A stretch of 64,000 bases of DNA from a virus, in the IMG/VR virus record IMGVR_UViG_3300046163_000090, positions 53,478-117,477 of that record; one strand, 5' to 3'. Position numbers and translations under genes: made by a program. The notes beneath the pieces were generated by a model. That model made no database searches. It was not told where the DNA came from and saw only the letters and a list, made by a program, of their open reading frames with translations. This document shows positions 1 through 64,000 of this stretch, piece by piece (positions within the stretch are counted from its first letter, which is position 1; every line of letters starts with the position of its first letter).

Positions 1-1
1 G

Positions 2-1354
2 TACGTTGCTGGGTTTTTTAGCTATCCAAATACAGCTATGGTAGCAACAAGAATAAACTCAAAAGATATGCCTCAAGCACCAAGGCGTGAATACTTTGTC
101 AAGGGTAAGATGGTTAAAGTTCCTAATGGGTATGCCCCAACTAATGGAAGTTTTTCTCAGGCTATTAATTCTCAATCTGAAACATTCTTTGGTGAAGAAG
201 TTAAGTGGACTAGTAATCCAGCATGGGTTATTTTTGACTTATTAACTAATCCTATTTACGGTTTAGGTAAATACGGAATAACTGAAGATCAAGTCGATAA
301 ATGGTCTTTTCTTGATTTTGCTAAAAGGGCAGATGAACCTGTAACTGTTTATATAGATGGGGTAGAGGCTCAAGAAAGAAGATATATGTGTAACCTGTAT
401 CTTGATACAGAAAAAGAAGCCTTTAGGTACATAAAAGAGTTAATGAATATATATGATGCTGATATTAATTTTAGTGGTGGAAAAATATACATTAGCACAG
501 ATAAACCCAGCGATCCCGTGATGCTGTTTAATAATGCTAATGTTAGTGAATCTGGCTTTTCTTACTCAACAATCCCTAAAACAAATAGAATTACTGCAGT
601 CACAGTTGATTATCTTGACGAAAGAGATAATTATATGCAAAAAACAGAGTACCTCGAAGAAGAGTCAGCTATAAGAGAGCACGGTTATTCCCATGCCAAA
701 ATAGCTGGTATAGGCATTACTAGAAAAGGTGAGGCTAATAGATTAGCTATGAGTAAACTTATGCAAAGTAAAATGGCTACAGAAGTAATTCAATTTACAG
801 TTGGATTGCACGGCGGATATCTCAGAATAGGTGATGTCGTAGAAGTGATGGATAACAATAAGATCTCGCAGCATTCTGGAGGTAGAATAATCTCAAGGAT
901 AAACAATCAGACTATCGAAATCGATGTTCCTACTGACGCAATTGCTGGTGCCCAAAAAATACAAATACAACAATACGCAGAATCGACAGAATCAACAACC
1001 ACAAGCGAAGGAGAAGAGGAAGAGGCAAGGCCAGCCCAATATCAAGAGTATAATATTTCACAAATGAATGGTTTCGAGATTACTATTCAGGGATCATTAC
1101 ACTCTTCCATTAAAAGTTCATACATATGGGTTGTTAAAGATTATAATGATTCCAATAACGACCCAATTCAGAGCAAGTTTTACAGAATTAAAGAAATTAA
1201 AGAATCTGAAGACTCGCAGTACTCTATAACCGCCTTACTTTATGACCCCCGCAAGTACGATTATGTTGATCAGGCTTCAGGAAGCTTAGATAATGAAGAC
1301 GAGTATATCGGACATCAAATAGGAACATCTCACCTCAAGGGAACAGCTCCGTGA
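2..1354 (+). CDS. tail tip / host-specificity protein J-like (5'-truncated by window edge)
   Basis: Frame is open from base 2 (YVAGFFSYPNTAM). YPNTA, WTSNPAWVIFDLLTNPIYGLG and RYMCNLYLD motifs are typical of lambda gpJ-like tail tip proteins. Confidence 0.85.
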   Translation, partial: YVAGFFSYPNTAMVATRINSKDMPQAPRREYFVKGKMVKVPNGYAPTNGSFSQAINSQSETFFGEEVKWTSNPAWVIFDLLTNPIYGLGKYGITEDQVDKWSFLDFAKRADEPVTVYIDGVEAQERRYMCNLYLDTEKEAFRYIKELMNIYDADINFSGGKIYISTDKPSDPVMLFNNANVSESGFSYSTIPKTNRITAVTVDYLDERDNYMQKTEYLEEESAIREHGYSHAKIAGIGITRKGEANRLAMSKLMQSKMATEVIQFTVGLHGGYLRIGDVVEVMDNNKISQHSGGRIISRINNQTIEIDVPTDAIAGAQKIQIQQYAESTESTTTSEGEEEEARPAQYQEYNISQMNGFEITIQGSLHSSIKSSYIWVVKDYNDSNNDPIQSKFYRIKEIKESEDSQYSITALLYDPRKYDYVDQASGSLDNEDEYIGHQIGTSHLKGTAP

Positions 1355-3636
1355 CAGACATTCTTCCAAATACAGGACAAGTGAACCTTACCTGGCCTTC
1401 TGCTTCAAACATTGAAGGTTACTCTGTTGATATAATTAGTAATAATTTTTTGCTAGATACAATTAGGACCACGGGAACCAATTATGTAGCTTCTGGTTTG
1501 TTCGAAGGGGATATTGTAATAGGTGAAATTCACACTGTTCTTGGTGGTAGAGTTTCTAATGTACTATATCACAGAACTTCAGGGCAAACAGTTGACCGCT
1601 ATAATTTTAACGACGATAATACTGGTTTGTTTTTTGATTCTCTTCTTTTAAATGAATCTACTTTCCCGATATATAATAGCTCTATTGATTCTGACATAAT
1701 TTATGCAAATGAATTTAACAGAGTTCGCTTAAATGTCAAATCTCCAAGAGATAACGAAATTATTAATACTTTTACCGATGAACCTTTTTTCAGTGGACTA
1801 ACTTATGAATTGTATAATAATTCAGGAACCTTTGCTTCTGGGTCACTTGATTCTTTTTCTTTTGTTTTTAATGATAGTTTTCATCAACCCTCTTTAACTG
1901 GCAAGTTTATAGCCTACGATTTTCACGGGGGTTCTGCAACTGGATTATCTTCTTTCAAAGTTCAGCCTACAGAAATATCTTCAGTTTCGATCATTTCTAA
2001 TTCAGGCAATTCAGTTAATGTTCAACCTGTCTATAAAAGATCTCCGTTTGCAGTTAATTATTATTTGTATAGCGGCCTTAATGATGTTGATGCTTTTTTT
2101 AGTGGAAGTAGCAGTAGTCCAAATAATTTTTCTTTCTCAGCTCCTTCGGGAACCTCTGGGTACTTAGGTATTGATTTTATTGATTGGAATGAATCTACCC
2201 CAGAGTATAGAAGTTCTCAAATTTTAAATCCAAACTTTATTCAGTCTCCAGATCTAGAGCCTCAAAATTCAATTTTATACTTTGCTGTAAGTAGTACGGA
2301 TAGTGGTATTTTTAATATAGAATCTAGTAGAAGTAATTTAAACTCATCTGGATCTTTTTTTAAATTATCGATTGATAGCGATAGCGGTTCAAGTTTTGAC
2401 TCTAATTCGTACTATACTGGTCAGTTTAATGAAGACTTTACTTTAGACTTTGATTATTTTAATAACAGAACTGGCAACCATGAAGACTTTTATTTCAATC
2501 TAGAATTATATAAAAGTGGCTCATTAATTCAAGAAGACAGCTCTTTATTTATTGAGAGACTGCCTCAGAATCAATTTAATGATATTCAGTTTAAATATAA
2601 TTATGCTTCTGGTTATGCTTATTTTGATATTAATTCAACACCAAATTATTCCTTTAGCGGTATAGATATTTTATACTCAGGTAATAATTATACTGGTTAT
2701 AAATTTTATTCTGGAGAAGAGATTCATTGTGAATACCCCAATCCAGAGTTTAATATTAAAATGGTTTCTGCGGCTAGTAGTGCAACTATATATGAAAAAT
2801 CTTTTACTGGCCTAGCTGCTACACCTCAAGTTAAATTCAAAGATGTTCCTTTCCAAGTTCCTGAAGGTACTGTTAATTTTGGTATATCTAATGCAACTGC
2901 TACAAATAATATTAATCATATTAGGGTATACAGAAAGCCTGCCGTAGTTTTACTTGGAGGAGATTTAGGTCCACATGTTTCGTCAGGTCTTAATTTTAAT
3001 GACTATGAAGAATACCCGTATACTGAAGAACCTGTTGACTTCTATTCCTCATTTCCACCTCTAGATATTACTGAGACAGCTAATTATCAGACTACTGGAG
3101 TAGGTTACACTGGTACATATGCAAGTGGTCGATTTTATCTTTATAAAATTGTTCCAGAAAATGGTTTTGGTACAGGTATTGCAGCTGAAGGTTCTTATGA
3201 CTTTCCATCTAATACTTTAACTTTACTGGAGCACACAAAGCAGGTGGGATCAGCTATACAACTTGATCAAACAGTAAGTGATGTAGGCACAATAGAATCA
3301 AATGTAAACAGCATTGAATATGCTGTATCTGGATTATTGGAAGACTCTGTTTATATTACAGGCACTCAATTTATATCTGGAGAAAAGCATTTTCAAAGCT
3401 CAATATTTATTACTGGCAATGGAGAGAATATTTATTGCAATGAGCCCACCACTGGACTGCATGCTGTAAATAAAGATTACCTAGAGTCGACCATCTCTGG
3501 CCTGCAAAGCGAAATTAATTATTTGCAATCTGAATTATTACTCCTGAAATCAATAGTTATCCCAACTCCAACCACCACAATAACTCCATCTATTACGGTA
3601 ACTCCAACTGTCACCATTACACCTAGCCAACCATGA
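1351..3636 (+). CDS. putative tail/virion structural protein with C-terminal Thr/Pro-rich tail
   Basis: 761 aa, Ser/Gly/Asn-rich, overlaps the gpJ-like stop (GTGA). Has the fibre-like motifs QFISGEKHF and HAVNKDYL and ends in PTPTTTITPS repeats. Confidence 0.6.
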   Translation: MTDILPNTGQVNLTWPSASNIEGYSVDIISNNFLLDTIRTTGTNYVASGLFEGDIVIGEIHTVLGGRVSNVLYHRTSGQTVDRYNFNDDNTGLFFDSLLLNESTFPIYNSSIDSDIIYANEFNRVRLNVKSPRDNEIINTFTDEPFFSGLTYELYNNSGTFASGSLDSFSFVFNDSFHQPSLTGKFIAYDFHGGSATGLSSFKVQPTEISSVSIISNSGNSVNVQPVYKRSPFAVNYYLYSGLNDVDAFFSGSSSSPNNFSFSAPSGTSGYLGIDFIDWNESTPEYRSSQILNPNFIQSPDLEPQNSILYFAVSSTDSGIFNIESSRSNLNSSGSFFKLSIDSDSGSSFDSNSYYTGQFNEDFTLDFDYFNNRTGNHEDFYFNLELYKSGSLIQEDSSLFIERLPQNQFNDIQFKYNYASGYAYFDINSTPNYSFSGIDILYSGNNYTGYKFYSGEEIHCEYPNPEFNIKMVSAASSATIYEKSFTGLAATPQVKFKDVPFQVPEGTVNFGISNATATNNINHIRVYRKPAVVLLGGDLGPHVSSGLNFNDYEEYPYTEEPVDFYSSFPPLDITETANYQTTGVGYTGTYASGRFYLYKIVPENGFGTGIAAEGSYDFPSNTLTLLEHTKQVGSAIQLDQTVSDVGTIESNVNSIEYAVSGLLEDSVYITGTQFISGEKHFQSSIFITGNGENIYCNEPTTGLHAVNKDYLESTISGLQSEINYLQSELLLLKSIVIPTPTTTITPSITVTPTVTITPSQP

Positions 3637-3995
3637 AACAATTAGACACAGAACAAGATCGCCGATTTTTTAAGAGGTTATGCAAAATTTTTACAGAAGT
3701 TGATACCGAAGCTCAAAAAAAAGCTGAAGAATCTAGAGATGAATTTGCGAAAGGAATTAATGGCATGCTTAAAGATGTTGATCTTGGTAACCTACCTAAA
3801 ATTAGCGAATCTTATGATCACCTTATAAAAGTTGAAGAGGAGACAGGTTTACATATTCCAGCCGTAACATTTTTAGAAAATTTTTTAGAGGAATCCGCTA
3901 ATGATGAAGAAAGCATAAAGCTTAAAAATTTTTATTTTAAGGTTAAAAAGAAATACATTGAGCACGAAGAATCTGAAGATATAAACAATTTCTAG
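3633..3995 (+). CDS. hypothetical protein
   Basis: 120-aa ORF coupled to the previous gene by an ATGA overlap. Confidence 0.7.
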   Translation: MKQLDTEQDRRFFKRLCKIFTEVDTEAQKKAEESRDEFAKGINGMLKDVDLGNLPKISESYDHLIKVEEETGLHIPAVTFLENFLEESANDEESIKLKNFYFKVKKKYIEHEESEDINNF

Positions 3996-4029
3996 AGCCC
4001 TCACCCTAATCATAAGTGTATACTTATGT

Positions 4030-5067
4030 ATGGATATATTGCTTACTGCAACACTGAACCGCAGCCTTTTTGTAAATGGGCTAAATCAAAATATAATATT
4101 CTTATCTGAAATGCTTAAGGATATGGGTCACAATGTTTCTATTTGCGTCAATCATAAAGTTGAGGATTGTATAGATCCTCCTTTAGGTATATTGATTATG
4201 GAGGAGCAAGAAATGAAAGAGTATGCTTTTGATTTCATACTTCAAGCGGGGTTTCAACTTAAAGGTGAAACGATTACTCATGCTAAATTAAGGAATCGCA
4301 AAGTCAAAAATATTCATGTTCATTATGGAAATAGATTAATGGCAGATATTGAAAATTGTAATTCAAGTAAAACTGTTTCTCCATCTTCTCATATGGTAGA
4401 CGAATGTTGGATTTCGCCTCACTATGCATTCTCAATACCATATCTTGAAATTTACTACAACACAGACCAAGTAAAGGTTATCCCATATATATGGGAGCCT
4501 AAATACATACTTGATGTTAGATCTTATAGCCCTGAAGATAAAAAAAACATAGGTATTACCGAACCTAATATCAGCTTTACTAAAAACTGCTTGCTCCCTA
4601 TTTTTTTAACTGAGAGAACTTTTAGAAAAGATCCCAAATCATTTAATCAATTACAGGTACATTGCTCTCTTCAGTTCACTGATAAGGCAATGTTTATAAG
4701 TTTAATGAAAAAACTTTCAATGGATCTTGCTGGCAAGATAGTATTCGGTCCACGTCAACCTATAAAAGATGTATTAAATAACTGCAATGTAATTGTGTCT
4801 CATCAACTATACAATGGATTAAATTACACATATCTCGAAGCTTTTTATTTAGGTATTCCTGTCATTCATAACTCTTCTTATATGAAAGACGTAGGTTATT
4901 ATTATAATGATTTTGAAATCGATGAGGGTTCTGAGCAACTATATAAAGCTCTTTTAACTCACGATGATTATCTGGATGAGTACAAAATCAAATCATCTAA
5001 AGCTCTCGAAAGATTTTCTCCTAATAATCCCAGTGTTAGAAATAGATACCAAAGCATACTGTCATGA
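4030..5067 (+). CDS. DUF2827-like putative glycosyltransferase
   Basis: N-terminal LFVNGLNQN, WISPH, PYIWEP and C-terminal SHQLYNGLNYTYLEAFYLGIPVIHNS..GYYY motifs. Confidence 0.75.
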   Translation: MDILLTATLNRSLFVNGLNQNIIFLSEMLKDMGHNVSICVNHKVEDCIDPPLGILIMEEQEMKEYAFDFILQAGFQLKGETITHAKLRNRKVKNIHVHYGNRLMADIENCNSSKTVSPSSHMVDECWISPHYAFSIPYLEIYYNTDQVKVIPYIWEPKYILDVRSYSPEDKKNIGITEPNISFTKNCLLPIFLTERTFRKDPKSFNQLQVHCSLQFTDKAMFISLMKKLSMDLAGKIVFGPRQPIKDVLNNCNVIVSHQLYNGLNYTYLEAFYLGIPVIHNSSYMKDVGYYYNDFEIDEGSEQLYKALLTHDDYLDEYKIKSSKALERFSPNNPSVRNRYQSILS

Positions 5068-6176
5068 AAATCGGAATTACTTTAAATATGTCGCAGAGTT
5101 TTTGGTCTAATGGCTTAAATCAAAATGTTAAAATGCTCGTAGATTTACTGAAAAGGCTTGGTCATACAGTATACTATATCACAAATAGCGAAATAAATAA
5201 AAAACAATTTAATTTTAAATTTAATTCAATTGATTTAAAAACCCTTCAGCATGGCAAAGGTCCAAACTTGGATATTTTGATTTCTGCTGGCTTTGAGTTT
5301 CATGTTAATACTCTAGAGTTACTAAAAAATAAAAACAACAATCTAAAAATAATTCTTCTTCAATTAGGTAATAAGGTTATGTTTGATATGAGTTATTTAC
5401 TTTTTGAAAAAAGAGAGCAAAACTTTGAACTCAATACCGTTGAATCAATGAGTCGCTTTATTGATGCTGTATGGATCTCGCCGCATCACTCTTTTGGTGC
5501 CGAATATGTAAAAATAGCTTACGGTTGCGAGAATCTAAAGGTTGCTCCTTTTATATGGGATCCTTGTTTTATTCAGAGTAAAATTGCAGATCTAAAAAAG
5601 AAAGGTAGAAGTCCATTTTTTGACCCCGCTAAAGTGAATACAGTGCAGATATTTGAGTCCAATAGCATTATTAATAAGCACATGCTTATTCCCTTTTCGA
5701 TTTCTCAGAAGTTTGAGTTAGATTTTCCAAACACATTAAGTAAAATTAATATTTTTTGTTGTACAAAAATAAGACACCAAACATACTTTAAAACCTGGAT
5801 GAGTGCATTTGAAATAGTTCGCAGGAAAAACTTTGTATTTTTTAATGACAGATGGAACTCTCTTGATGCTTTAGCTAATTTCGGTGGAGTAGTAGTTTCT
5901 CATCACTACGACAATGATTTAAATTATGCTCATTTAGAAGCTTTATATATGGGCATACCTTTAGTTCATAATTCAGAAACCCTTTGTGATCATGGGTATT
6001 TCTATCCAAAATTTGATATTTCCATGGGTTCAAATCAACTGTATTCAGCAATTAATAATCATGAACAAGTTCACGATGAATATATGTCTACCGCTAGAGA
6101 ATTTATTAAAAATACTTTTAGCCCTTATAATGATCATATAATGAATACATATCAAAAAATGATAGAAGATGTCTAA
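5064..6176 (+). CDS. DUF2827-like putative glycosyltransferase (paralog of 4030..5067)
   Basis: WSNGLNQN, WISPH, PFIWDP and SHHYDNDLNYAHLEALYMGIPLVHNS..GYFY motifs. Confidence 0.75.
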   Translation: MKIGITLNMSQSFWSNGLNQNVKMLVDLLKRLGHTVYYITNSEINKKQFNFKFNSIDLKTLQHGKGPNLDILISAGFEFHVNTLELLKNKNNNLKIILLQLGNKVMFDMSYLLFEKREQNFELNTVESMSRFIDAVWISPHHSFGAEYVKIAYGCENLKVAPFIWDPCFIQSKIADLKKKGRSPFFDPAKVNTVQIFESNSIINKHMLIPFSISQKFELDFPNTLSKINIFCCTKIRHQTYFKTWMSAFEIVRRKNFVFFNDRWNSLDALANFGGVVVSHHYDNDLNYAHLEALYMGIPLVHNSETLCDHGYFYPKFDISMGSNQLYSAINNHEQVHDEYMSTAREFIKNTFSPYNDHIMNTYQKMIEDV

Positions 6177-6993
6177 AAACTTCAAAGCTAGCTATGTAGA
6201 TCAAAATTTTAAAAATAAACAGCAATCGTTTATTCGACTTTCTATTCTTTGGAACCATTTTCTATATAGACCAGAAGATCATACTGAAAAAACTGTTCCT
6301 GCGGTTGATTGGTTGAGTTACTGTGATAAACACATCCATCACCCAAAGCCAGACGAAAGTATATTTACTTGCTATAATGGATGCAAGGATATTGCTATTG
6401 TGATGATGTATACTCCAGAAATATATGACTTCGCCGTGCATTCAGAAAAGAGCATTCAACAGTATGCTGAATATCAGGGTTATACTCTCTATGTATACAG
6501 AGATAACTTAGATAAATCTCAACACCCAAATTGGTCTAAACCTCAAGCTTTATTAAATCATATGAGCCACCATAGCCACATTATATGGATGGATTCAGAT
6601 ACTTTAATATTTAATCCAGAAAAAAAACTAGAGTCAATTATAGAAAAAGCTCCAAAGAAATTCATACTTGCAACAAAAGATATCGGCGATCATTGCATGC
6701 TAAATAGCGGGGTATTAATATTTAAGTCCCATAATTATACTAAAAACTTAATCACAAAATGGCGCGATTTTAATGGAGACAAATCCTCGCTATACGCAAG
6801 CGGCGGAGATCAAGAGATATTTTGCGAGATTTTAAGAAAAAGCGATAGTTTTGGTTTTAATAGGAAAATATTTGAAATGAACGAATTTAATACCGATCCT
6901 AGATTAGTAAATAAAGACACATTTATATTACACTTTATGGCCTACCCAGATCCTCTTAAAAAAATCTTTATGTCATACTGGCATTCAAAATAA
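6169..6993 (+). CDS. GT34 (GMA12/MNN10-like) glycosyltransferase
   Basis: YAEYQGY, PNWSK, IWMDSD (DxD), LNSGV, DQ and FILHF motifs. Confidence 0.8.
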   Translation: MSKNFKASYVDQNFKNKQQSFIRLSILWNHFLYRPEDHTEKTVPAVDWLSYCDKHIHHPKPDESIFTCYNGCKDIAIVMMYTPEIYDFAVHSEKSIQQYAEYQGYTLYVYRDNLDKSQHPNWSKPQALLNHMSHHSHIIWMDSDTLIFNPEKKLESIIEKAPKKFILATKDIGDHCMLNSGVLIFKSHNYTKNLITKWRDFNGDKSSLYASGGDQEIFCEILRKSDSFGFNRKIFEMNEFNTDPRLVNKDTFILHFMAYPDPLKKIFMSYWHSK

Positions 6994-7039
6994 TTAAAAA
7001 AAAATTTCACAAAATTAAATTTTTGTTGTAACATAAGGT

Positions 7040-7930
7040 ATGGCAAAGATATTCTCTGTTGAGAAATTATCTATTAATGGCGATAATATTCGCCTTAAAT
7101 CGTCAGGCGCTGACAAGTTTGAAATTACAGACTCGAATGACAGCGTCCTTATGAGTAAAGCTTCCATTGAAACCGATGTTGACAGCCTTAACTCTCAAGA
7201 CTCCACAAACCTCGCCTCAGTTAACTCTTCGATTGAAAGTTTGTCTACTCTTGAAGCTGCTGACGTATCCGCATTAGATGCTGACGTTCTTAGCCTTAAC
7301 GCTCAAGACTCCACAAACCTCGCCGCAGTTAACTCTTCGATTGAAAGTTTGTCTACTCTTGAAGCTAATGACGTATCCGCATTAGATGCTGACGTTCTTA
7401 GCCTTAACGCTCAAGACTCCACAAACCTCGCCGCAGTTAACTCTTCGATTGAAAGTTTGTCTACTCTTGAAGCTAATGACGTATCCGCATTAGATGCTGA
7501 CGTTCTTAGCCTTAACGCTCAAGACTCCACAAACCTCGCCGCAGTTAACTCTTCGATTGAAAGTTTGTCTACTCTTGAAGCTAATGACGTATCCGCATTA
7601 GATGCTGACGTTCTTAGCCTTAACACTCAAGACTCCGCAAACCTCGCCACAGTTAACTCTTCGATTGCAAGCATAGCTAGTTTGGTTGGTGATAATGATG
7701 TGGTTGCGATATCTACGGATCTTCTTACATCAGACAACGATTCTAAAACAATTAGTTTTGGTCGTACTTTTGATTCTGCTCCTACAGTTACAGCATCTAT
7801 GCAAGCTGGAGCAACAGATCCAATTATTGGAGTTCAAATCAGTGCTATCAGCACAACTGAATGTACTCTTCAGTTCTCCGATGATATTCCTAACGGAAAT
7901 TATAAAGTTAAAATCTTAGCTTCCATATAA
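7040..7930 (+). CDS. fibre-like virion protein: repetitive coiled-coil stalk plus C-terminal beta-rich tip domain
   Basis: Over four 36-aa repeats followed by ISFGRTFDSAPTVTAS..DPIIGVQI..QFSDDIPNGNY. Has its own terminator. Confidence 0.65.
   Translation: MAKIFSVEKLSINGDNIRLKSSGADKFEITDSNDSVLMSKASIETDVDSLNSQDSTNLASVNSSIESLSTLEAADVSALDADVLSLNAQDSTNLAAVNSSIESLSTLEANDVSALDADVLSLNAQDSTNLAAVNSSIESLSTLEANDVSALDADVLSLNAQDSTNLAAVNSSIESLSTLEANDVSALDADVLSLNTQDSANLATVNSSIASIASLVGDNDVVAISTDLLTSDNDSKTISFGRTFDSAPTVTASMQAGATDPIIGVQISAISTTECTLQFSDDIPNGNYKVKILASI
7184..7668 (+). repeat. 108-bp in-frame tandem repeat (4 full copies plus a partial)
   Basis: AGCCTTAAC anchor recurs at 7184, 7292, 7400, 7508 and 7616; copies are near-identical. 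Confidence 0.95.
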
Positions 7931-7955
7931 TTCGAAAGGAATTAATTCTTAACCT

Positions 7956-7984
7956 AGGTAGCCCTTTCGGGGGCTACCTTTTTT
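7956..7984 (+). terminator. Rho-independent terminator
   Basis: AGGTAGCCCT-TTCG-GGGGCTACCT hairpin followed by a T-run. Confidence 0.9.
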
Positions 7985-8000
7985 ATGTGTAAAATATATT

Positions 8001-8678
8001 ATGGACGACTGGACCGATCTTTTTAAAAAAAGACAAAAAGATGAACTCGGGGCTTATATTCCTGAAAATGCTCGATTTAAAGAATCTAGTGAAATTTCAA
8101 GTGAAGTAAACGAAGAGGCTCACAAAAAAGCTTTAGATAAAAAATTTAAAAAACTTAAACATCAAATATCTTATTTGGATATAGAGTTAGAGGATGTTAC
8201 TGTAAATTTCAAACACGCACAAAAGACTTTTATACAAACAATGTTTGAATACTGTTCTCGAAAAAAAATACATTCTCCGTTTGAATCTTGTGAATCTAAA
8301 GTAGAAAAAAATAATGATAGCCCTGAACAAATAAAAGATTTATATAGAGAAATTGCAAAAATTACTCACCCAGATAAAAATCGTGATTTATCTGATGAAG
8401 AATCAGAGTATATGGCGAACCTATATTACGAAGCTAGCGAGGGCAAAACTTCTGGAGATTTTCACAAAATCTTAAGTGTTGCAATGGATTTAAATATAGA
8501 AATCCAAAACATTAATCCAGAGATACTAGATACTATGCATTCTGAAATTAAAAAGATGAAGAAAAAAATATCAAAAATGAAAAATGATATTATGTATAAA
8601 TGGTTTTATGCAGATGAAAATCAACAACAAAAGATATTTGAAACTATTACTAAAGACTGTAAACTTATTAATCAATAA
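8001..8678 (+). CDS. J-domain (DnaJ-like) protein
   Basis: LYREIAKITHPDKN with the HPD motif, flanked by coiled coils. Confidence 0.8.
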   Translation: MDDWTDLFKKRQKDELGAYIPENARFKESSEISSEVNEEAHKKALDKKFKKLKHQISYLDIELEDVTVNFKHAQKTFIQTMFEYCSRKKIHSPFESCESKVEKNNDSPEQIKDLYREIAKITHPDKNRDLSDEESEYMANLYYEASEGKTSGDFHKILSVAMDLNIEIQNINPEILDTMHSEIKKMKKKISKMKNDIMYKWFYADENQQQKIFETITKDCKLINQ

Positions 8679-9564
8679 TAAATGCCGCAACTTCTAAAGC
8701 GTAGTTGTTTGATGGTAATCTAGATGAAAATACAAATTTAGCTCCATTTAATCCAACTGCACCTTCAAGCCTATAAGCCACAATCGGATCTTCTTCATTC
8801 CTACTTCTAAGAGTAGCTAATACGGTTGGAGTAGTTTCTGGATTGTAAGAGTTGGACCAATCTACGAATAGTTCGTCTTGTCCTTGAGGTATAATAATAG
8901 TCTCAGCGAATCCGTTTATTTTGCTTGCCGATATATCTAGCTTTACTGCATCAATTTGTTCTTGAATTGAATCTAATTGAGTTAATACTTCCTTGAGATC
9001 TTCAACCTCTTGAGCTAAATCTTTGCTTTCCTGCATTTGATAGTTTGCATCTTCTACGCCGCCATCTACACCAGCCACTTGTAAAGGTAATGATCCATAC
9101 ATGTTATATGAATGCACCATTTTTTCAAGTAAAGCCATTGCGTCCCTAGATGAATCTTGGAATATTTTAGCTGAAGTATTTTTAGATGTAGATGTTGCTA
9201 TAGATCTTCTAATTGAGGTGTCACCCTCTCTAAGCTCTACCCAGTCTGTGACCCCATCTGTTGTAGTTGTTGTTGATGAAGTGGTTGTCGCATTTCTGAG
9301 AACATTCCTGGCTTGCTTTTGCATATAATCCTTAAGATACAGCTGTGTGAAGATCGCTTTTTCTTCATACTGCAATGCGGGTTGAACTTCGTCCTTTATT
9401 TTATTTAAATGAAAATCTGTATTCAATAAAGTATTAATTTGCCCAAGATTAACATCAAGGTAACCTGAGATCAGGAGAGCATTCCTTTCTCTTTCTAGAG
9501 ATGAAGAATGATCCCCGAACTCAATGTCCCATATATGATATGCTAGCTCGCCGAGCTGATTCAT
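8668..9564 (-). CDS. putative head-tail adaptor/neck protein with fused C-terminal fibre-tip-like domain
   Basis: Lies two genes downstream of the major capsid gene. Has a WVELREGDTSIRR motif, and its C-terminus resembles that of 7040..7930. Confidence 0.5.
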   Translation of the reverse strand: MNQLGELAYHIWDIEFGDHSSSLERERNALLISGYLDVNLGQINTLLNTDFHLNKIKDEVQPALQYEEKAIFTQLYLKDYMQKQARNVLRNATTTSSTTTTTDGVTDWVELREGDTSIRRSIATSTSKNTSAKIFQDSSRDAMALLEKMVHSYNMYGSLPLQVAGVDGGVEDANYQMQESKDLAQEVEDLKEVLTQLDSIQEQIDAVKLDISASKINGFAETIIIPQGQDELFVDWSNSYNPETTPTVLATLRSRNEEDPIVAYRLEGAVGLNGAKFVFSSRLPSNNYALEVAAFIID

Positions 9565-9950
9565 TATTCGTTAATAATTCTTAGTATTTCTTCAGCTTTT
9601 TTTGATTTTGGATCAACAATAGGCTTAGATGATGTGCTTGCGCCGTACCTACCATTAGTCCTATTTTCGTACTCTTTAATTAATTTGTTTTTTAGAGTTG
9701 TTTTTGTTCCAGAAGGAAATACTCCAGCTTGCACTGCAATTTCCTGAAGCTGCGAGAGTCCCATAGTGGAAACTGCATCCTCAAAGCTCTCTCCGCTAGC
9801 CAATTGAAATGGATCCCTCTTGCTAACTGACATTAATTCTTCTACTGTTTTTGCAACATCTTTACGATTATCTGCTTTTTTACCATCTGCATACTGCATT
9901 GGCTTCTTTGTAGAAGTTTTTTTAGTTGTTTTCTTTTTACTTGTTGCCAT
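9564..9950 (-). CDS. hypothetical basic protein (head module)
   Basis: 128 aa with a Lys-rich N-terminus; GTGTA motif upstream. Confidence 0.7.
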   Translation of the reverse strand: MATSKKKTTKKTSTKKPMQYADGKKADNRKDVAKTVEELMSVSKRDPFQLASGESFEDAVSTMGLSQLQEIAVQAGVFPSGTKTTLKNKLIKEYENRTNGRYGASTSSKPIVDPKSKKAEEILRIINE

Positions 9951-10001
9951 AATAAACCTTACATTTTAAAGTTGTATACACATATAATATGCTTAATAAA
10001 C

Positions 10002-10030
10002 AAAAAATCCACCGAAAAGGTGGATTTTTT
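10002..10030. terminator. bidirectional intrinsic terminator after the major capsid gene
   Basis: AAAAAATCCACC-GAAAA-GGTGGATTTTTT. Confidence 0.9.
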
Positions 10031-10055
10031 GATAAAGAATATTGATTGCAATATC

Positions 10056-11165
10056 TTACACTACGATACCGAAAAGAGCTCGGTTGTCAAGAATCATACG
10101 ACCTTCTTCAACAGATCCATAGTATCCGATCTTGGACTGGCGAACACTGTATTGATCGTCAGCAACCAAGGAGAACTCGGAACCTGTTTCAGAATCGGTA
10201 GCAACTGCACGAAGCATAGATTCAACACGTTTGTCAAGACCAATAACGATTTCGTGATCAGCATCAGCAAATCCTACACCAGTCGAAACACGGTTAGCAT
10301 CGCTGTCAAGAGCTTCGAAAAGCTTATTGAAGCGTTGACCTTTACCCATTTCTTGAAGCTCCATGATGTTAATACCATAGAATTCAGGAATACCACCGTT
10401 AGAGTAAACAGCTTCACGCATGCTATCAGTAGCAGTGATGTCTGTGTTATTTCCACGAGTGTTAATTGGGTTATAAGCCATTTCACGAAGGCCTTGTACA
10501 ACTTCAGGAGAAACGATCAAGTCAGTTACTCCACGACCACCGATACCGCCTTCAGGTGTTCCACCTGTCCACGCAGTGTTGATACGTTTACCAAGAGTAA
10601 GAAGCTTGTTAAAGTCGTCAAGGATTAGACGAGATTGCCCAACGTTAGCAGCAACATTGATGTGTGACCTGCCTTTGGTTGAAGCTTCTGCGAGAGCACC
10701 AAGCATAAGAGTTGCAGAGTTGCGCTCTTGCTTAAGTAAAACTTCTTGCGCTACGCGAGTAAAAGATTTACTGATAACATCCATACGGGAGCGTTGAGCA
10801 TAACGCTTATCGAAATCAACAGCACTATCAAGGCGATAGGTTGTGAATTTCATTTCACCACCGATAGGTGTTACAGTGTTTGTAGGAAGACCTCCAGGCA
10901 CTGCTTGACTCCATACTGTGACATAATCTTCGTCAGTAATGTCATAGTAAAGATCCATGGGAATGCTTGGGCTTTCATCCGCACTAAATTGAAAGTTTGA
11001 GAAAAGATTACTCAAGGTTGGAGCTTGATTAATAACCTTTGCGAGAACTGGTCCAATAAATTCTGCTAGAGCAACTTGAGCTTCGTATGCGACATCACGA
11101 TTTTTGGATGCCATGGCTTTTACTAGCTCGACTTGTTCTTCTGTTCTTTTTAATGTAATTTTCAT
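10056..11165 (-). CDS. major capsid protein
   Basis: 369 aa, in the order terminase-portal-scaffold-decoration-this gene. Has highly expressed-type codon bias, an AAAGG SD, a strong terminator and an HK97-like size and pattern. Confidence 0.8.
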   Translation of the reverse strand: MKITLKRTEEQVELVKAMASKNRDVAYEAQVALAEFIGPVLAKVINQAPTLSNLFSNFQFSADESPSIPMDLYYDITDEDYVTVWSQAVPGGLPTNTVTPIGGEMKFTTYRLDSAVDFDKRYAQRSRMDVISKSFTRVAQEVLLKQERNSATLMLGALAEASTKGRSHINVAANVGQSRLILDDFNKLLTLGKRINTAWTGGTPEGGIGGRGVTDLIVSPEVVQGLREMAYNPINTRGNNTDITATDSMREAVYSNGGIPEFYGINIMELQEMGKGQRFNKLFEALDSDANRVSTGVGFADADHEIVIGLDKRVESMLRAVATDSETGSEFSLVADDQYSVRQSKIGYYGSVEEGRMILDNRALFGIVV

Positions 11166-11195
11166 TTTTTAAATTTTACCTTTCTTTATTAAAAA

Positions 11196-11879
11196 TTATG
11201 CACAGTCGATTTTGACAATGTAATATGCTCCTTTTTGAAATCCAGCTTTTCCGAAAACATTAGTTCCACCTTGAGAACCAGCTTCGTCATCACGATCTCC
11301 GACAGCAAGAATTTGACCAACAATTTGGTTGGTTGCACTACCACGATCAACAGGCTCAACCTGACCATCTGCAGCGGTTTGCAATACTTGTCCAACTGTA
11401 CCAGCTCCTGTAAGAGCATCAGCTGAAAGAGTAACTAAACCTTTAGATAGAACAGGTACTGCTTCGCCAGGAAGAACTCCGAAAAGTTCGTCTTTCTTTA
11501 CTGGGTTGTAAAGCAAGTTCTCGCCGTTTTCGTCGCGAGTAACGGTTTGACGAAGCGTGATTCCAATGCAGCTTTCGGTTGCAGTTCCAGCAGTTGGGGA
11601 AACACTAAGAGCTGCTTGAGGGTAAGTGTTGCGTCCAACATGTGGATAGTCAGTTTTTCCAAGCAAACTTGCTGGATTCGATGTTACATCTACTGGATCC
11701 CAGTCACCCGTAAGATCTCCTGCGGATACGGTTACGAATACTCCAGCATCTCCTTGAGCTGTTGACCTTTTAGAAGAGTCAGACAGATCGATAAAGTCAC
11801 TAAGATTTCCAGCACTTTTGAATAAGTTTACGACATCATGTTCATCGTAATCTCTAAACGGTAATAGTCTAATAGCCAT
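11196..11879 (-). CDS. capsid decoration/cement protein
   Basis: 227 aa, Gly-rich, lies between the scaffold and capsid genes. GEAVPVLSKG and IVGQIL segments are beta-tulip-like. Confidence 0.6.
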   Translation of the reverse strand: MAIRLLPFRDYDEHDVVNLFKSAGNLSDFIDLSDSSKRSTAQGDAGVFVTVSAGDLTGDWDPVDVTSNPASLLGKTDYPHVGRNTYPQAALSVSPTAGTATESCIGITLRQTVTRDENGENLLYNPVKKDELFGVLPGEAVPVLSKGLVTLSADALTGAGTVGQVLQTAADGQVEPVDRGSATNQIVGQILAVGDRDDEAGSQGGTNVFGKAGFQKGAYYIVKIDCA

Positions 11880-11898
11880 TTTTAATTATTCCTTTATT

Positions 11899-13428
11899 TT
11901 AGTAGTTAATTGTTAAATTGTCTTCAGAAAAAGCTTTCTGAAACTTATCCTTTAAAGATAACTCTTTTTCAGAAGATTCAGCATTGTTATTAGCGACAAC
12001 TTCTTCTTCTGCTTCTACAGAATCAATAGCTTCTTCAACTACTTCTTCTTCAGTTTCTTTGCCAGACTTAAGTTCTTCAAGTCTTTTTTCTACAGCCTCA
12101 GCAAGCTTTGAATTAAATTCTTCTTGCTGTTGAGCGATAAATTCTTTGTTCTGATGCTTAAGTACGACTTGAAGTTTTTCTTGGAAAGCTGCAAAAGCTT
12201 CTTCAGATTCATCAAGGTTCTTAAGTTCACTAGCTACAACCTTACGACTTTCGTCATCAAGCTCATAGATGTCTTCTACCACAGACATTCTCGAATCAAA
12301 ACGAGCGACTGCCTCTTGTTGTTTTTGGCTTTGCTCTAATTCAGAAACGCGCTCTTTTGCAGTTTCGAGTTCTTCGCGAAGCTGCTTAACCTCTTCTGCA
12401 TTTTCTTCTGCAGCCTTGGCCAGTTCAGCTTTTTCAGTCTCAAGCTTATCTTTCTCTTGCACAAAAGAATCATTGCGCTCAAGAATAGCGTCGTTAATAA
12501 TTTTAGAAACAGTTGCCACAGCCTCTTCAGAAAACTTCTTACTGGAAGTCTGCTCTTCGAGGGCTGACACTAAGTTATTTAAAATTTCGTTATTGTCCAT
12601 AATAGTACTTTTTTTGTTAATTACATTAGAATTGTTGTTTTGTGAAATATTTTTTTTAGTTTTTTCGTGCTTTTCCTCTATTTCATGTTTTGCACTAACA
12701 GTCAAACCTTTAACATCTGCTGCTGGATTAGATGTAAAACCAATACCCAGGGGAAGGATTTGCCCTTTAATTAAGCGGTGTATAGGTGAGCCGTCTTTCA
12801 TTTTGCCCTCTCCCCCAAAACTTTTTAAGTTACCTTTAAGTTCATCAATTATTTTTTCATCCTCAATAATCTCTGCTTCACTCAAATTATCGCTTCCGAC
12901 AGCCAATACAAAATCATTAAATCCGATTTCCCAGCTAGCTGAAACTTGATGATAAAATTCACTTTCAGGATCGACTGACTGTTCAACAAGATTTGCAAAT
13001 TGAGGATTTACAGTTTTATATATTAACGAAGCGAGCGCGATATTAAATGGTTGATCCATTTCGGCAGCCTCTTCAGCTGTTATAATTTCATTGTCAAGAA
13101 AACTAGCAAAAGAAGCTGATACAATATGACCAACGACTTTTTGTTTTTGATGCTCAATGTTTGTAGGTTTATGTTTAAATTGATTTAATATCTCTACAGC
13201 TGACTGAGAATTAATGCCATCTCCGTTTTTATTAAACTTATTAACAAGAGCTCCATTAAATGCTACAGCCAAAAGGTCTAAATTTTTATCAAGATCAACA
13301 TCGTCAGGTATAATCTCTTTTAATGAATCAAGTGAAGCTTTACTGATACCAATTTCAGGAGAGTCAATTCCTCCAGAAGCTAAAATAGTATTAGAAAATT
13401 TTGTTTTATATTTAAATTTAGAGCTCAT
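11899..13428 (-). CDS. prohead protease / scaffold protein
   Basis: N-terminal NKNGDGI..KPTNIEH..VVGHI..SASWEIGF protease-like domain, plus a long acidic coiled-coil C-terminus. Confidence 0.75.
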   Translation of the reverse strand: MSSKFKYKTKFSNTILASGGIDSPEIGISKASLDSLKEIIPDDVDLDKNLDLLAVAFNGALVNKFNKNGDGINSQSAVEILNQFKHKPTNIEHQKQKVVGHIVSASFASFLDNEIITAEEAAEMDQPFNIALASLIYKTVNPQFANLVEQSVDPESEFYHQVSASWEIGFNDFVLAVGSDNLSEAEIIEDEKIIDELKGNLKSFGGEGKMKDGSPIHRLIKGQILPLGIGFTSNPAADVKGLTVSAKHEIEEKHEKTKKNISQNNNSNVINKKSTIMDNNEILNNLVSALEEQTSSKKFSEEAVATVSKIINDAILERNDSFVQEKDKLETEKAELAKAAEENAEEVKQLREELETAKERVSELEQSQKQQEAVARFDSRMSVVEDIYELDDESRKVVASELKNLDESEEAFAAFQEKLQVVLKHQNKEFIAQQQEEFNSKLAEAVEKRLEELKSGKETEEEVVEEAIDSVEAEEEVVANNNAESSEKELSLKDKFQKAFSEDNLTINY

Positions 13429-13443
13429 AAATATGTTTATACA

Positions 13444-15498
13444 CTAATTTTGCTGTTTTTGGCTATGATATAATATAGCAGAAGGATATTGTGTCAACTC
13501 ATTCTTTGCACTAATGTCTAAAATATCATTAATTGTTGAAAGTTCTGCGATCTTGTTTGTATTCTTAATGCAAGATAACATTGTGCGTTTCCATTGGTTT
13601 TTTTCTTTCGAACAAACTATTGATTCGCAAAGCTGCCCAATAAGTTGCTTTTGAGAATCGTCTATGCTTTTAAGTTTTTTATGTTTTTTAAAATTTTCCA
13701 AAGCATAAGATTCTAAATCTTGTATTTTATATATAACTTCCTGAACATTATCCCTGCCATATTCTTCAGCGGCTTGTAATGGTATTTGATTTGTTCCACC
13801 AGGTCTACCTGGACTCTGTTGTGTCTTGTTTACAGTTTCGTCCGTTTTAGTGATTTGCTCTTGCTGTTGCTCTATCTGTTCCTCCTGAAGCTCTCTATCT
13901 TTCTCTGACTGTACGCTTTCAATCATTGGTATCCCACCAACCAGCGGATTGTAATAGCCTTTTTCTCTCTCCTCTACATAGCCTTCCTGAGATACGCTTA
14001 AATCTTTTGGATTTGGGTACAGTCCAGTTTGCATGGATTTAATACCTTGCTCTGGAGTAAGTATTCCAATTTCTAGCAGTCTTGTGATAACTCTATGGAA
14101 TTGCACTTCGTCTTTAATATCGATTTCTTCAAATTTTGCGGTTGGATAACTTTTTAACCCCATGTTTCTGCAAACTTCTTTAATTTGGGGTTGAAGAAAG
14201 TCATTTAAGAATGCATTCCTGGACTCTTTTAATCTCTCCAAGAAAATCTCTGCTTTGACTTGGGTGTTGGAAAACTTTTCGCTACCAACAATAATATTCT
14301 GCAATCCTTCTTTAATATCTTCGTTGACAATCTTATACTTCTCTGCACCTAAAACTTTATTTAAATCTGGTATAACAAACTGAGCTTTAGTAGTATAGTC
14401 TGCAATTAAAGCTCGACCTACACTTTCGTTCTTAAATAGCTCTTGCATAGCCTTAAGATTGTTTGGATTTACTCCACCCTTATCAGGCTCAGCCCCCATT
14501 GTAATCAATAGAATAACATTTTCAACAGTTCGACAAATAGCTTGATCAATCTTTTTTAGTTCTATTTTCCAGTTTAAGTCATCTAATACGGGAAATCCAA
14601 AGGGCACCGCAAATGGCTCATAGTCCTGTTTTTTGTAAAATGAGTAGATTAGTTTTTGTGAATCAAGCTCAACCTTAATACCCTCTCTATTAAAAGATCC
14701 CTCTTTAACTTTTTTCTTCATCTCAGGGGTCAGTGACTCAAACACTTTTTTATCTTCTTCAGTCTTAGGGTCTCTTAATTTCTCTAACTCATAATCTGAT
14801 AATACTTTTTTATATATGCCATCCTGGAACGACGTAGCTTTCTCTATGACAATATCATAGGGATTAAGAAGCATATATTTAACTGGCAGCTGCCCAGACT
14901 TAAGGGTTTGTGATGCGTATACATAGTTTAATTTCAGCAAATCTTCCGAGCTAAATTTACCATCTACTCTATACAGAAATATATTTCCAGACCTATAATA
15001 CTCGCGAAAATACTGATCTTTTATTTTCCATATATTAATTTTCTTAAGCCAGCCATCAATAAACTTTTTTGACTTTTCATTATCTCCCTCTAAATAGATT
15101 GGTGAATTTGAAAATTCAGCCATAATGTCTATTGCATTTCTGAAAATTGAAATATTAGCATAAGCTTTTTGACACAACTCAATTGCATCCCTGACATTCA
15201 CTCCGTCAGCAGAATAATCATAAGGAAGTAATCCGTTTCTTATATTAGTATACTTGTCGGACTTTGGTTTTTTTGAGATTATGTTTCTCCTGCTTGTGGT
15301 AGTTCCATCATAACCAACTCTTCTATTTGTTGAAACAGTAGCTGAATTAGCTATCGCTTCTTGGGTATAAAAACTTTCGCCAGCTGTTTCAGGTAATGTA
15401 TCGAGAAGGCTCGGCATCTCTTTTGATTGTGCACCCTGTACTTGCTTGAATTTATTCCAGTATTCCGATTTTTTATTGTATTTTCTTTTATTACTCAC
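13444..15498 (-). CDS. portal protein
   Basis: 684 aa directly after the terminase. Has AYANISIFRNAIDIMAEF, FREYYRSGN and PFGFPVL portal-like segments; GTG start. Confidence 0.75.
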   Translation of the reverse strand: MSNKRKYNKKSEYWNKFKQVQGAQSKEMPSLLDTLPETAGESFYTQEAIANSATVSTNRRVGYDGTTTSRRNIISKKPKSDKYTNIRNGLLPYDYSADGVNVRDAIELCQKAYANISIFRNAIDIMAEFSNSPIYLEGDNEKSKKFIDGWLKKINIWKIKDQYFREYYRSGNIFLYRVDGKFSSEDLLKLNYVYASQTLKSGQLPVKYMLLNPYDIVIEKATSFQDGIYKKVLSDYELEKLRDPKTEEDKKVFESLTPEMKKKVKEGSFNREGIKVELDSQKLIYSFYKKQDYEPFAVPFGFPVLDDLNWKIELKKIDQAICRTVENVILLITMGAEPDKGGVNPNNLKAMQELFKNESVGRALIADYTTKAQFVIPDLNKVLGAEKYKIVNEDIKEGLQNIIVGSEKFSNTQVKAEIFLERLKESRNAFLNDFLQPQIKEVCRNMGLKSYPTAKFEEIDIKDEVQFHRVITRLLEIGILTPEQGIKSMQTGLYPNPKDLSVSQEGYVEEREKGYYNPLVGGIPMIESVQSEKDRELQEEQIEQQQEQITKTDETVNKTQQSPGRPGGTNQIPLQAAEEYGRDNVQEVIYKIQDLESYALENFKKHKKLKSIDDSQKQLIGQLCESIVCSKEKNQWKRTMLSCIKNTNKIAELSTINDILDISAKNELTQYPSAILYHSQKQQN

Positions 15499-15545
15499 AA
15501 GCTATTATACACAAAGTTAAAGTAAAAGTCTATAAAAGTTAAAAG

Positions 15546-17405
15546 TTAACTTATAAACATTGGCTGAAATGTGCTTGCTACATTATCGGCCTTAATGTTC
15601 TGCATGTCATGTAATACTTTCACCATCCAGGTTCCAAGCACTAAAGCTGAATAGGAATCTTTCCTCGCCTTATCTGGACCAGTCTGCCTTCTTAACTCCG
15701 TAGGTAGACCAAAAGTTTGAGTTCCTTGCGGTGAGGTTGTAATTTGAATTAAAGCACATTGATTTTTAGTCATATTTATCATATCGTACTGGTGCTCTAT
15801 GAAGTCGATCATTTTTGCTGCGCCAGCTTGCTTTTGCTCATCATCAGAAAGTCTTAAAAATTTAAGCTTATCTATGGGTATTTTTTTAGCTCTCTGCTTG
15901 TGGTATGCGTCATCTACGGCTCTAGCTCCAAACCAAATTTTTTTATGATCAAAGTTGGCTTGCAGTAACTCGTTAGCTCTCCGTATCCAGTCTGATGTAG
16001 GCTTGCGCAATATTAAATACTTATAATTTTTTTTATCGTATTGAATTTTAGCTGCCCTTAACTCATCTTTATATGTATCCATTTTATCAAATTCTCCATC
16101 GATACTCTTAATTTTAATATTTTGAGATTTAAATAATTGCGATTCATTTACGGCATTAATAAATTGTACCCCTCCATTGTAATCTCCTACTATGGCTATA
16201 ATATTAAAATTCTTAATTAAATAATGAAAGTAGAAGATGTGATCCCTCAAAGGAGTTCCAGACATGGCATAGGAATGAACTAAGGTTGAAGTACCCCTGT
16301 CCTTATGGTACTTTAATATATGCATTGCAAAGTCATCACTACTTTCACTTTCAGACCAAGAAGGGTCAAAGGCCAGTATGTATTCATCCTCTGGATTACC
16401 CTTAATTTCTACATGAGGCTCTTCCCCATCCCTAACAGTGCAAGCTGCCATCCTAGAAGTCTTAAAGTATCCAGAGCTATCATCTGTAAATAAAGCTCCA
16501 AACTCGCGCTCAAACTGGGATTGACTCATTGTAGCTTTAGCTTGAGTAATGAGATTTTGATCGTATAATTGCTTGGGAGCACAATCATAAGAAAACTGCA
16601 TTATACATCTAGTAGCTTTATCTGTTTGATTTTCTATTAAATCTTCAAATTGACTATACAGCTTATACATATATTCAAATTTATAACTAGCAGAAGATAG
16701 CATTATTAATTTATTGTTTGGCCAAACATACCTTTCATCTTCTTTCATTTTGCCTTGATCTATTAATTTTGTTTCTAGATTGTACAAATCTTCTCTCTGA
16801 GTTGGATTTTCAACAACGGAAAGGAAGGGAACAATAACCTCATTGTAAATTCTTTCTGGCATCAATAAAAACTCATCAATAATAATTCGATGAAACCTAA
16901 AACCACGAAGCTTAGATCCGTCACCAAGAGGTAGAGCTCTGATTCTACTCCTGCCTATCTCCATTAGCCACTCGTCATTACTTTTTGATTTCTTAGTAAT
17001 GCAATCGGCCAGCATTTTAGCTTCAGGCTTGCTGGCGATATCTTCTATTTTTTTGAAAATCTGCTTAGACTGCCTAAATGATGCAGCTAATATACCAATT
17101 TCAACACCCTGATTTAATATCGCATCAAGAAAAGCATATATGCCTGTCGTGAAAGATTTAGACATACCACGAGACCACACACCCATAAAGTAGTCAGTCT
17201 CAAACATCGCCTTAATTGCCATATGCTGAAAAGGGAATAAATCTACCCCAGCAACAAGATTAGTTGTGAATGTAATATTATCTTTTAAGAATTTATATAA
17301 ATTTTCTTTAGCTTCATCTTCTTCAAGTAAGCCTTCTATATTAAAAATCTCCCTATTAATATCTTCCTTTTTTCTTCTGTTTTGATTACCTTGATTCCAA
17401 GCCAT
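15546..17405 (-). CDS. terL: terminase large subunit
   Basis: LFPFQ Q-motif, Walker A-like SRGMSKS, LRGFRFHRIIIDE Walker B, nuclease ILAFDPS..DDFA and C-terminal KDSYSAL. Confidence 0.9.
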   Translation of the reverse strand: MAWNQGNQNRRKKEDINREIFNIEGLLEEDEAKENLYKFLKDNITFTTNLVAGVDLFPFQHMAIKAMFETDYFMGVWSRGMSKSFTTGIYAFLDAILNQGVEIGILAASFRQSKQIFKKIEDIASKPEAKMLADCITKKSKSNDEWLMEIGRSRIRALPLGDGSKLRGFRFHRIIIDEFLLMPERIYNEVIVPFLSVVENPTQREDLYNLETKLIDQGKMKEDERYVWPNNKLIMLSSASYKFEYMYKLYSQFEDLIENQTDKATRCIMQFSYDCAPKQLYDQNLITQAKATMSQSQFEREFGALFTDDSSGYFKTSRMAACTVRDGEEPHVEIKGNPEDEYILAFDPSWSESESSDDFAMHILKYHKDRGTSTLVHSYAMSGTPLRDHIFYFHYLIKNFNIIAIVGDYNGGVQFINAVNESQLFKSQNIKIKSIDGEFDKMDTYKDELRAAKIQYDKKNYKYLILRKPTSDWIRRANELLQANFDHKKIWFGARAVDDAYHKQRAKKIPIDKLKFLRLSDDEQKQAGAAKMIDFIEHQYDMINMTKNQCALIQITTSPQGTQTFGLPTELRRQTGPDKARKDSYSALVLGTWMVKVLHDMQNIKADNVASTFQPMFIS

Positions 17406-17406
17406 G

Positions 17407-18333
17407 TTAAATTTCTCCTCTATCTATATAGTATTGTAAGTCAACATTCCATAAACTTTTTCCTAATGTTAATATTTTAGGTATTATGGATTGTGAATTA
17501 GCTCTATTGCCAGTGAACACAAATTGACAATAACCCTTATATTCATGAGTTAATACTCTCATATTATGATATATAAATTTTAAATTTGATTTATGAGGTC
17601 CAAACATATTATTTTTATAAATTTTATTTAAATCACTCTCTACAACAATAAATAAATAAGACTCAAATTGTTTTACTCTATCTAGTTCACGCTTAAACCT
17701 TTCAAATCCTCCAGACAATGTACCCTTAAAGTCTTGCTCAGCCTTCCTGTCTACATATGTATAATTATAATCTTCTCCAGCGACAGTATAATCGCCAAAG
17801 TCTAATTTTAAATCTTGTGACGAATTAAATATTAGGGGCTTCTGCTCTCTAGTGTCAATCATAATTTCTAGATCTTCGAACTCTGCATCATCATTAAAGA
17901 ATCTAGGGATTATAGGTTTCGAGAATAAAGGTTTTACTCCCGCTTTACTACAAGCTTTTGAATAAGACCCAAAGACATTTTTATATGTATCTATGTCGGG
18001 TAATTGAGATATTTTAAGCTCCAGATGATTGGGTGCATATTTAAGATTTTTATTCTCAATCCTGTCTTTTAGTTTTTTAATTATATATTCTCCAACTTTA
18101 TCTTTAGACTCGTTCTGACACCATTTTAACATTTGTTTACGAGTTGTAAAGTCGTGATTAAAATAATCTTCTTTATTCTTGAATGGCAGAGGCTCTCCAG
18201 TTAGTAAATTGTTCCTTGGGTAGTAAGTTGTATAATATGTAGCTAAATCAATCTTATGTTTCTTTAGATGAATATGCAAACCCTTTTCAGTTTCATATTC
18301 TTCTCCGCATACTTTACATTTAAATGACATCAC
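17407..18333 (-). CDS. C2H2 zinc finger plus ERCC4/XPF-type nuclease
   Basis: CKVC..LHIHLKKH finger; IMIDTREQKPL..LDFGDY..DRKAEQD..RFKRELDR ERCC4 pattern. Confidence 0.8.
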   Translation of the reverse strand: MMSFKCKVCGEEYETEKGLHIHLKKHKIDLATYYTTYYPRNNLLTGEPLPFKNKEDYFNHDFTTRKQMLKWCQNESKDKVGEYIIKKLKDRIENKNLKYAPNHLELKISQLPDIDTYKNVFGSYSKACSKAGVKPLFSKPIIPRFFNDDAEFEDLEIMIDTREQKPLIFNSSQDLKLDFGDYTVAGEDYNYTYVDRKAEQDFKGTLSGGFERFKRELDRVKQFESYLFIVVESDLNKIYKNNMFGPHKSNLKFIYHNMRVLTHEYKGYCQFVFTGNRANSQSIIPKILTLGKSLWNVDLQYYIDRGEI

Positions 18334-19366
18334 CCTTAGATATACCTAATATTCGAGACTTCCATTCATTCATTGACTCAAGATGGTCTGCCTCTTCCTT
18401 GATGGCTTTCTTTTGCATATCTGCCATCTTTACCATAAGCTTTCTCTCTTCTTCGTTTTGAAAGCTTTCAACCAAGGATAAGATTGAAGCATTTTTGTCT
18501 TGCCTTTGCGAAATACGTTTCGCTCTGTCCCCAGCAAGCCTTTGAATTAATGACTCTTGTCTTTTTTCGCACTGATTGTACTCCTCACTTTTAGTCTTTA
18601 ATAGCTCCGACAATCTGACTGTTAACTCCTGTTGCTCGTCAGCATCATCAAACATGCGGTTTAATTTCTCCATGTGAGAAGATATATTTTTTAAATTAAT
18701 ATAATCTACACATACATTAACATATAAATTAACCTCGTCAGCACTTAAGTCTGGCTTATCCCATGTTGCGCGTATAAACTCTGCTTCAAATAAATGTTGA
18801 TCCTCTTTCTTTTGGTAGTTGTTAATGATTTGAGTAAACCTAGGAGACTTTAAAAACTTCAATAAAGATTCTATTGATTTTCTCTCTAAGGTTTTAAGCT
18901 GTTTAGCTTCAAATTCGTTGTTTGTATATAAGTTAACTAAATACAGGCAATCATCAAATGTTTTTGGCGATTGGTAACTTGGTTTCTCCTGCCGCTTTTC
19001 TTCTTTTTTTCTTTGCTTAAAGACATCTAAATATTGATTAACAGCCCTTTGATGTCGATCTAAATTTTTGACTTCGCTATCAGGAAACAGTAATTGCGCA
19101 ATTTGAAAGCTAGACATGCCGTCTTGAGAATATTGCTCTATAAACTGTTTCTGCTCTTCTTTTAATACTATAGGTGTAACTTCCTTTTTTTTGGTAGTCT
19201 TATATTTCATATCCTGTGAGGCTAAATAAGCTCTTACCGCCCTGCCTTGCTTGGATCGACCATCTATCGTCCCATCCTTGAATGTAGCTCTAGTTAATTC
19301 AATGAGATCAGGTATCTTATGAAAATGCTCGTCAATAAACTTTTTATTCTCTTCTGTAAGCCTCAT
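18320..19366 (-). CDS. hypothetical coiled-coil protein (terminase small subunit candidate by position)
   Basis: 348 aa with an HTH-like GMSSFQIAQLLF segment and C-terminal coiled coils, upstream of terL. Function is inferred from position only. Confidence 0.5.
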   Translation of the reverse strand: MRLTEENKKFIDEHFHKIPDLIELTRATFKDGTIDGRSKQGRAVRAYLASQDMKYKTTKKKEVTPIVLKEEQKQFIEQYSQDGMSSFQIAQLLFPDSEVKNLDRHQRAVNQYLDVFKQRKKEEKRQEKPSYQSPKTFDDCLYLVNLYTNNEFEAKQLKTLERKSIESLLKFLKSPRFTQIINNYQKKEDQHLFEAEFIRATWDKPDLSADEVNLYVNVCVDYINLKNISSHMEKLNRMFDDADEQQELTVRLSELLKTKSEEYNQCEKRQESLIQRLAGDRAKRISQRQDKNASILSLVESFQNEEERKLMVKMADMQKKAIKEEADHLESMNEWKSRILGISKGDVI

Positions 19367-20061
19367 GTTATGATGTCTTTATCTTTAATTATTTTTAAAA
19401 CTTTTTCCTTGAAGAATTTGCGCATATTTTTTATCTGTTTATACCCTGCGCTTCTCCCTTTTTCGGTGGTTTTATAACCCAGCTTCTTAGCAACTTCGTC
19501 TTCACTCATATTTTCAATAAAAAGCATATTGTATATTTCATAATGCTTACTTGACAATTGTTCTCTGAGGTAATTATCTATTCGTTCAACAGCTTTATCG
19601 ACTTGAAATGATTCTCCTTTAAATGCATTAGATTCATACTCTTGAGCGTCCAGCCTTAACGGAATTTTTACATCGTGAGCACTTTTTTTGCTTTTTGTCC
19701 ACTTTTTATATAAGGGGCAAGTGGAATCCTGCATTCCAGATCTAGTAAAAGAGCAGAAGTTTTCGCCAGATACAGAAGTGTCAAAAGGGCAACTCGAACA
19801 AGGCTTGGCAAAGTTTAAATAATAATTTCTTAATATATTCTTAAATTGATTAGTTATAATTTTATTTATCCAAGGCTTGAGCTCTCTTTTTTGATCCCAC
19901 TGATCCCATTTTTGATAAATATGTACTCTAATTATTTGCTCTACATCCTCGAAAGATATCCATGGAATAGAGTCTAGAAACCATTTGTTTTTGCGTTTTT
20001 TTATTTCGGAATTAATTACATCAATTTTTTCCTCATAAGTTATCTTTTTATTTTTTGGCAT
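19363..20061 (-). CDS. RNA polymerase sigma factor-like protein with Cys-rich insert
   Basis: Region 2-like FEDVEQIIRVHI..KPWINKIITNQFKNILR, CSSCPF..C..C insert and region 4 HTH MSEDEVAKKLGY. Start reassigned to MPKNK at 20061. Confidence 0.7.
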   Translation of the reverse strand: MPKNKKITYEEKIDVINSEIKKRKNKWFLDSIPWISFEDVEQIIRVHIYQKWDQWDQKRELKPWINKIITNQFKNILRNYYLNFAKPCSSCPFDTSVSGENFCSFTRSGMQDSTCPLYKKWTKSKKSAHDVKIPLRLDAQEYESNAFKGESFQVDKAVERIDNYLREQLSSKHYEIYNMLFIENMSEDEVAKKLGYKTTEKGRSAGYKQIKNMRKFFKEKVLKIIKDKDIIT

Positions 20062-20395
20062 TTTTTCTAGGTCTGCCTCGCCTCTTTGGAGGGCTATCTT
20101 CAACACTGCCAAGATCAATGTTTTTAAATAGAGAACCTAGACTAAAAGAACTGTCTGTAGAAGATTCAATTTCGTATTCTAATCTTGATAAATCTGGCAC
20201 TTCATAAATCTCTGTACCTTCTTCATCTAAATCAGATTCTATTCTCCGTGCCTGAGTCTTTCTAGGTGGGACCTTTTGCTTCGATTTTACGCTCTCTTCT
20301 CCAGATAGTGGATGTCCACAGTTAGAGCAAAACTTAGGCTTAGAAAATCTGTATTCGTTTTTACTACCGCATTCTTGACAATATGTTGATAACAT
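20048..20395 (-). CDS. zinc-ribbon protein with C-terminal AT-hook-like motif
   Basis: YCQECG..FCSNCG and terminal KRRGRPRK. Confidence 0.8.
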   Translation of the reverse strand: MLSTYCQECGSKNEYRFSKPKFCSNCGHPLSGEESVKSKQKVPPRKTQARRIESDLDEEGTEIYEVPDLSRLEYEIESSTDSSFSLGSLFKNIDLGSVEDSPPKRRGRPRKNAKK

Positions 20396-20431
20396 AATTA
20401 ATTATAAATAATTATATACACAAATTCTATT

Positions 20432-21016
20432 TTAAATTAAATACCCACATATTATTTTAGATTGTTCAATTAAAAATTTAATTTCTTTCTCTGTTAATGT
20501 TTTATTACTTGTGGTAGATTCAACTGATATCATTCCGATTATATTTTTATTTAATGTGATAATAGGAATAGCGACAATAGACTTTACTCCTTTATCCTCA
20601 AACCAGTTTTTAAGTAGAGAATCATCTAAATTCTGAGTGTTAGAATATTTAAATATTTTTTCGTTAATTATTTGCGAAACGAATTGATTAAATGTACTAA
20701 CTCGTAAACCTTGTTGACCTAAAGCTTCTGAGCTAACTCCAGCTTTAAAATATTCATAAGTGCAACTAAATTTCTGCTGGTGACTTCCACTATAGAATGA
20801 CTCTCCATTATGAAACTCATATACAGAAACTCTGTCTGCATTTAAGACATCTAAAGTATACCTTATAGCTTTTTCAACATTAGTGTTTTGTATTGTACAT
20901 TTTTCGACAGATAAACTTGCTTGGTTTTTTTTCTTCTGCAAGAAATCTTTTAAGAATAGACTAATTATAGTTGTTGCGGCAACTATACACGATGATAGTA
21001 TAACTGACCAATCCAT
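20432..21016 (-). CDS. N-terminal TM plus GAF-like domain protein (T4 holin T-like architecture)
   Basis: Hydrophobic residues 3-22, then LNADRVSVYEFHNG..GVKSIVAIPI..IIGMISVE GAF pattern. Confidence 0.65.
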   Translation of the reverse strand: MDWSVILSSCIVAATTIISLFLKDFLQKKKNQASLSVEKCTIQNTNVEKAIRYTLDVLNADRVSVYEFHNGESFYSGSHQQKFSCTYEYFKAGVSSEALGQQGLRVSTFNQFVSQIINEKIFKYSNTQNLDDSLLKNWFEDKGVKSIVAIPIITLNKNIIGMISVESTTSNKTLTEKEIKFLIEQSKIICGYLI

Positions 21017-21046
21017 ACAGTATAATACACTATAATTAAAATGTGA

Positions 21047-23356
21047 TTAGATTTTTTCTGCCCAAATTTTCAAAAATGCATTTTTAATGTCTGCATATGA
21101 ATGATTGCTCGAGAGTGTAGTCTGAAATTGAATGTGATAAGCTCCGTCACCGACTGGACTAATTGTAGTATTACCAATAGGTATATCACCAATGTCAAGC
21201 CTATCTTGCTGTTCAACTTGGGTGCTAGTTACGGTTTCAAAGAAAGTAGTTTGACTATTGATGTCTGTACTATCAACAATAGCAAATCTTAGTTTATGAT
21301 AGTCTATAGCAGATAATGTAATGCCTCTGACCGTAATTCCCATTGAAGTTACATCGAAACTGCCTTCTGGGTTAGCGAGAGTAGCATTAGTTCCGCTAAG
21401 TTTTACATATAAAGCATTAGCATGTCCTTCTGCATTGATTTGAGCTCTGCTGTTAAGATCTTGATCAATAATGTTTGCCTCGTTATCCCATGCATTTGCA
21501 GGGTCTTGAACTTCTGTGCTTGGGTTTGCTTTAGCATTTGCTAATGGATCGTAAGAGTAGCCTTCTCCGCCGAAAAAGAATTGAGTGCTCGAAGACGATC
21601 TATAAGTATCTTTCATTAGACTGTCTCCACCGATAACTTCTGGAATGTCATCGTTGGTATAATTTGCGTATGATATTTTCTCTACTTGCATTTCATCCTC
21701 GAATGTCGGACGCAAAGCTAATGCGTAAGGCCCTTTGCTTGTGTATTGGATGGGCCGATAAACATAACTGCTATAATTTGCGCGAAATCTATAGTAGTCA
21801 TTCCACATTTGACCAGGTACATCTCTGAAATTAAAGTTTAATATTTTTCCAGTATATAGTATTTGTCTGGCTGGTCCGTGCCTATCACTAGTTCCGCTAG
21901 CTTGATTATTATAGCTTTGTATACCAAGATATCTATGATAATTTTTACCCTCAACACCAATAGTATTTGCATTGATTAAAATTTCTTCTGAATTTTCTAA
22001 CGCCGCATTGCTTCCTGCATCGCCAAATGCTACGATCTGAAAAGGAGTATAATTGAATGCTCCGAAATACTGACTGTTAGGAAGACTGGTGTTATCGACA
22101 TTACCAGTAGCCCATTGATTTGCAGTTCGAACGTGTGTATGATAACTTCCAGCCGCATAACCGTGAGAGCTTATTGTGCCGTTTCCGTCTAGAACACTGT
22201 TAGCATAGCCACCGATAGCACTATCGTTCATGTCCCTCCAGTGTCGATACATATGACGAATTGACGAACCTTTTCTGAGATCATCATCACTAAAACCCTC
22301 TCGGCCTGCTCCGCCCACACCCCAAAAATTCCATAAGTCTTCGAGTGTCTGTGGGTTTGATCCATTTAACCAATCTTCTAGGTAGTGCGGTTGTTTAAAG
22401 TTTAAATATCCATCTTTGCTTCCAAAATATCCATTGTGTGGTCTGTATCGATTGTATCCATTTAATCGAGATGATTCAAAGTGCTCGCTGGTAGCTGCTT
22501 CGCCAGCAGTCATAACAATCATACCTTTTCCGTTTCCGTCGTGAGCATATAAAAACCAAACAGTCGTATTTCTGCTATAATCAAACCAATTTTGATAAGC
22601 ATTACTCATCACATTAGACCATTCATCTAAATTATTAGTTGAAGCTGAAATAGCATTTGGTATTGCCCCGTCTAATCTGTAAGTATTTTGAGTAGTATCA
22701 GTTCCATCATAATCGGCTCCATTAGTTTTATATCTAAATACCGTATTACTTCTGTATGCCGTACCAGAACTGTTTGTTATTGTTTGTGGTTGCCCAGCGC
22801 ATGAGTAAGTATATCCAAACAGAGGAACAAACTTGTTTGCTGGTATGCCGCCAGTTTTATTGCTTTTGATTTTTAATCTAATAGACTCAAAGTTAGCATC
22901 GCCCCAGTATCGGTGGCTACCAGGCGTAAAATTTGCATAAGGACTGGGTATCAACATCATACCATCTGTAGGTGTGCCGTCAATAGTTGAATGAGTAAAT
23001 ACAGTACCTCCGTCACTTGCTGCTTTTTTCTGGAATTGTCCAGCCCAAGCATATCTATCAAAAGGTCCTCTATCTGAATTTGTATTTAATGTATATCTCT
23101 CGTCCCAAGCTAAATATAATTGCTGCGAATCTCCACCAGCATCTAGATGGGTTGCATTTCTGGTGGCATACATCTTGGTTAAATCCATATTTAATCGATC
23201 ATAATTTTGAACTGCAGCGTGGTCTTCCCCCAGAGGTCCCATTCTGGACATAATTTTTACGGTGTCGTTTGTTGTTGATGTTGTTTCAAGGTTACGGCCC
23301 AAGCCTATCATTCCCTCAAAATCATCATTAGTTGCTCTATTAAATGTTGTTGCCAT
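21047..23356 (-). CDS. putative virion protein
   Basis: 769 aa, Gly/Asn/Tyr-rich, within the fibre gene cluster. Confidence 0.6.
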   Translation of the reverse strand: MATTFNRATNDDFEGMIGLGRNLETTSTTNDTVKIMSRMGPLGEDHAAVQNYDRLNMDLTKMYATRNATHLDAGGDSQQLYLAWDERYTLNTNSDRGPFDRYAWAGQFQKKAASDGGTVFTHSTIDGTPTDGMMLIPSPYANFTPGSHRYWGDANFESIRLKIKSNKTGGIPANKFVPLFGYTYSCAGQPQTITNSSGTAYRSNTVFRYKTNGADYDGTDTTQNTYRLDGAIPNAISASTNNLDEWSNVMSNAYQNWFDYSRNTTVWFLYAHDGNGKGMIVMTAGEAATSEHFESSRLNGYNRYRPHNGYFGSKDGYLNFKQPHYLEDWLNGSNPQTLEDLWNFWGVGGAGREGFSDDDLRKGSSIRHMYRHWRDMNDSAIGGYANSVLDGNGTISSHGYAAGSYHTHVRTANQWATGNVDNTSLPNSQYFGAFNYTPFQIVAFGDAGSNAALENSEEILINANTIGVEGKNYHRYLGIQSYNNQASGTSDRHGPARQILYTGKILNFNFRDVPGQMWNDYYRFRANYSSYVYRPIQYTSKGPYALALRPTFEDEMQVEKISYANYTNDDIPEVIGGDSLMKDTYRSSSSTQFFFGGEGYSYDPLANAKANPSTEVQDPANAWDNEANIIDQDLNSRAQINAEGHANALYVKLSGTNATLANPEGSFDVTSMGITVRGITLSAIDYHKLRFAIVDSTDINSQTTFFETVTSTQVEQQDRLDIGDIPIGNTTISPVGDGAYHIQFQTTLSSNHSYADIKNAFLKIWAEKI

Positions 23357-23364
23357 ATTAAATA

Positions 23365-26300
23365 TTAGTTGATTCCTGTCCAGGAAAAAGAGTGATCGTG
23401 CGAAGTGTACGGATCTGTAGCCATAGCTGAATCCGTTCCCGTGGAGTATATTTTTGTGTTTATGATCATGTCTGCAAAACTAAGTACACCAAAAGAGGTT
23501 AAACTGGAGTCGAAATCTTCAAAGGTTCTTGAGTGTCCCGTGTAATCAATTTGAGTAATTACTCTGATATCAGCCAGATCAAGTTTATCGATAGATGTCA
23601 ACCTGGAATCTAAATCTTCAAAAGTCTTTTGATCGCCAGTATTATCTATTTTCGATATCAATCGTATGTCGCTAACGTCTATAATATTGCCACCAAATGC
23701 ATTCGAGTCAATATTAGAGAATGTGTTTGAGGAATCTTGGTAGTCTATAATGCCAGCATGCATCTTGACATCGTTGACACTAAATATCCCCCCACCTGGA
23801 GGAGCAACTGGGGCGACTGGAATATCTTCTATTTCAACTACCACGGAAGGCGGTAGTTCAAGCTGCACAAAACTTAATTCAGGCAAACCGTGAATAAAAT
23901 TGTTTGATGTTAAACCGTTTCCAGAAACCAATATAGAGCTATCGGATGCCACAAAAAGCATAGAGTTACTAACGGTAGATGTTAAACCTTTATTATATAA
24001 AGAAACTATTCGTTGAGTTCCATTATAAAAATCTGCTCTACTTAGAGCTGATGCATCGTTAGATTCAAAACATATTGTAGATGAAATTCTGTAAGTTCTA
24101 CCAACAACTAAATTGCCAAACTCTAAGTCGGTTATAAATCCATCAGATGTTTGATCTTGGGTAACATAAGCTGTACTAAATTCGTTTGTCGTGGATGAAC
24201 CTACTGAAATTTCAACGAACTCAACTCCGTCTTCTCCATCTTTAACTTTGACATATTTACCGCCAGCATTAGAGTAGTTGACGGGAGTATCTCGCAGCAT
24301 TTTAAAATCAATGTTACTTTTTCCAGCACTTGGGTCGCATGTTGCATTAAGTAAAGATGTCGGCGGCAATAAGTCTGATCTAAAAGCTATTTTATCAACC
24401 CTTATATCCTGCATGTTACCATTGAAAAATACCATTGCCTGCCCAGCCCCCATTGGCCCAGCTCCAATACTGAGGCCAAAGTTAGGAGTAATAGTTGATG
24501 CGTCAGATGTCCAAGCAAGACTCTGCTCTTGATTTCCGTCAAGATACAAAGACATCGTGTTGTTTTCATTAACAATTGCAACATGGTGCCATGTTTGAGC
24601 TGATACGGTTGAGGAGCTAGCTAGCGAAAGTCCTGTTGCATTGCTTAGACCCTTCATGACATCAAACTTTACTTTGTTGTCTGAATCTACAATTAATCTA
24701 ATGCCATGTTCATTGTTGTTTGCCGCAGTTAATAATAAAGGCTCTCTGGTATTAAGGGCATCTTTGAATATCCATAATTGTATAGTATAGTTTTTTATTA
24801 TTTTTGTATGGAAAAACTTGAACGCAGAACCATCGGCAACTAGCAGCTGTCCGTTACCGTTAAATTGTATAGAGCTAGAACCAAAACCAGCCTTAGGGTT
24901 ACTGGTGCTATGTGTTACATTTGATCCAAGTATTGAATAATTATTAACAGAGGAATCTTCGAATGCAGAGCTGTTTGTTGTTTTATCGCTTTGTAAATGA
25001 AATTCAGAACAATTATCTTCGCCGTCAACTTCTTGAAGACCTAGGGCATCATTAACATTGAAAGTTGTAAACTCGAGAGCATCTTCTGTATCGTTAACTT
25101 TTACAAATTTTCCACTTTCGCCAATAAAAGAGCTTGGGGTGTCAGTTAAGTCTTCAAAAGTAGAGGATCCTCCGCCTCCACCGCCTCCACCGCCATTACT
25201 TGAACCTCCACCCAGTTCTGTGATGGTCATTATTTGCTGACTTAGGTTGGCTGAAGCGTTTGCTCCCTGAACCATTACGGTGTTAAAAACTTTATCACCA
25301 GCTTTGAGCTCAATAACTGCTGATAAATTTACACTACTATGATTATTATTGGTTGAGTTTTTTATTGATCCTTGTTCAGCTTTTATATTACTAGTAGCAA
25401 CACTGTTTAAGAAAATAAAACCGAAAAGATGTTGGTGAGCGTTTGGGGATTTATTAGTGCAGTTTACTATTACCGTCATGTCTCTTGGCGCAACCCAGAC
25501 ATTATCACTTGAATCCCATGCAGAATAAGTGTCAGTTGTTGGAACATACGGTACATTTGTATGAGAATTTACAACTGTTACCATCGAGGTTATATCAGAT
25601 TCAAATACGATATCAGTACTGCTAGAGCTTCCTCCGCCAGCATAATAAATCGCACGATTATTTTCAATAAACCATTTTAATGAATTTGTGGCGCTTGGTA
25701 CATCTTGAAAGTTTGTATGGCTACTGTACAATTGTGAGTAATCACCATTTGAGTTGTTGTTGAATGCAAATCCTAAAAATACACCTCCTTGATTTATATC
25801 TCTACATTCATAAAATATATCATTGTCAACACCATTTGTTGAATGCGGTTCATGTACAAATTTTAAATGCAATATTGCTTCTGATCTGTCAGCTGCTTCT
25901 GTGCTTATTGGAGAATGCGGCCATACAATTGCATCAGGTAAATCCGTGTAAAAATTAGATTTATCTTGAATAACTCGCAAAGAACTTGAAGAAGAACCAC
26001 CACCAGCAGTAGACCCTCCTCCGCCTCCGCCACCTCCACCAAAATATAATGCTCGGTCATTGGATATGTATTCTTGTATTGAATTGAATTCTTTTTTGAC
26101 ATGTTGATCATTTGAATTTGAGTTGTAAGATCCATCTGTAGAGTCAAATCTTATATACCACCTTTTGCTTACGTAGTTATTTGTTTCATAACTAAACTTT
26201 TGACTAGTTACATCTCCGTTGGAATCGTAACTGTTTACCCACCCCCCAAAATCTAGCTGTATTAAATCGTCGTTTCCGTTGGTGGTTGTAGCGTTTGTAT

Positions 26301-26502
26301 CTTTTACTAAAATTGCATCAGGTATTTGTACTCCACTACCAATAAGTGGTATATTATCGATGTTTTCTTGAATTTGATTGATAGCGCTTATGGCTCCGCC
26401 GCCGCCTCCACCAGTACCCCCGCCATTTTGATCTATATATTCACGAACGGATTTACCCATTTCGTAAATTCCTGAAAGCATTGATTTAGTTGAGTCTGAC
26501 AT
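23365..26502 (-). CDS. tail fibre/adhesin with LamG (concanavalin A-like) domain and poly-Gly linkers
   Basis: FEDLTDTP..GKFVKV fibre repeats; YTIQLWI..WHHVAIV..LYLDG..FNGNMQDIRV LamG motif. Confidence 0.8.
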   Translation of the reverse strand: MSDSTKSMLSGIYEMGKSVREYIDQNGGGTGGGGGGAISAINQIQENIDNIPLIGSGVQIPDAILVKDTNATTTNGNDDLIQLDFGGWVNSYDSNGDVTSQKFSYETNNYVSKRWYIRFDSTDGSYNSNSNDQHVKKEFNSIQEYISNDRALYFGGGGGGGGGSTAGGGSSSSSLRVIQDKSNFYTDLPDAIVWPHSPISTEAADRSEAILHLKFVHEPHSTNGVDNDIFYECRDINQGGVFLGFAFNNNSNGDYSQLYSSHTNFQDVPSATNSLKWFIENNRAIYYAGGGSSSSTDIVFESDITSMVTVVNSHTNVPYVPTTDTYSAWDSSDNVWVAPRDMTVIVNCTNKSPNAHQHLFGFIFLNSVATSNIKAEQGSIKNSTNNNHSSVNLSAVIELKAGDKVFNTVMVQGANASANLSQQIMTITELGGGSSNGGGGGGGGGSSTFEDLTDTPSSFIGESGKFVKVNDTEDALEFTTFNVNDALGLQEVDGEDNCSEFHLQSDKTTNSSAFEDSSVNNYSILGSNVTHSTSNPKAGFGSSSIQFNGNGQLLVADGSAFKFFHTKIIKNYTIQLWIFKDALNTREPLLLTAANNNEHGIRLIVDSDNKVKFDVMKGLSNATGLSLASSSTVSAQTWHHVAIVNENNTMSLYLDGNQEQSLAWTSDASTITPNFGLSIGAGPMGAGQAMVFFNGNMQDIRVDKIAFRSDLLPPTSLLNATCDPSAGKSNIDFKMLRDTPVNYSNAGGKYVKVKDGEDGVEFVEISVGSSTTNEFSTAYVTQDQTSDGFITDLEFGNLVVGRTYRISSTICFESNDASALSRADFYNGTQRIVSLYNKGLTSTVSNSMLFVASDSSILVSGNGLTSNNFIHGLPELSFVQLELPPSVVVEIEDIPVAPVAPPGGGIFSVNDVKMHAGIIDYQDSSNTFSNIDSNAFGGNIIDVSDIRLISKIDNTGDQKTFEDLDSRLTSIDKLDLADIRVITQIDYTGHSRTFEDFDSSLTSFGVLSFADMIINTKIYSTGTDSAMATDPYTSHDHSFSWTGIN

Positions 26503-26521
26503 AATTATGTTTTACACTTGT

Positions 26522-29509
26522 TCAGCATGGGTTATCTAATAAAGCGGCTGCTGGGACGAAATTACTTGTGTATACTGCCTTTTTGCTGATGCGGAAATCT
26601 TGAATGTGCTTTGGATTACTTGTCCATCCAGAGGCAGTCTGATCTCCAATTTCTGCCTGTCGAACTGAAGAGACCACCGATCCATTCATAGTATCATCAA
26701 CTTCTCGCTGACCATTTACATACAGATGAAAAGAGTTACCAATTCTGACCGCTGCAATATGAGTCCAATTATTGACCACGCTTGCTATTCCTGTACTAGT
26801 AAAATAAACTCCTAAGCTATTTACAAACATAATTCTGTCCTGATTAAGAGAGATTGAATATTCTGTCCCTGAATTAGCGCTAAGTCCCCTTTTTGTTATG
26901 ATATTTTTTGTTGATGCTGTGACAGCTGTATCATATTTTATCCATAGTTCAATTGTAAAATCATCTGATCCAAAATTAGGTGGAGTAAACTCGAGCAACT
27001 TATTATTATCGAAAAAGAAAGTACTTTCGCCGAACAAGGTTTCAGAATTATCAATAAATGATTGATTGTTTACGTTGTTTGAGTTAGTGATTGATAAGTT
27101 ATTATCGCTTTTATCTTCAACTGTTCCTCCAGAAGATGCTTGTAGATGAAAATCAACTTCGCTGCAAGTTGGTTGATCTCCTGGAAAATCACATGGGTTA
27201 CCTAGTAAACTTGTTGGCGGGGTGAAGTTGCCTGTATATACCGCTTTTTTGCTGATGCGGAAATCTTGAGCATGCATGTTTGCATGGTATGGTTGATTTA
27301 TGTCGGTTCGCGGCATGGCTCTTGTGCCTATGTGCATAGGATGCAGCTGTGTGTATGTCACATCGCTCCAACCAGTTGCAGAATTTTGAAGTTTTCCGTT
27401 GATGTACATGCTTATCACATCACCACTAGCCACAATTGCCACATGATGCCATGCGTTTAGTTGCATGAGGTCATTACTTGATATATTGATCGATCCTGTA
27501 TTTGAGAAAGATTGAAATTTGATTTTTTGACGATCAGCAAGAGTATTATTCTGAGAATTTATTCTGACTACTTGCCATTTTTCGCTACCAATATCAGTAC
27601 TAATATCTGGCCAAGATGCAATCAACATTTCGCCTTTATTTGTCCATTGTTCAGCATTCAGCTTAAACCAGCATTCCATGGTGAAATTGCCGCCCAGATT
27701 TAATAAGTTAGTTTGATTGATCTGCAAATAATCACCCGCTCCATCAAAATTCATTGTGCCACGGCCAAATAGTATAGCTGTGGTATCCACAACTGTATCG
27801 CCAACAGTTGTTACTGTGTGTTGATTGTCGCTCTTATCAGCGATAGTTTCTCCAGCAGCTGGCTGAAGATGTAAGGCTACTTGATTACAGTTTGGTTGAT
27901 CGGGAGCAAATGTACATTCAAAATACCCAGTAATAGAAGAGTCTCTGTCAATAAATACAGTTTCCTGAGCATTTGTTTTTGGGAAGTTCGGTAAATCAGA
28001 CCTCCATTCTTTAAAAGTGCAAGATCCGATATTCGAACTGCTAAACCCTTGAGCTCTTATATTTATGTTTTGATCTCCAGCGAACATACCCCATTTGAAT
28101 GTGGTCTCATCTATTACAACAGTATTTCGCTCTTGATTTAAGTTTGAGTCGGCAAACAAACATACATCATGCACAAAATCGTGAATATTTGTTTGATTAT
28201 TTAATCCAGCGCTAAATGAAGTACTGGTGTTGTCCGCTAAAAATTGATCTTTATATTCTGTGTATTGATTGAATTCCTCGAGATTTGAAACGCAAGCAGG
28301 TGCTTCTGAGGGCGGAGCAACCGCACCTGCTCCAACTTTAACCCATTCTCCGTTACAACCAATATGTAAATCACACCCAACGGTAACCAATTGACCGTCA
28401 GCGGGATTATCTGGCAAATCAGTTATATCGTCGACAGAGTCTACTCCACCCCCAGCGGGCATATCAACCCACTTTAAGCCTGTAGTTGTTGATTGTAGAA
28501 TTTTACCATCATCGTAATTCGTCGGTGTATCACTTAAGCCAGTAAAACTAAGACCTGTAGATAATTGTCCTGTTATTTGCTGTATTAATAGAAAATTTTG
28601 AGCAACACCAGTAGTTAAATTCGTAGTATTAGTTAATGCTTTATATTCATTCCAAAAAGTTGGACTGTTAAAAACATTCCCAAAGAAATTGGTGGTTCGA
28701 TCTATTTGTGTCTGAACAAAGCCTTTAACCGTAGAAAAGTCTTTTAATGAAGTGGGATCATTTACTAGGTCTTTCTGTATAGATGTGTTGGGTCCATAGA
28801 AATTATTTAGAGCTTCAATTACATTAGAGGAAGAAGTATCTACAAATTTAAAATTAGAACCAGGTTGAAAAGTAAAACTTTTTCCTCCTATAATTTGATC
28901 TAACACTGTAATAATGTGGCTTGCTTTTGATGCTGAAGTCAAATCGGGAATGGAGCTTTTTAATAGATTTTTTATTTGGGATCCGTATGTTGCCCACATA
29001 ACACCTGGAGTTAAACCGAAAGCGGTATTTCCATCTGTATAAGTAAATAGATCAGCCGCTACAAATCCTACGGTTGGAAAAGTTGAAGACTCTACATTTA
29101 AACCTTCATATGCTGTTTTAATTGCTAAGGCTGCATTTAATTCTGTATCTGCATCTGTTGCTCCAGCAGTCCATGTAGCCTCCAATTTTGGCATCATAAT
29201 GCCTCCTCCCAGTGGAGACTCTGGAACTAATAAAGAGAGGCCGTTTAAACCTCCCCAAGAACCGTCACCATTAACCCATTTATCGTTAACTTGTCCAGGT
29301 ATTTCAATAAACTCATCAGCATTAAAATCTTGAAGTAAAGCGGTAGACTGTATAACCCCAATGTCGTCTATATCAAAAAATTCTTTAACTGAGCCATCTG
29401 GATCTCGATTTCCTATCTCTCCCCTTTCAGTGATTTTTAATAAATAGAACAAAGAATCTGCATCGGGTGAAGCAGACACTGCATCGGTTCCTTTGATTTC
29501 GTCTGGCAT
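26522..29509 (-). CDS. tail fibre/adhesin with two LamG domains
   Basis: FTGLSDTP repeat; two FTxExW..WxHxA..YxNG..QDFRISKKAVYT.NF domains. Confidence 0.8.
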   Translation of the reverse strand: MPDEIKGTDAVSASPDADSLFYLLKITERGEIGNRDPDGSVKEFFDIDDIGVIQSTALLQDFNADEFIEIPGQVNDKWVNGDGSWGGLNGLSLLVPESPLGGGIMMPKLEATWTAGATDADTELNAALAIKTAYEGLNVESSTFPTVGFVAADLFTYTDGNTAFGLTPGVMWATYGSQIKNLLKSSIPDLTSASKASHIITVLDQIIGGKSFTFQPGSNFKFVDTSSSNVIEALNNFYGPNTSIQKDLVNDPTSLKDFSTVKGFVQTQIDRTTNFFGNVFNSPTFWNEYKALTNTTNLTTGVAQNFLLIQQITGQLSTGLSFTGLSDTPTNYDDGKILQSTTTGLKWVDMPAGGGVDSVDDITDLPDNPADGQLVTVGCDLHIGCNGEWVKVGAGAVAPPSEAPACVSNLEEFNQYTEYKDQFLADNTSTSFSAGLNNQTNIHDFVHDVCLFADSNLNQERNTVVIDETTFKWGMFAGDQNINIRAQGFSSSNIGSCTFKEWRSDLPNFPKTNAQETVFIDRDSSITGYFECTFAPDQPNCNQVALHLQPAAGETIADKSDNQHTVTTVGDTVVDTTAILFGRGTMNFDGAGDYLQINQTNLLNLGGNFTMECWFKLNAEQWTNKGEMLIASWPDISTDIGSEKWQVVRINSQNNTLADRQKIKFQSFSNTGSINISSNDLMQLNAWHHVAIVASGDVISMYINGKLQNSATGWSDVTYTQLHPMHIGTRAMPRTDINQPYHANMHAQDFRISKKAVYTGNFTPPTSLLGNPCDFPGDQPTCSEVDFHLQASSGGTVEDKSDNNLSITNSNNVNNQSFIDNSETLFGESTFFFDNNKLLEFTPPNFGSDDFTIELWIKYDTAVTASTKNIITKRGLSANSGTEYSISLNQDRIMFVNSLGVYFTSTGIASVVNNWTHIAAVRIGNSFHLYVNGQREVDDTMNGSVVSSVRQAEIGDQTASGWTSNPKHIQDFRISKKAVYTSNFVPAAALLDNPC

Positions 29510-29510
29510 A

Positions 29511-30263
29511 TTATGAATATTTTAAAGTTATAGTTAATGAACTTCCTTGTATTAGTCCGCCTTGACTGGTTTCTGCAGCCACTATCTGACCAAAAACTGT
29601 TTGATTACTTATGATAGCCGTATCGACAAGCAAGGCATTTTCATCATTTAATCTTTCTAGAGTGAACAGAGCTTCACCTAAGCCGCTTGACTGAAAATTA
29701 TCTGGAAATATTCCTTGGAAATTTGGAGCTAAGTTAGATGTAAATTGCCCAGGTTTTATTTCCCAATTTGAATATCCTCTATTCGAAGGTAGTAGATCAT
29801 TTGGTATTGAAACTCTTGTTGTCGACGGCCCATCAATAGTTAATTCAACTATGGGGGAAGGTCTACTAGCTGAAGGGGTTGGGGTTTGAGATAGCGGAAT
29901 ATTTGGAGTTAAACTTGGCGTAGGGGTTAATGGTGGAGTCTTGCTGGGAGTAGGGGTCACGAATTCAGATTCTTGCTCTTTCGTAGAGCTTTGAAATTCT
30001 TCATATGGAGTAATTACTGCTGCTGGATTTTCCGCAATTTTTTGCATTTGCTCGACCATCCATTCAAATTTAGACTGAAAACCTACAATAGCAGTAGACC
30101 CTACATTCTCTGGATCAAATTGATTCGCCGAAGACATAAAGTCTCTGATCGTGCTTTTTAGTAGTTTTCTTGCATTTGAATCTGGATTTTTTTCGATAAT
30201 TACGATATCATCTAGATTAAAATCGTCTCCATCTGGCAATTGATCTGGTCTTTTTGTCGGCAT
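29511..30263 (-). CDS. putative virion protein with Thr/Pro-rich linker
   Basis: N-terminal KRPDQLP fibre-anchor-like motif and a TPTPSKTPP linker. Confidence 0.6.
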   Translation of the reverse strand: MPTKRPDQLPDGDDFNLDDIVIIEKNPDSNARKLLKSTIRDFMSSANQFDPENVGSTAIVGFQSKFEWMVEQMQKIAENPAAVITPYEEFQSSTKEQESEFVTPTPSKTPPLTPTPSLTPNIPLSQTPTPSASRPSPIVELTIDGPSTTRVSIPNDLLPSNRGYSNWEIKPGQFTSNLAPNFQGIFPDNFQSSGLGEALFTLERLNDENALLVDTAIISNQTVFGQIVAAETSQGGLIQGSSLTITLKYS

Positions 30264-30296
30264 TTTAGTTTATTACACTTTTTTTAATGTTTTTGG

Positions 30297-32888
30297 TTAA
30301 CATAATTCTATAGGAAAGATTGCTGGCAAGCTGTCGCAGTTAGTACTTACAACGGGTTCTGTAGGTGATGGAGTTAAGCTCATCGACGTGCTGGGGGTAA
30401 TTTGTGGGGTTTTTGTTGGAGTGCATGTGATAGAGGGGGTAAGGGTCATTGACATGGTTAATGAAGGGGTAGCTGTTTGGGTATGAGTTGAGCTTGGAGT
30501 TATTGATTTTGTTGGGGTAGGAGAAGGTGTTTCTGTAGGTGTTGTAGAAGTTGAATTCGTTGGGGTTTGGGTGACTGATGGTGTTACGGTTTTAGTTTGA
30601 GTTTGAGTTTGTGTCGGGGTTGAGGTAATTGACACTATAACACTAATAGCTTTTATTGTTGCATTAGCATCATGGTTATGTTGCAAGGAATTTTTTAGAT
30701 CAATTATTCCTGGATTATCTAATGAGCTAATAACATTGACTTCTTCTACAGGTAAACCTTCGTCTATTATTACTTCTTGGTTGATGTTAAATTTAGCTTG
30801 ACTTTCAGTAGATACAGTTAGGAAAGTTTCCCCTTGATTTGCTGGAGATATTATGTGAGAAACTAATCCAAAATTAGAATCCTCAGGGTTATAAGGTTCA
30901 GCCTCATCATAATTAACTTCATAACCCATGTCTTCTAGGAAGCCTATACTGATCTTACTTAATGGGTTGTAGTTTCCATTTTCAGACCATCCAGCCATAA
31001 GCTCATGCTCCAGACCTGGATGAAATACTCCACCAATTAATCTATCGTTAACAGATATTCCATTCAAGAATCCTTCTTCTGGGTGAGAATGTGCCGTGCC
31101 TTGTCCCCCGTCATCTTCTGTAGGTATTCCAGATAACTCTGCGACATTGTGGCCTAATGGCTCTAAATAATCTTTATATGCTTGAAAAGCATGTTGTCCA
31201 GTATAATAAAATTTATCTACCCCATCTTCGACATATTTAACTACAGGTTCTCCAGCAATAGTGCTATTTTCGCTTAACGTAAATCTACCTATCCCAAGTA
31301 AATGTCCAACTTCGTGTAGAGATACATAGTATAATTCACTAAAACCAGCATCCCCTACATTATCTCTCTTGCTTTCAAGGTGTACTGTGTTTAATATTAA
31401 CCTACCACTGATTGGGAAAAATGATCCAAAATTTAGAGATCCCATAAAATGAGATATAGATGCGCCACCTAAAATATTAGGTGCCATAGTGTCATATTCA
31501 ACGCCAACCTCTAGTTTCCAGTTTGAAAATGGTTTACTTACAAGAACTCTATCCCATTTATCAACTGCAGCCTGAATGGTTTCTCTGTAAGAAGGATCAT
31601 TAAAGCTTGGATCCTGAGAAATGTTATCGATAGAAAATTCTATATCTTGATCTGGATTTGAGAAAAAAGTTAGCCTTGTTGCAGATGGAGTAATAGTTGG
31701 GGTTTGAGTATTTGTTTGAGTAATCGAAGGGGTAACAGTAGGTGTTAAAGTATTTGTGTGTGTTGGGGTCGCTGTAAGACTTGGGCTTGAGCTTTGAGTA
31801 TTTGTTTGGGTAATCGAAGGGGTTGCTGTGGGTGTTTGAGATATACTTTGAGTAAAAGAAGGGGTAACAGTAGGTGTTAAAGTATTAGTCTGCGTTGGAG
31901 TTATTGTAGCTCCCACTGTCGAACTTTGAGTATTCGTTTGGGTAATTGAAGGAGTTGCTGTGGCTGTGAGAGTATTTGTGTGTGTTGGGGTCGCTGTAAG
32001 ACTTGGGCTTGCGCTTTGAGTATTTGTTTGGGTAATCGAAGGGGTTGCTGTGGATGTTTGAGATGTGCTTTGAGTAAAAGAAGGGGTAACCGTAGGCGTT
32101 AAAGTATTAGTCTGCGTTGGAGTTATCGTAGCTCCCACTGTCGAACTCTGAGTATTTGTTTGAGTGATTGAAAAAGTTGGGGTAGTTGATGGGGTAAAAG
32201 AGCTAGTTATCGTTGCCGTTACTTGTGGCGATTTTGATGGGGTTACTGAAATTAATGGAGTACTACTAGATGGAGTTACAGAAGGTAAAATTAAACTGCT
32301 TGTAGGGGTCGGCGAAGGATTCGGAATACCTCTAACTTGTTTCACTATTGCTCCAGCTTTATGGGTATAATTTAGTGGACTATCTAGAATTAAAGAGCCT
32401 ATATCCACTACTGTTCGATGTTCTTCTATACTAGTCCCTGGATCAATAACTATAAAATTTCCTACATTAAATTCAATTTGATTTGTTACTTCAATAGCTG
32501 AGCCTCCAGAATCGACATCTAAAGTAAGATTGCCATCAGCAAAGAATTTATGAGCAGATTGTAAATCTATCGTTGAGCAATTTATTTCAGCTCGATAAAC
32601 AGATTGCGAAAATGTTGCACTAAAGACTCCTTCATCTAAAATAGACTCATTTACTATGTCAGACAAAGGTTTGATTGTAGCATGATATTTTGATTTTTCA
32701 TCAATATCACATATAGGATCTTCAGTATCTACTATATAATTTAATTCAAAAGGGCTTTGAAAGTTATGTTCTAAAGCTTCATCAACATACCATACAATTT
32801 TTTCTTCAGCTTCATTAACTATAAAATGATAATCACATGATATCGTTTGAATTTTGTTTATTGTGGCTCGGTAATTGCATTTGCTCAT
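30297..32888 (-). CDS. mucin-like Thr/Pro/Ser-rich protein with leishmanolysin (M8)-like zinc metalloprotease domain
   Basis: HEVGHLLG zinc motif followed by PTEDDGGQGTAHSHPEE and ELMAGW..PLSKISIGFLEDMGY, with long TPT tracts on both sides. Confidence 0.8.
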   Translation of the reverse strand: MSKCNYRATINKIQTISCDYHFIVNEAEEKIVWYVDEALEHNFQSPFELNYIVDTEDPICDIDEKSKYHATIKPLSDIVNESILDEGVFSATFSQSVYRAEINCSTIDLQSAHKFFADGNLTLDVDSGGSAIEVTNQIEFNVGNFIVIDPGTSIEEHRTVVDIGSLILDSPLNYTHKAGAIVKQVRGIPNPSPTPTSSLILPSVTPSSSTPLISVTPSKSPQVTATITSSFTPSTTPTFSITQTNTQSSTVGATITPTQTNTLTPTVTPSFTQSTSQTSTATPSITQTNTQSASPSLTATPTHTNTLTATATPSITQTNTQSSTVGATITPTQTNTLTPTVTPSFTQSISQTPTATPSITQTNTQSSSPSLTATPTHTNTLTPTVTPSITQTNTQTPTITPSATRLTFFSNPDQDIEFSIDNISQDPSFNDPSYRETIQAAVDKWDRVLVSKPFSNWKLEVGVEYDTMAPNILGGASISHFMGSLNFGSFFPISGRLILNTVHLESKRDNVGDAGFSELYYVSLHEVGHLLGIGRFTLSENSTIAGEPVVKYVEDGVDKFYYTGQHAFQAYKDYLEPLGHNVAELSGIPTEDDGGQGTAHSHPEEGFLNGISVNDRLIGGVFHPGLEHELMAGWSENGNYNPLSKISIGFLEDMGYEVNYDEAEPYNPEDSNFGLVSHIISPANQGETFLTVSTESQAKFNINQEVIIDEGLPVEEVNVISSLDNPGIIDLKNSLQHNHDANATIKAISVIVSITSTPTQTQTQTKTVTPSVTQTPTNSTSTTPTETPSPTPTKSITPSSTHTQTATPSLTMSMTLTPSITCTPTKTPQITPSTSMSLTPSPTEPVVSTNCDSLPAIFPIELC
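31700..32170 (-). repeat. 222-bp internal duplication within the Thr/Pro-rich tract
   Basis: GCTGTAAGACTTGGGCTT at 31771 and 31993; a 74-aa unit is repeated. Confidence 0.8.
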
Positions 32889-33268
32889 AATGGAACAGTT
32901 CTACGAGTAATTTCTTTCGAGAAAATAATATTTCCAGAATCGACAGTAATTACTGTATCTTGTTCGCCAGGTAAAGATATTTGCAAATCATACTCATAGG
33001 ATCCATCGACTAAGTCTTTTGAGTCATTGCTTCCTATCGTAATTCTAACATTGCCCGTGCCAAATTTTTCTATTCCGCCAGATTCTTCACTATTTTTTGT
33101 AATTACAGCTTTAGTATCATCTGGATTATTTGCGCCAATTACTCCAAAAAAAGGTTTTTTAACTGTAAATAATACCAAGTAGTTTGCCAGATCAAGTAAG
33201 TTATCATCCTTATAAACGCTAACATCCAATACTGATGTATCTCCAATTGTTAATTTAATTTCCGACAT
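32885..33268 (-). CDS. BppU-like baseplate Ig-fold protein
   Basis: IGDT..LDLANY..FTVKK..G.V.I.I...DSKDL..GSYEYDLQI pattern. Confidence 0.6.
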   Translation of the reverse strand: MSEIKLTIGDTSVLDVSVYKDDNLLDLANYLVLFTVKKPFFGVIGANNPDDTKAVITKNSEESGGIEKFGTGNVRITIGSNDSKDLVDGSYEYDLQISLPGEQDTVITVDSGNIIFSKEITRRTVPL

Positions 33269-33548
33269 CTTTTTTCCTATTTTTTGTATTTAATAAACTT
33301 GATATTGTAATAAGTACACCTACGATAGCCATTATGGCAGCAAAAGCTATTGCGGGATCAATATAATTTGTTTTTTTTATTTTAGAAGCTATTTCAAATT
33401 CTAACTTAGTTATATTTCCGTCTCTATTTATGTCTACATGCTCAAACGATACATTACTTACTGAACTTTTAGGGGTAATTTTTTTTACTGATTGAAAACA
33501 ACCAGATAAAAATAAACCAATAAACATAAATATTATAAATTTTTTCAT
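33255..33548 (-). CDS. lipoprotein with EF-hand-like loop and C-terminal TM (u-spanin-like topology)
   Basis: Start reassigned to MKKFIIFMFIGLFLSGC (lipobox, ATGA overlap). Contains DINRDGNITKLEF and a hydrophobic C-terminal helix. Confidence 0.65.
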   Translation of the reverse strand: MKKFIIFMFIGLFLSGCFQSVKKITPKSSVSNVSFEHVDINRDGNITKLEFEIASKIKKTNYIDPAIAFAAIMAIVGVLITISSLLNTKNRKKDVGN

Positions 33549-33979
33549 TTTTTTGACGGAATTGCATAAAAGCCTATAACCATAAAACATAAATCCATGA
33601 AAGAGGCTAACATTAAGCCTCCAGTAAGTTGCACCTGCACCCAATCAGTGCCCCCGAATATCCAAGAAAATATACTCCATCTAGCATTTTCGCCTTTTGG
33701 CATTAAAACATCGTATGTAATATAAGGGTTCATTGCATAATATATCATCAAGAAACACATAGTAAAGGTTATAGACATAAATAATATCCTGCGAGTTGTT
33801 TTGACGAATGGGTCATCTGCTCTTTTATTCTGATTATCAATTAATGCTTTTAACATTTCTGCATCTCTTGCAGCAAGAATCATTTGATCTTGTCTCTTTT
33901 GCTCTAACCAATAATTGATTAAATTAGCACCGACTTTAATGCCAGCACCAATCACGGTATTCATAATACTGCCCAACAT
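33545..33979 (-). CDS. membrane protein, holin candidate
   Basis: 144 aa with an N-terminal amphipathic helix and two hydrophobic segments. Confidence 0.55.
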   Translation of the reverse strand: MLGSIMNTVIGAGIKVGANLINYWLEQKRQDQMILAARDAEMLKALIDNQNKRADDPFVKTTRRILFMSITFTMCFLMIYYAMNPYITYDVLMPKGENARWSIFSWIFGGTDWVQVQLTGGLMLASFMDLCFMVIGFYAIPSKK

Positions 33980-34003
33980 ACAATTTAGTACACTAAAATG
34001 AAT

Positions 34004-34963
34004 TTATGATGATGGAAAGTCTAAATTCTGATTAGAAAAATTCTGAACACTATTAACAAATGAAACCCAAGAGCCTGAGTGATACATTAATCTTACATCA
34101 ATAATATTAATAGAGTCTCTTAGATTAGTTACCCGATAGTTCGCTTCCAACGGTATCAGCCAGCTAGGATCTTCTGGCGATTGAGCAAAAACTTTTATAC
34201 CCCAAGTATCAAGCATATATGATGCAATATTATAAACATATAATGAAGTTTGAAAAGTGTAATTTGAGATTTTTGGTAATTGATTAAAAATTATTTTTAA
34301 TTCATTATTGGTTCCGCCATTGTTAATAACAATTCTATCACTAAATGGTGGATTTATAATGATTGGCTCTACAGCTCCCGCGTTTGTTATAATTTCTCCT
34401 TGTGTATCTTCTGGACCAAGAAGTGTTTCATCTCTCTGCTTGAAGATAGCTTGATAGTCCGTAGCCTGGTAGTTTATGGAACTTTCAGTTGGAAAAATAT
34501 CAGCAATAGTAGCTTCTGAATTTAATGATTGCGCATAGGCTTCTAAATCTTGTAGAGTTAATTCGCTGACCGAAGATTTTCCTGCAAAAGCTAAAGCATT
34601 TTCTTCTGTGCCGCCTAAAGTGTTTTCTATGTAATGCGGTAGCTTGCTGGAATCTCTAGTTTTTGATTGTACTGTACCGCTAGATGCATCAATTTTATTG
34701 ACATCCCCAATCCAAAGAGAGTTATCGGATAGAAAAAGATGTCTAACCTTATACTCTGCTGAGCCAAGATCGTAATTAGCATTTGATTGAGGTATAAAAT
34801 GCATATTATACCTAAGGTTATCATTGGAGTCTAAAAAACCACTAACATTTGAGTTTCCTATAAACCCTTCATTATCATTTATGGCATTTTTTAATTGATT
34901 AACATCTCCTGTTGTAAGAGTGTTATTATTGGAATCTTTGTCGTTAAAATTTACTTGAGTCAT
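34004..34963 (-). CDS. putative tail fibre-related protein
   Basis: HFIPQSNANYDLGSAEYKVRHLFLSDNSLWIG fibre repeat motif. Confidence 0.6.
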   Translation of the reverse strand: MTQVNFNDKDSNNNTLTTGDVNQLKNAINDNEGFIGNSNVSGFLDSNDNLRYNMHFIPQSNANYDLGSAEYKVRHLFLSDNSLWIGDVNKIDASSGTVQSKTRDSSKLPHYIENTLGGTEENALAFAGKSSVSELTLQDLEAYAQSLNSEATIADIFPTESSINYQATDYQAIFKQRDETLLGPEDTQGEIITNAGAVEPIIINPPFSDRIVINNGGTNNELKIIFNQLPKISNYTFQTSLYVYNIASYMLDTWGIKVFAQSPEDPSWLIPLEANYRVTNLRDSINIIDVRLMYHSGSWVSFVNSVQNFSNQNLDFPSS

Positions 34964-34984
34964 AGTAACTAAAATTTAGTTACA

Positions 34985-35689
34985 CTATTTTTGTTCAATT
35001 TTCTTTATGATGTAAGATAGTATTTCACTGCGTAGTATATCCTCGAAACCAAATGAAAAGCATTGAATACCGTTGTCTTTGCTTTGATCGTCATTAAATA
35101 GGTCAAACATCTGCTTAAATCCACTCTTGCCATTAATGTCGCTTTGCATATAATCTCCACAAATAAATAACTGTGAATCTCTACCAATTCTAGTTAATAA
35201 AGTTGTTAATTCTTTAAAAGTAAAATTTTGAGCTTCATCCGCGACAACTACTTTATTTATCCAGTTTGCGCCCCTGAGGAAGTTGACTGGCATTGCTTGA
35301 ACTCTTTCTTTTCGTATTAATTCGTCAACTAATCCCGTGTTTGACGGTATTAGCTCTCTTAATTTTTCATCTAATGGAGCCATATATGGATTAAGTTTTT
35401 CGTGTAGATCTCCAGGTAGAAAACCTAAACCTTTGTCCGCGCTTTCAATTACAGTTCTAACATAAAGCAAGTCTAAATCGTCGTTTTTCTTTAGTTGCTT
35501 GAGTGCGCAGTACACTGCCATGAATGTTTTCGTTGATCCTGCAGGTCCAGAAATAAAAATAACTTTATTTCTCTCATCCAAAGAAAGCCTTACTAATGAT
35601 TTTTGTTTCTCCGTTAGTCCTAAATTCTTAACGGTAATCTTTGAAGGTTTCAATTGGCCGATTTCTAGGTCGTTTTTTCTTTTTGACAT
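34985..35689 (-). CDS. phoH: PhoH-family ATPase
   Basis: GPAGSTKT P-loop, LGFLPGDL.EK..PY, FLRG, ADEAQN, LTRIG and GD..QSD motifs. Confidence 0.93.
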   Translation of the reverse strand: MSKRKNDLEIGQLKPSKITVKNLGLTEKQKSLVRLSLDERNKVIFISGPAGSTKTFMAVYCALKQLKKNDDLDLLYVRTVIESADKGLGFLPGDLHEKLNPYMAPLDEKLRELIPSNTGLVDELIRKERVQAMPVNFLRGANWINKVVVADEAQNFTFKELTTLLTRIGRDSQLFICGDYMQSDINGKSGFKQMFDLFNDDQSKDNGIQCFSFGFEDILRSEILSYIIKKIEQK

Positions 35690-35785
35690 ATTATCTTAAA
35701 TGTAATACACAACAATTCTTAATTAAGTGAAAACTTCAACACGAAATTCTTAAATTGCAATTTCGTATTATTTATTAAATTATTA

Positions 35786-36328
35786 TTATTGTGAATGAAG
35801 TTGAATAAAATCATAAAAAATTTCATTTCTTTTTCTGGGATTAGAATAAAACCAATTCCAAGCATAACTATTTTGTATTTTTGATATTTTATCTTTTAAT
35901 TCATTTATATTGCTCTGTAATATATCGAGCTCTTCTATAGTTATTTGAGAAATGTCGGGGGCAATAGATGCTTGTCTGCCAGCATCAAGCAGTTGCTGAA
36001 GGTTGCCACTTTTTTTTGCTTCGGCAGCTTGGGTATAAATTTTTGTGTTTTGTTTTTTATTATCGACTCTATCAGGATGAGTATTAACCATTATCTTTCT
36101 AAATAGCTTTTTAGAAGAAGAAGTTGATAAATCCGCGCGGACATTTTGAGTCTCAGATTCAGTTTTTGAAAATGGATCGCCAAGATCGTTTTCGGTACAA
36201 AATTTAGAAATACTATTTACAAATTCAATTCCAATTTGATTAAATGTTTTTTTTATTTCTTTATATTCTGTATTCAATTCTTTCCATTCTCTTCTTAATT
36301 TATAATACTTTGTCTTCTTATATGACAT
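35786..36328 (-). CDS. J-domain protein (paralog of 8001..8678)
   Basis: LFRKIMVNTHPDRV; shares a C-terminal WF motif region with 8001..8678. Confidence 0.75.
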   Translation of the reverse strand: MSYKKTKYYKLRREWKELNTEYKEIKKTFNQIGIEFVNSISKFCTENDLGDPFSKTESETQNVRADLSTSSSKKLFRKIMVNTHPDRVDNKKQNTKIYTQAAEAKKSGNLQQLLDAGRQASIAPDISQITIEELDILQSNINELKDKISKIQNSYAWNWFYSNPRKRNEIFYDFIQLHSQ

Positions 36329-36374
36329 TGATGATTAAAGATACATATTATCATAATTAGCCGCCGACATATTT

Positions 36375-36572
36375 TCAATTTATATATTCTATATCTTGTT
36401 TTTTAAATTTTTGTGTTTTATTTTCTTTTGTAAATTGATTATCTATCATTTCTACTATTATATATACTTCTTTATCTACTGTAGTTTCAAGTACTATTTC
36501 TGCTTTAAAACGCCCAAACTTAGTATTTACCCAGCATAAAGAGCGACTTTCGCCGCTTTCTTCCGCATTCAT
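36375..36572 (-). CDS. hypothetical protein
   Basis: 65-aa ORF in the same operon orientation. Confidence 0.55.
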   Translation of the reverse strand: MNAEESGESRSLCWVNTKFGRFKAEIVLETTVDKEVYIIVEMIDNQFTKENKTQKFKKQDIEYIN

Positions 36573-36580
36573 ACATCAAT

Positions 36581-36808
36581 TTACTGTTCCGACTCGGTAT
36601 TTTTAACTAAAGTAATAACAATTTGATTATTATCTGTTATTCTTTCTGAGTCTAATATGTATCCATGGTTGAATACGGCTTTTAATAATTGAATTTTATA
36701 TTGTTTCTCTAATTCAAGCGCAACTTTTTCTGGGGCTTCGCTATTGCCGCAGTTAGAATACCATACATTGTCACTGTATTCTTCGCAAATTGATAAGATT
36801 GTGTTCAT
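36581..36808 (-). CDS. hypothetical protein
   Basis: 75-aa ORF with a GTGTA motif 12 nt upstream. Confidence 0.65.
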   Translation of the reverse strand: MNTILSICEEYSDNVWYSNCGNSEAPEKVALELEKQYKIQLLKAVFNHGYILDSERITDNNQIVITLVKNTESEQ

Positions 36809-36990
36809 TTACTGTATATTTACACTGATTTTAGGCCGCCGATTTTTTTTGATTAAGCAATAATTTGTATATTTTGAATTGTCAGGGGATATTGAGAAAT
36901 ACCACCCCCCGCCACTATGTCAAGCTCTAATGATGATTTTTTTTTGAGAAATGGGTGGGTTAATTATATAAAACTTTTTTTCTTTTTTGC

Positions 36991-37019
36991 TTGCAATTAG
37001 CTTTCTAATATGCTACCTT
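36991..37019 (+). promoter_or_regulatory. sigma70-type early promoter (leaderless)
   Basis: TTGCAA-17-TACCTT with TG extension; ATG 5 nt after the -10. Confidence 0.7.
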
Positions 37020-37024
37020 TAGGT

Positions 37025-37210
37025 ATGTTTAAATTAAATGATATAGTACGTGTCAAATATGGCACACACAAGGGTAAAACCTTTCAAGTCGTGGGCTTCG
37101 CTCGCAAAGATAGCCTCGGCAAGTTAATTACTTGCAAGTTGTATCGTTCTCAGTATCGCTTTAACTTCATGCCTTGGCAAATCGAAGTTAACCCTTTACT
37201 TGCAAAATAA
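37025..37210 (+). CDS. small KOW/SH3-like protein
   Basis: MFKLNDIVRVKYGTHKGK KOW-like motif; start reassigned from the promoter position. Confidence 0.65.
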   Translation: MFKLNDIVRVKYGTHKGKTFQVVGFARKDSLGKLITCKLYRSQYRFNFMPWQIEVNPLLAK

Positions 37211-37222
37211 ATCACTTTGTGC

Positions 37223-37251
37223 TTGCAATTCACTAAAAAATTTCTTAGAGT
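37223..37251 (+). promoter_or_regulatory. sigma70-type early promoter
   Basis: TTGCAA-17-TAGAGT; ATG at 37260. Confidence 0.7.
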
Positions 37252-37259
37252 ATACTTAT

Positions 37260-37448
37260 ATGACAAAGACAACAAAATTCAAAAAGGGTGATGTCCTAAT
37301 CTCACGAGACAAAAAAGTCTTCCAATTTATCCAAGCTATCGAACATGAAGATCTCGGTACTATCGCAATGGTTCGCCCGTATCGCACCAATCGCAAGGTT
37401 GGCATCCGTTTTGAGGATGTAAGAATTCATCCACTTTTTACAAAATAA
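37260..37448 (+). CDS. small SH3-like hypothetical protein
   Basis: MTKTTKFKKGDVL; C-terminal HPLFTK resembles NPLLAK of the preceding gene. Confidence 0.65.
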   Translation: MTKTTKFKKGDVLISRDKKVFQFIQAIEHEDLGTIAMVRPYRTNRKVGIRFEDVRIHPLFTK

Positions 37449-37460
37449 TTATCTTTTTTC

Positions 37461-37489
37461 TTGCAATTAACTAAAAAATTTCTTAAAGT
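37461..37489 (+). promoter_or_regulatory. sigma70-type early promoter (leaderless)
   Basis: TTGCAA-17-TAAAGT; ATG 6 nt later. Confidence 0.7.
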
Positions 37490-37495
37490 AATACT

Positions 37496-37738
37496 ATGAT
37501 AAACAACAATAACACACTCACACAAGTCAGGAAACAATTAGACTCCAAGCTCGATCTTGGGCTCGCACTCTCTAAGGCAGAAGGCAATCTAAACTTTTTG
37601 GCTCAGCAATCAAATTCTAATGATTCAGAAATTGGAATCACTGAAGGCATGGCAATCATGGACTCTTTGCACGCAGTACAACAAGCACGCAAGGCATGGC
37701 AAGACATTCTGCACAATGAAGTTGCAGATAGAAAATAA
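37496..37738 (+). CDS. hypothetical protein
   Basis: 80-aa ORF directly after a promoter. Confidence 0.7.
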   Translation: MINNNNTLTQVRKQLDSKLDLGLALSKAEGNLNFLAQQSNSNDSEIGITEGMAIMDSLHAVQQARKAWQDILHNEVADRK

Positions 37739-37775
37739 AGCTTGACATCATTTTAGTATTAGCCATAATAGAGAC

Positions 37776-37835
37776 ATGACATTCATAATAATAGGACTGA
37801 TAGCATTCACAATAGGAGCATTACAAGGAATATGA
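37776..37835 (+). CDS. 19-aa hydrophobic peptide MTFIIIGLIAFTIGALQGI
   Basis: ATG 6 nt after a TTGACA..CATAAT promoter (37742); ATGA overlap with 37832. Confidence 0.5.
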   Translation: MTFIIIGLIAFTIGALQGI

Positions 37836-38140
37836 GAAAAGTAACACAACAAATAAAACAAGCCTTTGACAATGGGCAAAAGCTAAAAGTAAACAACACC
37901 AAGACAGACGGAAAGACCGTTTGGCTACATGGTAACGCGATTGTCAAACGCGATCCTGACGGGTTAGTGCGTTGGTCGCTCGCAGGTTGGAATACATCAA
38001 CCACACGCGAACGCGTCAATGGTATAGCAAACGCGGGCGTTTGTCAAGTAGATTTTGAACCCGTCTTAAATGGTGAAATAATTGACTCATCCGATTGGTT
38101 TGCTAGCAACCAAAAGTTGCCCGATCCTCTCGTGTGGTAA
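37832..38140 (+). CDS. hypothetical phage protein
   Basis: WLHGNAI..GWNTSTTRERVNGI motif of a type common in phage early genes; AGGA SD. Confidence 0.75.
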   Translation: MRKVTQQIKQAFDNGQKLKVNNTKTDGKTVWLHGNAIVKRDPDGLVRWSLAGWNTSTTRERVNGIANAGVCQVDFEPVLNGEIIDSSDWFASNQKLPDPLVW

Positions 38141-38169
38141 GTTGGCACGAAACCTGTCCCTAACTTCCC

Positions 38170-38236
38170 TAAGTTGCTACCTATCAGCGACTTAGGGAAG
38201 CCTGGCTGCCATAAGTACTTGGTAATCAATGAGTTG
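38170..38236. repeat. 67-bp dyad element E1
   Basis: taagttgctacctatcagcgactta-gggaagcctggctgcca-taagtacttggtaatcaatgagttg. Confidence 0.85.
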
Positions 38237-38247
38237 TACAACAACTG

Positions 38248-38458
38248 AGGCCCGCCCGTAGTAGAACGATTCTATTTGTCGACTACGGTACCAGGCCCGC
38301 CCGTAGTAGAACGATTCTATTTGTCGACTACGGTACCAGGCCCGCCCGTAGTAGAACGATTCTATTTGTCGACTACGGTACCAGGCCCGCCCGTAGTAGA
38401 ACGATTCTATTTGTCGACTACGGTACCAGGCCCGCCCTGGGTATGGTATTGTTATTTG
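38248..38458. repeat. 45-bp tandem array A (4 identical copies plus a degenerate 31-bp end)
   Basis: Unit aggcccgcccgtagtagaacgattctatttgtcgactacggtacc at 38248, 38293, 38338 and 38383. Confidence 0.95.
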
Positions 38459-38544
38459 AGGCCCGCAAAAAAACTTTGTTTTTGTGAATAACTTAAGTGC
38501 TTTTTTCTTGCAATTAGCTTATGCCTATGCTAGGTTATACTTAT

Positions 38545-38718
38545 ATGACAAACGAAATTCAAACACATCTCACAAAATTAGGAATCGACAAGTTCATCGA
38601 AGACAATGAACTTCAGCTTGTGGTCTGCCTTCATGCTGATCATATGCTTTGGGAATGCCCAGGTGGTCACCTGTGGAATATTCAAATGATAAAAGATGCC
38701 GCAGATAAAAGTTTATAA
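38545..38718 (+). CDS. hypothetical protein
   Basis: Follows TTGCAA-17-TAGGTT (38508-38536); start reassigned to MTNEIQ. Confidence 0.65.
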   Translation: MTNEIQTHLTKLGIDKFIEDNELQLVVCLHADHMLWECPGGHLWNIQMIKDAADKSL

Positions 38719-38770
38719 TTAGCCTTTTTTTGCTTGCAATAAAACCATTAAACTGCTAACTTATACTTAT

Positions 38771-38971
38771 ATGACAGATAATGACTCACTCGCCCGTACT
38801 GCTCACGCCTTCGGTATCACTGATGTTGAATTCCAAGCTCAACAAAAAGAGCTTGCGCGCCTCGCTCGCCTCGAAAAGATAATCGCTGACATCAGGAATA
38901 GTGACGAATCTGCCGAGATGCCCGAAGTGCATCGCAATCATGAAGAACCAAGCTTTGACTTATTCAACTAA
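38771..38971 (+). CDS. hypothetical protein
   Basis: Follows TTGCAA-17-TAACTT (38734-38762). Confidence 0.7.
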   Translation: MTDNDSLARTAHAFGITDVEFQAQQKELARLARLEKIIADIRNSDESAEMPEVHRNHEEPSFDLFN

Positions 38972-38993
38972 TAACAATAAACATTATAACACT

Positions 38994-39179
38994 ATGAAAG
39001 ACACCCAACACAAAGGAACACTAGCAAAAGTTAATATTGTCGATGCAAAGACAGGCGAAACCGTTCAAGAGAATGTGATGATGCAGGTTGAAGAATGCAA
39101 AACAATAGACCAAATAAATAAAGAGTTGGCAATGTTTTTCTTGCCAAGACGCTTTGAATTGGTAGAATGGGTAAAATAG
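38994..39179 (+). CDS. hypothetical protein
   Basis: Start reassigned to MKDTQHK to avoid a long overlap. Confidence 0.6.
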   Translation: MKDTQHKGTLAKVNIVDAKTGETVQENVMMQVEECKTIDQINKELAMFFLPRRFELVEWVK

Positions 39180-39191
39180 AAAGGAATTAAA

Positions 39192-39419
39192 ATGTCAGAT
39201 AACACATACAATGGATGGGCAAATTGGGCAACTTGGAACGTCGCCCTTTGGTTAGGAAACGATGAAGGCTTGTATAGGCTTTCCCGCAGGTTCGTGAGTT
39301 ACAAGGATCTTGCTGACGCTCTTGAGGAAGTGGGCACCCTCAGCACTCCTGACGGAGCAAGCTACAAGGATGAAGATCTTGACACCTATGCGCTTGATGA
39401 ATGGCTTATGGACGAATAA
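39192..39419 (+). CDS. conserved phage protein (YNGWxNxxTWNVALW family)
   Basis: YNGWANWATWNVALWLGNDEGLY..TPDG; AAGGA SD; stop 4 nt before E2. Confidence 0.8.
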   Translation: MSDNTYNGWANWATWNVALWLGNDEGLYRLSRRFVSYKDLADALEEVGTLSTPDGASYKDEDLDTYALDEWLMDE

Positions 39420-39423
39420 TCCA

Positions 39424-39490
39424 TAAGTCGTTGATTATTAGGGGTTTAGGCGAGCCAGGCTGCCATAAGTACTTGGTAATCAGTGAATTA
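39424..39490. repeat. 67-bp dyad element E2
   Basis: taagtcgttgattattaggggttta-ggcgagccaggctgcca-taagtacttggtaatcagtgaatta. Confidence 0.85.
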
Positions 39491-39501
39491 TAAAACTCAT
39501 A

Positions 39502-39667
39502 AGGCCCGCCCGTAGTATAACTGCGCTATTTGTCGACTACGGCACCAGGCCCGCCCGTAGTATAACTGCGCTATTTGTCGACTACGGCACCAGGCCCGCC
39601 CGTAGTATAACTGCGCTATTTGTCGACTACGGCACCAGGCCCGCCCGTAGTATAACTGCGCTATTTG
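39502..39667. repeat. 45-bp tandem array B (3 identical copies plus a 31-bp partial)
   Basis: Unit aggcccgcccgtagtataactgcgctatttgtcgactacggcacc at 39502, 39547 and 39592; partial at 39637. Confidence 0.95.
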
Positions 39668-39729
39668 AGGTCTATAAAAAAAACGAAAAAAAGCTTGCAA
39701 TTAGTTTCTGACTTTGCTAGATTACTTAT

Positions 39730-39921
39730 ATGACTAAAAAAGAAATGCTCACCGAAATTACAACACTTCGCAAAGCTCTTCAAAGCTCTGCTGATTTCAC
39801 CCCTACTGATCGCATAGTAATCCGTAACGCGATTGGCGATCTTCAAGACAAGATTGATCTCCTCGACTTTCAAGAGTACGAGGATATTGATTATGGATAC
39901 CATGCCCAGTACGACTTATAA
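39730..39921 (+). CDS. hypothetical protein
   Basis: ATG 6 nt after TTGCAA-17-TAGATT (39695-39723). Confidence 0.7.
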   Translation: MTKKEMLTEITTLRKALQSSADFTPTDRIVIRNAIGDLQDKIDLLDFQEYEDIDYGYHAQYDL

Positions 39922-39926
39922 TAAAC

Positions 39927-40130
39927 ATGAAATACCTACTTACTAAATCAGACGACGCACATATAATCATTGCACAAGTCGATCACTCATTCAAGAAAAG
40001 ATCGCCACATGAGTTCTTCGTTAGTCGAGACTTTTTAAATGTCAATGTTAAAAATGGAAATTTTACTGACATTACCGACAGGGTAGATTGGGATGGCAAA
40101 GTTTGGATACTAACAGAAGATATGACATAA
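39927..40130 (+). CDS. hypothetical protein
   Basis: 67 aa; its TAA is the first 3 nt of E3. Confidence 0.65.
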   Translation: MKYLLTKSDDAHIIIAQVDHSFKKRSPHEFFVSRDFLNVNVKNGNFTDITDRVDWDGKVWILTEDMT

Positions 40131-40194
40131 GTCTTTGATAATCAAGGGCTTAGGCCCGCCAGGCCGCCCTAAGTCGTTGACATTCAGCTACTTA
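40128..40194. repeat. 67-bp dyad element E3
   Basis: taagtctttgataatcaagggctta-ggcccgccaggccgccc-taagtcgttgacattcagctactta. Confidence 0.9.
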
Positions 40195-40249
40195 CAACAA
40201 AAATACATAGAGACACCATATGTCTCTGGGTATGTGTTATACTGTAGGT

Positions 40250-40576
40250 ATGATTACAATAGAACACATTGACGACCAAACTTTCAACGCCACCGTAGAG
40301 TGGGACATGTACCTCATCGAGGTCGAGGGTACAGTATGGACTGAGCAGGAAGATAACCTGTGGGGTGACCAGGTCGAATCAGTTTCGACCATCGCCCATT
40401 TTGACGCAGTGACCGATATGAAGGTGTCAAGCAAAATGACTGGTGATGAAGTTGAGGTGCTAAACCTAGACTTCGCCGAGCTAGTCGTTCACCAGCTCAA
40501 GGAAGCTATCTGTGAGGAGGTCTACTCAGAGGAGTGTCAAGTAGATTATTCGCCATACTATCATGATATGGCGTAA
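40250..40576 (+). CDS. acidic hypothetical protein, copy 1
   Basis: Start reassigned to MITIEHIDD, 6 nt after the extended -10 TGTTATACT; its TAA is the first 3 nt of E4. Confidence 0.75.
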   Translation: MITIEHIDDQTFNATVEWDMYLIEVEGTVWTEQEDNLWGDQVESVSTIAHFDAVTDMKVSSKMTGDEVEVLNLDFAELVVHQLKEAICEEVYSEECQVDYSPYYHDMA

Positions 40577-40640
40577 GTCGTTGGCTGCCAGTAACTTAGG
40601 GCAGCCAGGCTGCCATAAGCCACTAATAATAAGCAACTTA
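40574..40640. repeat. 67-bp dyad element E4
   Basis: taagtcgttggctgccagtaactta-gggcagccaggctgcca-taagccactaataataagcaactta. Confidence 0.9.
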
Positions 40641-40693
40641 TGACATTTCCTTCTTGGCTCGCGGAGCTGATCCCTTTTAGGTTTGGCTATTTG

Positions 40694-40879
40694 CTATTTG
40701 ACCTTTTCGAGCTTAATTGGGCGATCAACAAAATATATGTAATCCTGTTTTACTCTTCTGCCCGCGAGCTTAGCTAATTGTAAAGCCTCGCTTTCTCTTC
40801 TAACTTCGTCAACCATTTTGCCAAAAGCAAACACTTGAAACCATTCTTTGAAATTTGGATTTTTTCTTACACTTATCAT
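40694..40879 (-). CDS. hypothetical protein
   Basis: 61-aa ORF in the E4-E5 block. Confidence 0.6.
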   Translation of the reverse strand: MISVRKNPNFKEWFQVFAFGKMVDEVRRESEALQLAKLAGRRVKQDYIYFVDRPIKLEKVK

Positions 40880-40938
40880 TTTATTCTGCCTCCCATATCA
40901 TATAAAATACAAACAACCAATTCATAAACATTAATAAT

Positions 40939-41202
40939 TCAACTATCATCGTAGACTCCTTTCATTTCATCAGATAGACCAATCTCTTTATCTTCTTCGT
41001 CTATCTCTTCGGCTCTGTCTTTGAGTAAATACTGAGCTTCGTCTGATACATCTTCCTTTTCCACTTTTCTCAAGCCATTGTTGAGTACAAAAGTCTCAGC
41101 TTGTAACTCTCCGACTAATTCCATAATCTCAGAGTTGGGTCGAAAGTTTTTGGACTCACGATGGGCGTTTGCGATGATTGCGATTCTTTCTTGTTCTGTC
41201 AT
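40939..41202 (-). CDS. acidic hypothetical protein
   Basis: 87-aa ORF. Confidence 0.65.
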   Translation of the reverse strand: MTEQERIAIIANAHRESKNFRPNSEIMELVGELQAETFVLNNGLRKVEKEDVSDEAQYLLKDRAEEIDEEDKEIGLSDEMKGVYDDS

Positions 41203-41216
41203 AATAGTAATGTAGT

Positions 41217-41414
41217 TTAGTTTGAGTATAATGTCAAGTCTTCGTTTTCTAATTGTATACGAACATACGGCTCAGAGTATTCATCCACTTCCATGTCTGC
41301 ATAACTACAATCAATAAACTCACCAATATCTTGCAAGCCATTGTTGTTTGCAAAAGTGTTAACCTTAAACGAGCAAATATCATTGCCGTAGTAATCTTCA
41401 ATAACTATCTTCAT
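41217..41414 (-). CDS. hypothetical protein
   Basis: 65-aa ORF. Confidence 0.6.
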   Translation of the reverse strand: MKIVIEDYYGNDICSFKVNTFANNNGLQDIGEFIDCSYADMEVDEYSEPYVRIQLENEDLTLYSN

Positions 41415-41438
41415 GTTTTTAATATAGTTTAGTTGTGG

Positions 41439-41810
41439 TTAGTAGTCAAGCCCTAAATCTCTTTTAAATTCTGCTTTGTCTTCGATTAGCTCATCAACCC
41501 AAACACTTCCTTCGACTTGAGCTTTTGCCATTAAGATAGATACTTGAGCAGGAGATTGCCAACCGACAACATCGTCAGAAGGAGAAAGTGGAATCATTCC
41601 ATTTTTGTCGAAAATTGCAACTTCGTATAAATCTTCTTCCACGCTTCCATATAATCCTCTTCTGCCGTCTTTACCTGCAACAACAGAAATTTCTAGTCCG
41701 TTACCAAAGTCAAGCCTTGCTTGGACTGCGTCATCAGAACCACGATGTGGCTTAAAATCAAGATTGTCAAAGTTTAATAATTCGTTCATTGGTATATTGT
41801 TGTTAATCAT
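41439..41810 (-). CDS. conserved phage protein (FxNGxxxSV..LYEVA..DDVxGW family)
   Basis: FGNGLEISVV..GLYG..LYEVAIF..DDVVGW; leaderless after TTGCAT-17-TAATGT (41845-41817). Confidence 0.8.
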   Translation of the reverse strand: MINNNIPMNELLNFDNLDFKPHRGSDDAVQARLDFGNGLEISVVAGKDGRRGLYGSVEEDLYEVAIFDKNGMIPLSPSDDVVGWQSPAQVSILMAKAQVEGSVWVDELIEDKAEFKRDLGLDY

Positions 41811-41875
41811 ATAAACACATTAAAACTTTTTGCCAATTAATGCAAGAAAAAAGTGAAGTTTTTTACGTTTTGTTG

Positions 41876-41942
41876 TAAGTTGTTGGTTGTTAAGCATTTG
41901 TGGCAGCCTGGCTGCCGTAAGTCGTTGAGGCCCAGCGACTTA
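41876..41942. repeat. 67-bp dyad element E5
   Basis: taagttgttggttgttaagcatttg-tggcagcctggctgccg-taagtcgttgaggcccagcgactta. Confidence 0.88.
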
Positions 41943-41944
41943 GG

Positions 41945-42124
41945 TTAATATCCGAGCCATTCCAAAACTTTCTGTGCTGAGTATCCGTCCTTGTCGCCCA
42001 TGTCCTCGAAAAATTCGCAAATCTCTTCATTAGAAGTGATTCCGTGCCTTGCTAATTCTCGCAAAGCACGATCTTGCGAGATATCAATTCCTTGGGCTGA
42101 GTCGTAATAAGTTTCTTCGTTCAT
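41945..42124 (-). CDS. hypothetical protein (59 aa, not in ORF track)
   Basis: MNEETYYDSAQGIDISQDRALRELARHG..AQKVLEWLGY; stop 2 nt from E5. Confidence 0.7.
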   Translation of the reverse strand: MNEETYYDSAQGIDISQDRALRELARHGITSNEEICEFFEDMGDKDGYSAQKVLEWLGY

Positions 42125-42139
42125 GGTAGTAATGTAGCA

Positions 42140-42868
42140 TTAATGGGCTAAATATGCAATACCTTTTTTGCATCCCTTGATGAAGCATAAGTTGCAATTA
42201 TGAGCTTGGCAAGTTGCAAGAATCTTGCCGTCCTCGCCCTTAACATAAGTTGCAGGGCAAACAAAATGTCCGTCTTGCTCTGCTTTTGTCTTGCTAGTGT
42301 AAACTGAAGTGCCCGCGTCGAGTCCGTCAACTTGTGGAGCTGGCTCATCTACATAAATAGCGCTTGGCTTAATGTTTACATTTTTAAGGCTTGCCAACTT
42401 CTGCAAGTGTGGAAGCTGAGAGTCGCGTTTCCATTCACGAGTTGGAAACCAAAAGCGAATTGTTGGGAATTGTTCGCAAATGCGAATCCACGCGGCAATG
42501 TAGCGAGGGGAAAACAAATCGCCTGAATCATGAACGCGAAAAAGATCTGTGTTTGTTTTCTTGAGCTTTTTCTTGTTGCCTTGCTTGTCGAAATACTTTG
42601 CGCGAATTTGCTTGCACATTGCATCAACAAAAGTGTCGCCATTGTCTTGATGTAGTGACTTTGTTATGAGATTCGCCTTGCCTTGCAAACTTGCCTTGAC
42701 ATTGGAAAACATATAAAAGCCTTTGCAAGCATAGCAAGAATCACAAATAAACTTTTTTGCTTTGTCCTTAATCTTTGCCAATAGCTGCGCGGCAGGGCAA
42801 TACTTGAAAGCTGGAATGTTGAACGAATAGCAAGGCATCTTGCTTGGATTGGATAGTAAGTTAATCAT
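42140..42868 (-). CDS. Gp88-like protein
   Basis: SKMPCYSFNIPA..CP..CDSCYACKG..FRVHDSGD..FWFPTR..CPA..C..C..C; leaderless after TTGCAA-17-TATATT. Confidence 0.8.
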   Translation of the reverse strand: MINLLSNPSKMPCYSFNIPAFKYCPAAQLLAKIKDKAKKFICDSCYACKGFYMFSNVKASLQGKANLITKSLHQDNGDTFVDAMCKQIRAKYFDKQGNKKKLKKTNTDLFRVHDSGDLFSPRYIAAWIRICEQFPTIRFWFPTREWKRDSQLPHLQKLASLKNVNIKPSAIYVDEPAPQVDGLDAGTSVYTSKTKAEQDGHFVCPATYVKGEDGKILATCQAHNCNLCFIKGCKKGIAYLAH

Positions 42869-42906
42869 ATGTAGAATATAGTTTAATTGTTTTGCAATTG
42901 CAAGCT

Positions 42907-43098
42907 TTAAAGCACTAAATCTTCAAAAAAGTCAGGCTCTAGACCGAACTCACTTGAGAAGGAATCTTCCCACTCAAAAAGGCTTCCGCCTTGTCCAACA
43001 TCCATCCACATTTCGGAAGTAAATGCAGTAACTTGATCCTCCGCCTCTTCACGGGAAAGTCCGTCGCGGGTCATTAAGATTTCAATTATTCGTTTCAT
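42907..43098 (-). CDS. hypothetical protein
   Basis: Start reassigned to MKRIIEILMTRDGLSREEA..FGLEPDF, just after a promoter. Confidence 0.7.
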   Translation of the reverse strand: MKRIIEILMTRDGLSREEAEDQVTAFTSEMWMDVGQGGSLFEWEDSFSSEFGLEPDFFEDLVL

Positions 43099-43163
43099 AA
43101 GTATACTATCGCAAAAAAGAGTACTGAATGCAAGCAAAAAGTGAATTAAATTGCATTTTGTTG

Positions 43164-43230
43164 TAAGTCGTTGTCTAACAGTCACTTGCGGCAGCCAGGC
43201 TGCTGTAAATCGTTGAGGCCCAGTAACTTA
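43164..43230. repeat. 67-bp dyad element E6 (divergent, head-to-head junction)
   Basis: taagtcgttgtctaacagtcacttg-cggcagccaggctgctg-taaatcgttgaggcccagtaactta, flanked by TTTTGTTG and CAACAAAA. Confidence 0.9.
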
Positions 43231-43285
43231 CAACAAAAATACATAGAGACACCATATGTCTCTGGGTATGTGTTATACTGTAGGT

Positions 43286-43612
43286 ATGATTACAATAGAA
43301 CACATTGACGACCAAACTTTCAACGCCACCGTAGAGTGGGACATGTACCTCATCGAGGTCGAGGGTACAGTATGGACTGAGCAAGAAGATAACCTGTGGG
43401 GTGACCAGGTCGAATCAGTTTCGACCATCGCCCATTTTGACGCAGTGACCGATATGAAGGTGTCAAGCAAAATGACTGGTGATGAAGTTGAGGTGCTAAA
43501 CCTAGACTTCGCCGAGCTAGTCGTTCACCAGCTCAAGGAAGCTATCTGTGAGGAGGTCTACTCAGAGGAGTGTCAAGTAGATTATTCGCCATACTATCAT
43601 GATATGGCGTAA
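43286..43612 (+). CDS. acidic hypothetical protein, copy 2 (identical protein to 40250..40576)
   Basis: Same protein; one synonymous CAG/CAA difference. Confidence 0.75.
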   Translation: MITIEHIDDQTFNATVEWDMYLIEVEGTVWTEQEDNLWGDQVESVSTIAHFDAVTDMKVSSKMTGDEVEVLNLDFAELVVHQLKEAICEEVYSEECQVDYSPYYHDMA

Positions 43613-43676
43613 GTCGTTGGCTGCCAGCAACTTAGGGCAGCCAGGCTGCCACAAGTCGTTAAGTATCAGCTACTTA
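43610..43676. repeat. 67-bp dyad element E7
   Basis: taagtcgttggctgccagcaactta-gggcagccaggctgcca-caagtcgttaagtatcagctactta. Confidence 0.9.
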
Positions 43677-43692
43677 CGAAAGTGTCAAGCAT

Positions 43693-43725
43693 AAAAAAAC
43701 CCCCTCCCGATATTCAGGAGGGGGC
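43693..43725 (-). terminator. intrinsic terminator for the DUF932 block
   Basis: Minus strand CCCCCTCC-loop-GGAGGGGG followed by T7. Confidence 0.8.
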
Positions 43726-43741
43726 TAACTAATAACACTAT

Positions 43742-44605
43742 TTACATCTCAACTAATTCATTTTCAACTACCGCAATATTTGCAACTTCTTCGGAGTGAC
43801 TTGCAATATCGAAGTCAACGACATTGTCAAGAACAGAATGAAGGGCTTGGGAGCGGTTAGGTAAAGCGGTGAGATTGCCCTTGTAAATCTCAGTAAAAGC
43901 ATTGTAAAGAGAATTAACATTGCGATCCCAAAACTCAGGGTGATCTGAAGATTCCCATTGATCAACTACATCCATAACTTTAGATTTTGGTACAGCTCCT
44001 GCCTTGCAAGCATTAATGATAATATCATTAGCCTCAGCGTTTTTGATTTCTCTGCTTCTGTAAGCATTGATGCGCTCATCTTGACCATGCCAAAAGTTAA
44101 AAAGCTGACCAATTGCACGATTGATGGTGAAATTAAGGTCTTGCAAAATGTTCATCGTGTGTCTACGAGCAAGTTTAATGGTGTTAGTGAAGATTAAGTT
44201 GTCGCAAACAAAAGGAGCATCCCCTGCACAAATGCCCGCAGGGAAACTTTTGTCGTGAGCATTACGAAGACCAATAATAGTCCCTCGGTCTGATTGCTCA
44301 CGGCTTGCATGGTCAACTTGAAACAAACCAAAGTACCTCTGACCATCACGAGCAAGGTTGTGGCATTCGTCAACAATGCTGAAACCTGAATCCTCAAGAG
44401 CGTTACGAGTTTTGCGAATGACCGCCTTGTGTGAAATAGGTTGGTGAGATACTGAAAGCTCGCCTGTCCTTTTGTTTGGTTGAGAGCGAAATGTGCGAGG
44501 CGGTTGACTTACTTGGTAAACTTCGCCTAAAGAAACGATAGTATGCTCGCCTCCGCAAATTCTGAGATTATTCTTTTTGGTGGATGTGTTTTGTGCGTTA
44601 TTCAT
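43742..44605 (-). CDS. DUF932-family protein
   Basis: HQPISH, IGLRNAHDKS..AG..FVCDNL.F, RRHT and LYNAFTE motifs. Confidence 0.8.
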   Translation of the reverse strand: MNNAQNTSTKKNNLRICGGEHTIVSLGEVYQVSQPPRTFRSQPNKRTGELSVSHQPISHKAVIRKTRNALEDSGFSIVDECHNLARDGQRYFGLFQVDHASREQSDRGTIIGLRNAHDKSFPAGICAGDAPFVCDNLIFTNTIKLARRHTMNILQDLNFTINRAIGQLFNFWHGQDERINAYRSREIKNAEANDIIINACKAGAVPKSKVMDVVDQWESSDHPEFWDRNVNSLYNAFTEIYKGNLTALPNRSQALHSVLDNVVDFDIASHSEEVANIAVVENELVEM

Positions 44606-44644
44606 AGTTTTATATAATATAGATGTTAATTATTCTGTCAATAC

Positions 44645-44878
44645 TTAATTACGAGAAATATCATTTTCTTTATCCTCGTACATTTTATAATATGCCTCGG
44701 CTTGACTTGCTATGTCTTTGAATGCAATGCCTATGAGTGAGACTGTCTCTAAATCGTCTTGATCTAATTTTTCGGTTTGAGGAAGAATGAATTTTTGAAA
44801 TAAGAAGTCCATACCTTCAGCCATTACATCTTCGAAGTTTGGTCTTTGTGGTGATTGAAATTCGGGATTAATGTTCAT
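44645..44878 (-). CDS. hypothetical protein
   Basis: 77 aa; AGGAG SD. Confidence 0.65.
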   Translation of the reverse strand: MNINPEFQSPQRPNFEDVMAEGMDFLFQKFILPQTEKLDQDDLETVSLIGIAFKDIASQAEAYYKMYEDKENDISRN

Positions 44879-44991
44879 ACTAATTGCTCCTTGTGTTTAA
44901 GTTTTCTGTGGATGATTTTGTTCTTCATTTTATGTGGGCGGGATTTGGTGAAGAGAACCGCTTTTCTGATCTTTATCTCTCTCGTTTTCAT
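44875..44991 (-). CDS. 38-aa basic peptide ending RKLKHK (not in ORF track)
   Basis: MKTREIKIRKAVLFTKSRPHKMKNKIIHRKLKHKEQLV; first gene after the promoter next to E8; ATGA overlap with 44878. Confidence 0.6.
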   Translation of the reverse strand: MKTREIKIRKAVLFTKSRPHKMKNKIIHRKLKHKEQLV

Positions 44992-45056
44992 ATGTACATA
45001 CTAAGCTACTTTTATAATTAACACAAGAAAAAAATGAAATAAAATGCATTCTGTTG

Positions 45057-45123
45057 TAAGTCGTTGTATATCAAGGACTTTCGCGGGCCTGGTCGCCGTA
45101 AGTTATTGGAAGTCAAGGGTTTA
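45057..45123. repeat. 67-bp dyad element E8
   Basis: taagtcgttgtatatcaaggacttt-cgcgggcctggtcgccg-taagttattggaagtcaagggttta. Confidence 0.85.
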
Positions 45124-45124
45124 C

Positions 45125-45155
45125 AAAAAACCCCTCGCCCATTAAGAGCGAGGGG
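45125..45155 (-). terminator. intrinsic terminator abutting E8
   Basis: Minus strand CCCCTCGC-loop-GCGAGGGG followed by T6. Confidence 0.8.
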
Positions 45156-45173
45156 CCACAGACCTACAACAAA

Positions 45174-45335
45174 CTATTTGTTCAAAGGCATTTTACCCTG
45201 CTTGATTTCGAGGTCCTCGAGTAATCGATCATGCAGCCTTTTCTGCCTATAATATTCGGGAGTATTTTCCCCGTACAACTCACGCACTGCAAGTTGGTAA
45301 CCCATTTTTCTGACTTTACTTTCTAAGTTTTCCAT
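45174..45335 (-). CDS. hypothetical protein (53 aa, not in ORF track)
   Basis: MENLESKVRKMGYQLAVRELYG..; AAGGAG SD. Confidence 0.55.
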   Translation of the reverse strand: MENLESKVRKMGYQLAVRELYGENTPEYYRQKRLHDRLLEDLEIKQGKMPLNK

Positions 45336-45339
45336 AGTA

Positions 45340-45573
45340 TTAGCTCCTTACCATTGAGATTATTCTGTCGTAACGAAATGAACGCACGGCATTCCTATTG
45401 TAGCAATGAGCCCGAAAGCCAGCGACAGGGAGACCTTCCTTCATGTTACCAAATTCGTTTCTGTGCTTTGGTTTAGAGATGGTATACATTGCCGTAGTAC
45501 CTTCTTGAGTTTTGTATACCACTTGATATACAGGGTTGAACAGGTTTGCAATTTTAGCTAGTAGCTTCTTCAT
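45340..45573 (-). CDS. small WYL/SH3-like protein
   Basis: C-terminal RSFRYDRII matches the WYL-type RxFRxDRI motif; start reassigned to MKKLL after an AGGAGG SD. Confidence 0.55.
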   Translation of the reverse strand: MKKLLAKIANLFNPVYQVVYKTQEGTTAMYTISKPKHRNEFGNMKEGLPVAGFRAHCYNRNAVRSFRYDRIISMVRS

Positions 45574-45793
45574 GTTGTGTTTCCTCCTTAAGGGGGTTAA
45601 TGTTGTAGTGATTGTAAGCATCAGTGACTTCTTCAGCTGATTCGAAACTTACAGAAATGATATCTCTCTCGAAATGTGGATTCCAATCGTCGTGGTTCTC
45701 TTCAAAGAACAATTCCCATTGCTCAGTGCCCTCGTTAAAACTTGGTAAATCCAATGGTCTGCCGATGCAGGTTGCTTCTATGTAATTATTCAT
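45554..45793 (-). CDS. hypothetical protein
   Basis: Start reassigned to MNNYIEA after a GGAGG SD. Confidence 0.6.
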   Translation of the reverse strand: MNNYIEATCIGRPLDLPSFNEGTEQWELFFEENHDDWNPHFERDIISVSFESAEEVTDAYNHYNINPLKEETQHEEATS

Positions 45794-45998
45794 TGTCATC
45801 ATCCTCCATAATATAGATTCCAAAATGAGATGCAAGCTCTAAGATCATTTTATCTTTATTGAAATAACGAAAAGCAAAAGTGAGTAAATCTTCTTGCTCT
45901 TTTCCTGTGTGCCCATCTCTAAGCTCGTCATATATCTCAAAGATGTTCATGTTCCAATTCCAACCTTCTACTCTTGATTCAATTTGTGCGTCTGTCAT
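45786..45998 (-). CDS. hypothetical protein
   Basis: 70 aa, in a tightly packed operon. Confidence 0.65.
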   Translation of the reverse strand: MTDAQIESRVEGWNWNMNIFEIYDELRDGHTGKEQEDLLTFAFRYFNKDKMILELASHFGIYIMEDDDNE

Positions 45999-46213
45999 TA
46001 TACTGCCCTCTCGTTTACTTGTTCTAACATTAATTTGAATTGATCGAAAACTTTTTGCTTACTACCTTTAAGCCCAAACTCTTGTTTGACGATAGAATAA
46101 CAAGATCTGCCTCGACTCATTTGTAGTCCTTGGGTCTCAAGCTTTAAACCTCTAAGAAGAGTTTTGTAGCGAAACATTTCGATTTGTTCAGGTGTGTCTA
46201 ATACTGTTGTCAT
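45998..46213 (-). CDS. hypothetical phage protein
   Basis: LKLETQGLQMSRGRS..KQEFGLKGSKQKV. Confidence 0.7.
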   Translation of the reverse strand: MTTVLDTPEQIEMFRYKTLLRGLKLETQGLQMSRGRSCYSIVKQEFGLKGSKQKVFDQFKLMLEQVNERAV

Positions 46214-46227
46214 GATTTTTCCTTGTG

Positions 46228-46455
46228 TTATAGTTGTGCTGATTGAAAAGATGATTCTATCCTAAGCTGATTTTGCAAGCTTGTCAAGTCTGTAATGATA
46301 TCATCTAAAACTTCTTCTGCGCTTTCAGTGGTGATGTAATCAACCCCTAAACTCTCAGCCTTCTTTAGGTTAATTGGATCTGTAGGATTGCACCAACGAA
46401 GATTGCCATGAGTGATTTGCATTATCATTTGCCTAATCTCTCCCTGCGTCATCAT
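46228..46455 (-). CDS. hypothetical protein
   Basis: 75 aa, in a tightly packed operon. Confidence 0.6.
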   Translation of the reverse strand: MMTQGEIRQMIMQITHGNLRWCNPTDPINLKKAESLGVDYITTESAEEVLDDIITDLTSLQNQLRIESSFQSAQL

Positions 46456-46634
46456 TGTTTTGTCCTTTCTGCTTTGATCTTTGCATTTTGGTCGTCAACA
46501 ATTTTAGCTAAACGTTTTAATTCAAACATAACATTTTGCTTGTCTTCGTATCCTGCTTTTGGGTTCTTCAGTACCTCAATCATTGGAAGAATGAGTGCTG
46601 ACCATGTTGGTGTCATATCTATTGTTTCTGTCAT
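46452..46634 (-). CDS. hypothetical protein
   Basis: TIDMTPTW motif; 60 aa. Confidence 0.65.
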   Translation of the reverse strand: MTETIDMTPTWSALILPMIEVLKNPKAGYEDKQNVMFELKRLAKIVDDQNAKIKAERTKQ

Positions 46635-46648
46635 AATATAAAACTAAA

Positions 46649-46852
46649 CTATCTGAGTGCTGTTGTCAACTCATTTTCAAACTTTTTTGCTTCAACTAAT
46701 TCTTTAAGGTCATAGCTGATAGTGCATAAACTTTCGTTAATGCCATTCATTACCTTGATGAGATCTGCCATGTTTCCATAACGACGATTTTCTAATAGTT
46801 CGTCGGCAACTCCATCAATTGCACATTCTATTCTTTTTAATTGTTCTTTCAT
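46649..46852 (-). CDS. hypothetical coiled-coil protein
   Basis: 67 aa. Confidence 0.6.
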   Translation of the reverse strand: MKEQLKRIECAIDGVADELLENRRYGNMADLIKVMNGINESLCTISYDLKELVEAKKFENELTTALR

Positions 46853-46853
46853 T

Positions 46854-47009
46854 TTAATGTTTGCCTTTCTTTGTAAAATTTTCTAAATAATATGTAACCC
46901 GTTCAATAGCTTCATTTTGTTTTAGTGTTTCCTCTTTCATTTCAGGGTCGTCAATAACATTTTGATTGGCTAGGTCTAATACAATTTCTAATGCTTCTGT
47001 GATATTCAT
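46854..47009 (-). CDS. hypothetical protein (51 aa, not in ORF track)
   Basis: MNITEALEIVLDLANQN..; fills the gap and has an ATGA overlap with 47006. Confidence 0.6.
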   Translation of the reverse strand: MNITEALEIVLDLANQNVIDDPEMKEETLKQNEAIERVTYYLENFTKKGKH

Positions 47010-47419
47010 GATATATATGCTGTTACTTTGTTGTGTGTTAATGAAACTTCATCTGCGTAGTATACAAAACTTTCATCCTTCTTGTCAACAAAAGTTTCAT
47101 ACTTGTATGGATTGTATGTTACCTCAACTTCCCTAGTGATAACTTGGGGATTGCGAGATACATTCTCAGCATCCTGAAGATAGCCCTTGACGAAAGCATG
47201 GACATTCTTACGCTTCTCGCGAAGCACTTTCTCTCTACCCTTGACATCGACATGAAAATAGCAATCCCATAATCCAATAGCATGATCCTTTGGGATGTGT
47301 GCCTTGACTAATCCATGTTGCTTGATGCTCCAACAATCCTTGTGAAGATTCTTGTAAACATATACGGGACGATTCTTTTTAATCGTGTATCTTGGGTCGT
47401 GTTGGTTTCTTAAGATCAT
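47006..47419 (-). CDS. conserved phage protein (VYxNLH..KRKNVHAFV..YNPY family)
   Basis: VYVYKNLHKDCWSI..GREKVLREKRKNVHAFVKG..VTYNPYK..FV. Confidence 0.8.
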   Translation of the reverse strand: MILRNQHDPRYTIKKNRPVYVYKNLHKDCWSIKQHGLVKAHIPKDHAIGLWDCYFHVDVKGREKVLREKRKNVHAFVKGYLQDAENVSRNPQVITREVEVTYNPYKYETFVDKKDESFVYYADEVSLTHNKVTAYIS

Positions 47420-47484
47420 AAGAATACAGTAATCAATTTTTGTACTGATTGCAAGAAAAAAGTTAGTTAAATTGCATTTTGTCG

Positions 47485-47551
47485 TAAGTTGTTTACAGTA
47501 AGGGACTTACGGCAGCCTGGCCGCCGCAACCCGTTGGTATTCAACGAGTTG
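47485..47551. repeat. 67-bp dyad element E9
   Basis: taagttgtttacagtaagggactta-cggcagcctggccgccg-caacccgttggtattcaacgagttg. Confidence 0.85.
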
Positions 47552-47573
47552 CGTAATAATTTAGCAGTTCAGC

Positions 47574-47711
47574 TTAGCTGTTAAAATGCTTGGCTATTAA
47601 ACCTCTAAGAGCAACAGGAGCTTCGCGATAGTATTTTCTTTGACCGAAAGACCAGGTTAATTGTTCGCCATCGATAAGTCCGTTAGTAGTGTTGTTGCTT
47701 GCGTTGTTCAT
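47574..47711 (-). CDS. 45-aa hypothetical protein, sole gene between E9 and E10 (not in ORF track)
   Basis: MNNASNNTTNGLIDGEQLTWSFGQRKYY..; GAAAGGA SD and a TTGACA-17-TAATGT promoter. Confidence 0.6.
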   Translation of the reverse strand: MNNASNNTTNGLIDGEQLTWSFGQRKYYREAPVALRGLIAKHFNS

Positions 47712-47805
47712 TTTTTTCCTTTCGTTAGGGTTATTGTTAATATACATATACATTAGTCGATTAATGGCCTCATGTCAAACTTTTTTTCATCTTTTTTTAA
47801 TTTTT

Positions 47806-47872
47806 TAAATCGTTGACTATCAAGGGTTTCCAGCAGCCTGGCCGCCACAAGTCGTTGATGGACAGCACTTTA
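47806..47872. repeat. 67-bp dyad element E10
   Basis: taaatcgttgactatcaagggtttc-cagcagcctggccgcca-caagtcgttgatggacagcacttta. Confidence 0.85.
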
Positions 47873-48071
47873 TGAAATTTTTAATTCATATTCAATTTTA
47901 ATTTAATTTAATTTTATATCATATATATTATATTTGAGACTTATTTATTTGTTATTGATTTGTTCCCTATTGATTTGTATATTGTATACTGTATTTATTG
48001 TTATGATCTCCAGCCAGCAATAAAACAAACAGTGCAAATTAAGGTCCACATGATTGAGTCTAGATATTCCA

Positions 48072-48326
48072 TTACTTGGCGACGTTTAAAGCTTCCTTGA
48101 GAAGGTCGTACTGTTTGCCCGACAAAAAGACTGACCTGCAATAGTCTATGTCGTTGCCCTCTACATCTGCAATTCGATCTGCAGCTAACCAGGCTGATAC
48201 CCGTTCGCGTTCCATGCCTCCCCATTTAATAACAACTTTCATTGCGGGAAAGTGCTCGGCGATCTCTGCGAGCTCTGCTTTAGTAAGGTATCCGTAGTTT
48301 GATAATATGTTTTTTAATGTCTTCAT
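48072..48326 (-). CDS. hypothetical protein
   Basis: 84 aa with a TTGACT-type promoter upstream. Confidence 0.7.
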   Translation of the reverse strand: MKTLKNILSNYGYLTKAELAEIAEHFPAMKVVIKWGGMERERVSAWLAADRIADVEGNDIDYCRSVFLSGKQYDLLKEALNVAK

Positions 48327-48363
48327 GATAGTACTATAGTAAATAAATGAACCCTAGTCAAAC

Positions 48364-48414
48364 AAAAAACCCCCCAATGTAAGGAAATACCACTAAACTT
48401 ACGAAGGGGGGTTT
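48364..48414 (-). terminator. terminator-like hairpin downstream of the candidate ncRNA
   Basis: Minus strand AAACCCCCC..GTAAG..CTTAC..GGGGGGTTTTTT. Confidence 0.7.
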
Positions 48415-48435
48415 ATGTACAATGAAACAAAATAT

Positions 48436-48738
48436 GTGTGGGGAAGGATTACTGTATACCTCCAACTTTTCGGCGCGAACATCAGTTCATGGATTACCTA
48501 CTTCGAACTACAGACTAGACATGGTATTGTCGTTTGGCTCATCCGATTGGACTCTACCAACCCCACCACAGGGATCTGCATACCTTAGCCCGCTCACGAC
48601 AGGCTTATTCGAGTCACCCACAGGAAGGATTATAAGCCCTTCCAAAGTGAATTGAGTCATGGTCATCCGCTCGCTACCCATTCGGCATCTGATCTTACGA
48701 TTCTCACCGACCTTAGCTTCGTCCGATGCTGACTCAAA
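48436..48738 (-). ncRNA. candidate ~300-nt structured non-coding RNA
   Basis: GC-rich island with no credible ORF and many helices (TTGAGTCA/TGACTCAA, GGAAGGG/TCCTTCC, TGTGGG/CCCACA, AGCCTG/CGGGCT). Has its own promoter, a boxA-like motif and a terminator. Confidence 0.75.
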
Positions 48739-48744
48739 TTAAAA

Positions 48745-48842
48745 TATTAAAGAACAAAAAATTTAGATTTATTTTATTTATTTGAGTTAATCTTTCTCAA
48801 TGTTATGGTATATATTATACTATATTAAATGTTATTTGTCAA
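48745..48842 (-). promoter_or_regulatory. consensus sigma70 promoter plus boxA-like antitermination motif
   Basis: TTGACA(48842-48837)-17-TATAAT(48819-48814); TGTTCTTTAATA at 48756-48745. Confidence 0.85.
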
Positions 48843-48967
48843 GAAGTAATTTGTATTTTGATGAGAAAATATCAAGAGTGTTCAAATAAGCGCGACCTGC
48901 TTGTTCTGCGACATCCACAGACTCTATGCCTCTTGATATAATGTTATCACTTAGTAACCAGACGAAA

Positions 48968-49210
48968 TTATTTATTTAGACTCCTTAATTCTCGCAATAA
49001 TTCTCTTATTTTAAAAAAGCTTTTATCGGGCGGAAACAATTTAGCATGAGCCTCAGAGTCGTGCGCTCTATATAAATCATCCACAAATTCTTCCACTTTA
49101 ACTAATTTAATTAACATTAATTCTTTTTTAGTTAATTTTTCATATAACTCTTCATTAGTTGCAAATAAACTAACATCTTCTTTATCAATAATTTTCTTTA
49201 TCTCTGTCAT
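48968..49210 (-). CDS. hypothetical protein
   Basis: Start reassigned to MTEIKK after a TTGACT promoter. Confidence 0.6.
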   Translation of the reverse strand: MTEIKKIIDKEDVSLFATNEELYEKLTKKELMLIKLVKVEEFVDDLYRAHDSEAHAKLFPPDKSFFKIRELLRELRSLNK

Positions 49211-49249
49211 AGTATATATATTAGTGAAGTTTAAGATAGAAGTCAAGGA

Positions 49250-49675
49250 CTATCGACACTCGTTGAATACTTTCATGTTTTTGTCATGACGCAGTTTCTT
49301 GAGAGCTTTAGCCTCGATCTGACGCACTCGCTCACGAGTAAGACCGACGGCAGTGCCTATCTCCTGCAATTTAAACGAACGATTAGGTTGGAATATGGTT
49401 GCCCATGTTCTCATCGCTTGTAGTTTATCGTCAACTTTATCGCCCTCAAAATCGGGTATATCTATTTTGCGCGACTGAATATCATATAACATTTCATTAA
49501 TGTATTCATCATTTTCGATAGCTTCCTTCCTTTGTTGCAATAGTCGAATAATAACAAAGCGATTTTCTTGAAATAATTTTAATTCATCATCATTTAATTC
49601 ATAATAATCTACAAATCCTTGATCAATTTCTTTTGAATTTTGTGCGATATGGTCTTTAAGTTCTTGGTCTGTCAT
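49250..49675 (-). CDS. sigma70 region 4-like HTH protein
   Basis: C-terminal LQEIGTAVGLTRERVRQIEAKALKKLRH closely matches RpoD region 4.2. Confidence 0.85.
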   Translation of the reverse strand: MTDQELKDHIAQNSKEIDQGFVDYYELNDDELKLFQENRFVIIRLLQQRKEAIENDEYINEMLYDIQSRKIDIPDFEGDKVDDKLQAMRTWATIFQPNRSFKLQEIGTAVGLTRERVRQIEAKALKKLRHDKNMKVFNECR

Positions 49676-49679
49676 AGTA

Positions 49680-49871
49680 TTATGCTCCTTGTTTACGAAG
49701 TTGACGTTGGGCTTGAATTTGTTTGAGACGCCTATCTGCCTCTCTTTGTTGGGCGATTATGCTATCCTCTACTACTGATCCGTAATCAGCGAATCGAGAC
49801 ATACGAACATAAACTCCGTTCTTGATGTTGGTCATTATGGTTGATGTTCTTGTTGATTTTGCAGTACTCAT
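49680..49871 (-). CDS. hypothetical protein
   Basis: Start reassigned to MSTAKS after a GAAAGGA SD. Confidence 0.6.
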   Translation of the reverse strand: MSTAKSTRTSTIMTNIKNGVYVRMSRFADYGSVVEDSIIAQQREADRRLKQIQAQRQLRKQGA

Positions 49872-50014
49872 TAGTTTTCCTTTCGTTGGTTGTTGGTTAA
49901 GATAAGAATACAATAGTGGATGTGGCGCGCGAAGTCAATACTTTTTTTTGAATTTTTTTGAAATAATTTTAATTTATAAAAATTTGATTATCAATTAGTT
50001 ATGCAAGCCGACCT

Positions 50015-50503
50015 TTAGAATATTCTTTCATCTTCATCATTATCATTTTGCAACTTATCCTTCTTGTATTGTTTGTAGTTCTTTATTGCTCGCTTCCAAT
50101 CTTCTTCGGTCATCTCATAGAATCCATTCTTGAATTGCCCTTGAGTGAATTCCTCTGAATGATATTCCTTCGCGGGCTTTTTATTTACAACATTTTCTTT
50201 TGTATTTATTTCGGCAACAATCTCTCGATCCTGCATACTATCATTAACATAATACTTATTTGTGAAAATTTCTTTTACATTTAATCCATTATTTGTTATT
50301 TGATTTAATTCATTTTTAATTTCATTTATTTGTGATTCAATTAATTCGAATACTCCTTCTTTATTTGTCTTCTCTCCTGTTGTAATATTATCTAATATTT
50401 GATCATCATCTATTTCGACGTCCATCTTTCGCATTTCGGCGCGCAGTTCAAGTATGTGATCAAGTCGGTTATTTATTCGTTTTGCAATATTCATAACAAC
50501 CAT
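50015..50503 (-). CDS. hypothetical protein
   Basis: 162-aa ORF. Confidence 0.65.
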   Translation of the reverse strand: MVVMNIAKRINNRLDHILELRAEMRKMDVEIDDDQILDNITTGEKTNKEGVFELIESQINEIKNELNQITNNGLNVKEIFTNKYYVNDSMQDREIVAEINTKENVVNKKPAKEYHSEEFTQGQFKNGFYEMTEEDWKRAIKNYKQYKKDKLQNDNDEDERIF

Positions 50504-50542
50504 TATGGCGCTATTTCGCGCAAAGTCAATAGCAAATTTAAT

Positions 50543-50761
50543 TTATTTATAATCTATTTGAGTATAATCGAATCCTGTTTGAAATGGTGGAAAGAGAAGA
50601 ATCAAACCCTTGTCCATGTATACTGCACTACGCGGAAATCCTTGGTGATTGTAATATTCTACATTCTCAACTGCATTATTTACGTCGCCTAGAATCGCGC
50701 TGAACCCTTCATCCCCCTCCATCCAATAATCTAGGTAATCGCTTATTTCGCTCGACTTCAT
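50543..50761 (-). CDS. hypothetical protein
   Basis: 72-aa ORF. Confidence 0.6.
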   Translation of the reverse strand: MKSSEISDYLDYWMEGDEGFSAILGDVNNAVENVEYYNHQGFPRSAVYMDKGLILLFPPFQTGFDYTQIDYK

Positions 50762-51432
50762 TCAAATTCAATTTAATTACATTAAAATATAATATCAATT
50801 AAACTACCAATAACTCCGCCCAATAGTGTTGCATATATAAGATAAGATATGGGGTTATCCATTATTTAGCCTCGTTTTGTTCGCGCGGGCTAATAAAATC
50901 TTATTTCTTTTGTAGTTATTTCGCATTTTTTTCTTATTTATTCAAATTTAAAATTCATTATTATTTACAAAAATTTATTATTTAGTTATTTCGCGCCAAA
51001 TTAATTCAAATTTAATTAGATTAAGTTAAATTAAATCAAAATTATTTTTGTTTATTTTCGATCAATATAGATTGGAAATCCAAATTTATTATATTCAATT
51101 TTTTTGTTAATTAATTTGTCAGAATTTGATTCGATTTGTTTTGGCTGATCTCTGTCTGATTTTTTAAACCAATTTAATTTAATAAAATATTTTATATATT
51201 TAAGTCGCGCACCACTTGCAACCATTTTCCCCCACAATGACCCACTTTTCATTACAAAAACCTCGCAATCCCTTTATCCATGCGGTTTTCCGCAAATTCC
51301 TAATTCAATTAATTCATTCATAATTATATTCAATTTCATCTATTATTTTATATATTCTCTCTATTGTATTCTGTATTATATTCTATTGTACTTATCTTTA
51401 TAAAGTATATTGTAAATTATAAGAAGAAATTA

Positions 51433-51684
51433 TTAAGAATCTTTGTTAGCTTGCATGAGAGCTTGGGAAAGTAAGAAACGATTCTTGGAGTCGTAAACCC
51501 TTCCGTTTTCGTCTTGAGGCATATGGGAAATTACCTCTTCCTTATCTAACCCAAGCACCTCACACATAGCAAGAATTTTACGCAGAATGCCCATGTCTCG
51601 ATACTTGAGAATTGCCCACAAAGCATCCATTTGATGTTCGTTAGCTTCACTAATTTTCTCAAATAATAAGTTTACATCATTCAT
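51433..51684 (-). CDS. hypothetical protein
   Basis: 83 aa, downstream of the rIIB-like gene. Confidence 0.7.
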   Translation of the reverse strand: MNDVNLLFEKISEANEHQMDALWAILKYRDMGILRKILAMCEVLGLDKEEVISHMPQDENGRVYDSKNRFLLSQALMQANKDS

Positions 51685-51706
51685 CGCAAATATGTAATTA
51701 GTTTAA

Positions 51707-52834
51707 TTATGCAACTACTCGCAACTTATACATTGGAATGTCATCATTATCTTCGACTGCAAATCCAAGTCTATCTAAAATTGATAACAAATCTTTACAA
51801 GTTAAATTGTTTTTCTTGCATACTCTTAATGCAGTAATTTGATTAAGTGTTGGATTTTCTCCTTGACTTATCTTATCTTCTACATAATTGCGGATTGAAG
51901 TATCAAGTGAATCATCCGTTTGATCCATGTCATAATCATCATCATCTGAAAGATCGGGTAAATCTACATCATCATAATCGACATAGTCATAATCCTCTTC
52001 TTCATCATAATCATCAGCATCGACATCGTCATCTGATCCATAGATGGGCTTATTAGCTTCATAGATAGGTCTATTTAACTCTTTTCGGGTATCAGTAATA
52101 TCAGAGATCACTTTGTACTTAGAAACCCTAAGTTTTTGAAAATCACAATCAGTTGGTACAGATACTGCATCAGCAGGATCAAACTCGACAACAAGCAATC
52201 TACCACTTTCTCCTGCCCATTCATTAGCATAATCGTATGAACCGACATGAAGACCAAAAGAACAATGATTATCCTTATTGTCATCTACGCATCTGCGAGC
52301 GACTTCAATTGTTGCACCAACCTCATTGAGAATTTGGTGACGATCATTAGTTTTGCCTTGCAATACGATTGTATCTGCGTTACCTGTTGAACTCCAATAG
52401 TTGGATTGTACACCTTTGTAACCCAATATTTTACCTTCGGGAGTATTGGCGAGTGACTTATAACTCATAAAAGAATAGAGTTCGTTTACAGAGTTGGCGC
52501 TTGGATTGGATTGCAATCTAGTAATAAAGTTTGTGAGCGGAGCAGAATCCTTCATACCTGCTCGCAACATTTCGAGTAATTTGTCAACGACAACACCATG
52601 CAAGCGATGACCTTTGTAGAATACAACTTCATCCTTGACTTCGATGTCACCTTCGATAAAGTTTTCTACTGCTTTTGTGATGTCAATAAGATCACCTAGA
52701 TCATCATATCGAGCTTCAAGAATTGCTTTCTTAGCGAGGTTGAAATTAACATGATCTTTGCGTAGGGTATAAGGCTTGCCTTCCCAAAAGATTGTGAGTG
52801 AATTTTCAGTGAGTTGATATGGTACTTGATTCAT
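51707..52834 (-). CDS. rIIB: rIIB-like protein
   Basis: F..RLQSNPS..SVNELYSF..GKILGYKGV..VDDNKDNHCSFGLHVG..DPADAVSVPTD..KLRVSKYKV; adjacent to the rIIA-like gene. Confidence 0.85.
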   Translation of the reverse strand: MNQVPYQLTENSLTIFWEGKPYTLRKDHVNFNLAKKAILEARYDDLGDLIDITKAVENFIEGDIEVKDEVVFYKGHRLHGVVVDKLLEMLRAGMKDSAPLTNFITRLQSNPSANSVNELYSFMSYKSLANTPEGKILGYKGVQSNYWSSTGNADTIVLQGKTNDRHQILNEVGATIEVARRCVDDNKDNHCSFGLHVGSYDYANEWAGESGRLLVVEFDPADAVSVPTDCDFQKLRVSKYKVISDITDTRKELNRPIYEANKPIYGSDDDVDADDYDEEEDYDYVDYDDVDLPDLSDDDDYDMDQTDDSLDTSIRNYVEDKISQGENPTLNQITALRVCKKNNLTCKDLLSILDRLGFAVEDNDDIPMYKLRVVA

Positions 52835-52930
52835 TTTAGCTTTTCTCCTTTTGTTAATAATAAGTATAGTTTAGTATGTTTTCTATGTTCTGTCAATAGT
52901 TTTTTTAAAAAAGTTTGGGCAAGGGAGCAA

Positions 52931-55231
52931 TCACTCCCCCTTACCCTTTATGGAATCACATAAACAAATATAATCTAAGATAGTTTCATTAGTAACGTTA
53001 TTGTCATTGTCTTTCTTTAGATTGATCCATTGATTGACATTACTAGCAATAAGTTTAAGAAATGGATAATTTTTATTAATTAAGTTGAAGTCTTTCATAA
53101 CTGATTCAGAATCAACTTTTGTATCCAATACATCATCTAACCATGCTTGGTCACCTAACTTGACTACATTGATTGCGACACTAAATTTACGATCAGTTTC
53201 TCTCTCTTCCATAAGAAGATTCCAATTGTCAATACAACGCACAAGCAAATGATCGTCATTTAAAGAAGATGTGTCAAATGCTTTATTGGTAAACAATTGA
53301 CCATAATTCCAACGATAATTAGAAAAATCTGCATTGGTAGAATTTTTGAATTGAATTATCTTGTATGCAGATTGACATTCTTTCTTATTGTCACGAATGA
53401 TGTTTTTGCAATAGTCAAGATAAAAGTCAAAGAATGATACCCATGTGCTTTTATCTAATTTTTTTACATCGCTTGTGCGAACACCAAATAATTGAAAAGT
53501 TTTTTCGTCTGAATTATCTTCAGCATTTTTGCGGATGCCTCTGCATATTTTGTAAACCCTGTCAAGATCATAATCTTCACTATCAACTTTGTAGTTCTTG
53601 ATTGGAACATAAATGATTTTATCATTGACAGAACCTTCAATTTCGTCTAGCTCAAGTGAATTGATTGGTTCGTTGACATTTTGCCAATAATCTGCATTGC
53701 GATAAGAGTAGGAAGCTTTATCCATTCTCATCTTGAACAATGGAATAGAAGCACGACTTGTACCCGAAACTTTACTGCGTACAATCTTTTCTTTCTCTAC
53801 TTGAGAAGAATATCTGATATGTTTTGGATCGACAAGATCGAATTGCCAATTATCATAAACTTCTGACTTACCGCATTCGGATGTTGCATGAACAATATAA
53901 ACACCTTTGAGGTCGGGCAAATCATTCATCAAGGTACGAACCCTAAGATTGTTACCATGAGATGAATCAACATCTTGAATCATCACAAGATAATTGTCTT
54001 GACAATAAATGCGATTTGTTTTAGTAGCTTTTACCTTGAAACCATTGCGAGAATCTTTATCTTCAATTTTCTCGTAATCAGTAATAATAAGATCGTCTTG
54101 AAGTTGATAATCTCTTTGAAATGTAGAATTATCAATCTTGATACCCTTCCACTCGAAACTATTCTCGAAAACACTTCTGACTTGATAGGGTAAAGCATTT
54201 ATAACTTTAGCATAATTTCTCTTTGCTCCCCACAAGTCTTCACTATCGGCAAGTTTTTCTTTTGCAATAGTTTGAATGTCTTGGCTAACTTTGTAAAGAA
54301 TTGCACAAATTTCTTTTTGAGTTGCTTTGTTGTATTCTAGCGACTCACGACTATGATGCAATCTTACTGAACCAAGAGGAACACGAAAGTAGAAATTATT
54401 TTGCGATAAAAGTTGTTGAATTATCTTGCAAGCATCTGCATTGGCAACAAAGTTGCTGACATTAATTGAGTTTGGATCAATTGGATAAGCAACTCTACCC
54501 ATAAGAATATGAGAGTAATAATGTGAATAACCATACCCACGATCTTCATTTACGAAAAACCATTTGTCAGTTTTACTTGATAAAACTTTTTGTGGAGTTT
54601 TAACGAAGTCATCTTCGACTCCTAGAAATTTAGGCATATCAGCATCAGAAAAGAATCGGAAGAAATTTTGAGCGACTCTTCTGAATTCGTCACGATCATC
54701 TTCAGCAACTGCAACTTCGATAGACAAACCTGTTGGTTCGGTGCTTGGTTCTTCAAACAACTTAGTAATCTTAGTATCGTCATTTTCATCGACAAATACA
54801 TTGTATGATGTTTTTGTACCATTATGGTAAGAAACACAAGTGAAGTTGTCACCATAAGAAAGTGGAGCAAATTTACCGATACCGAAAGCACCGATATAAT
54901 TGTTGCTTGTGCGTTTGGTTGACTTGCCATACTTGGAGTATAAACCAAATACATCTTCTTGGCTAAGTCCACCTCCGAAGTCGCGCACTGCAAAAGTTGG
55001 ATTCATGCTAGTTGGCAACTTTACTTCGATGGGGCGCGAAACATTTGCTTCGGCATTCGCATCGAGTGCATTGGCACTAATCTCGCGCACTACTGCAAGT
55101 CGAGTGTTGGAATAATTGTTTCTTAGTAGCGAAGCTACATATCTCATGTCTTCTGCATCAATAGTGCAATTGACTTGCTCGAAATTGTGTGAACTTACTA
55201 CTTCTTTGGATTTGTTTTCTGTGATTATCAT
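52931..55231 (-). CDS. rIIA: rIIA-like protein (N-terminal GHKL/HSP90-like ATPase)
   Basis: YSNTRLAVVREISANALDA..VRDFGGGLS..YGKSTK..IGAFGIGKFAP..MGRVAYP..SRESLEY. Confidence 0.88.
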   Translation of the reverse strand: MIITENKSKEVVSSHNFEQVNCTIDAEDMRYVASLLRNNYSNTRLAVVREISANALDANAEANVSRPIEVKLPTSMNPTFAVRDFGGGLSQEDVFGLYSKYGKSTKRTSNNYIGAFGIGKFAPLSYGDNFTCVSYHNGTKTSYNVFVDENDDTKITKLFEEPSTEPTGLSIEVAVAEDDRDEFRRVAQNFFRFFSDADMPKFLGVEDDFVKTPQKVLSSKTDKWFFVNEDRGYGYSHYYSHILMGRVAYPIDPNSINVSNFVANADACKIIQQLLSQNNFYFRVPLGSVRLHHSRESLEYNKATQKEICAILYKVSQDIQTIAKEKLADSEDLWGAKRNYAKVINALPYQVRSVFENSFEWKGIKIDNSTFQRDYQLQDDLIITDYEKIEDKDSRNGFKVKATKTNRIYCQDNYLVMIQDVDSSHGNNLRVRTLMNDLPDLKGVYIVHATSECGKSEVYDNWQFDLVDPKHIRYSSQVEKEKIVRSKVSGTSRASIPLFKMRMDKASYSYRNADYWQNVNEPINSLELDEIEGSVNDKIIYVPIKNYKVDSEDYDLDRVYKICRGIRKNAEDNSDEKTFQLFGVRTSDVKKLDKSTWVSFFDFYLDYCKNIIRDNKKECQSAYKIIQFKNSTNADFSNYRWNYGQLFTNKAFDTSSLNDDHLLVRCIDNWNLLMEERETDRKFSVAINVVKLGDQAWLDDVLDTKVDSESVMKDFNLINKNYPFLKLIASNVNQWINLKKDNDNNVTNETILDYICLCDSIKGKGE

Positions 55232-55302
55232 TGTTTTTGTGATTGTGTGATTTAAAGTATGATTCCATTATGACAGAGTTTTAAGTGATGTCAACACTTT
55301 TT

Positions 55303-55692
55303 TTAAAAAATATCATCTTGATCAGAAAAATCAGAATCTTTCTTCATTAGCTCTTTAGTCTCGTACTTGGTGACATGATCAATATAAAGCTCAAACTCTT
55401 TCTCTACGCGAAACCAAGATTCATTCACGATAAAAAAGCCTAAGTTATTGATCCAATCTAAGTAAGTATCAAAAGTTCTCGTATAGTCAAACCAATAATT
55501 CATAGATTTAGCCCAATGATCCATAGCATTTTCAAAAGAACCTAATCTAATTGAGGGATCGTATTCCCACTCCCATTCATGAAGATTATCTAGTAGCCAC
55601 TCTTTCTTCTCATCTAATGGCATCGAGTCATATTCGGGAATTTCTTTTGCGATGTATTCTTGGATTTCTTTGACATATTGTTTGGCTTTCAT
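55303..55692 (-). CDS. hypothetical protein
   Basis: 129 aa; TTGACA-17-CATAAT promoter and GAAAGGA SD. Confidence 0.7.
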   Translation of the reverse strand: MKAKQYVKEIQEYIAKEIPEYDSMPLDEKKEWLLDNLHEWEWEYDPSIRLGSFENAMDHWAKSMNYWFDYTRTFDTYLDWINNLGFFIVNESWFRVEKEFELYIDHVTKYETKELMKKDSDFSDQDDIF

Positions 55693-55853
55693 GTTTTCCT
55701 TTCGTGTGATTAATAAGATATGAACCCATTATGACAGAGAATGTACTTATGTCAACATTTTTTTGATTTTTTTTGATTGAGTCTAATTAAATCATTTAAA
55801 TATAAAGTAATTTTGAAAATTTTAATTTGAAAGAATTACTTTGATAACTAAAT

Positions 55854-56084
55854 TTATTTACTTCCTCCATTTATATTTTCTAGTCTATTATATTCTACTT
55901 CTCTAAGTTTACTTGCTTTAATTTCTTTTTCAATTAAATTGTGAATGTTAGTTGTGTCTTCTATTGCAGTACCGAAATACATATCAATTAAATCTGCGAT
56001 TTGATCAACGCACTCATATAAACGATATTGATCTCCACCATTTTGTGGTACTCTAAATTTAATTTCTTCTGTAATGTAATTCAT
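55854..56084 (-). CDS. hypothetical protein
   Basis: Start reassigned to MNYITEE after a TTGACA..TATAGT promoter. Confidence 0.6.
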   Translation of the reverse strand: MNYITEEIKFRVPQNGGDQYRLYECVDQIADLIDMYFGTAIEDTTNIHNLIEKEIKASKLREVEYNRLENINGGSK

Positions 56085-56091
56085 GTCGATA

Positions 56092-56310
56092 CTATAACTC
56101 TTTTTTATTCCATGTGTCAACAACTAAATTCATTTGTTCTGATAAAGTTACATCTTCACTAATTGGTTTGAGATGAACGCTAATCTTATCTTCGTAATCA
56201 GTATCATCAGTTGGTAAAAAGTGAATTGTTGATATTTCTCCATCGAGAATAGCTTGAATATCGCTTGGAGTCAAGCCTATTTCAATATTATACGCTTTGG
56301 CAGTATTCAT
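56092..56310 (-). CDS. hypothetical protein
   Basis: 72 aa. Confidence 0.6.
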   Translation of the reverse strand: MNTAKAYNIEIGLTPSDIQAILDGEISTIHFLPTDDTDYEDKISVHLKPISEDVTLSEQMNLVVDTWNKKEL

Positions 56311-56481
56311 TTAAATAAATTCCTTCATTAATTAATTCATCTTCAGTAAACTCTCTTGGTTCTGACCACTCTTCGTCCTGCAACCAATAAGTGCCTGTGT
56401 AAGAATTAGTATTCTAGTTTATTAATATTATCTTCTATGTAATCATTCATGGTTATACCTTATATTGTCTTTACTATTGTG

Positions 56482-56682
56482 TCAAGAATTATTTTCGTAT
56501 TGATCAATTAAATCTTCTAAATCCCATTCAGTATATTCTTTAATTAATTTTTTAAAATCTCCATCTACATAAGTTGCTCCACCTGTGCCATCATTGCATA
56601 TTTCCACATCTTTAATATTGGTTTTGCATTGATAACCAACCCCCTTATTTGTTTCAAAATATCTAACGCTTGTTACTTTCAT
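56482..56682 (-). CDS. hypothetical phage protein
   Basis: VRYFET..G.GY.CKT..I.NDG.GG.TY motif. Confidence 0.7.
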   Translation of the reverse strand: MKVTSVRYFETNKGVGYQCKTNIKDVEICNDGTGGATYVDGDFKKLIKEYTEWDLEDLIDQYENNS

Positions 56683-56939
56683 GCGATCTCCAATCTATAA
56701 TAACCATTCTCGATCAATTCAGTATCAGTTAAAGATTCAAGACCATTATAATCTTCATAGACTTCACGAATATATTTGAGAGACTTACCTACATAAAACG
56801 AAGGAGAATATTCATCTGAATCTCTTCCGTTTGATTTATCTGCTTCAATAATATAATCTAGCATTTTTTGTGGCTCAACATTCCACTTCATTTGAACATG
56901 AAGATTCTTTTCTCTAAAATGATCTCTTGTTTCTTTCAT
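56679..56939 (-). CDS. hypothetical protein
   Basis: Start reassigned to MKETRD (ATGA overlap). Confidence 0.6.
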   Translation of the reverse strand: MKETRDHFREKNLHVQMKWNVEPQKMLDYIIEADKSNGRDSDEYSPSFYVGKSLKYIREVYEDYNGLESLTDTELIENGYYRLEIA

Positions 56940-57196
56940 AGTGTTAATTCCTTTGTGATTGTTATATCTAATACTCCCCAATTCATTTGAGTATCGACCC
57001 GAAGTCCTCTTGTTTTCAAAAAGTCAATAATAAAATGTCTATATCTCCAAATATCTTTATCCCAATTATAATGATCGCAAGTTTCAAAACGAGAAGAATC
57101 TTTTCTATATACTTCTTCTATTTGTTCTTGGATAAAAAATCGCAATTTCTCTTTAAGTTTTTTACTCATGCCTTGAGTAGATTCTTCCCATTTCAT
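56936..57196 (-). CDS. hypothetical protein
   Basis: 86 aa with coupled overlaps. Confidence 0.65.
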   Translation of the reverse strand: MKWEESTQGMSKKLKEKLRFFIQEQIEEVYRKDSSRFETCDHYNWDKDIWRYRHFIIDFLKTRGLRVDTQMNWGVLDITITKELTL

Positions 57197-57459
57197 TGTA
57201 TATATTCCCTTTCTTGTAAATATTCTTTAAAATTAGCTTTAAACTCTGTCAACCAATTAGGACATTCCTCTGCAATCTCTGCTACTATTTGCCAAGGATC
57301 ACCTAAATAATTATCAATGTCAACATCATAATAAAATTTTATTTGATCTGCCAAAGACATATCTTTTATATATTGTTCGTATGTTGGTAATTCCATGATT
57401 ACATTGTCGTAATATTCGCACTCATCTTCGTTTGTGCCATCGTATATTGGTTGTTTCAT
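57193..57459 (-). CDS. hypothetical acidic protein
   Basis: 88 aa; TTGACA promoter upstream. Confidence 0.65.
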   Translation of the reverse strand: MKQPIYDGTNEDECEYYDNVIMELPTYEQYIKDMSLADQIKFYYDVDIDNYLGDPWQIVAEIAEECPNWLTEFKANFKEYLQEREYIQ

Positions 57460-57568
57460 ATTTTTAAACTAGGTTAATTTGCATGATATGTCAAGCGTAA
57501 TTATAATTTATTAATAAAAACTTTGCATTTAACTCTTAAAACTATTGTTCTGCATCTTTTATCAAGCG

Positions 57569-57802
57569 TTATTGTAATCTACCCCCTGCATCTAATACAT
57601 TGCGAAGACAACTTGATTGCCCTGCTCTTGCAGTAACTTTCTTGGCATGAGCAAACGCACTAGGATCACTAAAGGTTTGCATAACCATAGTTGACTTATC
57701 AAGATAGACATTAAGACCCTTCTTGGGGATCGAGTTTGCTATCTTCTCGGCGTTGGCGATTGATTGGTTAATACTATCTAAGAATGCTTCTGTTGTGTTC
57801 AT
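57569..57802 (-). CDS. hypothetical protein
   Basis: 77 aa; TTGACA..TAATGT promoter upstream. Confidence 0.65.
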   Translation of the reverse strand: MNTTEAFLDSINQSIANAEKIANSIPKKGLNVYLDKSTMVMQTFSDPSAFAHAKKVTARAGQSSCLRNVLDAGGRLQ

Positions 57803-57817
57803 GGTTTATACATTAGA

Positions 57818-58123
57818 TTAGTTTTGATTGCCTGTCAATAGTTTTTTTAAATTAAATTCGGGATGATGTAATTCGTGATGACAATTATGGCAAAGCAACT
57901 GACACTTGTTTGACTCCTTCAAGACCCTGTTCCATTCGTAATTAGCTATATTTCGCATTTCTACATTAAATGATTTTGTGCTAGGATCAACATGATGGAA
58001 AGTTAATGCAGTTAAATTTTTGTTATAGCCACATATTTCACAACATCCACCTTTTAATTTAACTAAATTTAGTTTTCGTTTAATTCCTCTTCGTCTTTGT
58101 CTAGCATAAGATTTTTCTTTCAT
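57818..58123 (-). CDS. HNH endonuclease
   Basis: KGGCCEICGY..LTFHHVDP..KCQLLCHNCHHELH. Confidence 0.88.
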   Translation of the reverse strand: MKEKSYARQRRRGIKRKLNLVKLKGGCCEICGYNKNLTALTFHHVDPSTKSFNVEMRNIANYEWNRVLKESNKCQLLCHNCHHELHHPEFNLKKLLTGNQN

Positions 58124-58256
58124 AATTTAAATATTTGCATGGAGAGTATCCATGACTAACTCCGATATAGCAGTAATCGAATTACTTTCTAGTCTTTTTT
58201 AGTTGATCAAACAGGGAGTGTTCTTTTGGAGAGAACGAAAAGAGGTGAACCCACAT

Positions 58257-58571
58257 TTAATATTTTATATTTACTCCACCCTTAACATAATTTGGCTCTT
58301 TCTTTATCCATTCGGGCAAATCTAATCTTTTAACTTTAGCATACTCTCTTAAAAAGAATTGGAAAGCGATTTCATCATCATGTATTTGAGCTTTGCGTAT
58401 CTCTTCTAGGTAGACTTTTTCTTCTATTTTATATGCTTCATCTAAAGATAATAAATAATTTATTTCATTTTGCATTTCTACCGAACGAGAAACTTTAGTA
58501 TCTTCGGGTTGAAGATTAGAAGAATGATTACATCCTACAAAAAGTAAGATTGTTAAAGTTAAATATTTCAT
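58257..58571 (-). CDS. putative lipoprotein
   Basis: MKYLTLTILLFVGC signal/lipobox; start reassigned. Confidence 0.65.
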   Translation of the reverse strand: MKYLTLTILLFVGCNHSSNLQPEDTKVSRSVEMQNEINYLLSLDEAYKIEEKVYLEEIRKAQIHDDEIAFQFFLREYAKVKRLDLPEWIKKEPNYVKGGVNIKY

Positions 58572-58999
58572 CAATACCAACAACTATAAAATACCCTATA
58601 ACCTTTGTCAAGCATTTTATGTGCTTCTGCAACGAAATTTAAATCTTGTTCTTTAAAATAGTATTCATTGTCGGGATATGGTTTATCATCTTCATCGTTC
58701 CAAGAATATGAATCACTACCCCAAAAGAATCCATTTGATTCGGGTAAATTCATTTCAAGAATGTCATCTTTAAGATCATAAAGGTCTGCTCTAGTTAATT
58801 GTAACTCAACAGAGTTAAAGTCACCACTAAAGTCATTTTCGTCTTCAGATGGTTTCCAATTTGGTCTACCTTTATTTTCCCAAAGATTTTCCATCCAACC
58901 TTGCAAGCGATTGTGTTTGCGCCAATCGCAAATTGAGACATCTGCATCACTATTTCTTTTGCGAGGTGGACGAGCATAAGCGTACATATCTAATCCCAT
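58571..58999 (-). CDS. conserved phage protein (MGLDMY..WRKHN family)
   Basis: MGLDMYAY..WRKHNRLQGWM..LP...GFFWGSD..VFYSCW. Confidence 0.8.
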   Translation of the reverse strand: MGLDMYAYARPPRKRNSDADVSICDWRKHNRLQGWMENLWENKGRPNWKPSEDENDFSGDFNSVELQLTRADLYDLKDDILEMNLPESNGFFWGSDSYSWNDEDDKPYPDNEYYFKEQDLNFVAEAHKMLDKGYRVFYSCWY

Positions 59000-59011
59000 A
59001 ATATTTTCTCC

Positions 59012-59206
59012 TTATTGTATTTTATTTAATGATTCTCCTTGTTTCCAAGCTAAAGCATTTGTTACTTTTTTAATAACAGACTCACAATGCAATAAATTTT
59101 CCGCATTTTCATCTGTAAGTTTATTTAAATTTCTTAAAGCTAAATTCGCCTCTAAGATAATACTTTGCAAAACTCTCTCTTTATTAATTATATTTCTTCT
59201 TTCCAT
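59012..59206 (-). CDS. hypothetical protein
   Basis: 64 aa. Confidence 0.55.
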   Translation of the reverse strand: MERRNIINKERVLQSIILEANLALRNLNKLTDENAENLLHCESVIKKVTNALAWKQGESLNKIQ

Positions 59207-59207
59207 G

Positions 59208-59423
59208 TTAATGTTGTAGCTCTTTTGTTAAAAAAGAAATGTGACCATTTTTTGTTGGCTTGCCATGTCTAGCTTTAACTACATCATAATGATCTCCATC
59301 TAAGATTATTACTTTCTTTACTACTGAAAAGATTCGATTTAACTCTTTTGTCTCTAATCCATGATCGTGTTGCAGAATAAGAGTGCTTGTGTTTTGTATA
59401 TTATTCATTTGTATATTATTCAT
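59208..59423 (-). CDS. hypothetical protein
   Basis: 71 aa; MNNIQ duplicated at the N-terminus. Confidence 0.55.
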   Translation of the reverse strand: MNNIQMNNIQNTSTLILQHDHGLETKELNRIFSVVKKVIILDGDHYDVVKARHGKPTKNGHISFLTKELQH

Positions 59424-59449
59424 CTTTTGTATTGGTTGGATTTAATTGT

Positions 59450-60067
59450 TTATGCTACTAATAAATCTTCTTCAATTAATTCGCCATTCTTTGTGGGAAT
59501 AACAACATCGACAAGAAAATCTCTAATCATTTCTGTGATTTGAATTAATTCGTGAAATTCGTCAAAGTCTAAAGAATGTGCATCACCTTGTCCACCATAA
59601 GACATACGATAACCTTCTCGTAATGGTGCAGTTTTACCTGTGCTTTTTCTGACCCAATTTCCTGTTTGAGGACATTTAACATATTGCCAAGGTTGATGAA
59701 AAGCATTTAGATAAACTAATATATCAAGATTACCTTTCATGTTGCCGACACTATCTTTTCTCTCTGTCCAATCAATAAAGTCAATATTAGCAGATGGAAA
59801 ATCATCTTTTACATCTTTTAATTGAACCATGATTCCTTTATAGTTTTCTTTGGTATAATATGTATATGGTTGTCCACCAAATTGATTCGCTAGAGTTGCC
59901 TTGCAACCTGTCATCTCGCACATTTTTCGGTCACGATCACCTTTACTCTTCCATGACAAAATATGTTCAGAGGGCAAAACTTTTTTTACTAAAGCATTGC
60001 TTTTGAATATTACATTTTCGGGTGACCATGTTTTCCAACGGACATTTGTGTTTGTGAAGTGATTCAT
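59450..60067 (-). CDS. hypothetical protein
   Basis: 205 aa; TTGACA promoter and AAGGA SD. Confidence 0.75.
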   Translation of the reverse strand: MNHFTNTNVRWKTWSPENVIFKSNALVKKVLPSEHILSWKSKGDRDRKMCEMTGCKATLANQFGGQPYTYYTKENYKGIMVQLKDVKDDFPSANIDFIDWTERKDSVGNMKGNLDILVYLNAFHQPWQYVKCPQTGNWVRKSTGKTAPLREGYRMSYGGQGDAHSLDFDEFHELIQITEMIRDFLVDVVIPTKNGELIEEDLLVA

Positions 60068-60285
60068 TTTTATTCCTTTTTTAATTGTTAATGATCTTAC
60101 ATTAAACTAGGGATTCGGCGTTGTCAAGAGAAAAGTTTGAATGTTTATGACCATGTTCATCATAAAAGGCTTGAACAACCTCTACTGCATTCAAAACTTT
60201 CAATTGCTCATCGGTCTTATCACCAAGAGCAGAAGTTTCTGCTTCATTAATAACTATATACATTGCTTCTTCTAATTTCATAATT

Positions 60286-60483
60286 TTATTCTGATTTAAA
60301 AGTTAAATTCCATTCTTCGATAATTTCGGAGTCAGACATATTGCTCAAACCCTCGAAACCATCTACTAATAAATTAATAATGTCTGCGACATTCATGTTC
60401 ATTGCTTCTGCTTCTGCAAGATCAAACCTCATGTCATCTACCGAGGGTTCTCCATCGCGTAATTGTTCTTCTCTTGTTCTCAT
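60286..60483 (-). CDS. hypothetical acidic protein
   Basis: 65 aa; AGGAG SD. Confidence 0.65.
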   Translation of the reverse strand: MRTREEQLRDGEPSVDDMRFDLAEAEAMNMNVADIINLLVDGFEGLSNMSDSEIIEEWNLTFKSE

Positions 60484-60486
60484 GTT

Positions 60487-60690
60487 TTATTCTCCTTCAT
60501 TGGTTGCTACTACCAATAGCTTGACATCTTCACCATCTCCTGTCAAGCCAAAAACATCAAGACAGGCTTGAAAAACCTCTCCATCTTCGGGGGCAATGCT
60601 AATCCATGCACAATTTTGACCACTTTCGGTTTCAATAACATCCCACTCATGCTCAAGTAGTCTAGCTTTTTGATATTTTGTTAATTTCAT
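60487..60690 (-). CDS. hypothetical protein
   Basis: 67 aa. Confidence 0.65.
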   Translation of the reverse strand: MKLTKYQKARLLEHEWDVIETESGQNCAWISIAPEDGEVFQACLDVFGLTGDGEDVKLLVVATNEGE

Positions 60691-60698
60691 AATTTTAT

Positions 60699-60938
60699 TT
60701 ATACAATAATATTTGGTTCATTTAATTTATCCCAATCAACTTCATTGGATTTTATTTTCCACGCGATTTCTCCGTTGGTAGGATCAGCATATTCGATATT
60801 GAAGTCAGAGTCAAGTAAAATTTCATCATTATCCATTTCTCTAACAATTAATTCTGCTTCCTCTCGATCTTCTGCCTCGACATAAAAGCAATTAATTATT
60901 TTAACTCCAACACAATATTCTCTTTTTTTATTCTTCAT
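60699..60938 (-). CDS. small VEAExxEEA-motif protein (DpnD/PcfM-like)
   Basis: YCVGV..YVEAEDREEAE. Confidence 0.6.
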   Translation of the reverse strand: MKNKKREYCVGVKIINCFYVEAEDREEAELIVREMDNDEILLDSDFNIEYADPTNGEIAWKIKSNEVDWDKLNEPNIIV

Positions 60939-61120
60939 TTTTTTTGCTTGTAATAATTTTGATCTAATAACTCATCTAATAAATGTACGATACCCCAACC
61001 TAATTCTCTATCTAGTGAAACAGGTTGATCTTCTCGCTCTTGTGGAGGCTTGAAATCATGCCATAAGATAGATAAAAGGTGATCTCTCTGTTCCTCTAGT
61101 AATGTATAGTCAATGTTCAT
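60935..61120 (-). CDS. hypothetical protein
   Basis: 61 aa with coupled overlaps. Confidence 0.6.
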   Translation of the reverse strand: MNIDYTLLEEQRDHLLSILWHDFKPPQEREDQPVSLDRELGWGIVHLLDELLDQNYYKQKK

Positions 61121-61533
61121 CTTATTTGTTGCTCCATTTCCATGATTTGATCTTGGGTGAGTCCACCTTTAAGGGTGCTACCCCATTCAAGTGGAGCATT
61201 ATCATTTAAATCGCAAGCGATTTCTATGTTGCTAACATTATGCCATGCTTCATCTGCGTTAACACTACCATCGGGATTGCGACTTGATTTTTTAAATTTT
61301 TTATTACAATTTTCTTCTATGTGATTAGAGACAATCACTATATCATCAGCAATGCAAGCCAAGCGATGCCTTAGCTCAAGATTCTCTTTCATTAATCTTT
61401 CAATATTTTGCTTATTAATCTCACTCTCAACCTCTGTCAAATAAGAATAGCTTGATTGTTTTTTTCTTTCAGCTAAAGTCATGTTGATAGATTCTTCGTA
61501 AGTTGGATAATCATCTCCTATTATTTCGTTCAT
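61117..61533 (-). CDS. hypothetical protein
   Basis: 138 aa. Confidence 0.65.
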   Translation of the reverse strand: MNEIIGDDYPTYEESINMTLAERKKQSSYSYLTEVESEINKQNIERLMKENLELRHRLACIADDIVIVSNHIEENCNKKFKKSSRNPDGSVNADEAWHNVSNIEIACDLNDNAPLEWGSTLKGGLTQDQIMEMEQQIR

Positions 61534-61973
61534 TATATTATCTTTCTACTGCTTTTATAAAATCATAAGGATCATTTGCATCAATATTAAATTTAGTTGC
61601 TAATCCATCTATTATTTTCTGACTTAATTTCATTTGCTTCCATTGCCTTCTCTATAACTAACAGGTTTTCCTCTTTCATGCTCAAGTTGAGTTTTAACAG
61701 AACCTACTAATTGAGTTATGTAGTCCATAAAGTCATATTCGTTGTCTAAATATTTATTATTGAATTTGTTGATCATTCTTTTACCTTATATAATATATTT
61801 GTTGTTGTCAAGCATTTATTTTTCGGGTGGAAATCTACCATAGTTTCCCATGCCATCGTAATCCATGAAGTCGGCATTAACTTCACTCATTATTTTATCC
61901 ATTTGTTTTTTAGATGCGCGCGCATTTTTTCTGCGATAAAACCAATTAATTATTGTGCGAATTATTTTCATGT

Positions 61974-62201
61974 TTATTCTCCCCTAATATATGCACCAAA
62001 CTCATCATTATCCATGTGCGATGTTCCACCGAGAGGATTACAAGCAACGACACTTGCCCCTTCTTTCCATGCGGTGCTAATCATATAGTCTTCATCCAAT
62101 TGAGCGAAAGCTATATTTTGTGCATCTTCGGGTGATTCTGCTTCAACTTCAAATGTACGATATGTCGTACTACTCATTTCTACTTCGTATGTTTTTTTCA
62201 T
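61974..62201 (-). CDS. small VEAESxEDA-motif protein (DpnD/PcfM-like)
   Basis: KTYEVEM..FEVEAESPEDAQ. Confidence 0.65.
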   Translation of the reverse strand: MKKTYEVEMSSTTYRTFEVEAESPEDAQNIAFAQLDEDYMISTAWKEGASVVACNPLGGTSHMDNDEFGAYIRGE

Positions 62202-62203
62202 AA

Positions 62204-62482
62204 TTAATAAATGTAAATTGGAGTATATTCACCAACATAAGCGCCGTCAATATTAAAATAAAAATATTCTCTCGCTTCATCGACGCTCATATTATCTCTC
62301 TCTGTGAGAGTTTCAAGAATAGAGTCAACTGAATAAACAACTCTACCCTTGGTATCGTATCCAAGTATAGAATCGTCAAACCCATCGGCAAACATTGCTT
62401 CGGGATTAGTTTCTTTTATTTCTTCTATTAAAGCTTCTTTGCGAGCTTTATTATCTTTTTTTAGAGTTTCTATTATGTCCAT
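62204..62482 (-). CDS. conserved phage protein
   Basis: ADGFDDSILG..VVYS..EAREYFYFNIDGAYVGEYTPI motif. Confidence 0.8.
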   Translation of the reverse strand: MDIIETLKKDNKARKEALIEEIKETNPEAMFADGFDDSILGYDTKGRVVYSVDSILETLTERDNMSVDEAREYFYFNIDGAYVGEYTPIYIY

Positions 62483-62514
62483 GTTTTATATTAGAACATA
62501 ATAGTTGAACTATG

Positions 62515-62748
62515 TCAAGACTCTTTTACTGCTTCAAGCATTCTTATAGTCCATTCTATATAAAGAGCGAGTTCTTCAAACATTCTGTCAATGTTACCGC
62601 GCTCGATCCAAAAATTTATTTGATCCATAATATCTTGACTCTTTTGCCGTAGTGTTTTGAGTTCGTTTAATGAAAAAACTCCTTGATCGACTAATTTTCC
62701 AACTTCTTTAACTAGCATAGAGTTAGCTTTGTGGCTTGTTGTAAGCAT
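62515..62748 (-). CDS. hypothetical protein (start uncertain)
   Basis: 77-aa ORF; a possible indel lies near the start. Confidence 0.5.
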   Translation of the reverse strand: MLTTSHKANSMLVKEVGKLVDQGVFSLNELKTLRQKSQDIMDQINFWIERGNIDRMFEELALYIEWTIRMLEAVKES

Positions 62749-62767
62749 TTTAATAATTCTTCTTCTT

Positions 62768-63350
62768 TCATGTTATTTTATAATTTAGCGTCCACCTATC
62801 TTCAATATTATACAAGTCCTTAAAAGGTATATAAATGAATTTATCCTTTCTGCCTTTTCTAGTAAAAAATTGATATGTGGAATTTTGCGGGTCGCTAATG
62901 ACATAAGGTTTTTGCATTACTTGATTCTTGTTATACATTTTTGATATACAATAATCGCGTAAAATTTTTCTAATTCACCATTAAAAAGCCGTTTAGTTTT
63001 TCAAATCCTATATAATCAGCTTTTCCTTCTAGCCAACCTTTATTTCCGTTTACGTTTTAAACTCTATTAATGTAAAGTCGAGATTTGTTTTTTTCGTCAT
63101 ATCTATTTATATTTTTAATGGCTTTAACATCAACTAATCTTGAGCCGTGTGTTTTTGGGTTGATAACTTTGAAGTCGTAATGGTCAAGCATATCTTGTTG
63201 ATTGTTAGAACCAATGACATTAAGATTATTTTGGTTACAGCATTGTTTAAATAATTTTTCACATCTATTGCCAATTGAAAAAGAAGATTTAAATTTTTCT
63301 TTCGCAGTTAAATTCTGATTTGGATTATCGAAAAGAGAATCATGAGTCAT
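62768..63350 (-). pseudogene. PD-(D/E)XK-like nuclease gene broken by frameshifts (or sequencing errors)
   Basis: HYDF..VDVKA in one frame; IEFK, NVNGNKGWLEGKADYIGFE and FTRKGRKDKF continue through shifted frames at homopolymers. Confidence 0.65.
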
Positions 63351-63546
63351 GGCATCCACCCCCACAACATTGATCTGATCCACCCATAACTGAAAATTCT
63401 ACTATTTCTTGTACATATTTTTGTAGTTCGGGTTCTAGCTTATTTGCGATCATTTCTCTCGCACTTTCAGATTGTAAATTAATTTGACAAGTACCTGTGT
63501 TGCCACAAGCAACTTCACTTAAAACTTTTAATATTATTTCTTTCAT
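63340..63546 (-). CDS. hypothetical protein
   Basis: QINLQSESAREMIA; Cys-rich C-terminus. Confidence 0.65.
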   Translation of the reverse strand: MKEIILKVLSEVACGNTGTCQINLQSESAREMIANKLEPELQKYVQEIVEFSVMGGSDQCCGGGCHDS

Positions 63547-63776
63547 ATATTTGGAACAGGATAGTCTGTTTCGTTTTTATATTTCTCTAAATTTTCAAGC
63601 CTATCATTTGCATCAGCAAGTAAAGATAGTGCTTCTTCCGCATTTTTGTAGAAATCTTCGGTAGAATGATCTCCAATACCTACCGCATGATCACTTAAAA
63701 GATCAAGTGTAAGTTTAGCTTTAGCTACGTCCGCTTCAGCGGAACTTTTTAACATATTATATAGATTATTATTCAT
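63543..63776 (-). CDS. conserved phage protein (VGIGDH motif)
   Basis: AKAKLTL..AVGIGDHS helical hairpin family. Confidence 0.7.
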   Translation of the reverse strand: MNNNLYNMLKSSAEADVAKAKLTLDLLSDHAVGIGDHSTEDFYKNAEEALSLLADANDRLENLEKYKNETDYPVPNI

Positions 63777-64000
63777 TACCTGTGATTATATACCATATTT
63801 GTAGAAAAATCAAGAGAAAAAATACACAAATTGCTCCCAATAAAACTTTTGTTGCTTCAATTCTGTCTTTCATTTGTTTTCTTTCTGCACTCAATATTTG
63901 ATTTATACAATTCTTGTTGTCGTTTAAGTTCATTAGTATCTTGTTGTAGTAAGCGAATACCCTTGTTTTCTGTTATATTACCATCAAGAATTCCTCTGAC

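What the first reader, a model, noticed from the sequence alone, without database searches (positions are those of the whole stretch)
38170..47872. Ten exactly spaced 67-bp triple-palindrome elements divide the early region into self-promoted gene cassettes: a candidate phage cassette-shuffling system
SEEN: ten copies start at 38170, 39424, 40128, 40574, 41876, 43164, 43610, 45057, 47485 and 47806, all with 25+17+25 spacing and no indels. Each 25-bp box is YAAGTCGTTG-N5-CARNNACTTA (10-bp arms around a variable 5-nt core). The 17-bp centre is N-GGCAGCC-W-GGCTGCC-N, with CCWGG on the dyad axis in all ten. All copies lie between gene blocks and none interrupts a credible gene. Each block has its own sigma70-type promoter near one element and ends close to the next. 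All three gene-strand switches in the interval coincide with elements (E4, E6, E7). KNOWN: arms around a short variable core resemble tyrosine-recombinase core sites. Integron attC arrays and T4-type PeSL cassettes are precedents for repeat-bounded modules, but these elements lack attC RYYYAAC/GTTRRRY ends and the genes face both ways. INFERENCE: these are recombination or protein-binding sites that let early genes be inserted, duplicated, deleted or inverted as modules. No recombinase is encoded in this window.
Basis: partly seen in the sequence, partly recalled or inferred. Interest (0 to 1): 0.92.

Follow-up and report, generated by a model that had tools for sequence, protein, structure and literature searches.

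The report
Double-palindrome joints between phage early cassettes
An uncultured marine phage separates its early gene units with a 67-base element made of two symmetric protein-docking words around a GC-rich core, and related phages have reordered, flipped, copied and swapped the gene units at these elements, much as T4-type phages do at their "PeSL" cassettes.

Summary
Ten 67-bp elements (25+17+25, no indels) are the only copies in the 117-kb record.

Each box holds two inverted 10-bp half-sites (TAAGTnnyTG) around a fixed 5-bp spacer. Across 122 distinct elements from this phage and 19 related loci, the arms do not covary. They therefore look like protein half-sites, not hairpins.

The centre is about 82% GC. 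Its length is fixed within a genome (16-37 bp across the family) and differs between lineages.

Elements sit between a terminator and an early sigma70-type promoter, usually 30 or 27 bp from the -35 box.

Relatives show cassette transposition, inversion, duplication and replacement bounded by elements. Breakpoints are not at one fixed position. No recombinase gene was found. The 5-nt box cores rarely match (6 of 190 pairs).

Best reading: a double operator at early promoters that also serves as a seam for homologous recombination. This is a new variant of PeSL-type shuffling.

The scan met the same element family before on other DNA (e1-5859911).

The parts
38170..38236 (.). E1: box-centre-box element, followed by an 11-bp gap and a 45-bp tandem array, then + strand promoters
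   Evidence: (D4, D2)
39424..39490 (.). E2: element followed by a second 45-bp array. In some seawater strains the element plus array is replaced by 36 other bases, or the array alone is missing
   Evidence: joints 39419->39714 in X16; 39470->39687 in X12
40128..40194 (.). E3: upstream of + strand cassette c4. The stop codon of the gene ending at 40130 lies in its first arm
40574..40640 (.). E4: at the convergent junction c4(+)/c5(-). Its first box and centre belong to the duplicated block
41876..41942 (.). E5: 30 bp upstream of the - strand promoter at 41817-41845
   Evidence: (D7)
43164..43230 (.). E6: divergent junction. TTGCAT (-) lies 30 bp to its left (43128-43133), and the + strand c4 copy lies to its right
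   Evidence: (D7)
43610..43676 (.). E7: convergent junction of the c4 copy (+) and c7 (-), followed by the c7 terminator
45057..45123 (.). E8: between the c8 terminator (45129-45157) and the c7 promoter (44998-45026, 30 bp away)
47485..47551 (.). E9: 30 bp upstream of the - strand promoter at 47426-47454
47806..47872 (.). E10: 27 bp upstream of TTGACA-17-TAATGT (-) at 47750-47778, with an AT-rich repeat tract to its right
40190..40615 (+). Duplicated block, copy A. It runs from the last bases of the fourth arm of E3, through the 118-aa gene, to the end of the centre of E4
   Evidence: 2 mismatches in 426 columns to copy B; identical 118-aa products
43226..43651 (+). Duplicated block, copy B (E6 to E7)
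43698..43726 (-). Intrinsic terminator of cassette c7, directly beside E7
   Evidence: 13 pairs, T tail
45129..45157 (-). Intrinsic terminator of cassette c8, directly beside E8
   Evidence: 12 pairs, T tail
41839..41942 (-). 104-nt promoter-plus-element module. It recurs at 43127-43230, 45020-45123 and 47448-47551
   Evidence: family D7, 65-79% identity

Best explanation
Each element is a composite boundary module of the early region. Two 25-bp symmetric docking sites (four TAAGTnnyTG half-sites) for an unidentified dimeric or tetrameric DNA-binding protein flank a stiff GC-rich spacer. The spacer's length and sequence are kept alike within a genome. The element sits just after the terminator of one unit and at a fixed distance upstream of the host-type promoter of the next. 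It therefore most likely regulates or insulates early promoters (inferred, not shown). Because the same 67-100 bp (element plus promoter leader) recurs at every unit boundary, ordinary homologous recombination and gene conversion between copies move, flip, copy and replace whole units. This can happen within one genome or between co-infecting relatives. The comparative pattern is shown; the recombination pathway is inferred. Conversion between copies would also keep the centres alike within a lineage while they drift apart between lineages.
For: Four independent half-sites. In 122 distinct elements, positions 2, 3 and 9 of every arm are invariant or nearly so (A2 in all four arms, A3 121-122 of 122, T9 122 of 122). 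Arm-to-arm complementarity equals that of partner-swapped controls: z = -0.2 and 0.0 for arms of one box, 0.0 for the inner arms, -2.3 for the outer arms. The 5-bp spacer never varies in length in any box found.

Fixed geometry to promoters. Modal distance from element to the -35 box is 30-31 bp for 16/17-bp centres (40 of 94 promoter-like matches), 26-27 bp for 22/23-bp centres (25 of 37), and 30 bp for 28-bp centres (8 of 18). In the window it is 30, 30, 30 and 27 bp.

Polarity relative to the promoter. In 109 elements with one nearby promoter, the promoter-proximal inner arm prefers GC at positions 6-7 (45) over CG (22). The other arms prefer CG.

Placement. Elements lie between terminator and promoter.

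Restriction to the early region. All copies lie in one stretch of the record. In four complete relatives of about 200 kb, all 31 box matches with at most 1 mismatch lie in one 6.5-9.3-kb array.

Shuffling at elements. Cassette c6 has 7 different left and 9 different right neighbours in 15 genomes. c7/c8 are swapped in L003 and L005. c45 is found at 5 different adjacencies. c9 is inverted in L001. HSP ends lie within 15 bp of an element in 644 of 3073 cases (21%), against 7.4% expected.

Variable breakpoints, as homologous exchange predicts. The window's duplication ends inside the fourth arm on the left and at the centre/third-arm border on the right. L001's duplication spans both whole elements. 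Box 1 is slightly more alike when the left cassette is shared (0.712 vs 0.679), and box 3 when the right one is shared (0.744 vs 0.698). Seawater contigs show joints between promoter repeats as well.

No recombinase gene was found. No DNA-binding or recombinase family passed the curated cut-off in 40 window proteins scanned against Pfam, apart from one Sigma70_r4 match.
Against: No binding protein is identified, so 'operator' is inference from anatomy. The sigma-region-4-like protein beside the array has no homologue in any fetched relative. The most widely shared neighbour, a DUF932 protein (42 of 84 box-bearing loci), gave only noise-level fold matches.

Only 184 of 424 distinct elements have a crude promoter match within 75 bp. 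E4 and E7 have no adjacent promoter.

All ten elements differ in centre class between the window and L001, although the cassettes between them are 69-98% identical and in the same order. Boxes of 25 bp at about 70% identity are short substrates for generic homologous recombination. Such complete replacement therefore hints at something more directed.

79% of HSP ends lie away from elements. Some gene gains and losses are not element-bounded, for example the skip 46847->47005.
Confidence: 0.55

Rival explanations
1. A dedicated, element-targeted recombination or gene-conversion system. A phage or host enzyme (a nuclease or recombinase not recognisable by sequence) acts on the boxes or the centre. 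Cassettes are exchanged at the elements, and centres are rewritten to the resident type. This would be a functional analogue of integron cassettes in a lytic phage.
For: The architecture resembles an attC site: two simple sites of inverted words with a 5-bp spacer around a variable centre (this resemblance is recalled, not tested against attC sequences). The centre class is genome-specific. It follows the flanking PhoH gene better than the cassette genes do: 5 changes on 29 rows for PhoH, against 9 on 33, 8 on 25 and 5 on 18 rows for cassette genes. Shuffled labels give about 15, 16, 12.5 and 8.7 changes. All ten elements are replaced between the window and L001 while cassette order is kept. 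In L001 the duplication ends within 8 and 2 nt of the outer element edges. An HNH endonuclease-like gene (57818-58123) and a weak PD-(D/E)XK-like ORF beside the array (48968-49246; 19.7 bits, below the 21.2 cut-off) are present.
Against: No integrase, resolvase or Y1 transposase match was found in the record. Outer and inner arms show no complementarity beyond consensus, so no folded attC-like site is selected. The 5-nt cores are identical in 6 of 190 pairs. Junction positions differ between events, and joints also occur at promoters. The fixed distance to the -35 box argues for a regulatory role.
Confidence: 0.17
2. The elements act as folded single strands, either RNA or extruded DNA. Three hairpins would serve as terminators, RNA-stability or processing signals, or cruciforms.
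For: Boxes and many centres are dyad-symmetric. Dyad pairs in the centre exceed self-shuffles for centre lengths 16, 17, 21, 23 and 28 (z = 2.8-7.8). Some relatives have clear centre hairpins with flipped loops (L173). An earlier scan report on a sister genome read the centre as a transcription stop signal (e1-5859911).
Against: Arm pairing equals partner-swapped controls in 122 elements. The centre shows no partner-swap excess (z = -2.9 to 1.0). None of the ten elements was flagged as terminator-like, and they lack T tails, while canonical terminators stand beside E7 and E8. No Rfam family matches an element. The same element serves units on both strands.
Confidence: 0.1
3. The elements are miniature mobile elements (REP/BIME- or MITE-like) spread by a transposase.
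For: The design has paired palindromic units around a short centre. Presence or absence of E2 is polymorphic among seawater strains. The bare 25-bp palindrome also occurs in an unrelated high-copy repeat of two gut MAGs.
Against: There is no Y1 transposase in the record. Copies are confined to one array of about 10 kb, not dispersed. The position relative to promoters is fixed. No target-site duplications were noticed in the flanks (by eye).
Confidence: 0.05
4. The elements serve DNA-level functions unrelated to transcription: replication origins, partition sites, or signals that pace DNA entry into the cell.
For: In four complete relatives the array lies 9-34 kb from a contig end, and an AT-rich repeat tract adjoins E10. 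Baculovirus hr palindromes (recalled) combine enhancer, origin and recombination roles.
Against: Contig ends of metagenome assemblies need not be physical ends. No replication or partition gene was found nearby. Ten sites at unit boundaries with promoter-locked spacing fit regulation better.
Confidence: 0.05

Closest known systems
PeSL (promoter-early stem-loop) cassettes of T4-type phages (Arbiol et al. 2010, PMC2839356, abstract and sections 13 and 16 read; Comeau et al. 2014, PMC4122927, abstract read)
   Same: Both are repeated composite regulatory sequences at the borders of small, mostly orphan early genes in a hyperplastic region. Both have strong sigma70-type promoters. In both, differences between relatives (insertion, deletion, replacement) map to the repeats. 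In both, recombination between copies is proposed to shuffle self-promoted units.
   Different: A PeSL is the promoter itself plus one stem-loop that terminates transcription. Here a separate 67-bp element of four non-covarying half-sites and a GC-rich centre lies between a canonical terminator and the promoter, at a fixed 27-30 bp. Its centre is lineage-specific in length. The phage is not T4-type: it has a 4252-aa tape-measure gene. Mini-circles were not tested.
SPBRE, the SPbeta repeated element bound by the repressor MrpR (PMC10516654, abstract and passages read)
   Same: A conserved short element recurs in intergenic regions of one phage genome. It was predicted in silico as a regulator site long before its binding protein was found.
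   Different: SPBRE is a single 15-bp motif in a temperate Bacillus phage, bound by a recombinase-fold repressor. Here the site is a double 25-bp palindrome with a GC-rich centre, no binding protein is known, and no lysogeny genes were seen.
Integron attC sites (features recalled, no paper read here)
   Same: Both have two pairs of inverted short words with a 5-bp spacer, flanking a centre of variable length and sequence. Both bound gene cassettes, and arrays within one genome are homogeneous.
   Different: The attC core words are absent. No arm complementarity is selected. Cassettes carry their own promoters and face both ways. No integrase was found.
Baculovirus homologous regions (hr) (recalled; PMC6669502 seen only in a search listing)
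   Same: Both are dispersed imperfect palindromes that serve early transcription and are hot spots of rearrangement.
   Different: The hr elements are tandem clusters in an insect virus, with a known binding protein (IE1, recalled). There is no sequence or evolutionary relation.

Membership tests
PeSL cassettes | A sigma70-type early promoter is part of the repeated motif | tested here: met
   A 104-nt promoter-plus-element family occurs at E5, E6, E8 and E9 (D7). Promoter matches lie 30 bp from E5, E8 and E9 and 27 bp from E10. The promoter lies outside the 67-bp element proper, and E4 and E7 have none.
PeSL cassettes | A stem-loop in the motif acts as terminator or attenuator | tested here: inconclusive
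   No element was flagged terminator-like, and none has a T tail. Separate canonical terminators stand beside E7 and E8. Function was not assayed.
PeSL cassettes | Differences between close relatives map to the motifs | tested here: met
   HSP ends lie at elements in 21% of cases against 7.4% expected.
PeSL cassettes | Mini-circles are formed by exchange between neighbouring motifs | not testable with these tools
   Only assembled contigs of public runs could be laid.
Integron attC / IntI | The folded strand pairs the outer words with each other and the inner words with each other | tested here: not met
   Outer arms z = -2.3 and inner arms z = 0.0 against partner-swapped controls, in 122 elements.
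Integron attC / IntI | A tyrosine-recombinase integrase is encoded beside the array | tested here: not met
   There is no PF00589 match in the 117-kb record at E <= 0.1. The record is about 84% complete, so absence from the whole genome is not proven.
Integron attC / IntI | Cassettes are promoterless and co-oriented | tested here: not met
   Units have their own promoters and lie on both strands.
dif/lox-type tyrosine-recombinase core site | Two inverted arms flank a short overlap region that is identical between partner sites | tested here: not met
   The spacer is 5 nt, and only 6 of 190 box pairs share it in either orientation.
REP/BIME with RAYT | A Y1 (IS200-like) transposase is present and copies are dispersed genome-wide | tested here: not met
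   There is no PF01797 match. Copies are confined to one array.
Dispersed phage operators (SPBRE/MrpR, stoperators) | A repeated site lies in intergenic regions near promoters | tested here: met
Dispersed phage operators (SPBRE/MrpR, stoperators) | A cognate DNA-binding regulator is encoded by the phage | tested here: inconclusive
   No candidate emerged from Pfam or PHROGs scans. The DUF932 fold search gave only noise-level rows.

The most novel reading that the evidence does not exclude
The elements are the sites of a dedicated, recombinase-gene-free cassette exchange system of lytic marine phages. An unrecognised nuclease or structure-specific enzyme acts on the conserved boxes. Early-gene cassettes then flow between co-infecting lineages, while the lineage-specific GC-rich centre acts as an identity tag that is rewritten to the resident type. 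This would be a phage counterpart of the integron, with a different chemistry.
Probability: 0.15. Interest if true: 0.9.

Novelty: new variant of a known kind. Interest (0 to 1): 0.55.

Why it matters
Early 'host-takeover' regions are the most variable and least understood parts of large phage genomes. This element family is widespread. The stretch itself is held by 16 runs labelled as seawater (15) or freshwater (1) metagenomes, from at least 12 studies, at 64-98% of its sampled words.

The element gives a sharply defined DNA word with four half-sites and promoter-locked spacing. That word could be used to fish out the unknown regulator of early transcription in an uncultured phage group.

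The element also marks, to the base, the seams at which these phages trade accessory genes. The genome-specific centre that evolves in concert is an unexplained feature. It could report on how often and by what route co-infecting phages recombine.

Tried and rejected
Hairpin or RNA reading. Arm covariation was tested and is absent. The centre shows no partner-swap excess. Rfam found nothing at the elements.

Virion RNA polymerase promoters (N4-like hairpin promoters). I considered this because of two giant genes. They turned out to be a tape-measure protein and a lectin/RCC1-repeat fibre-like protein, so I dropped it.

Search for the binding protein. Pfam scans of 40 window proteins and two PHROGs scans of ten window proteins each (on large structural and rII genes; on array and flanking genes) gave no DNA-binding family. 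The exception is a Sigma70_r4-like protein, which has no homologue in the relatives. The DUF932 protein was folded (pLDDT 76.8). Foldseek against the PDB gave nothing at E <= 0.001. The wide VIA search gave TnsE C-terminal domain at Z 7.9 and T4 MotA C-terminal domain at Z 5.6-5.7, which is within the stated noise range. PDB sequence searches for DUF932, GP88 and the gp82-like protein were empty or chance-level.

Host. No near DNA match and no element match exist in 50,697 phage records. Protein matches are only distant. Full elements occur on one contig binned as Rhodobacteraceae and one binned as Bdellovibrionota. That is weak evidence because binning can be wrong. Most of the other listed genome-contig hits are single; the repeated hits in three MAGs are an unrelated repeat (two gut MAGs) or were not interpreted. 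By my own estimate from uniform base composition, about 35 hits would be expected by chance.

Element orientation inferred from the centre sequence was too noisy to use.

Public runs. Only assembled contigs could be laid, so circles, junction frequencies and transcription could not be read. Parts without cover are not interpreted.

Literature. Searches for the 10-mer word and for phage / intergenic repeats / early promoters / palindromic / modular found no description of this element. The searches cover only the open-access library. Supplementary files were not opened.

Full report
OBSERVATION

The ten elements are present at the stated coordinates and align without gaps as 25+17+25 bases. A matrix built from them finds no further copy in the whole 117,477-bp record; the window is C1:53478-117477. 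A 25-bp box matrix finds exactly the 20 boxes (20.2-32.6 bits), while shuffled genomes give 1-3 hits of at least 10 bits. CCWGG is central in all ten.

The printed consensus is idealised. Only 4 of 20 boxes fit it exactly, and the others carry up to 5 mismatches.

The record is a phage. It encodes a terminase, rIIA/rIIB and PhoH. It also has a 4252-aa tape-measure protein and a 5331-aa fibre-like protein. GC content is 35.6%. No cultured relative appears among 50,697 phage records.

ANATOMY

Each box is two inverted 10-bp arms around a 5-bp spacer. I collected 168 elements (122 distinct) from the window and from 19 of 44 related loci. The loci were found with the GP88-family protein of cassette c6.

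- Every arm reads T-A-A-g-t-n-n-y-T-G, with A2, A3 and T9 essentially invariant.
- The two arms of a box are no more complementary to each other than to arms of other boxes (z = -0.2 and 0.0). The same holds for the inner pair (0.0) and the outer pair (-2.3).
- Selection therefore acts on four half-sites, not on base pairing. This argues for a protein that reads double-stranded DNA and against RNA or cruciform hairpins.

The centre is about 82% GC, against 34% for the boxes. It is dyad-symmetric in some genomes, the window included, but not in all, and it shows no partner-swap covariation.

The centre length is fixed within a genome and differs between genomes. Box-to-box spacing is 42 in the window and five relatives; other relatives have 41/42, 46-48 or 53. 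I then scanned for paired boxes 159 of the 239 loci fetched by the pattern scans: 40 of the 120 genome-contig loci and all 119 viral-contig loci. This gave 335 box pairs in 90 loci, with modes at 41-42, 46-49, 50 (the commonest, 123 pairs), 51-53 and 58-62. Each contig had its own spacing. CCWGG is thus a feature of this genome and a few relatives, not of the family.

PLACEMENT

For minus-strand units the order is always terminator, element, about 30 bp of A/T-rich leader, then the promoter.

- In the window a TTGnnn-16/18-TAnnnT match lies 30 bp from E5, E8 and E9 and 27 bp from E10. E6 has TTGCAT at 30 bp.
- Across the family the element-to--35 distance has sharp modes that depend on centre class: 30-31 bp (40 of 94), 26-27 bp (25 of 37), and 30 bp (8 of 18).
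- Only 184 of 424 distinct elements have such a crude promoter match within 75 bp.
- The four arms differ in their preferred middle bases according to their position relative to the promoter, so the element has a polarity.
- In four complete relatives of 194-214 kb, all 31 box matches with at most 1 mismatch, and 9 of 11 with 2 mismatches, lie in one array of 6.5-9.3 kb near a contig end.

COMPARATIVE TEST OF SHUFFLING

I cut 20 sources at their elements and clustered the segments by reciprocal BLAST coverage. Many segments behave as intact units whose order differs.

- Window: c5|c6|c4|c7|c8|c9.
- L003 and L005: c6|c8|c7.
- L008: c45|c6|c7|c8.
- L009: c6|c7|c45|c8.
- L028: c6|c32|c7, where L003 has c32|c6.

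In 15 non-redundant genomes c6 has 7 left and 9 right neighbours. In L001 cassette c9 and part of c3 are inverted relative to the window. In the window c45 is fused to c8 without an element.

HSP ends between the regions of the 15 sources fall within 15 bp of an element in 644 of 3073 cases (21%), against 7.4% expected. The other 79% lie elsewhere, through divergence and internal indels.

Contigs of four seawater runs show near-identical strains with structural differences:
- E2 plus its array replaced by 36 other bases;
- the array deleted;
- a joint from beside E5 to the c8/c45 border;
- joints between promoter repeats;
- a clean single-gene deletion with no element.

All loci were selected through c6 or through the box pattern, so these counts describe the family and are not an unbiased sample.

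HOW THE EXCHANGES HAPPEN

The most recent event in the window is the c4 duplication, with 2 differences in 426 columns. It starts inside the fourth arm of E3/E6 and ends at the border of centre and third arm of E4/E7. In L001 the same two-copy arrangement spans both whole elements, ending 8 and 2 nt outside them.

The two copies are about 99-100% alike within each genome but 93.5% alike between genomes. This indicates continuing gene conversion or independent events.

Box 1 is slightly more alike when the left cassette is shared, and box 3 when the right one is shared, so exchanges often resolve inside the element.

Several findings fit homologous exchange between repeated regulatory sequences better than a site-specific enzyme:
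- junction positions vary;
- joints also occur at promoter repeats;
- the 5-nt spacers rarely match, 6 of 190 pairs;
- no integrase, resolvase or Y1 transposase match is present.

This is the mechanism proposed for PeSLs (PMC2839356, section 16).

WHAT REMAINS ODD

All ten elements differ in centre class between the window (17 bp) and L001 (28 bp), although the cassettes between them are 69-98% identical and in the same order.

Spacing class follows the flanking PhoH gene (5 changes on 29 rows; shuffles about 15) better than the cassette genes DUF932 (9 on 33; about 16), gp82-like (8 on 25; about 12.5) and GP88 (5 on 18; about 8.7). The left-flank clusters also coincide with class.

So centres mark lineages while cassettes move between them, or centres are homogenised quickly. 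Both need frequent exchange within 25-bp boxes that are only about 70% alike. This keeps a directed mechanism alive as the most novel reading.

THE BINDING PROTEIN IS UNKNOWN

Among 84 box-bearing loci the most shared neighbours are a DUF932 protein (42 loci), PhoH (33) and an L5-gp82-like protein (33). The DUF932 model (pLDDT 76.8) has no clear fold match. A sigma-region-4-like protein beside the array is unique to this genome. An HNH endonuclease-like gene and a sub-threshold PD-(D/E)XK-like ORF are noted, without any link to the elements.

COMPARISON AND VERDICT

The closest known system is the PeSL cassette of T4-type phages. It shares the role of self-promoted units traded at repeated regulatory seams. 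This element differs in several ways. It is a separate, highly ordered four-half-site element with a lineage-specific GC-rich centre. It sits between a canonical terminator and the promoter, at promoter-locked spacing, in a non-T4 phage.

SPBRE/MrpR shows that such in-silico repeated sites can be true repressor sites bound by a recombinase-fold protein (PMC10516654).

Membership in attC, dif/lox-type and REP/RAYT classes fails on tested features.

An earlier report of this scan on another genome (e1-5859911; 25-27-25 elements) described the same family as a double operator around a stop signal. My data agree on the operator-like boxes and the promoter-locked position. They do not support a terminator role for the centre in this genome.

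I rate this a new variant of a known kind, of moderate to good interest.

Noticed in passing
window 48433-48643 (-): A full-length match to the manA RNA motif (RF01745): 81.7 bits against a gathering score of 55.2, E = 6.8e-20. It lies downstream of a perfect TTGACA-17-TATAAT promoter at 48842-48814. This is the 'candidate structured ncRNA' of another first-reader note.
   Followed up: partly
window 38247-38430 and 39503-39670: Two 45-bp tandem arrays (about four copies each) start 11 bp after E1 and E2 and precede + strand promoters. In seawater contigs the second array is missing or replaced in some strains.
   Followed up: partly
window 37215-37267, 37453-37505, 38500-38552, 38726-38778 and the - strand promoters: The early promoters are followed by an ATG only about 8 nt after the -10 box (for example ...TAGAGT ATACTTAT ATG), with no Shine-Dalgarno sequence. 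The early messages may therefore be leaderless or nearly so.
   Followed up: no
G000:C1:30322-43080 (+) and C1:318-16313 (-), outside the window: A 4252-aa tape-measure protein (PhageMin_Tail at its N-terminus) and a 5331-aa protein with Laminin_G_3, Calx-beta and RCC1 repeats. These are unusually large virion genes.
   Followed up: partly
L023:5828-20333: A more distant relative (GP88 about 60% identical) lacks the boxes. It has about ten copies of a different GC-rich repeat upstream of TTGACT-17-TGTCATACT promoters. The design principle recurs with another word.
   Followed up: no
L064, L068, L097, L114, L122, L126; L052, L054, L073, L081, L100, L118: Two gut MAGs (labelled Treponemataceae and Desulfovibrionaceae) carry the bare palindrome TAAGTCTTTG-N5-CAAAGACTTA inside an unrelated high-copy repeat with flanking hairpins, often at contig ends.
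   Followed up: no
L109:1680-1780 and 4530-4630; L112: Complete box-centre-box elements lie on short contigs binned into a Rhodobacteraceae MAG and a Bdellovibrionota MAG. This may be a hint of the host or a binning error.
   Followed up: no
window 57818-58123 (-) and 48968-49246 (-): An HNH endonuclease-like protein of 101 aa (phrog_3106, 4e-24). Also a 92-aa ORF with a sub-threshold PD-(D/E)XK match (19.7 bits, cut-off 21.2) that is conserved beside the array in 15 of 84 loci.
   Followed up: no
window 49250-49675 (-): A 141-aa protein with a Sigma70 region 4 helix-turn-helix (2.7e-10) has no homologue in any fetched relative, although both of its neighbours are conserved.
   Followed up: partly
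window 47880-48000: An AT-rich tract of short direct repeats (aattt/taattt units) lies directly right of E10. In four complete relatives the array lies 9-34 kb from a contig end.
   Followed up: no

Follow-up and report, generated by a model that had tools for sequence, protein, structure and literature searches.

The window examined here, that is, the whole stretch of 64,000 nt that was analyzed, is part of a 117,477-bp contig of a virus. The phage is uncultured and comes from seawater, and it carries a 10-kb array of accessory genes. This array is punctuated by copies of a 69-nt element (E1 to E10), in which two 25-bp near-palindromic boxes enclose a GC-rich core. The array hosting the elements is made of accessory, probably early, genes; the cassette genes match either no family or only families of unknown function. 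Among the scanned ORFs of the contig (84% complete according to CheckV), structural and accessory functions were found but no replication functions. A tail-fibre-J-like gene is present, TerL is 23-26% identical to the TerL of Bacillus, Clostridium, and Lactococcus phages and, judging from these sequences, a T4-type affiliation is not evident. The features of the array are as follows:

38169..38237, plus strand: element E1 (box 1, core, box 2)
39423..39491, plus strand: element E2
40127..40195, plus strand: element E3, preceding copy 1; right box unlike the X-associated one elsewhere
40190..40615, plus strand: duplicated segment, copy 1 (final 6 nt of the right box of E3, then leader, 118-aa ORF, left box and core of E4)
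40220..40576, plus strand: ORF X, copy 1
40573..40641, plus strand: element E4, following copy 1; it shares left box and core with E7, while its right box is of the C4 side
40642..43162, minus strand: cassettes C4 and C5 with E5 in the middle, separating the X copies
41875..41943, plus strand: element E5
43163..43231, plus strand: element E6, preceding copy 2, with the conserved, outward promoter-like 40-mer of the C5 block on its left
43226..43651, plus strand: duplicated segment, copy 2, identical to copy 1 at 424 of 426 nt
43256..43612, plus strand: ORF X, copy 2, with the same protein as copy 1
43609..43677, plus strand: element E7, following copy 2; right box belonging with the C7 block
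43698..43726, minus strand: classical intrinsic terminator of the C7 block, adjoining E7
45056..45124, plus strand: element E8
47484..47552, plus strand: element E9
47553..47804, minus strand: cassette C9, whose 59-aa ORF has a promoter-like site of its own; it is inverted in the relative L001
47805..47873, plus strand: element E10

An earlier note on this DNA had described a 426-bp segment present twice, 3036 bp apart, with two substitutions, and the same values were obtained by MAFFT alignment; a repeat search returned the same pair (D3, D6, D7; spacing 3036). One substitution (G/A at 40348/43384) lies at codon position 3 and changes CAG to CAA; the other (T/C at 40592/43628) is within the left box of E4/E7. 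Identity starts with ACTTAC, the end of the right box of E3/E6 (40190/43226), and the flanks of the two copies are unrelated to each other, both as previously read from the letters and now seen in the alignment; it stops just past the central palindrome plus an A in E4/E7 (40615/43651). Both copies of ORF X encode a 118-aa protein (100% identical) with a pI of 4.05, 26 acidic (D+E) and three basic (K+R) residues, for which no Pfam or PHROG family was matched. Copy 2 is indeed, as had been noted, a plus-strand island (ORF 43256-43612) amid minus-strand blocks; the minus-strand ORFs of the C4-C5 stretch include a GP88-family gene at 42140-42868. A crossover between the two direct repeats would lead to the loss of 40642..43162.

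Scanning the entire 117,477-bp contig for paired boxes yielded exactly ten elements, all at 38170-47872 of the window. The consensus of the box family is TAAGTCGTTGA-nWn-TCAAsGACTTA, flanked by CG, and boxes start with (C)GTAAGT. Nine matches to the central palindrome pattern were found vs. 0.11 expected (0/100 shuffles reach nine), and 15 to the box pattern vs. 0.00 expected. Box spacing is uniform per genome: 42 in all ten window elements, 53 in the ten syntenic elements of L001, 42 in 16/16 (L089), 58 in 11/11 (L064), and 50 in 9/10 (L112). The GC-rich core is likewise the same within a genome and different between genomes. The family comprises 387 paired-box elements across 98 of 119 viral loci; its boxes are conserved in at least 98 diverse viral loci, they are also found in bacterial chromosomes, and in three of the four complete element-bearing genomes they are grouped in one 6-12-kb region.

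Terminators adjoin E7 and E8, and the elements have no T runs; E7 itself is not the terminator of the C7 block. An outward 40-nt flank is conserved at E5, E6, E8, and E9, and extended -10-like sites can be seen by eye ahead of ORFs; a consensus scan returned 42 promoter-like sites vs. 26.7 ± 4.8 in shuffles. Regarding the boxes, their halves can be compared with the IHF consensus, WATCAANNNNTTR (PMC10380432), which is strictly matched by 382/1408 half-sites, 353/704 boxes, and 257/352 elements, with WAT at positions outside the detection pattern in 511/1408 half-sites. In the window, only 4/40 half-sites of the elements match strictly, and 17 matches occur across its whole length vs. 10.1 ± 3.2 in shuffles (17 being reached by 2/100). 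No HU/IHF gene (PF00216) was over the cut-off on the window's own contig (0/1) or in the complete element-bearing genomes (0/4). The boxes appear to resemble back-to-back IHF sites, although for this genome the reading is a weak one.

From one related phage to another, the blocks that separate elements have been gained or lost, relocated, inverted, or duplicated, and the block junctions fall inside elements, at varying positions. In L001, all ten elements are syntenic and cassette X occupies the same two slots as in the window. In L066, the flank of the C5 side and the terminator flank of the C7 side are separated by a single element, without any cassette; this empty site is the fusion of E6 and E7 which it had earlier been suggested to look for among relatives. 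In L001, cassette C9 has the opposite orientation to that in the window, and homology begins inside a half-box. X occupies another slot in L122, L124, and L126; L122 has two X copies, the first in a slot different from those of the window, and an extra promoter-plus-element of ~147 nt in place of a 23-nt spacer. Across the seven elements downstream of X, the left box and, except in L126, the core travel with X, while the right box, of three types, fits the next cassette. Taken together, the empty site, the inversion, the relocated X, and the extra element bear out the proposal that the elements mark recombining units. Internal replacements are also found in C1, C2, and C8, and some synteny breaks lie away from elements, which indicates that ordinary intergenic mosaicism accounts for part of the pattern.

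X remains a single-gene cassette even at ~30% identity, as supported by homologues (29-31% identity) with elements on both sides in L031, L043, and L054; a further homologue, also at 29-31% identity, is found in L033, whose contig stops 29 nt past the gene. Diverged paralogue pairs (60-80% aa identity) are present in seven further arrays (L079/L095 counted once), indicating that duplication recurs. Comparison over the 377-nt cassette core gives one difference between the two X copies of the window, none in L001, and two over 188 nt in L122, vs. 25-26/377 between window and L001, 7-8/377 between window and L122, and 24/377 between L122 and L001. X copies within a genome are thus closer to each other than to same-slot copies of different genomes, and these figures (0-2 vs. 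7-26) imply that copies are kept alike, by gene conversion or by re-copying. They point to a duplication that is older and has stayed uniform since, or to a cassette re-copied repeatedly, the same pattern being expected from either. As the region is mosaic (94% identity between window and L001 for C5 and X, 70% for C7), a scenario of one split followed by conversion is a simplification.

Probably, the locus represents a retained duplication of cassette X in an element-punctuated array, whose elements recombine by general homologous recombination. The elements would primarily be functional intergenic sites; as box halves fit the IHF consensus, their most likely role would be to dock a protein that binds or bends DNA. 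As no other conserved repeats in the array are as long, general homologous recombination of the phage RecA/UvsX type may cross over or convert between them. RecA (PF00154) is over the cut-off in all four complete element-bearing genomes; none was found on the window's own contig (84% complete). Such recombination could generate deletions or circles, insertions and, given that each box is its own inverted repeat, inversions, while conversion would prevent the two X copies, and likewise the element cores, from diverging within a genome. The edges of the 426-nt identity would then correspond to the end of homology between sites and not to the cut sites of a dedicated enzyme.

What fits best is homologous recombination of the ordinary kind at conserved elements, similar to that of PeSLs. 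PeSLs (promoter-early stem-loops) are described as mobile regulatory cassettes of T4-type phages (Arbiol et al., 2010, PMC2839356; Comeau et al., 2014, PMC4122927). In both cases, following what these accounts relate of PeSLs, short conserved intergenic repeats sit in a hyperplastic accessory region beside small genes without annotated function that have their own promoters (here promoter-like sites), and here 10/10 elements lie at 38.1-47.9 kb of the window beside small accessory or ORFan genes. Close relatives differ at the repeats by indels, replacements, and displacements, although here some breaks are inside cassettes, and the mechanism proposed in the same accounts is homologous recombination from repeat to repeat, possibly with circles. 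However, a PeSL is described there as a sigma-70-type promoter plus one terminating stem-loop, whereas here two 25-bp palindromic boxes surround a genome-specific GC core with separate terminators alongside, and the described PeSL hosts are T4-type phages, which the window's contig is not evidently. The IHF-binding BIMEs (RIB/RIP) of enterobacteria are likewise extragenic palindromic units in pairs. The present elements are alike in being paired and in having a putative IHF site (consensus WATCAANNNNTTR), but here the IHF-like motif would be the palindrome itself, as two back-to-back halves. Unlike REP/BIME with RAYT, where the palindrome is GTAG-tagged, boxes here begin with (C)GTAAGT and no Y1 transposase (PF01797) was found in the four complete element-bearing genomes. 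In the Stenotrophomonas phage DLP6 (KU682439), the strong box half, as the 11-mer TCAACGACTTA, occurs in tandem pairs with a 25-nt period before gene clusters, followed downstream by a GC-rich hairpin and a TATACT-type -10. The motif is there a direct repeat and not a palindromic box, and the hairpin comes after the pair and has a T run. The predicted promoters of DLP6 are reported as paired, with 22/25 PHIRE motifs in groups of two (PMC5349666).

It is unlikely that the array is run by a dedicated site-specific cassette system, integron- or shufflon-like, with a candidate recombinase or structure-specific nuclease acting on the folded or protein-bound element and the duplication arising from a re-inserted X circle. 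Such a system would account for the junction that lies between core and right box in 6/7 of the elements downstream of X. It is also favored by the start of the C9 inversion at the dyad, the cores that are uniform per genome as if the site had co-evolved with an enzyme, the persistence of X as a single-gene cassette at such low identity, and the single polarity of the ten window elements regardless of gene direction, the plus strand folding more stably in 8/10 (sum -232 vs. -188 kcal/mol). As in integrons, small genes are arrayed with imperfect palindromes between them, a portion of each such site moves with the cassette, and both empty and filled sites are present. However, the window's own contig and, at E ≤ 0.01, the four complete (99-100%) element-bearing genomes lack tyrosine recombinases, including any of IntI type (PF00589, 0/1 and 0/4; control matched in 14/14 genomes), serine recombinases (PF00239) and Y1 transposases, so that neither family expected of a shufflon or invertase is present in this set. 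Junctions also vary: in L126, an X-type box 1 is joined to an E1-type core, making this the only one of the seven downstream elements where the core does not travel with X; in L001, identity takes in both flanking elements whole; and the upstream edge of window copy 1 differs too. The suggestion that both breakpoints fall in the equivalent box thus holds for this genome only. Moreover, a single reciprocal crossover cannot yield both window edges, with identity starting at the 3' edge of one right box but stopping at the 5' edge of its counterpart. Unlike attC sites, the elements have no R''/L''/L'/R' layout and little pairing covariation, with local pairing at variable positions barely above shuffles (2.27 and 2.33 of 4 box-arm positions vs. 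2.16 and 2.25) and no excess of long-range pairing between element positions. Cassettes are bidirectional, with ORFs on both strands and promoter-like sites inside, and not promoterless and one-way.

The earlier note had regarded the duplication as a recent copy or insertion event. That the cassette was copied and pasted once in this genome, with two substitutions since, would agree with the near identity of the segments, with edges within elements, and with the L066 locus, which shows that slot 2 can be empty; it is nonetheless improbable, because both slots are filled in L001 with copies that are far from the window and identical to each other, L122 is also a two-copy genome, and separate lineages would have had to receive recent insertions independently in the same two slots. 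In addition, the right box of E3 is unlike the X-associated right box of five other contexts. More speculatively, and with a rather low probability, the elements may be sites of phage-borne cassette exchange, a host IHF-like bender loading the boxes and a putative phage enzyme cutting at or beside the GC core, so that X-like genes are excised, re-inserted, inverted, and copied. If so, the uniformity of cores and X copies within a genome would be the footprint of this exchange activity, and the array an integron-like gene-shuffling device of lytic aquatic phages whose box is also used in bacterial chromosomes of several phyla.

Assembly support comes from Logan contigs of four other seawater runs (four studies), which match the window with 0-1 differences at all four junctions and, among the pieces listed, extend ~30 nt into the repeat at each. 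Among these pieces, the junction C2 to X (ending 40219) is found in 3/4 runs, C5 to X (ending 43255) in 3/4, X to C4 (from 40562/40586) in 3/4, and X to C7 (from 43598/43622) in 4/4. None of the listed pieces from the four runs spans a whole X copy, so it is the assembled contigs that place both copies on one molecule. No excised circle, deletion between X copies, or ongoing conversion was detected among the Logan contigs, where one low-depth joint from E2 to E3 was seen (run X2, depth 2.5, side 32). The duplication does not stem from an error in one assembly, and a merger of two strains carrying X singly in different slots is very improbable: the source is a metagenome, short-read contigs break at the repeat, and relatives with X in other slots exist, but two copies were assembled independently in L001 (28-kb contig) and L122 (13-kb contig), the four junctions recur in other runs, and the 2.6 kb between the copies are contiguous with both.

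On present evidence, this is not a new kind of system. The duplicated cassette and its relatives provide a clean natural record of accessory-gene movement in uncultured marine phages, with a site seen both empty and filled, a flipped cassette, one cassette in at least three contexts, and paralogues kept identical per genome. Modular shuffling of the PeSL type, read as homologous recombination between conserved elements, is thereby extended beyond cultured phages of the T4 type to a large aquatic phage group, with a junction element that differs from PeSLs and is much more conserved. The IHF-like box, whose strong half is present in the cultured phage DLP6, offers a testable lead.

The duplication of the X cassette, its edges and its two substitutions, as described in the earlier note, are confirmed to the base when 40100-40700 is aligned with 43136-43736. 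The shared segment (426 nt) starts at 40190/43226, ends at 40615/43651 and lies between unrelated flanks; of the two substitutions, one is a synonymous G/A at 40348 (CAG/CAA) and the other a T/C at 40592, within the left boxes of E4 and E7 (the elements downstream of copies 1 and 2, respectively). Both copies lie in an array of ten 69-nt elements, between which stand the gene blocks, or cassettes (C1, C2 and so on):

38169, start of element E1
39423, start of element E2
40127, start of element E3, upstream of X copy 1
40573, start of element E4, downstream of X copy 1
41875, start of element E5
43163, start of element E6, upstream of X copy 2
43609, start of element E7, downstream of X copy 2
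45056, start of element E8
47484, start of element E9
47805, start of element E10

Each element is made of a 25-nt box, a 15-nt GC-rich palindromic core (GGCAGCCWGGCTGCC) and a second 25-nt box. The core is matched 9 times vs. 0.11 in shuffles and the box 15 times vs. 0.00; no further element is found anywhere else in the 117-kb contig. The G+C content of the array is 39-43%, vs. ~32-35% in its flanks. Since classical terminators stand beside E7 and E8, the elements are not themselves the terminators, and a 40-nt left flank common to E5, E6, E8 and E9 would, judging by its sequence, be an outward-facing promoter region of the minus-strand blocks. Rfam holds no family for the elements, blastn of one element against the phage collection returns only three chance-level matches (E 3-10) and the literature searched, supplementary files aside, does not describe the element save in a table for Stenotrophomonas phage DLP6; supplementary figures on the promoter-early stem-loop (PeSL) cassettes of T4-type phages may bear on the comparison. 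Tandem arrays of 45 bp directly follow E1 (38248-38427) and E2 (39502-39636), and the same array follows X in the metagenome contigs L122, L124, and L126. The short motif GTGTCAAGC, the minus strand of which contains TTGACA, lies just right of several elements (window 43678-43692; viral locus L099 8737-8752 and 12099-12114) and also near the end of ORF X (40535-40541).

The 118-aa ORF present in each copy encodes identical products. Protein X has no family in Pfam or PHROGs, and a large protein search returns only three clusters, at ≥89% identity. Its AlphaFold2 model, built from an alignment of seven sequences (mean pLDDT 76.7), has no match in the PDB at E ≤ 0.001 using Foldseek (best E 0.11). 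X is acidic and, at a guess from its composition, may be a DNA mimic or an anti-defence protein. The phage collection yields nothing by megablast of the 10-kb array or tblastn of X, and X has no match in the four complete genomes G001-G004, an empty outcome of such a search being no evidence of absence.

At least 74% of the words of the stretch are found in 17 of the 24 runs listed, 16 of these being labelled seawater metagenome and one freshwater, and RNA runs contain only 5-8% of them. All four copy junctions are bridged with 0-1 mismatches by Logan contigs assembled from four runs, each belonging to a different study; these contigs stop ~30 nt inside the repeat, and Logan contig depth over the repeat is not readable as copy number. 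Run X2 also has two low-depth joints, 39434->40143 (skipping 708 nt) and 38133->39428 (between opposite strands), that would fit events between elements; at a depth of 2.3-2.5 and with sides of 32-36 nt, they are not counted as evidence.

The 28-kb viral contig L001, found with protein X, carries a syntenic array (66-98% nucleotide identity) with a counterpart at the position of each of the ten elements; all have a box spacing of 53 vs. 42 in the window, and a longer and different core. There, X occupies the same two slots, and its copies are identical over the 377-nt cassette core, the identity spanning both flanking elements whole. Five metagenome contigs (L122-L126) are closer relatives, among which L122 has two X copies, the first located ahead of the C1 block instead of between C2 and C4. 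Within genomes, the cassette cores differ at 1/377 (window), 0/377 (L001) and 2/188 (L122) positions, as against 25-26/377 between the window and L001, 7-8/377 between the window and L122, and 24/377 between L122 and L001. In all three genomes with both copies visible, each X copy is thus more similar to its paralogue than to the copy in the same slot of another genome, which argues for gene conversion or repeated re-copying and not for one young event. The cores of the ten syntenic elements are alike within the window and within L001, and all ten differ between them.

Several rearrangements have occurred at elements. An empty site of the kind envisaged in the earlier note, with E6 and E7 as one, is found in L066, where a single element stands without X between a C5-side flank and a C7-side terminator flank. 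C9 (47553-47804) is inverted in L001, the homology starting inside the proximal half-box, as likewise is part of C2, and in L122 a promoter-like flank of ~147 nt together with an element takes the place of the 23-nt spacer of the window and L001. In L031, L043, and L054, homologues of X with 29-31% identity each stand alone in a cassette closely flanked on either side by elements; in L033, the contig ends just past the gene, and the neighbours of these four homologues differ. Diverged paralogue pairs are found in seven other arrays. However, breaks also occur inside C1, C2, and C8, which counts against a purely element-driven picture. Within the single contig L093, the GC core faces either way with respect to its boxes, and whole elements or their cores can therefore be flipped.

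Regarding the junctions, the left box (loop GCTGC) travels with X in 7/7 downstream elements examined, and the core does so too except in L126, where an X-type left box is combined with an E1-type core. The right box of downstream elements fits the block that follows, i.e., C4 type, C7 type, or C1-array type, the latter being also the right box of E1. Upstream of X, window copy 2, L122 copy 2, L123, L124, and L125 (five contexts) share one right box, from which that of window copy 1 differs. Because the right-box interior is excluded on both sides, one reciprocal crossover cannot yield both window edges; the identity edges are best read as the limits of homology between the two sites, which past exchanges, differing from lineage to lineage, would have put in place. 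The duplication had been interpreted as a recent copy or insertion with both breakpoints in the equivalent box of the element, and as evidence that the elements define mobile units. This interpretation is partly supported. Units do recombine at elements (L066, C9, L122), with breaks within C1, C2, and C8 as well; the copy is not recent, within-genome X copies being closer than same-slot copies across the window, L001, and L122, and the breakpoints are not fixed, given the L126 core, the whole elements in L001, and the upstream box of window copy 1.

Tyrosine and serine recombinases were found neither in the window's own contig nor in the four complete element-bearing genomes, and no Y1 transposase was found in these four genomes, all of which have RecA/UvsX-type genes; none of the latter was found in the window's own contig, which is incomplete. 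Given also that the junctions vary, the favoured mechanism is general homologous recombination, with conversion, at the conserved repeats, whereby exchanges between elements would shuffle cassettes and keep the X copies alike. Less probably, an enzyme dedicated to the elements and belonging to an unrecognised family acts instead.

Viral contigs match the box pattern in more than 119 stretches, a lower bound. Among the matches listed, 387 paired-box elements are found in 98 of 119 viral loci. Their box spacing varies little in any one contig but changes from one contig to the next (41/42, 48-51, 53, 58), and 352 unique elements give the box consensus cG-TAAGTCGTTGA-nWn-TCAAsGACTTA-CG, in which the AA, TT, CA, and TT positions are near 100%. 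In three of the four complete genomes, boxes are gathered in one 6-12-kb region. The box arms show hardly any covariation, so that recognition of a specific sequence in double-stranded DNA is more likely than selection for a hairpin; the hairpin/attC reading is rejected for this reason. The elements also show a plus-strand folding bias.

Both box halves fit the IHF consensus WATCAANNNNTTR (PMC10380432). Among the matches listed, the strict consensus is present in 382 of 1408 half-sites, 353 of 704 boxes, and 257 of 352 elements, and WAT is enriched at positions without a role in detection (511/1408). The window's own boxes fit poorly (4 of 40 half-sites), and the consensus count across the window is only mildly raised (17 vs. 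10.1 +/- 3.2 in shuffles). Searches of the own contig and the four complete genomes found no HU/IHF gene, so that a protein binding the boxes would come from the host or belong to another family. Binding of the boxes by an IHF-like protein is a lead from sequence, not a result. The exact 25-bp box is also found in 81 stretches of bacterial genomes (L128-L207 among them), from Treponema, Latescibacterota (15 separate stretches of one 5.6-Mb contig), Verrucomicrobiae, Planctomycetota, Fibrobacter, Gemmatimonadales, Akkermansia, and Prevotella, often within larger genome-specific repeats or directly after tRNA 3' ends. In phage DLP6 (L127, KU682439), the strong half-site TCAACGACTTA stands in tandem pairs ahead of a GC hairpin and a -10, e.g.:

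DLP6 45298-45347, tandem AAAATCAACGACTTA pair, 25-nt period
DLP6 48041-48090, tandem AAAATCAACGACTTA pair, 25-nt period
DLP6 74427-74476, tandem AAAATCAACGACTTA pair, 25-nt period

A terminator-like GC hairpin and a TATACT/TATAAT/TATGAT -10 follow the pair at two of the three sites, and the pairs are listed by the authors as paired predicted promoters (PMC5349666).

The own contig (G000), a single linear IMG/VR virus record of 117,477 bp with 84% completeness (CheckV) and the window as its right-hand 64 kb, encodes a large terminase, rIIA, rIIB, baseplate and virion proteins, PhoH, two sigma-like proteins, and a tail-fibre-J-like protein. Further features of the window and of the other half of the contig, much of which is occupied by giant ORFs, are:

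Window 19363-20118 (-), sigma-like protein, Sigma70_r2 match (E 3.2e-5)
Window 48433-48643 (-), full-length manA RNA motif match (Rfam RF01745), 81.7 bits vs. a gathering score of 55.2 (E 6.8e-20)
Window 49250-49675 (-), sigma-like protein just past the array, Sigma70_r4 match (E 2.7e-10)
G000 318-16313 (-), giant ORF, 5331 aa
G000 16310-21271 (-), giant ORF, 1653 aa
G000 30322-43080 (+), giant ORF, 4252 aa

The manA match identifies the structured ncRNA proposed earlier at 48364-48842. A terminase/sigma-like/zinc-ribbon block adjoins PhoH in several relatives (L001 4200-5400; also L033, L058, L102, and L114) and is separated from it by ~14 kb of virion genes in the window (21047-34963), a difference that is a large indel or rearrangement.

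Homologous recombination at repeats is the mechanism put forward for PeSLs (PMC2839356; PMC4122927), and general homologous recombination at conserved repeats is the same mechanism as that proposed here for the element array. The array is best regarded as a variant of the PeSL kind.

Follow-up and report, generated by a model that had tools for sequence, protein, structure and literature searches.

The window analysed here is a stretch of 64,000 nt from the IMG/VR virus record IMGVR_UViG_3300046163_000090. On its minus strand lies a genuine gene, with a promoter of its own, that encodes a folded non-coding RNA in an uncultured marine phage. The core of this RNA is of the manA family; the structured RNA is thus one already catalogued and does not found a new RNA class. 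In order of transcription, the unit consists of a sigma-70 promoter, a leader in which a hairpin precedes the boxA-like element (unpaired), an optional slot (filled here by an 86-nt module), the 211-nt manA core, and an intrinsic terminator. The features of the locus are as follows.

48814..48842, minus strand: promoter P1, TTGACA-17-TATAAT, scoring 12/12
48782..48800, minus strand: 5' leader hairpin, TTGAG / 9-nt A-rich loop / CTCAA (RNAalifold, 15 insert-free relatives)
48745..48756, minus strand: boxA-like 12-mer TGTTCTTTAATA, single-stranded in the consensus fold (15 sequences)
48652..48737, minus strand: 86-nt hairpin module (“domain 1”), a lineage-specific insert between leader and manA
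48433..48643, minus strand: manA RNA core (RF01745), model positions 1-192 of 192, 211 nt
48364..48414, minus strand: intrinsic terminator, a C6/G6-closed hairpin with an inner GTAAG/CTTAC stem, then a T-run
48333..48361, minus strand: promoter-like P2, TTGACT-17-TATAGT, ending 6 nt upstream of the ATG of the next gene
48072..48326, minus strand: gene for an 84-aa protein, the usual downstream neighbour of manA

The manA core scores 81.7 bits against a gathering score of 55.2 (E 3e-19) and is the single match in an Rfam scan of the 64-kb window; its membership of the family is almost certain. An initial annotation, made from the sequence of the locus, had described a highly structured non-coding RNA with its own promoter and terminator, an observation that holds, and had left it in a family that could not be assigned, an interpretation that does not, since the 3' 211 nt form a full-length manA RNA. 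GOLLD, ROOL, OLE, RNase P, tmRNA and 6S RNA, which the annotation had named for comparison, gave no match at the gathering score in the window and none at E<=10 in 48000-49300, and ARAGORN found neither a tRNA nor a tmRNA in the window. The Rfam comparison therefore confirmed the RNA and removed its novelty. For a link with the dyad elements mentioned in the same annotation, which the annotation itself had called speculative, there is no indication. The GC-rich island noticed at 48738-48436 is real (49.2% GC versus 35.5% for the window), and the manA match takes in the GGAAGGG hairpin together with what had been called “domain 2”.

Most helices that had been proposed for this part survive. The GGAAGGG/TCCTTCC hairpin, the long-range closure TGTGGG/CCCACA, the GNRA (GTGA) hairpin and the GGAGG/CCTTC hairpin are all paired in the alignment to the Rfam manA model and in an RNAalifold consensus, which is independent of that model and recovers the main manA helices. 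Two pairings have to be redrawn: ATACC, which had been paired with GGTAT, is placed in a hairpin loop by the covariance model and by alifold alike, and in place of GTTGG/CCAAT the supported helix joins TTGG with a CCAA further 3', around an inner GTCC/GGAT hairpin.

Relatives were collected with regular expressions and Rfam because a sequence-only nhmmer profile of the clade recovered just 3 of 120 classic manA loci. Among 25 loci fetched via the neighbouring protein, 24 have manA at 61-93 bits and the 25th is cut by the contig end; 8 additional clade members score 71-81 bits, in a clade that numbers more than 50 loci in IMG/VR. Overall, manA is present at full length and above the curated cut-off in the window and in 32 relatives. 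The covariation anticipated in homologues is there: in 16 distinct clade sequences, 22 of 49 pairs are altered on both sides, compared with 3-5 when the partners are slid, and 98.5% of pairing cells are kept against 39-52% with slid partners, values that none of 500 shuffles reached. The candidate loop-loop contact GUGGYR/NCCA, aligned by eye, is of the compensatory type UGGC/GCCA in loci L009 and L012, with three types mismatched there. By thermodynamics alone the fold of the whole unit is unremarkable (z -1.0; 15 of 100 shuffles equally good), and the case for more than chance comes from the covariance-model score and from the conservation and covariation across relatives. In the predicted minimum-energy structure of the whole unit, manA-like helices and the terminator coexist. 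A DNA similarity search with 48300-48900 matched nothing among 50,697 phage records.

The core is also found in RNA libraries. Contigs from three studies cover 48429-48656 only, i.e. the manA core, several pieces being exact matches and the word depth being 40-140 on the core versus 0-2 on the flanks; assembled contigs of this kind show neither strand, ends nor level, and they may include DNA or close relatives. The metatranscriptome cover that had been suggested as a check is therefore present over the core, whereas an origin from the minus strand cannot be read from contigs. The leader, the terminator and the flanking genes have no such cover, which is no evidence of absence, and no joints, and thus no circular form, were seen in the RNA-library contigs. 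In DNA, at least 0.75 of the words are present in 14 runs from 11 studies, 13 labelled as seawater and one as freshwater; four may be the source sample.

Upstream of the core, P1 is the sole 12/12 site among the 12 sites of the window that score at least 11/12, and it lies where the consensus promoter had been reported. TTGAC[AT]-17-TATAAT (in one case with TATTAT) is kept in 19/19 distinct relatives. Judging from the promoter spacing, transcription would start near 48807, and the leader from there to 48739 is AT-rich (14.5% GC), as described before. The best-conserved parts are in the leader, where the column identities of the hairpin (94.5%) and of the boxA-like element (94.4%) exceed that of the core (80.8%). 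More generally, the promoter, the 5' hairpin, the boxA-like 12-mer, the terminator and the second promoter are kept across the relatives that have the region, except that four leaders (L151, L155, L156 and L187) have lost the hairpin. Three of these four loci (L151, L155 and L187) have manA at or above the Rfam cut-off, and L156 is truncated at the locus end.

The resemblance of the 12-mer to boxA, noticed at the outset, is borne out. Its 11-nt core agrees at 11/11 positions with GYTCTTTAANA, which is the gamma-proteobacterial boxA consensus in the available text of PMC5725501. The full match is confined to the window and L002; the other distinct sequences read GATCTTTAA[AC]A (10/11, the commonest form among relatives) or GATCTTTTACA (9/11). 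For setting beside the boxA of an rrn leader, the sequence takes the form GATCTTTAACA. The element starts 41-46 nt past the -10 hexamer in most relatives and 57 nt past it in the window. One sense-strand copy per locus, in the manA leader, is present in 24 of the 25 loci ascertained via the protein, the remaining one being cut, and no copy precedes tRNA genes in 24 loci of 6 kb. No leader-trailer pairing is predicted in the consensus fold.

On this basis we propose, tentatively and with more doubt than confidence, that the boxA-like element works through Nus factors. Early in infection, host RNA polymerase would transcribe the RNA strongly; the element would load host NusB-S10 and other Nus factors in the style of an rRNA operon; this loading could shield the long untranslated transcript from Rho and aid co-transcriptional folding; and the hairpin terminator would end transcription. 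Efficient override of intrinsic terminators is not known for rrn-type complexes. According to the available text of PMC13753749, boxA alone is sufficient for complex formation, and a small 5' hairpin with a boxA-like element behind it may stand at the start of rrn operons in B. subtilis.

The most serious alternative, to which we give a little less than an even chance, is that the leader holds no Nus site at all and is instead a processing signal for RNase E or RNase III, a stretch to which Hfq or a phage protein binds, or a DNA operator just past the start. Conservation indeed spans the whole leader beyond the 12-mer, and the sole variant of the hairpin, the compensatory TTAAG/CTTAA of L023, L024 and L026, preserves a DNA palindrome as well as the RNA helix. 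Position 2 of the published consensus (Y) is A in most relatives, and the boxA-like word occurs at chance frequency in the window (GNTCTTTAANA was found twice, against 1.8 expected). That the exact RNA-library contigs lie on the manA core without the leader is a further point for this alternative, but contig cover cannot reveal RNA ends. The element stands near the promoter, unpaired and before a long untranslated RNA; this position, the order of hairpin and then boxA, and the match at 10-11 of 11 positions all agree with the rrn arrangement, and where the hairpin is lost the boxA-like element stays. These points argue for a Nus site.

At the other end of the unit, the terminator folds at -19.7 kcal/mol (z -2.5; 2 of 200 shuffles equally good), in agreement with the C6/G6 terminator first reported. 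A simple terminator scan did not list this hairpin, the long interior loop of which lies, in our reading, beyond the loop limit of the scan. All 20 distinct sequences have a strong hairpin (tail -21 to -41 kcal/mol) with T5-T8 in the same place, although the stem sequences are unrelated. Behind it, the P2-like sequence (TTGAC[AT]-16/17-CATACT or a similar hexamer) is found with an ATG 6-7 nt later in 20/20 distinct sequences, its activity being predicted. Since P2 lies between the terminator and the gene, the 84-aa gene need not rely on read-through.

The 84-aa protein has homologues at 25 IMG/VR loci (50-70% identity over residues 1-83/84). Its AlphaFold2 model has a pLDDT of 86. No Pfam or PHROG family was found for it, tblastn against 50,697 phage records gave nothing, the ESM Atlas held no neighbour, and structural comparisons reached E 0.26 at best with Foldseek against the PDB and Z 4.3 at best with VIA-align against 48,161 chains. 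The upstream 141-aa protein, used as a query for related loci, gave 40 pattern matches, of which none was confirmed.

It is unlikely that manA serves here as a cis-acting riboswitch or leader, the fold of which would sense a ligand or factor and set how much transcription runs past the terminator to the 84-aa gene and further downstream. This is how the family has been typed: Rfam and the available text of Weinberg et al. 2010 (PMC2864571) treat manA as a candidate riboswitch, probably a cis-regulator. The layout, an aptamer-like fold with a terminator and a gene behind it, would suit such a role, and the same gene follows manA in 24/24 of the protein-ascertained loci in which the region is present and in 26 of 32 loci found independently via the leader pattern, as it likewise would behind a cis-regulator. 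Moreover, L150, L155 and L187 lack a terminator and have an ORF that begins 18-29 nt past manA, a 5'-UTR layout. However, the typing as a 5'-UTR is an annotation of context and not a defining structural feature, and in the window the terminator and the second promoter intervene before the next gene, which P2 with its closely spaced ATG precedes in all 20 sequences. The stems of the terminator and manA have no common strand, and both form in the predicted minimum-energy structure; the consensus fold likewise offers no alternative pairing, as far as thermodynamic prediction goes. We also found no manA ligand in the literature.

The wider family bears on this from both sides. For 88 classic manA-like loci the downstream sequence spans 100 nt or more; among them, a tRNA lies within 80 nt in 6, a conserved long hairpin with a T-run is present in 21, and other terminators are present in 9, so that 36/88 have a tRNA or plain terminator downstream and fall outside the 5'-UTR typing. 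In the other 52 the scans detected neither terminator nor tRNA, and 48 of these 52 have an ATG within 60 nt. For the phage of the window, manA is more probably than not a stand-alone product and not a switch.

Between the leader and the core lies the part that had been described as a first domain of a two-domain RNA. It is better regarded as the content of an insertion slot, which is empty in 15 of 19 distinct sequences and which holds other inserts in L002, L005 and L011. Further module types occupy the slot in L150/L151, in L162/L179/L192, in L194 (two in tandem) and in L218 (236 nt). Of the helices given for domain 1, the closing helix TTGAGTCA/TGACTCAA is in the minimum-energy fold and the inner GCATC/GATGC helix is not. 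The fold is modest relative to shuffles (z -1.6; 12 of 200 equally good). Compared with the other inserts by blastn-short, domain 1 has just the common junction and an 8-nt GNRA-hairpin word. As a candidate repeated or mobile element, domain 1 was rejected, its own record giving the self-match alone.

That the locus holds a new class of RNA, about 300 nt long, two-domained and outside known families, as was first thought, is very improbable; the Rfam match refutes it for the core, which leaves the inserted module as the only part to which it could apply. For domain 1, Rfam gave nothing at E<=10 and IMG/VR no relative (0 stretches for an exact 31-mer and 0 for an 18-mer), and manA of the clade scores far below its classic members, all of which would fit a separate class. 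Against this stand the full-length match to RF01745 above the cut-off in the window and the 32 relatives, and the absence of domain 1 from most relatives.

A small protein gene is hardly credible, for although a 57-aa sense ORF (48681..48508) and a 77-aa ORF on the opposite strand (48422..48655) exist, and the opposite strand is stop-free over the whole core in 6/19 sequences, the stop-free lengths differ among relatives (25-48 aa sense, 50-71 aa antisense), the alignment has many 1-nt indels, and the substitutions are paired changes that preserve base pairs, in keeping with the initial annotation, which saw no credible sense ORF.

As to the phage, no psbA was found in the record, and the phage is no T4-like cyanophage. 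With rIIB, tblastn reached at most ~35% identity, to phages of many hosts, and of 10 large ORFs scanned against PHROG, 5 had no family. Pfam matches to mycobacteriophage L5 families and the leaderless layout brought an actinobacterium into consideration as a candidate host.

Taken together, the unit appears, on balance, to be a self-contained non-coding RNA gene of ~440 nt in an uncultured marine tailed phage, standing alone, with a core that would self-assemble and a boxA-like leader that would load Nus factors. The manA core would then be the product itself, and by analogy with other manA RNAs it would most plausibly form pentamer-based multimers by loop-loop contacts. Other manA RNAs self-assemble in vitro, at ~3 mg/mL RNA and 10 mM Mg, into pentamer-based multimers or cages held by loop-loop contacts, according to the available text of a 2026 cryo-EM preprint (10.64898/2026.07.01.735769). 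Since the clade scores 61-93 bits and classic members 153-197, this behaviour may not carry over. A bolder proposal, which we consider rather improbable, is that the phage lineage built a stable-RNA cassette by fusing boxA to a cage-forming manA with a swappable module slot, and that it mass-produces RNA-only particles during infection which display or carry the variable modules, with the 84-aa protein as a possible partner.

The family has been an orphan riboswitch candidate since 2010, and the main text of the preprint reports cages in vitro and is silent on how or why cells or phages make manA; the terms terminator, tRNA and in vivo are absent from it (10.64898/2026.07.01.735769). The genomic anatomy described here bears on how and why manA is made: in this clade it forms a separate unit, which has the window's strongest promoter, a leader resembling that of rrn operons, a terminator and a slot for additions, and other members of the family frequently precede tRNAs or stop at terminators. 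This anatomy and these contexts argue for manA being produced as a stable and abundant RNA. Neither Weinberg et al. 2010 nor the preprint mentions boxA in the main text, and their supplements may already document stand-alone or tRNA-linked contexts. A literature search joining manA, boxA and phage gave nothing relevant among the matches listed.

Compared with known systems, the core has the parts of the manA motif RF01745, namely the 5' hairpin, the long-range closing stem, the GNRA hairpin, the GUGGUG and ACCA loops, and the 3' hairpin, and like classic manA it occurs in marine phage DNA right behind a consensus sigma-70 promoter. The clade differs from classic manA in its far lower scores and its slot for added hairpin modules. 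Another difference is its additional leader, conserved and ~55 nt long, with a hairpin and the boxA-like element, which 87 classic loci lack; in 64 of these 87 the -10 hexamer ends 20-31 nt ahead of the core.

The leader resembles an rrn antitermination leader, as described in the accessible parts of PMC5725501 and PMC13753749, in having a small hairpin at its 5' end and, after it, an unpaired stretch that agrees with GYTCTTTAANA. The leader is likewise promoter-proximal and precedes a long untranslated structured RNA, with an intrinsic terminator at the end of the unit. Unlike an rrn leader, it is phage-borne and precedes a 211-nt RNA instead of rRNA, and most clade copies depart from the rrn boxA consensus in having A at position 2.

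GOLLD, ROOL and OLE are, like this RNA, phage-borne and highly structured, whereas the core has no match to their Rfam models at E<=10 and, at 211 nt, is far shorter. Natural RNA-only multimers have been known for long RNAs, and with the preprint, to judge from its available text, manA joins that group (10.64898/2026.07.01.735769). In this one respect the comparison with GOLLD and ROOL is apt, as manA too is reported to build multimers from RNA only.

Across the whole window, Rfam 15 gives a single match at gathering scores, to manA RNA (RF01745) at 48643..48433 on the minus strand, scoring 81.7 bits (cut-off 55.2; E 3e-19) over model positions 1-192 of 192, and the match was reproduced in repeat scans. 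The initial annotation had described a candidate ncRNA gene at this place and had considered its family unassignable; the gene is confirmed, and the family proves, by the Rfam scan which that annotation had itself proposed, to be one already known. The unit is thus an ncRNA gene of the manA family, and its points of interest are the leader and a slot for inserted modules. Its layout is as follows.

Features of the transcription unit in the window
48842..48814, minus strand: promoter P1, TTGACA-17-TATAAT, sigma-70, 12/12 (promoter scan)
Between P1 and the GC-rich island, minus strand: leader, 14.5% GC (composition)
48800..48782, minus strand: small leader hairpin
48756..48745, minus strand: boxA-like element TGTTCTTTAATA (word match)
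3' of the boxA-like element, minus strand: GC-rich island, 49% GC vs 35.5% in the window (composition)
3' of the island, minus strand: C6/G6-closed hairpin and T-run (fold -19.7 kcal/mol, z -2.5)
48361..48333, minus strand: P2, second promoter-like site (promoter scan)
48326..48072, minus strand: 84-aa ORF (ORF calling)

P1 is the sole perfect match among the 12 sites at ≥11/12 in the promoter scan of all 64 kb. When 48000-49300 was compared with Rfam at E up to 10, nothing besides manA appeared except one 9.9-bit chance match. GOLLD, ROOL, OLE, RNase P, tmRNA and 6S, the candidates put forward at first, gave no match in that search and are therefore ruled out at that sensitivity; ARAGORN found no tRNA or tmRNA in the whole window.

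The hairpin GGAAGGG/TCCTTCC (P1 hairpin of manA) and the entire "domain 2" of the initial annotation lie inside the manA match. Four of the helices drawn there agree with the model, namely the P1 hairpin, the TGTGGG/CCCACA closure, the GTGA-capped hairpin and GGAGG/CCTTC; the bases of GGTAT/ATACC and GTTGG/CCAAT are paired otherwise, both in the model and in an independent consensus fold. In an alignment of the manA part (16 distinct rows), RNAalifold gave 49 pairs, 22 of them changed on both sides. Pairing held in 98.5% of cells, against 39-52% with partners slid by 1-3 columns, an advantage that owes something to the structure being derived from the same sequences; after sliding, only 3-5 pairs had double changes, and none of 500 shuffles attained the paired percentage or the covariation score of the real alignment. 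Single-base indels are numerous in the relatives' alignment and stop-free stretches vary among relatives; therefore, the manA part does not code for protein. The loops GUGGUG and AUACCA (48560-48570 and 48522-48530, minus strand) are mutually complementary. Read by eye on the alignment, this loop pair is altered on both sides in L009 and L012 (GUGGCG with AUGCCA) and mismatched in L011/L018, L016 and L023-L026 (L-numbers denote IMG/VR loci). Such complementarity might reflect either the pseudoknot about which a query was raised in 2010 or kissing between molecules.

Homologues of the 84-aa protein occur in 25 IMG/VR loci (50-70% identity across residues 1-83/84). In 24 of them Rfam places manA some 95-100 nt before the gene, at 61-93 bits; the 25th (L006) is truncated by the end of its contig. 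Removal of duplicates left 19 complete upstream sequences, the window among them. Two clade relatives carry tmRNA, at L187:10941-11374 (minus, 102.6 bits) and L156:7424-7507 (minus, 62.7 bits, ending at the locus edge). The record, an IMG/VR virus contig, is 117,477 bases long with an estimated completeness of 84%, and encodes homologues of rIIA and rIIB. Weinberg et al. (2010, PMC2864571) first described manA in T4-like cyanophages. Since psbA was not found in the record and rIIB shares no more than about 31-35% identity with its counterparts in isolated phages, this phage is not a T4-like cyanophage of the original manA type.

At 42140-42868 (GP88, E 3e-24) and 47006-47419 (L5 gp82, E 4e-31), both minus, there are matches to Pfam families that take their names from mycobacteriophage L5 proteins. 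Seven of the 43 minus-strand promoter-like sites (≥10/12), at 63813, 56120, 50529, 48361, 44641, 41449 and 41237, have, 5-8 nt past the -10 hexamer, the ATG of an ORF with ≥40 codons; none of the 25 plus-strand sites in the window does. The phage early genes seem to be organised as leaderless mRNAs, a layout that the 84-aa gene retains in 20/20 relatives. Together with rIIB matches to Streptomyces phages, the leaderless layout and the L5-type matches raise the tentative idea of an actinobacterial host. A 141-aa protein encoded two genes upstream (49250-49675, minus) has a match to sigma-70 region 4 in Pfam (PF04545, E 2.7e-10) and to a sigma factor in PHROG (E 1e-6); it may serve the phage in modifying host transcription.

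The part called "domain 1" in the initial annotation (48737..48652, minus) lies outside the manA model and is missing in 15 of the 19 distinct sequences, so that a conserved two-domain RNA does not hold. In these 15 the boxA tract leads directly to the P1 hairpin, and 31-35 nt separate the boxA end from CCTGTGGG. L002, L005 and L011 carry other inserts at the same slot, as do all leader-pattern loci with further inserts. One insert type is common to L150 and L151 and another to L162 and L179/L192/L209, each with the outer stem altered on both sides; L194 has the L005/L231 and L162 types in tandem, and the insert of L218 reaches 236 nt. The window's module has in common with the others only a TTGAG...CTCAATTCAC junction and a small GNRA hairpin word, and 12/200 shuffles fold as well. 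No second copy was found in its own record, nor any exact 31-mer or 18-mer elsewhere in IMG/VR. Domain 1 is most aptly seen as one occupant of a slot that is permissive for accessory hairpin modules. A 214-nt contig of RNA run X16 (depth 5.4) contains the centre of domain 1 (48660-48725) with 3 differences and 4 gaps, between unlike sequence on either side, and may represent a related module in another context.

Signals around the core are strongly retained. Promoter P1 is found in 19/19 distinct sequences as TTGAC[AT]-17-TATAAT (TATTAT in one), as are the leader hairpin TTGAG...CTCAA (compensatory TTAAG/CTTAA in three) and the boxA-like 12-mer noticed in the initial annotation, whose commonest form is TGATCTTTAACA and which reads TGTTCTTTAATA in the window and L002. 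Column identity in the 15 insert-free sequences is 94.5% for the hairpin, 94.4% for the boxA-like element, 80.8% for the manA core and 57% for the 3' tail. In the consensus fold the hairpin is formed, the boxA-like element is unpaired and there is no leader-trailer helix. Compared with the gamma-proteobacterial boxA consensus GYTCTTTAANA (Baniulyte et al. 2017, PMC5725501), which may not be the host's, the window copy scores 11/11 and the commonest form 10/11, with A at consensus position 2. It is quite conceivable, if short of probable, that the leader serves something other than Nus factors: conservation spans its entire length beyond the boxA-like element, the boxA-like word occurs at chance frequency in the window (2 vs 1.8 expected), and no copy precedes tRNA genes in the relatives' loci. 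A Nus-factor role, argued by analogy, can be proposed only tentatively.

A cis-acting switch for the downstream gene appears unlikely. The Rfam typing of manA favours it, the 84-aa gene comes next in 26/32 loci ascertained by leader alone, L192 and L209 have an apparently divergent homologue of that gene (judged by eye), and in three clade members manA lacks a terminator and is followed by an ORF at a distance of 18-29 nt; however, a terminator and a separate putative promoter for the 84-aa gene are present in 20/20 sequences, and in the predicted fold the terminator and manA helices coexist. In these 20 (L006 included) a strong hairpin is followed by T5-T8, with tail folds of -21 to -41 kcal/mol and stems unrelated in sequence, and then by TTGAC[AT]-16/17-CATACT or a similar hexamer with the ATG 6-7 nt behind. 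The manA unit in this phage is probably a stand-alone product. A scan of IMG/VR with the leader pattern gave 104 stretches, with a manA-like start next in 36, neither feature in 64 and 4 cut.

In the wider family, a manA word of 14 specified bases occurs in at least 120 IMG/VR stretches, and 105 of those listed fit a manA regular expression. Among the matches listed, 20 loci were tested on Rfam; 15 scored 153-197 bits and 5 failed as a separate look-alike group. These five (L051, L090, L111, L119, L133) carry the manA start word, are similar in the 3' half and run directly into a terminator; they fall below the gathering score and are possibly an uncatalogued manA-like branch. Downstream contexts were scored in the 88 listed loci with ≥100 nt downstream. 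A tRNA lies within 80 nt after manA in 6/88 (L032, L053, L067, L086, L122, L128), on the same strand and starting ~5-19 nt from the manA 3' end; Rfam confirmed it in L032, L067 and L128, 5-14 nt away. RNase P cleavage could set the manA 3' end there. A conserved long hairpin with a T-run follows in 21/88 (e.g. L042, L045, L060, L087, L144); it is imperfect, starts (A)GACCTAAGATGCAAC and ends GGGCAGATGGTC(T), and at Rfam gathering scores it matched no family in L044, L045, L047 and L056. Other perfect-stem terminators follow in 9/88, and 52/88 have neither tRNA nor terminator, 48 of these with an ATG within 60 nt. Since a TTGAC-N17-19-TAnnnT promoter ends 20-31 nt ahead of the core word in 64/87 of the matches listed, manA is typically the extreme 5' end of its transcript. 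Glutamine riboswitch aptamers (RF01739) were detected some hundreds of bases away from classic manA at L056:312-360 (37.7 bits) and L029:2608-2659 (35.1 bits).

The region 48000-49300 is present in many seawater DNA runs (≥0.75 of words in 14 runs from 11 studies, with 4 possible sources). Logan contigs of four RNA runs were aligned to it, and in three studies coverage was confined to 48429-48656, with flank depth 0-2.

RNA-run contigs aligned to the core
X16: 204-nt contig, word depth 135, 13 differences; exact pieces 48447-48580 and 48551-48641
X15: exact pieces 48509-48610 (depth 40) and 48581-48642
X18: 48561-48645

One contig passes junction 48656 into unlike sequence, the pattern expected of a relative with another insert, and no joints occur in the RNA-run contigs over 48000-49300. 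The contigs, which are uninformative on strand, ends and level, may sum over relatives and come from libraries that can contain DNA, give a hint, no more, of an abundant core-containing RNA.

Literature searches yielded neither a ligand nor an in vivo function for manA. A preprint (10.64898/2026.07.01.735769) presents cryo-EM of manA RNAs assembled in vitro; the assemblies consist of pentamers joined by kissing loops and a GNRA-receptor contact, and the variants differ in peripheral helices. By analogy, the RNA may be produced in quantity in order to assemble; the strength of the promoter, the resemblance of the leader to those of stable RNAs, the terminator and the variability of the peripheral modules would be consistent with this, and we infer that such assembly might extend to the window's divergent clade.

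Unlike this clade, the classic manA loci among the matches listed are without the boxA-like leader. In L151, L155, L156 and L187 the leader hairpin is lost and the boxA-like element is kept a few bases past the -10 hexamer, with manA at 77-81 bits in L151, L155 and L187. This parallels rrn operons, for which PMC13753749 describes boxA as essential and sufficient for the antitermination complex; according to the same source, those of B. subtilis may have a small hairpin at their start and a boxA-like element next. Work cited by PMC7862264 places boxA ahead of CRISPR arrays, another untranslated transcript.
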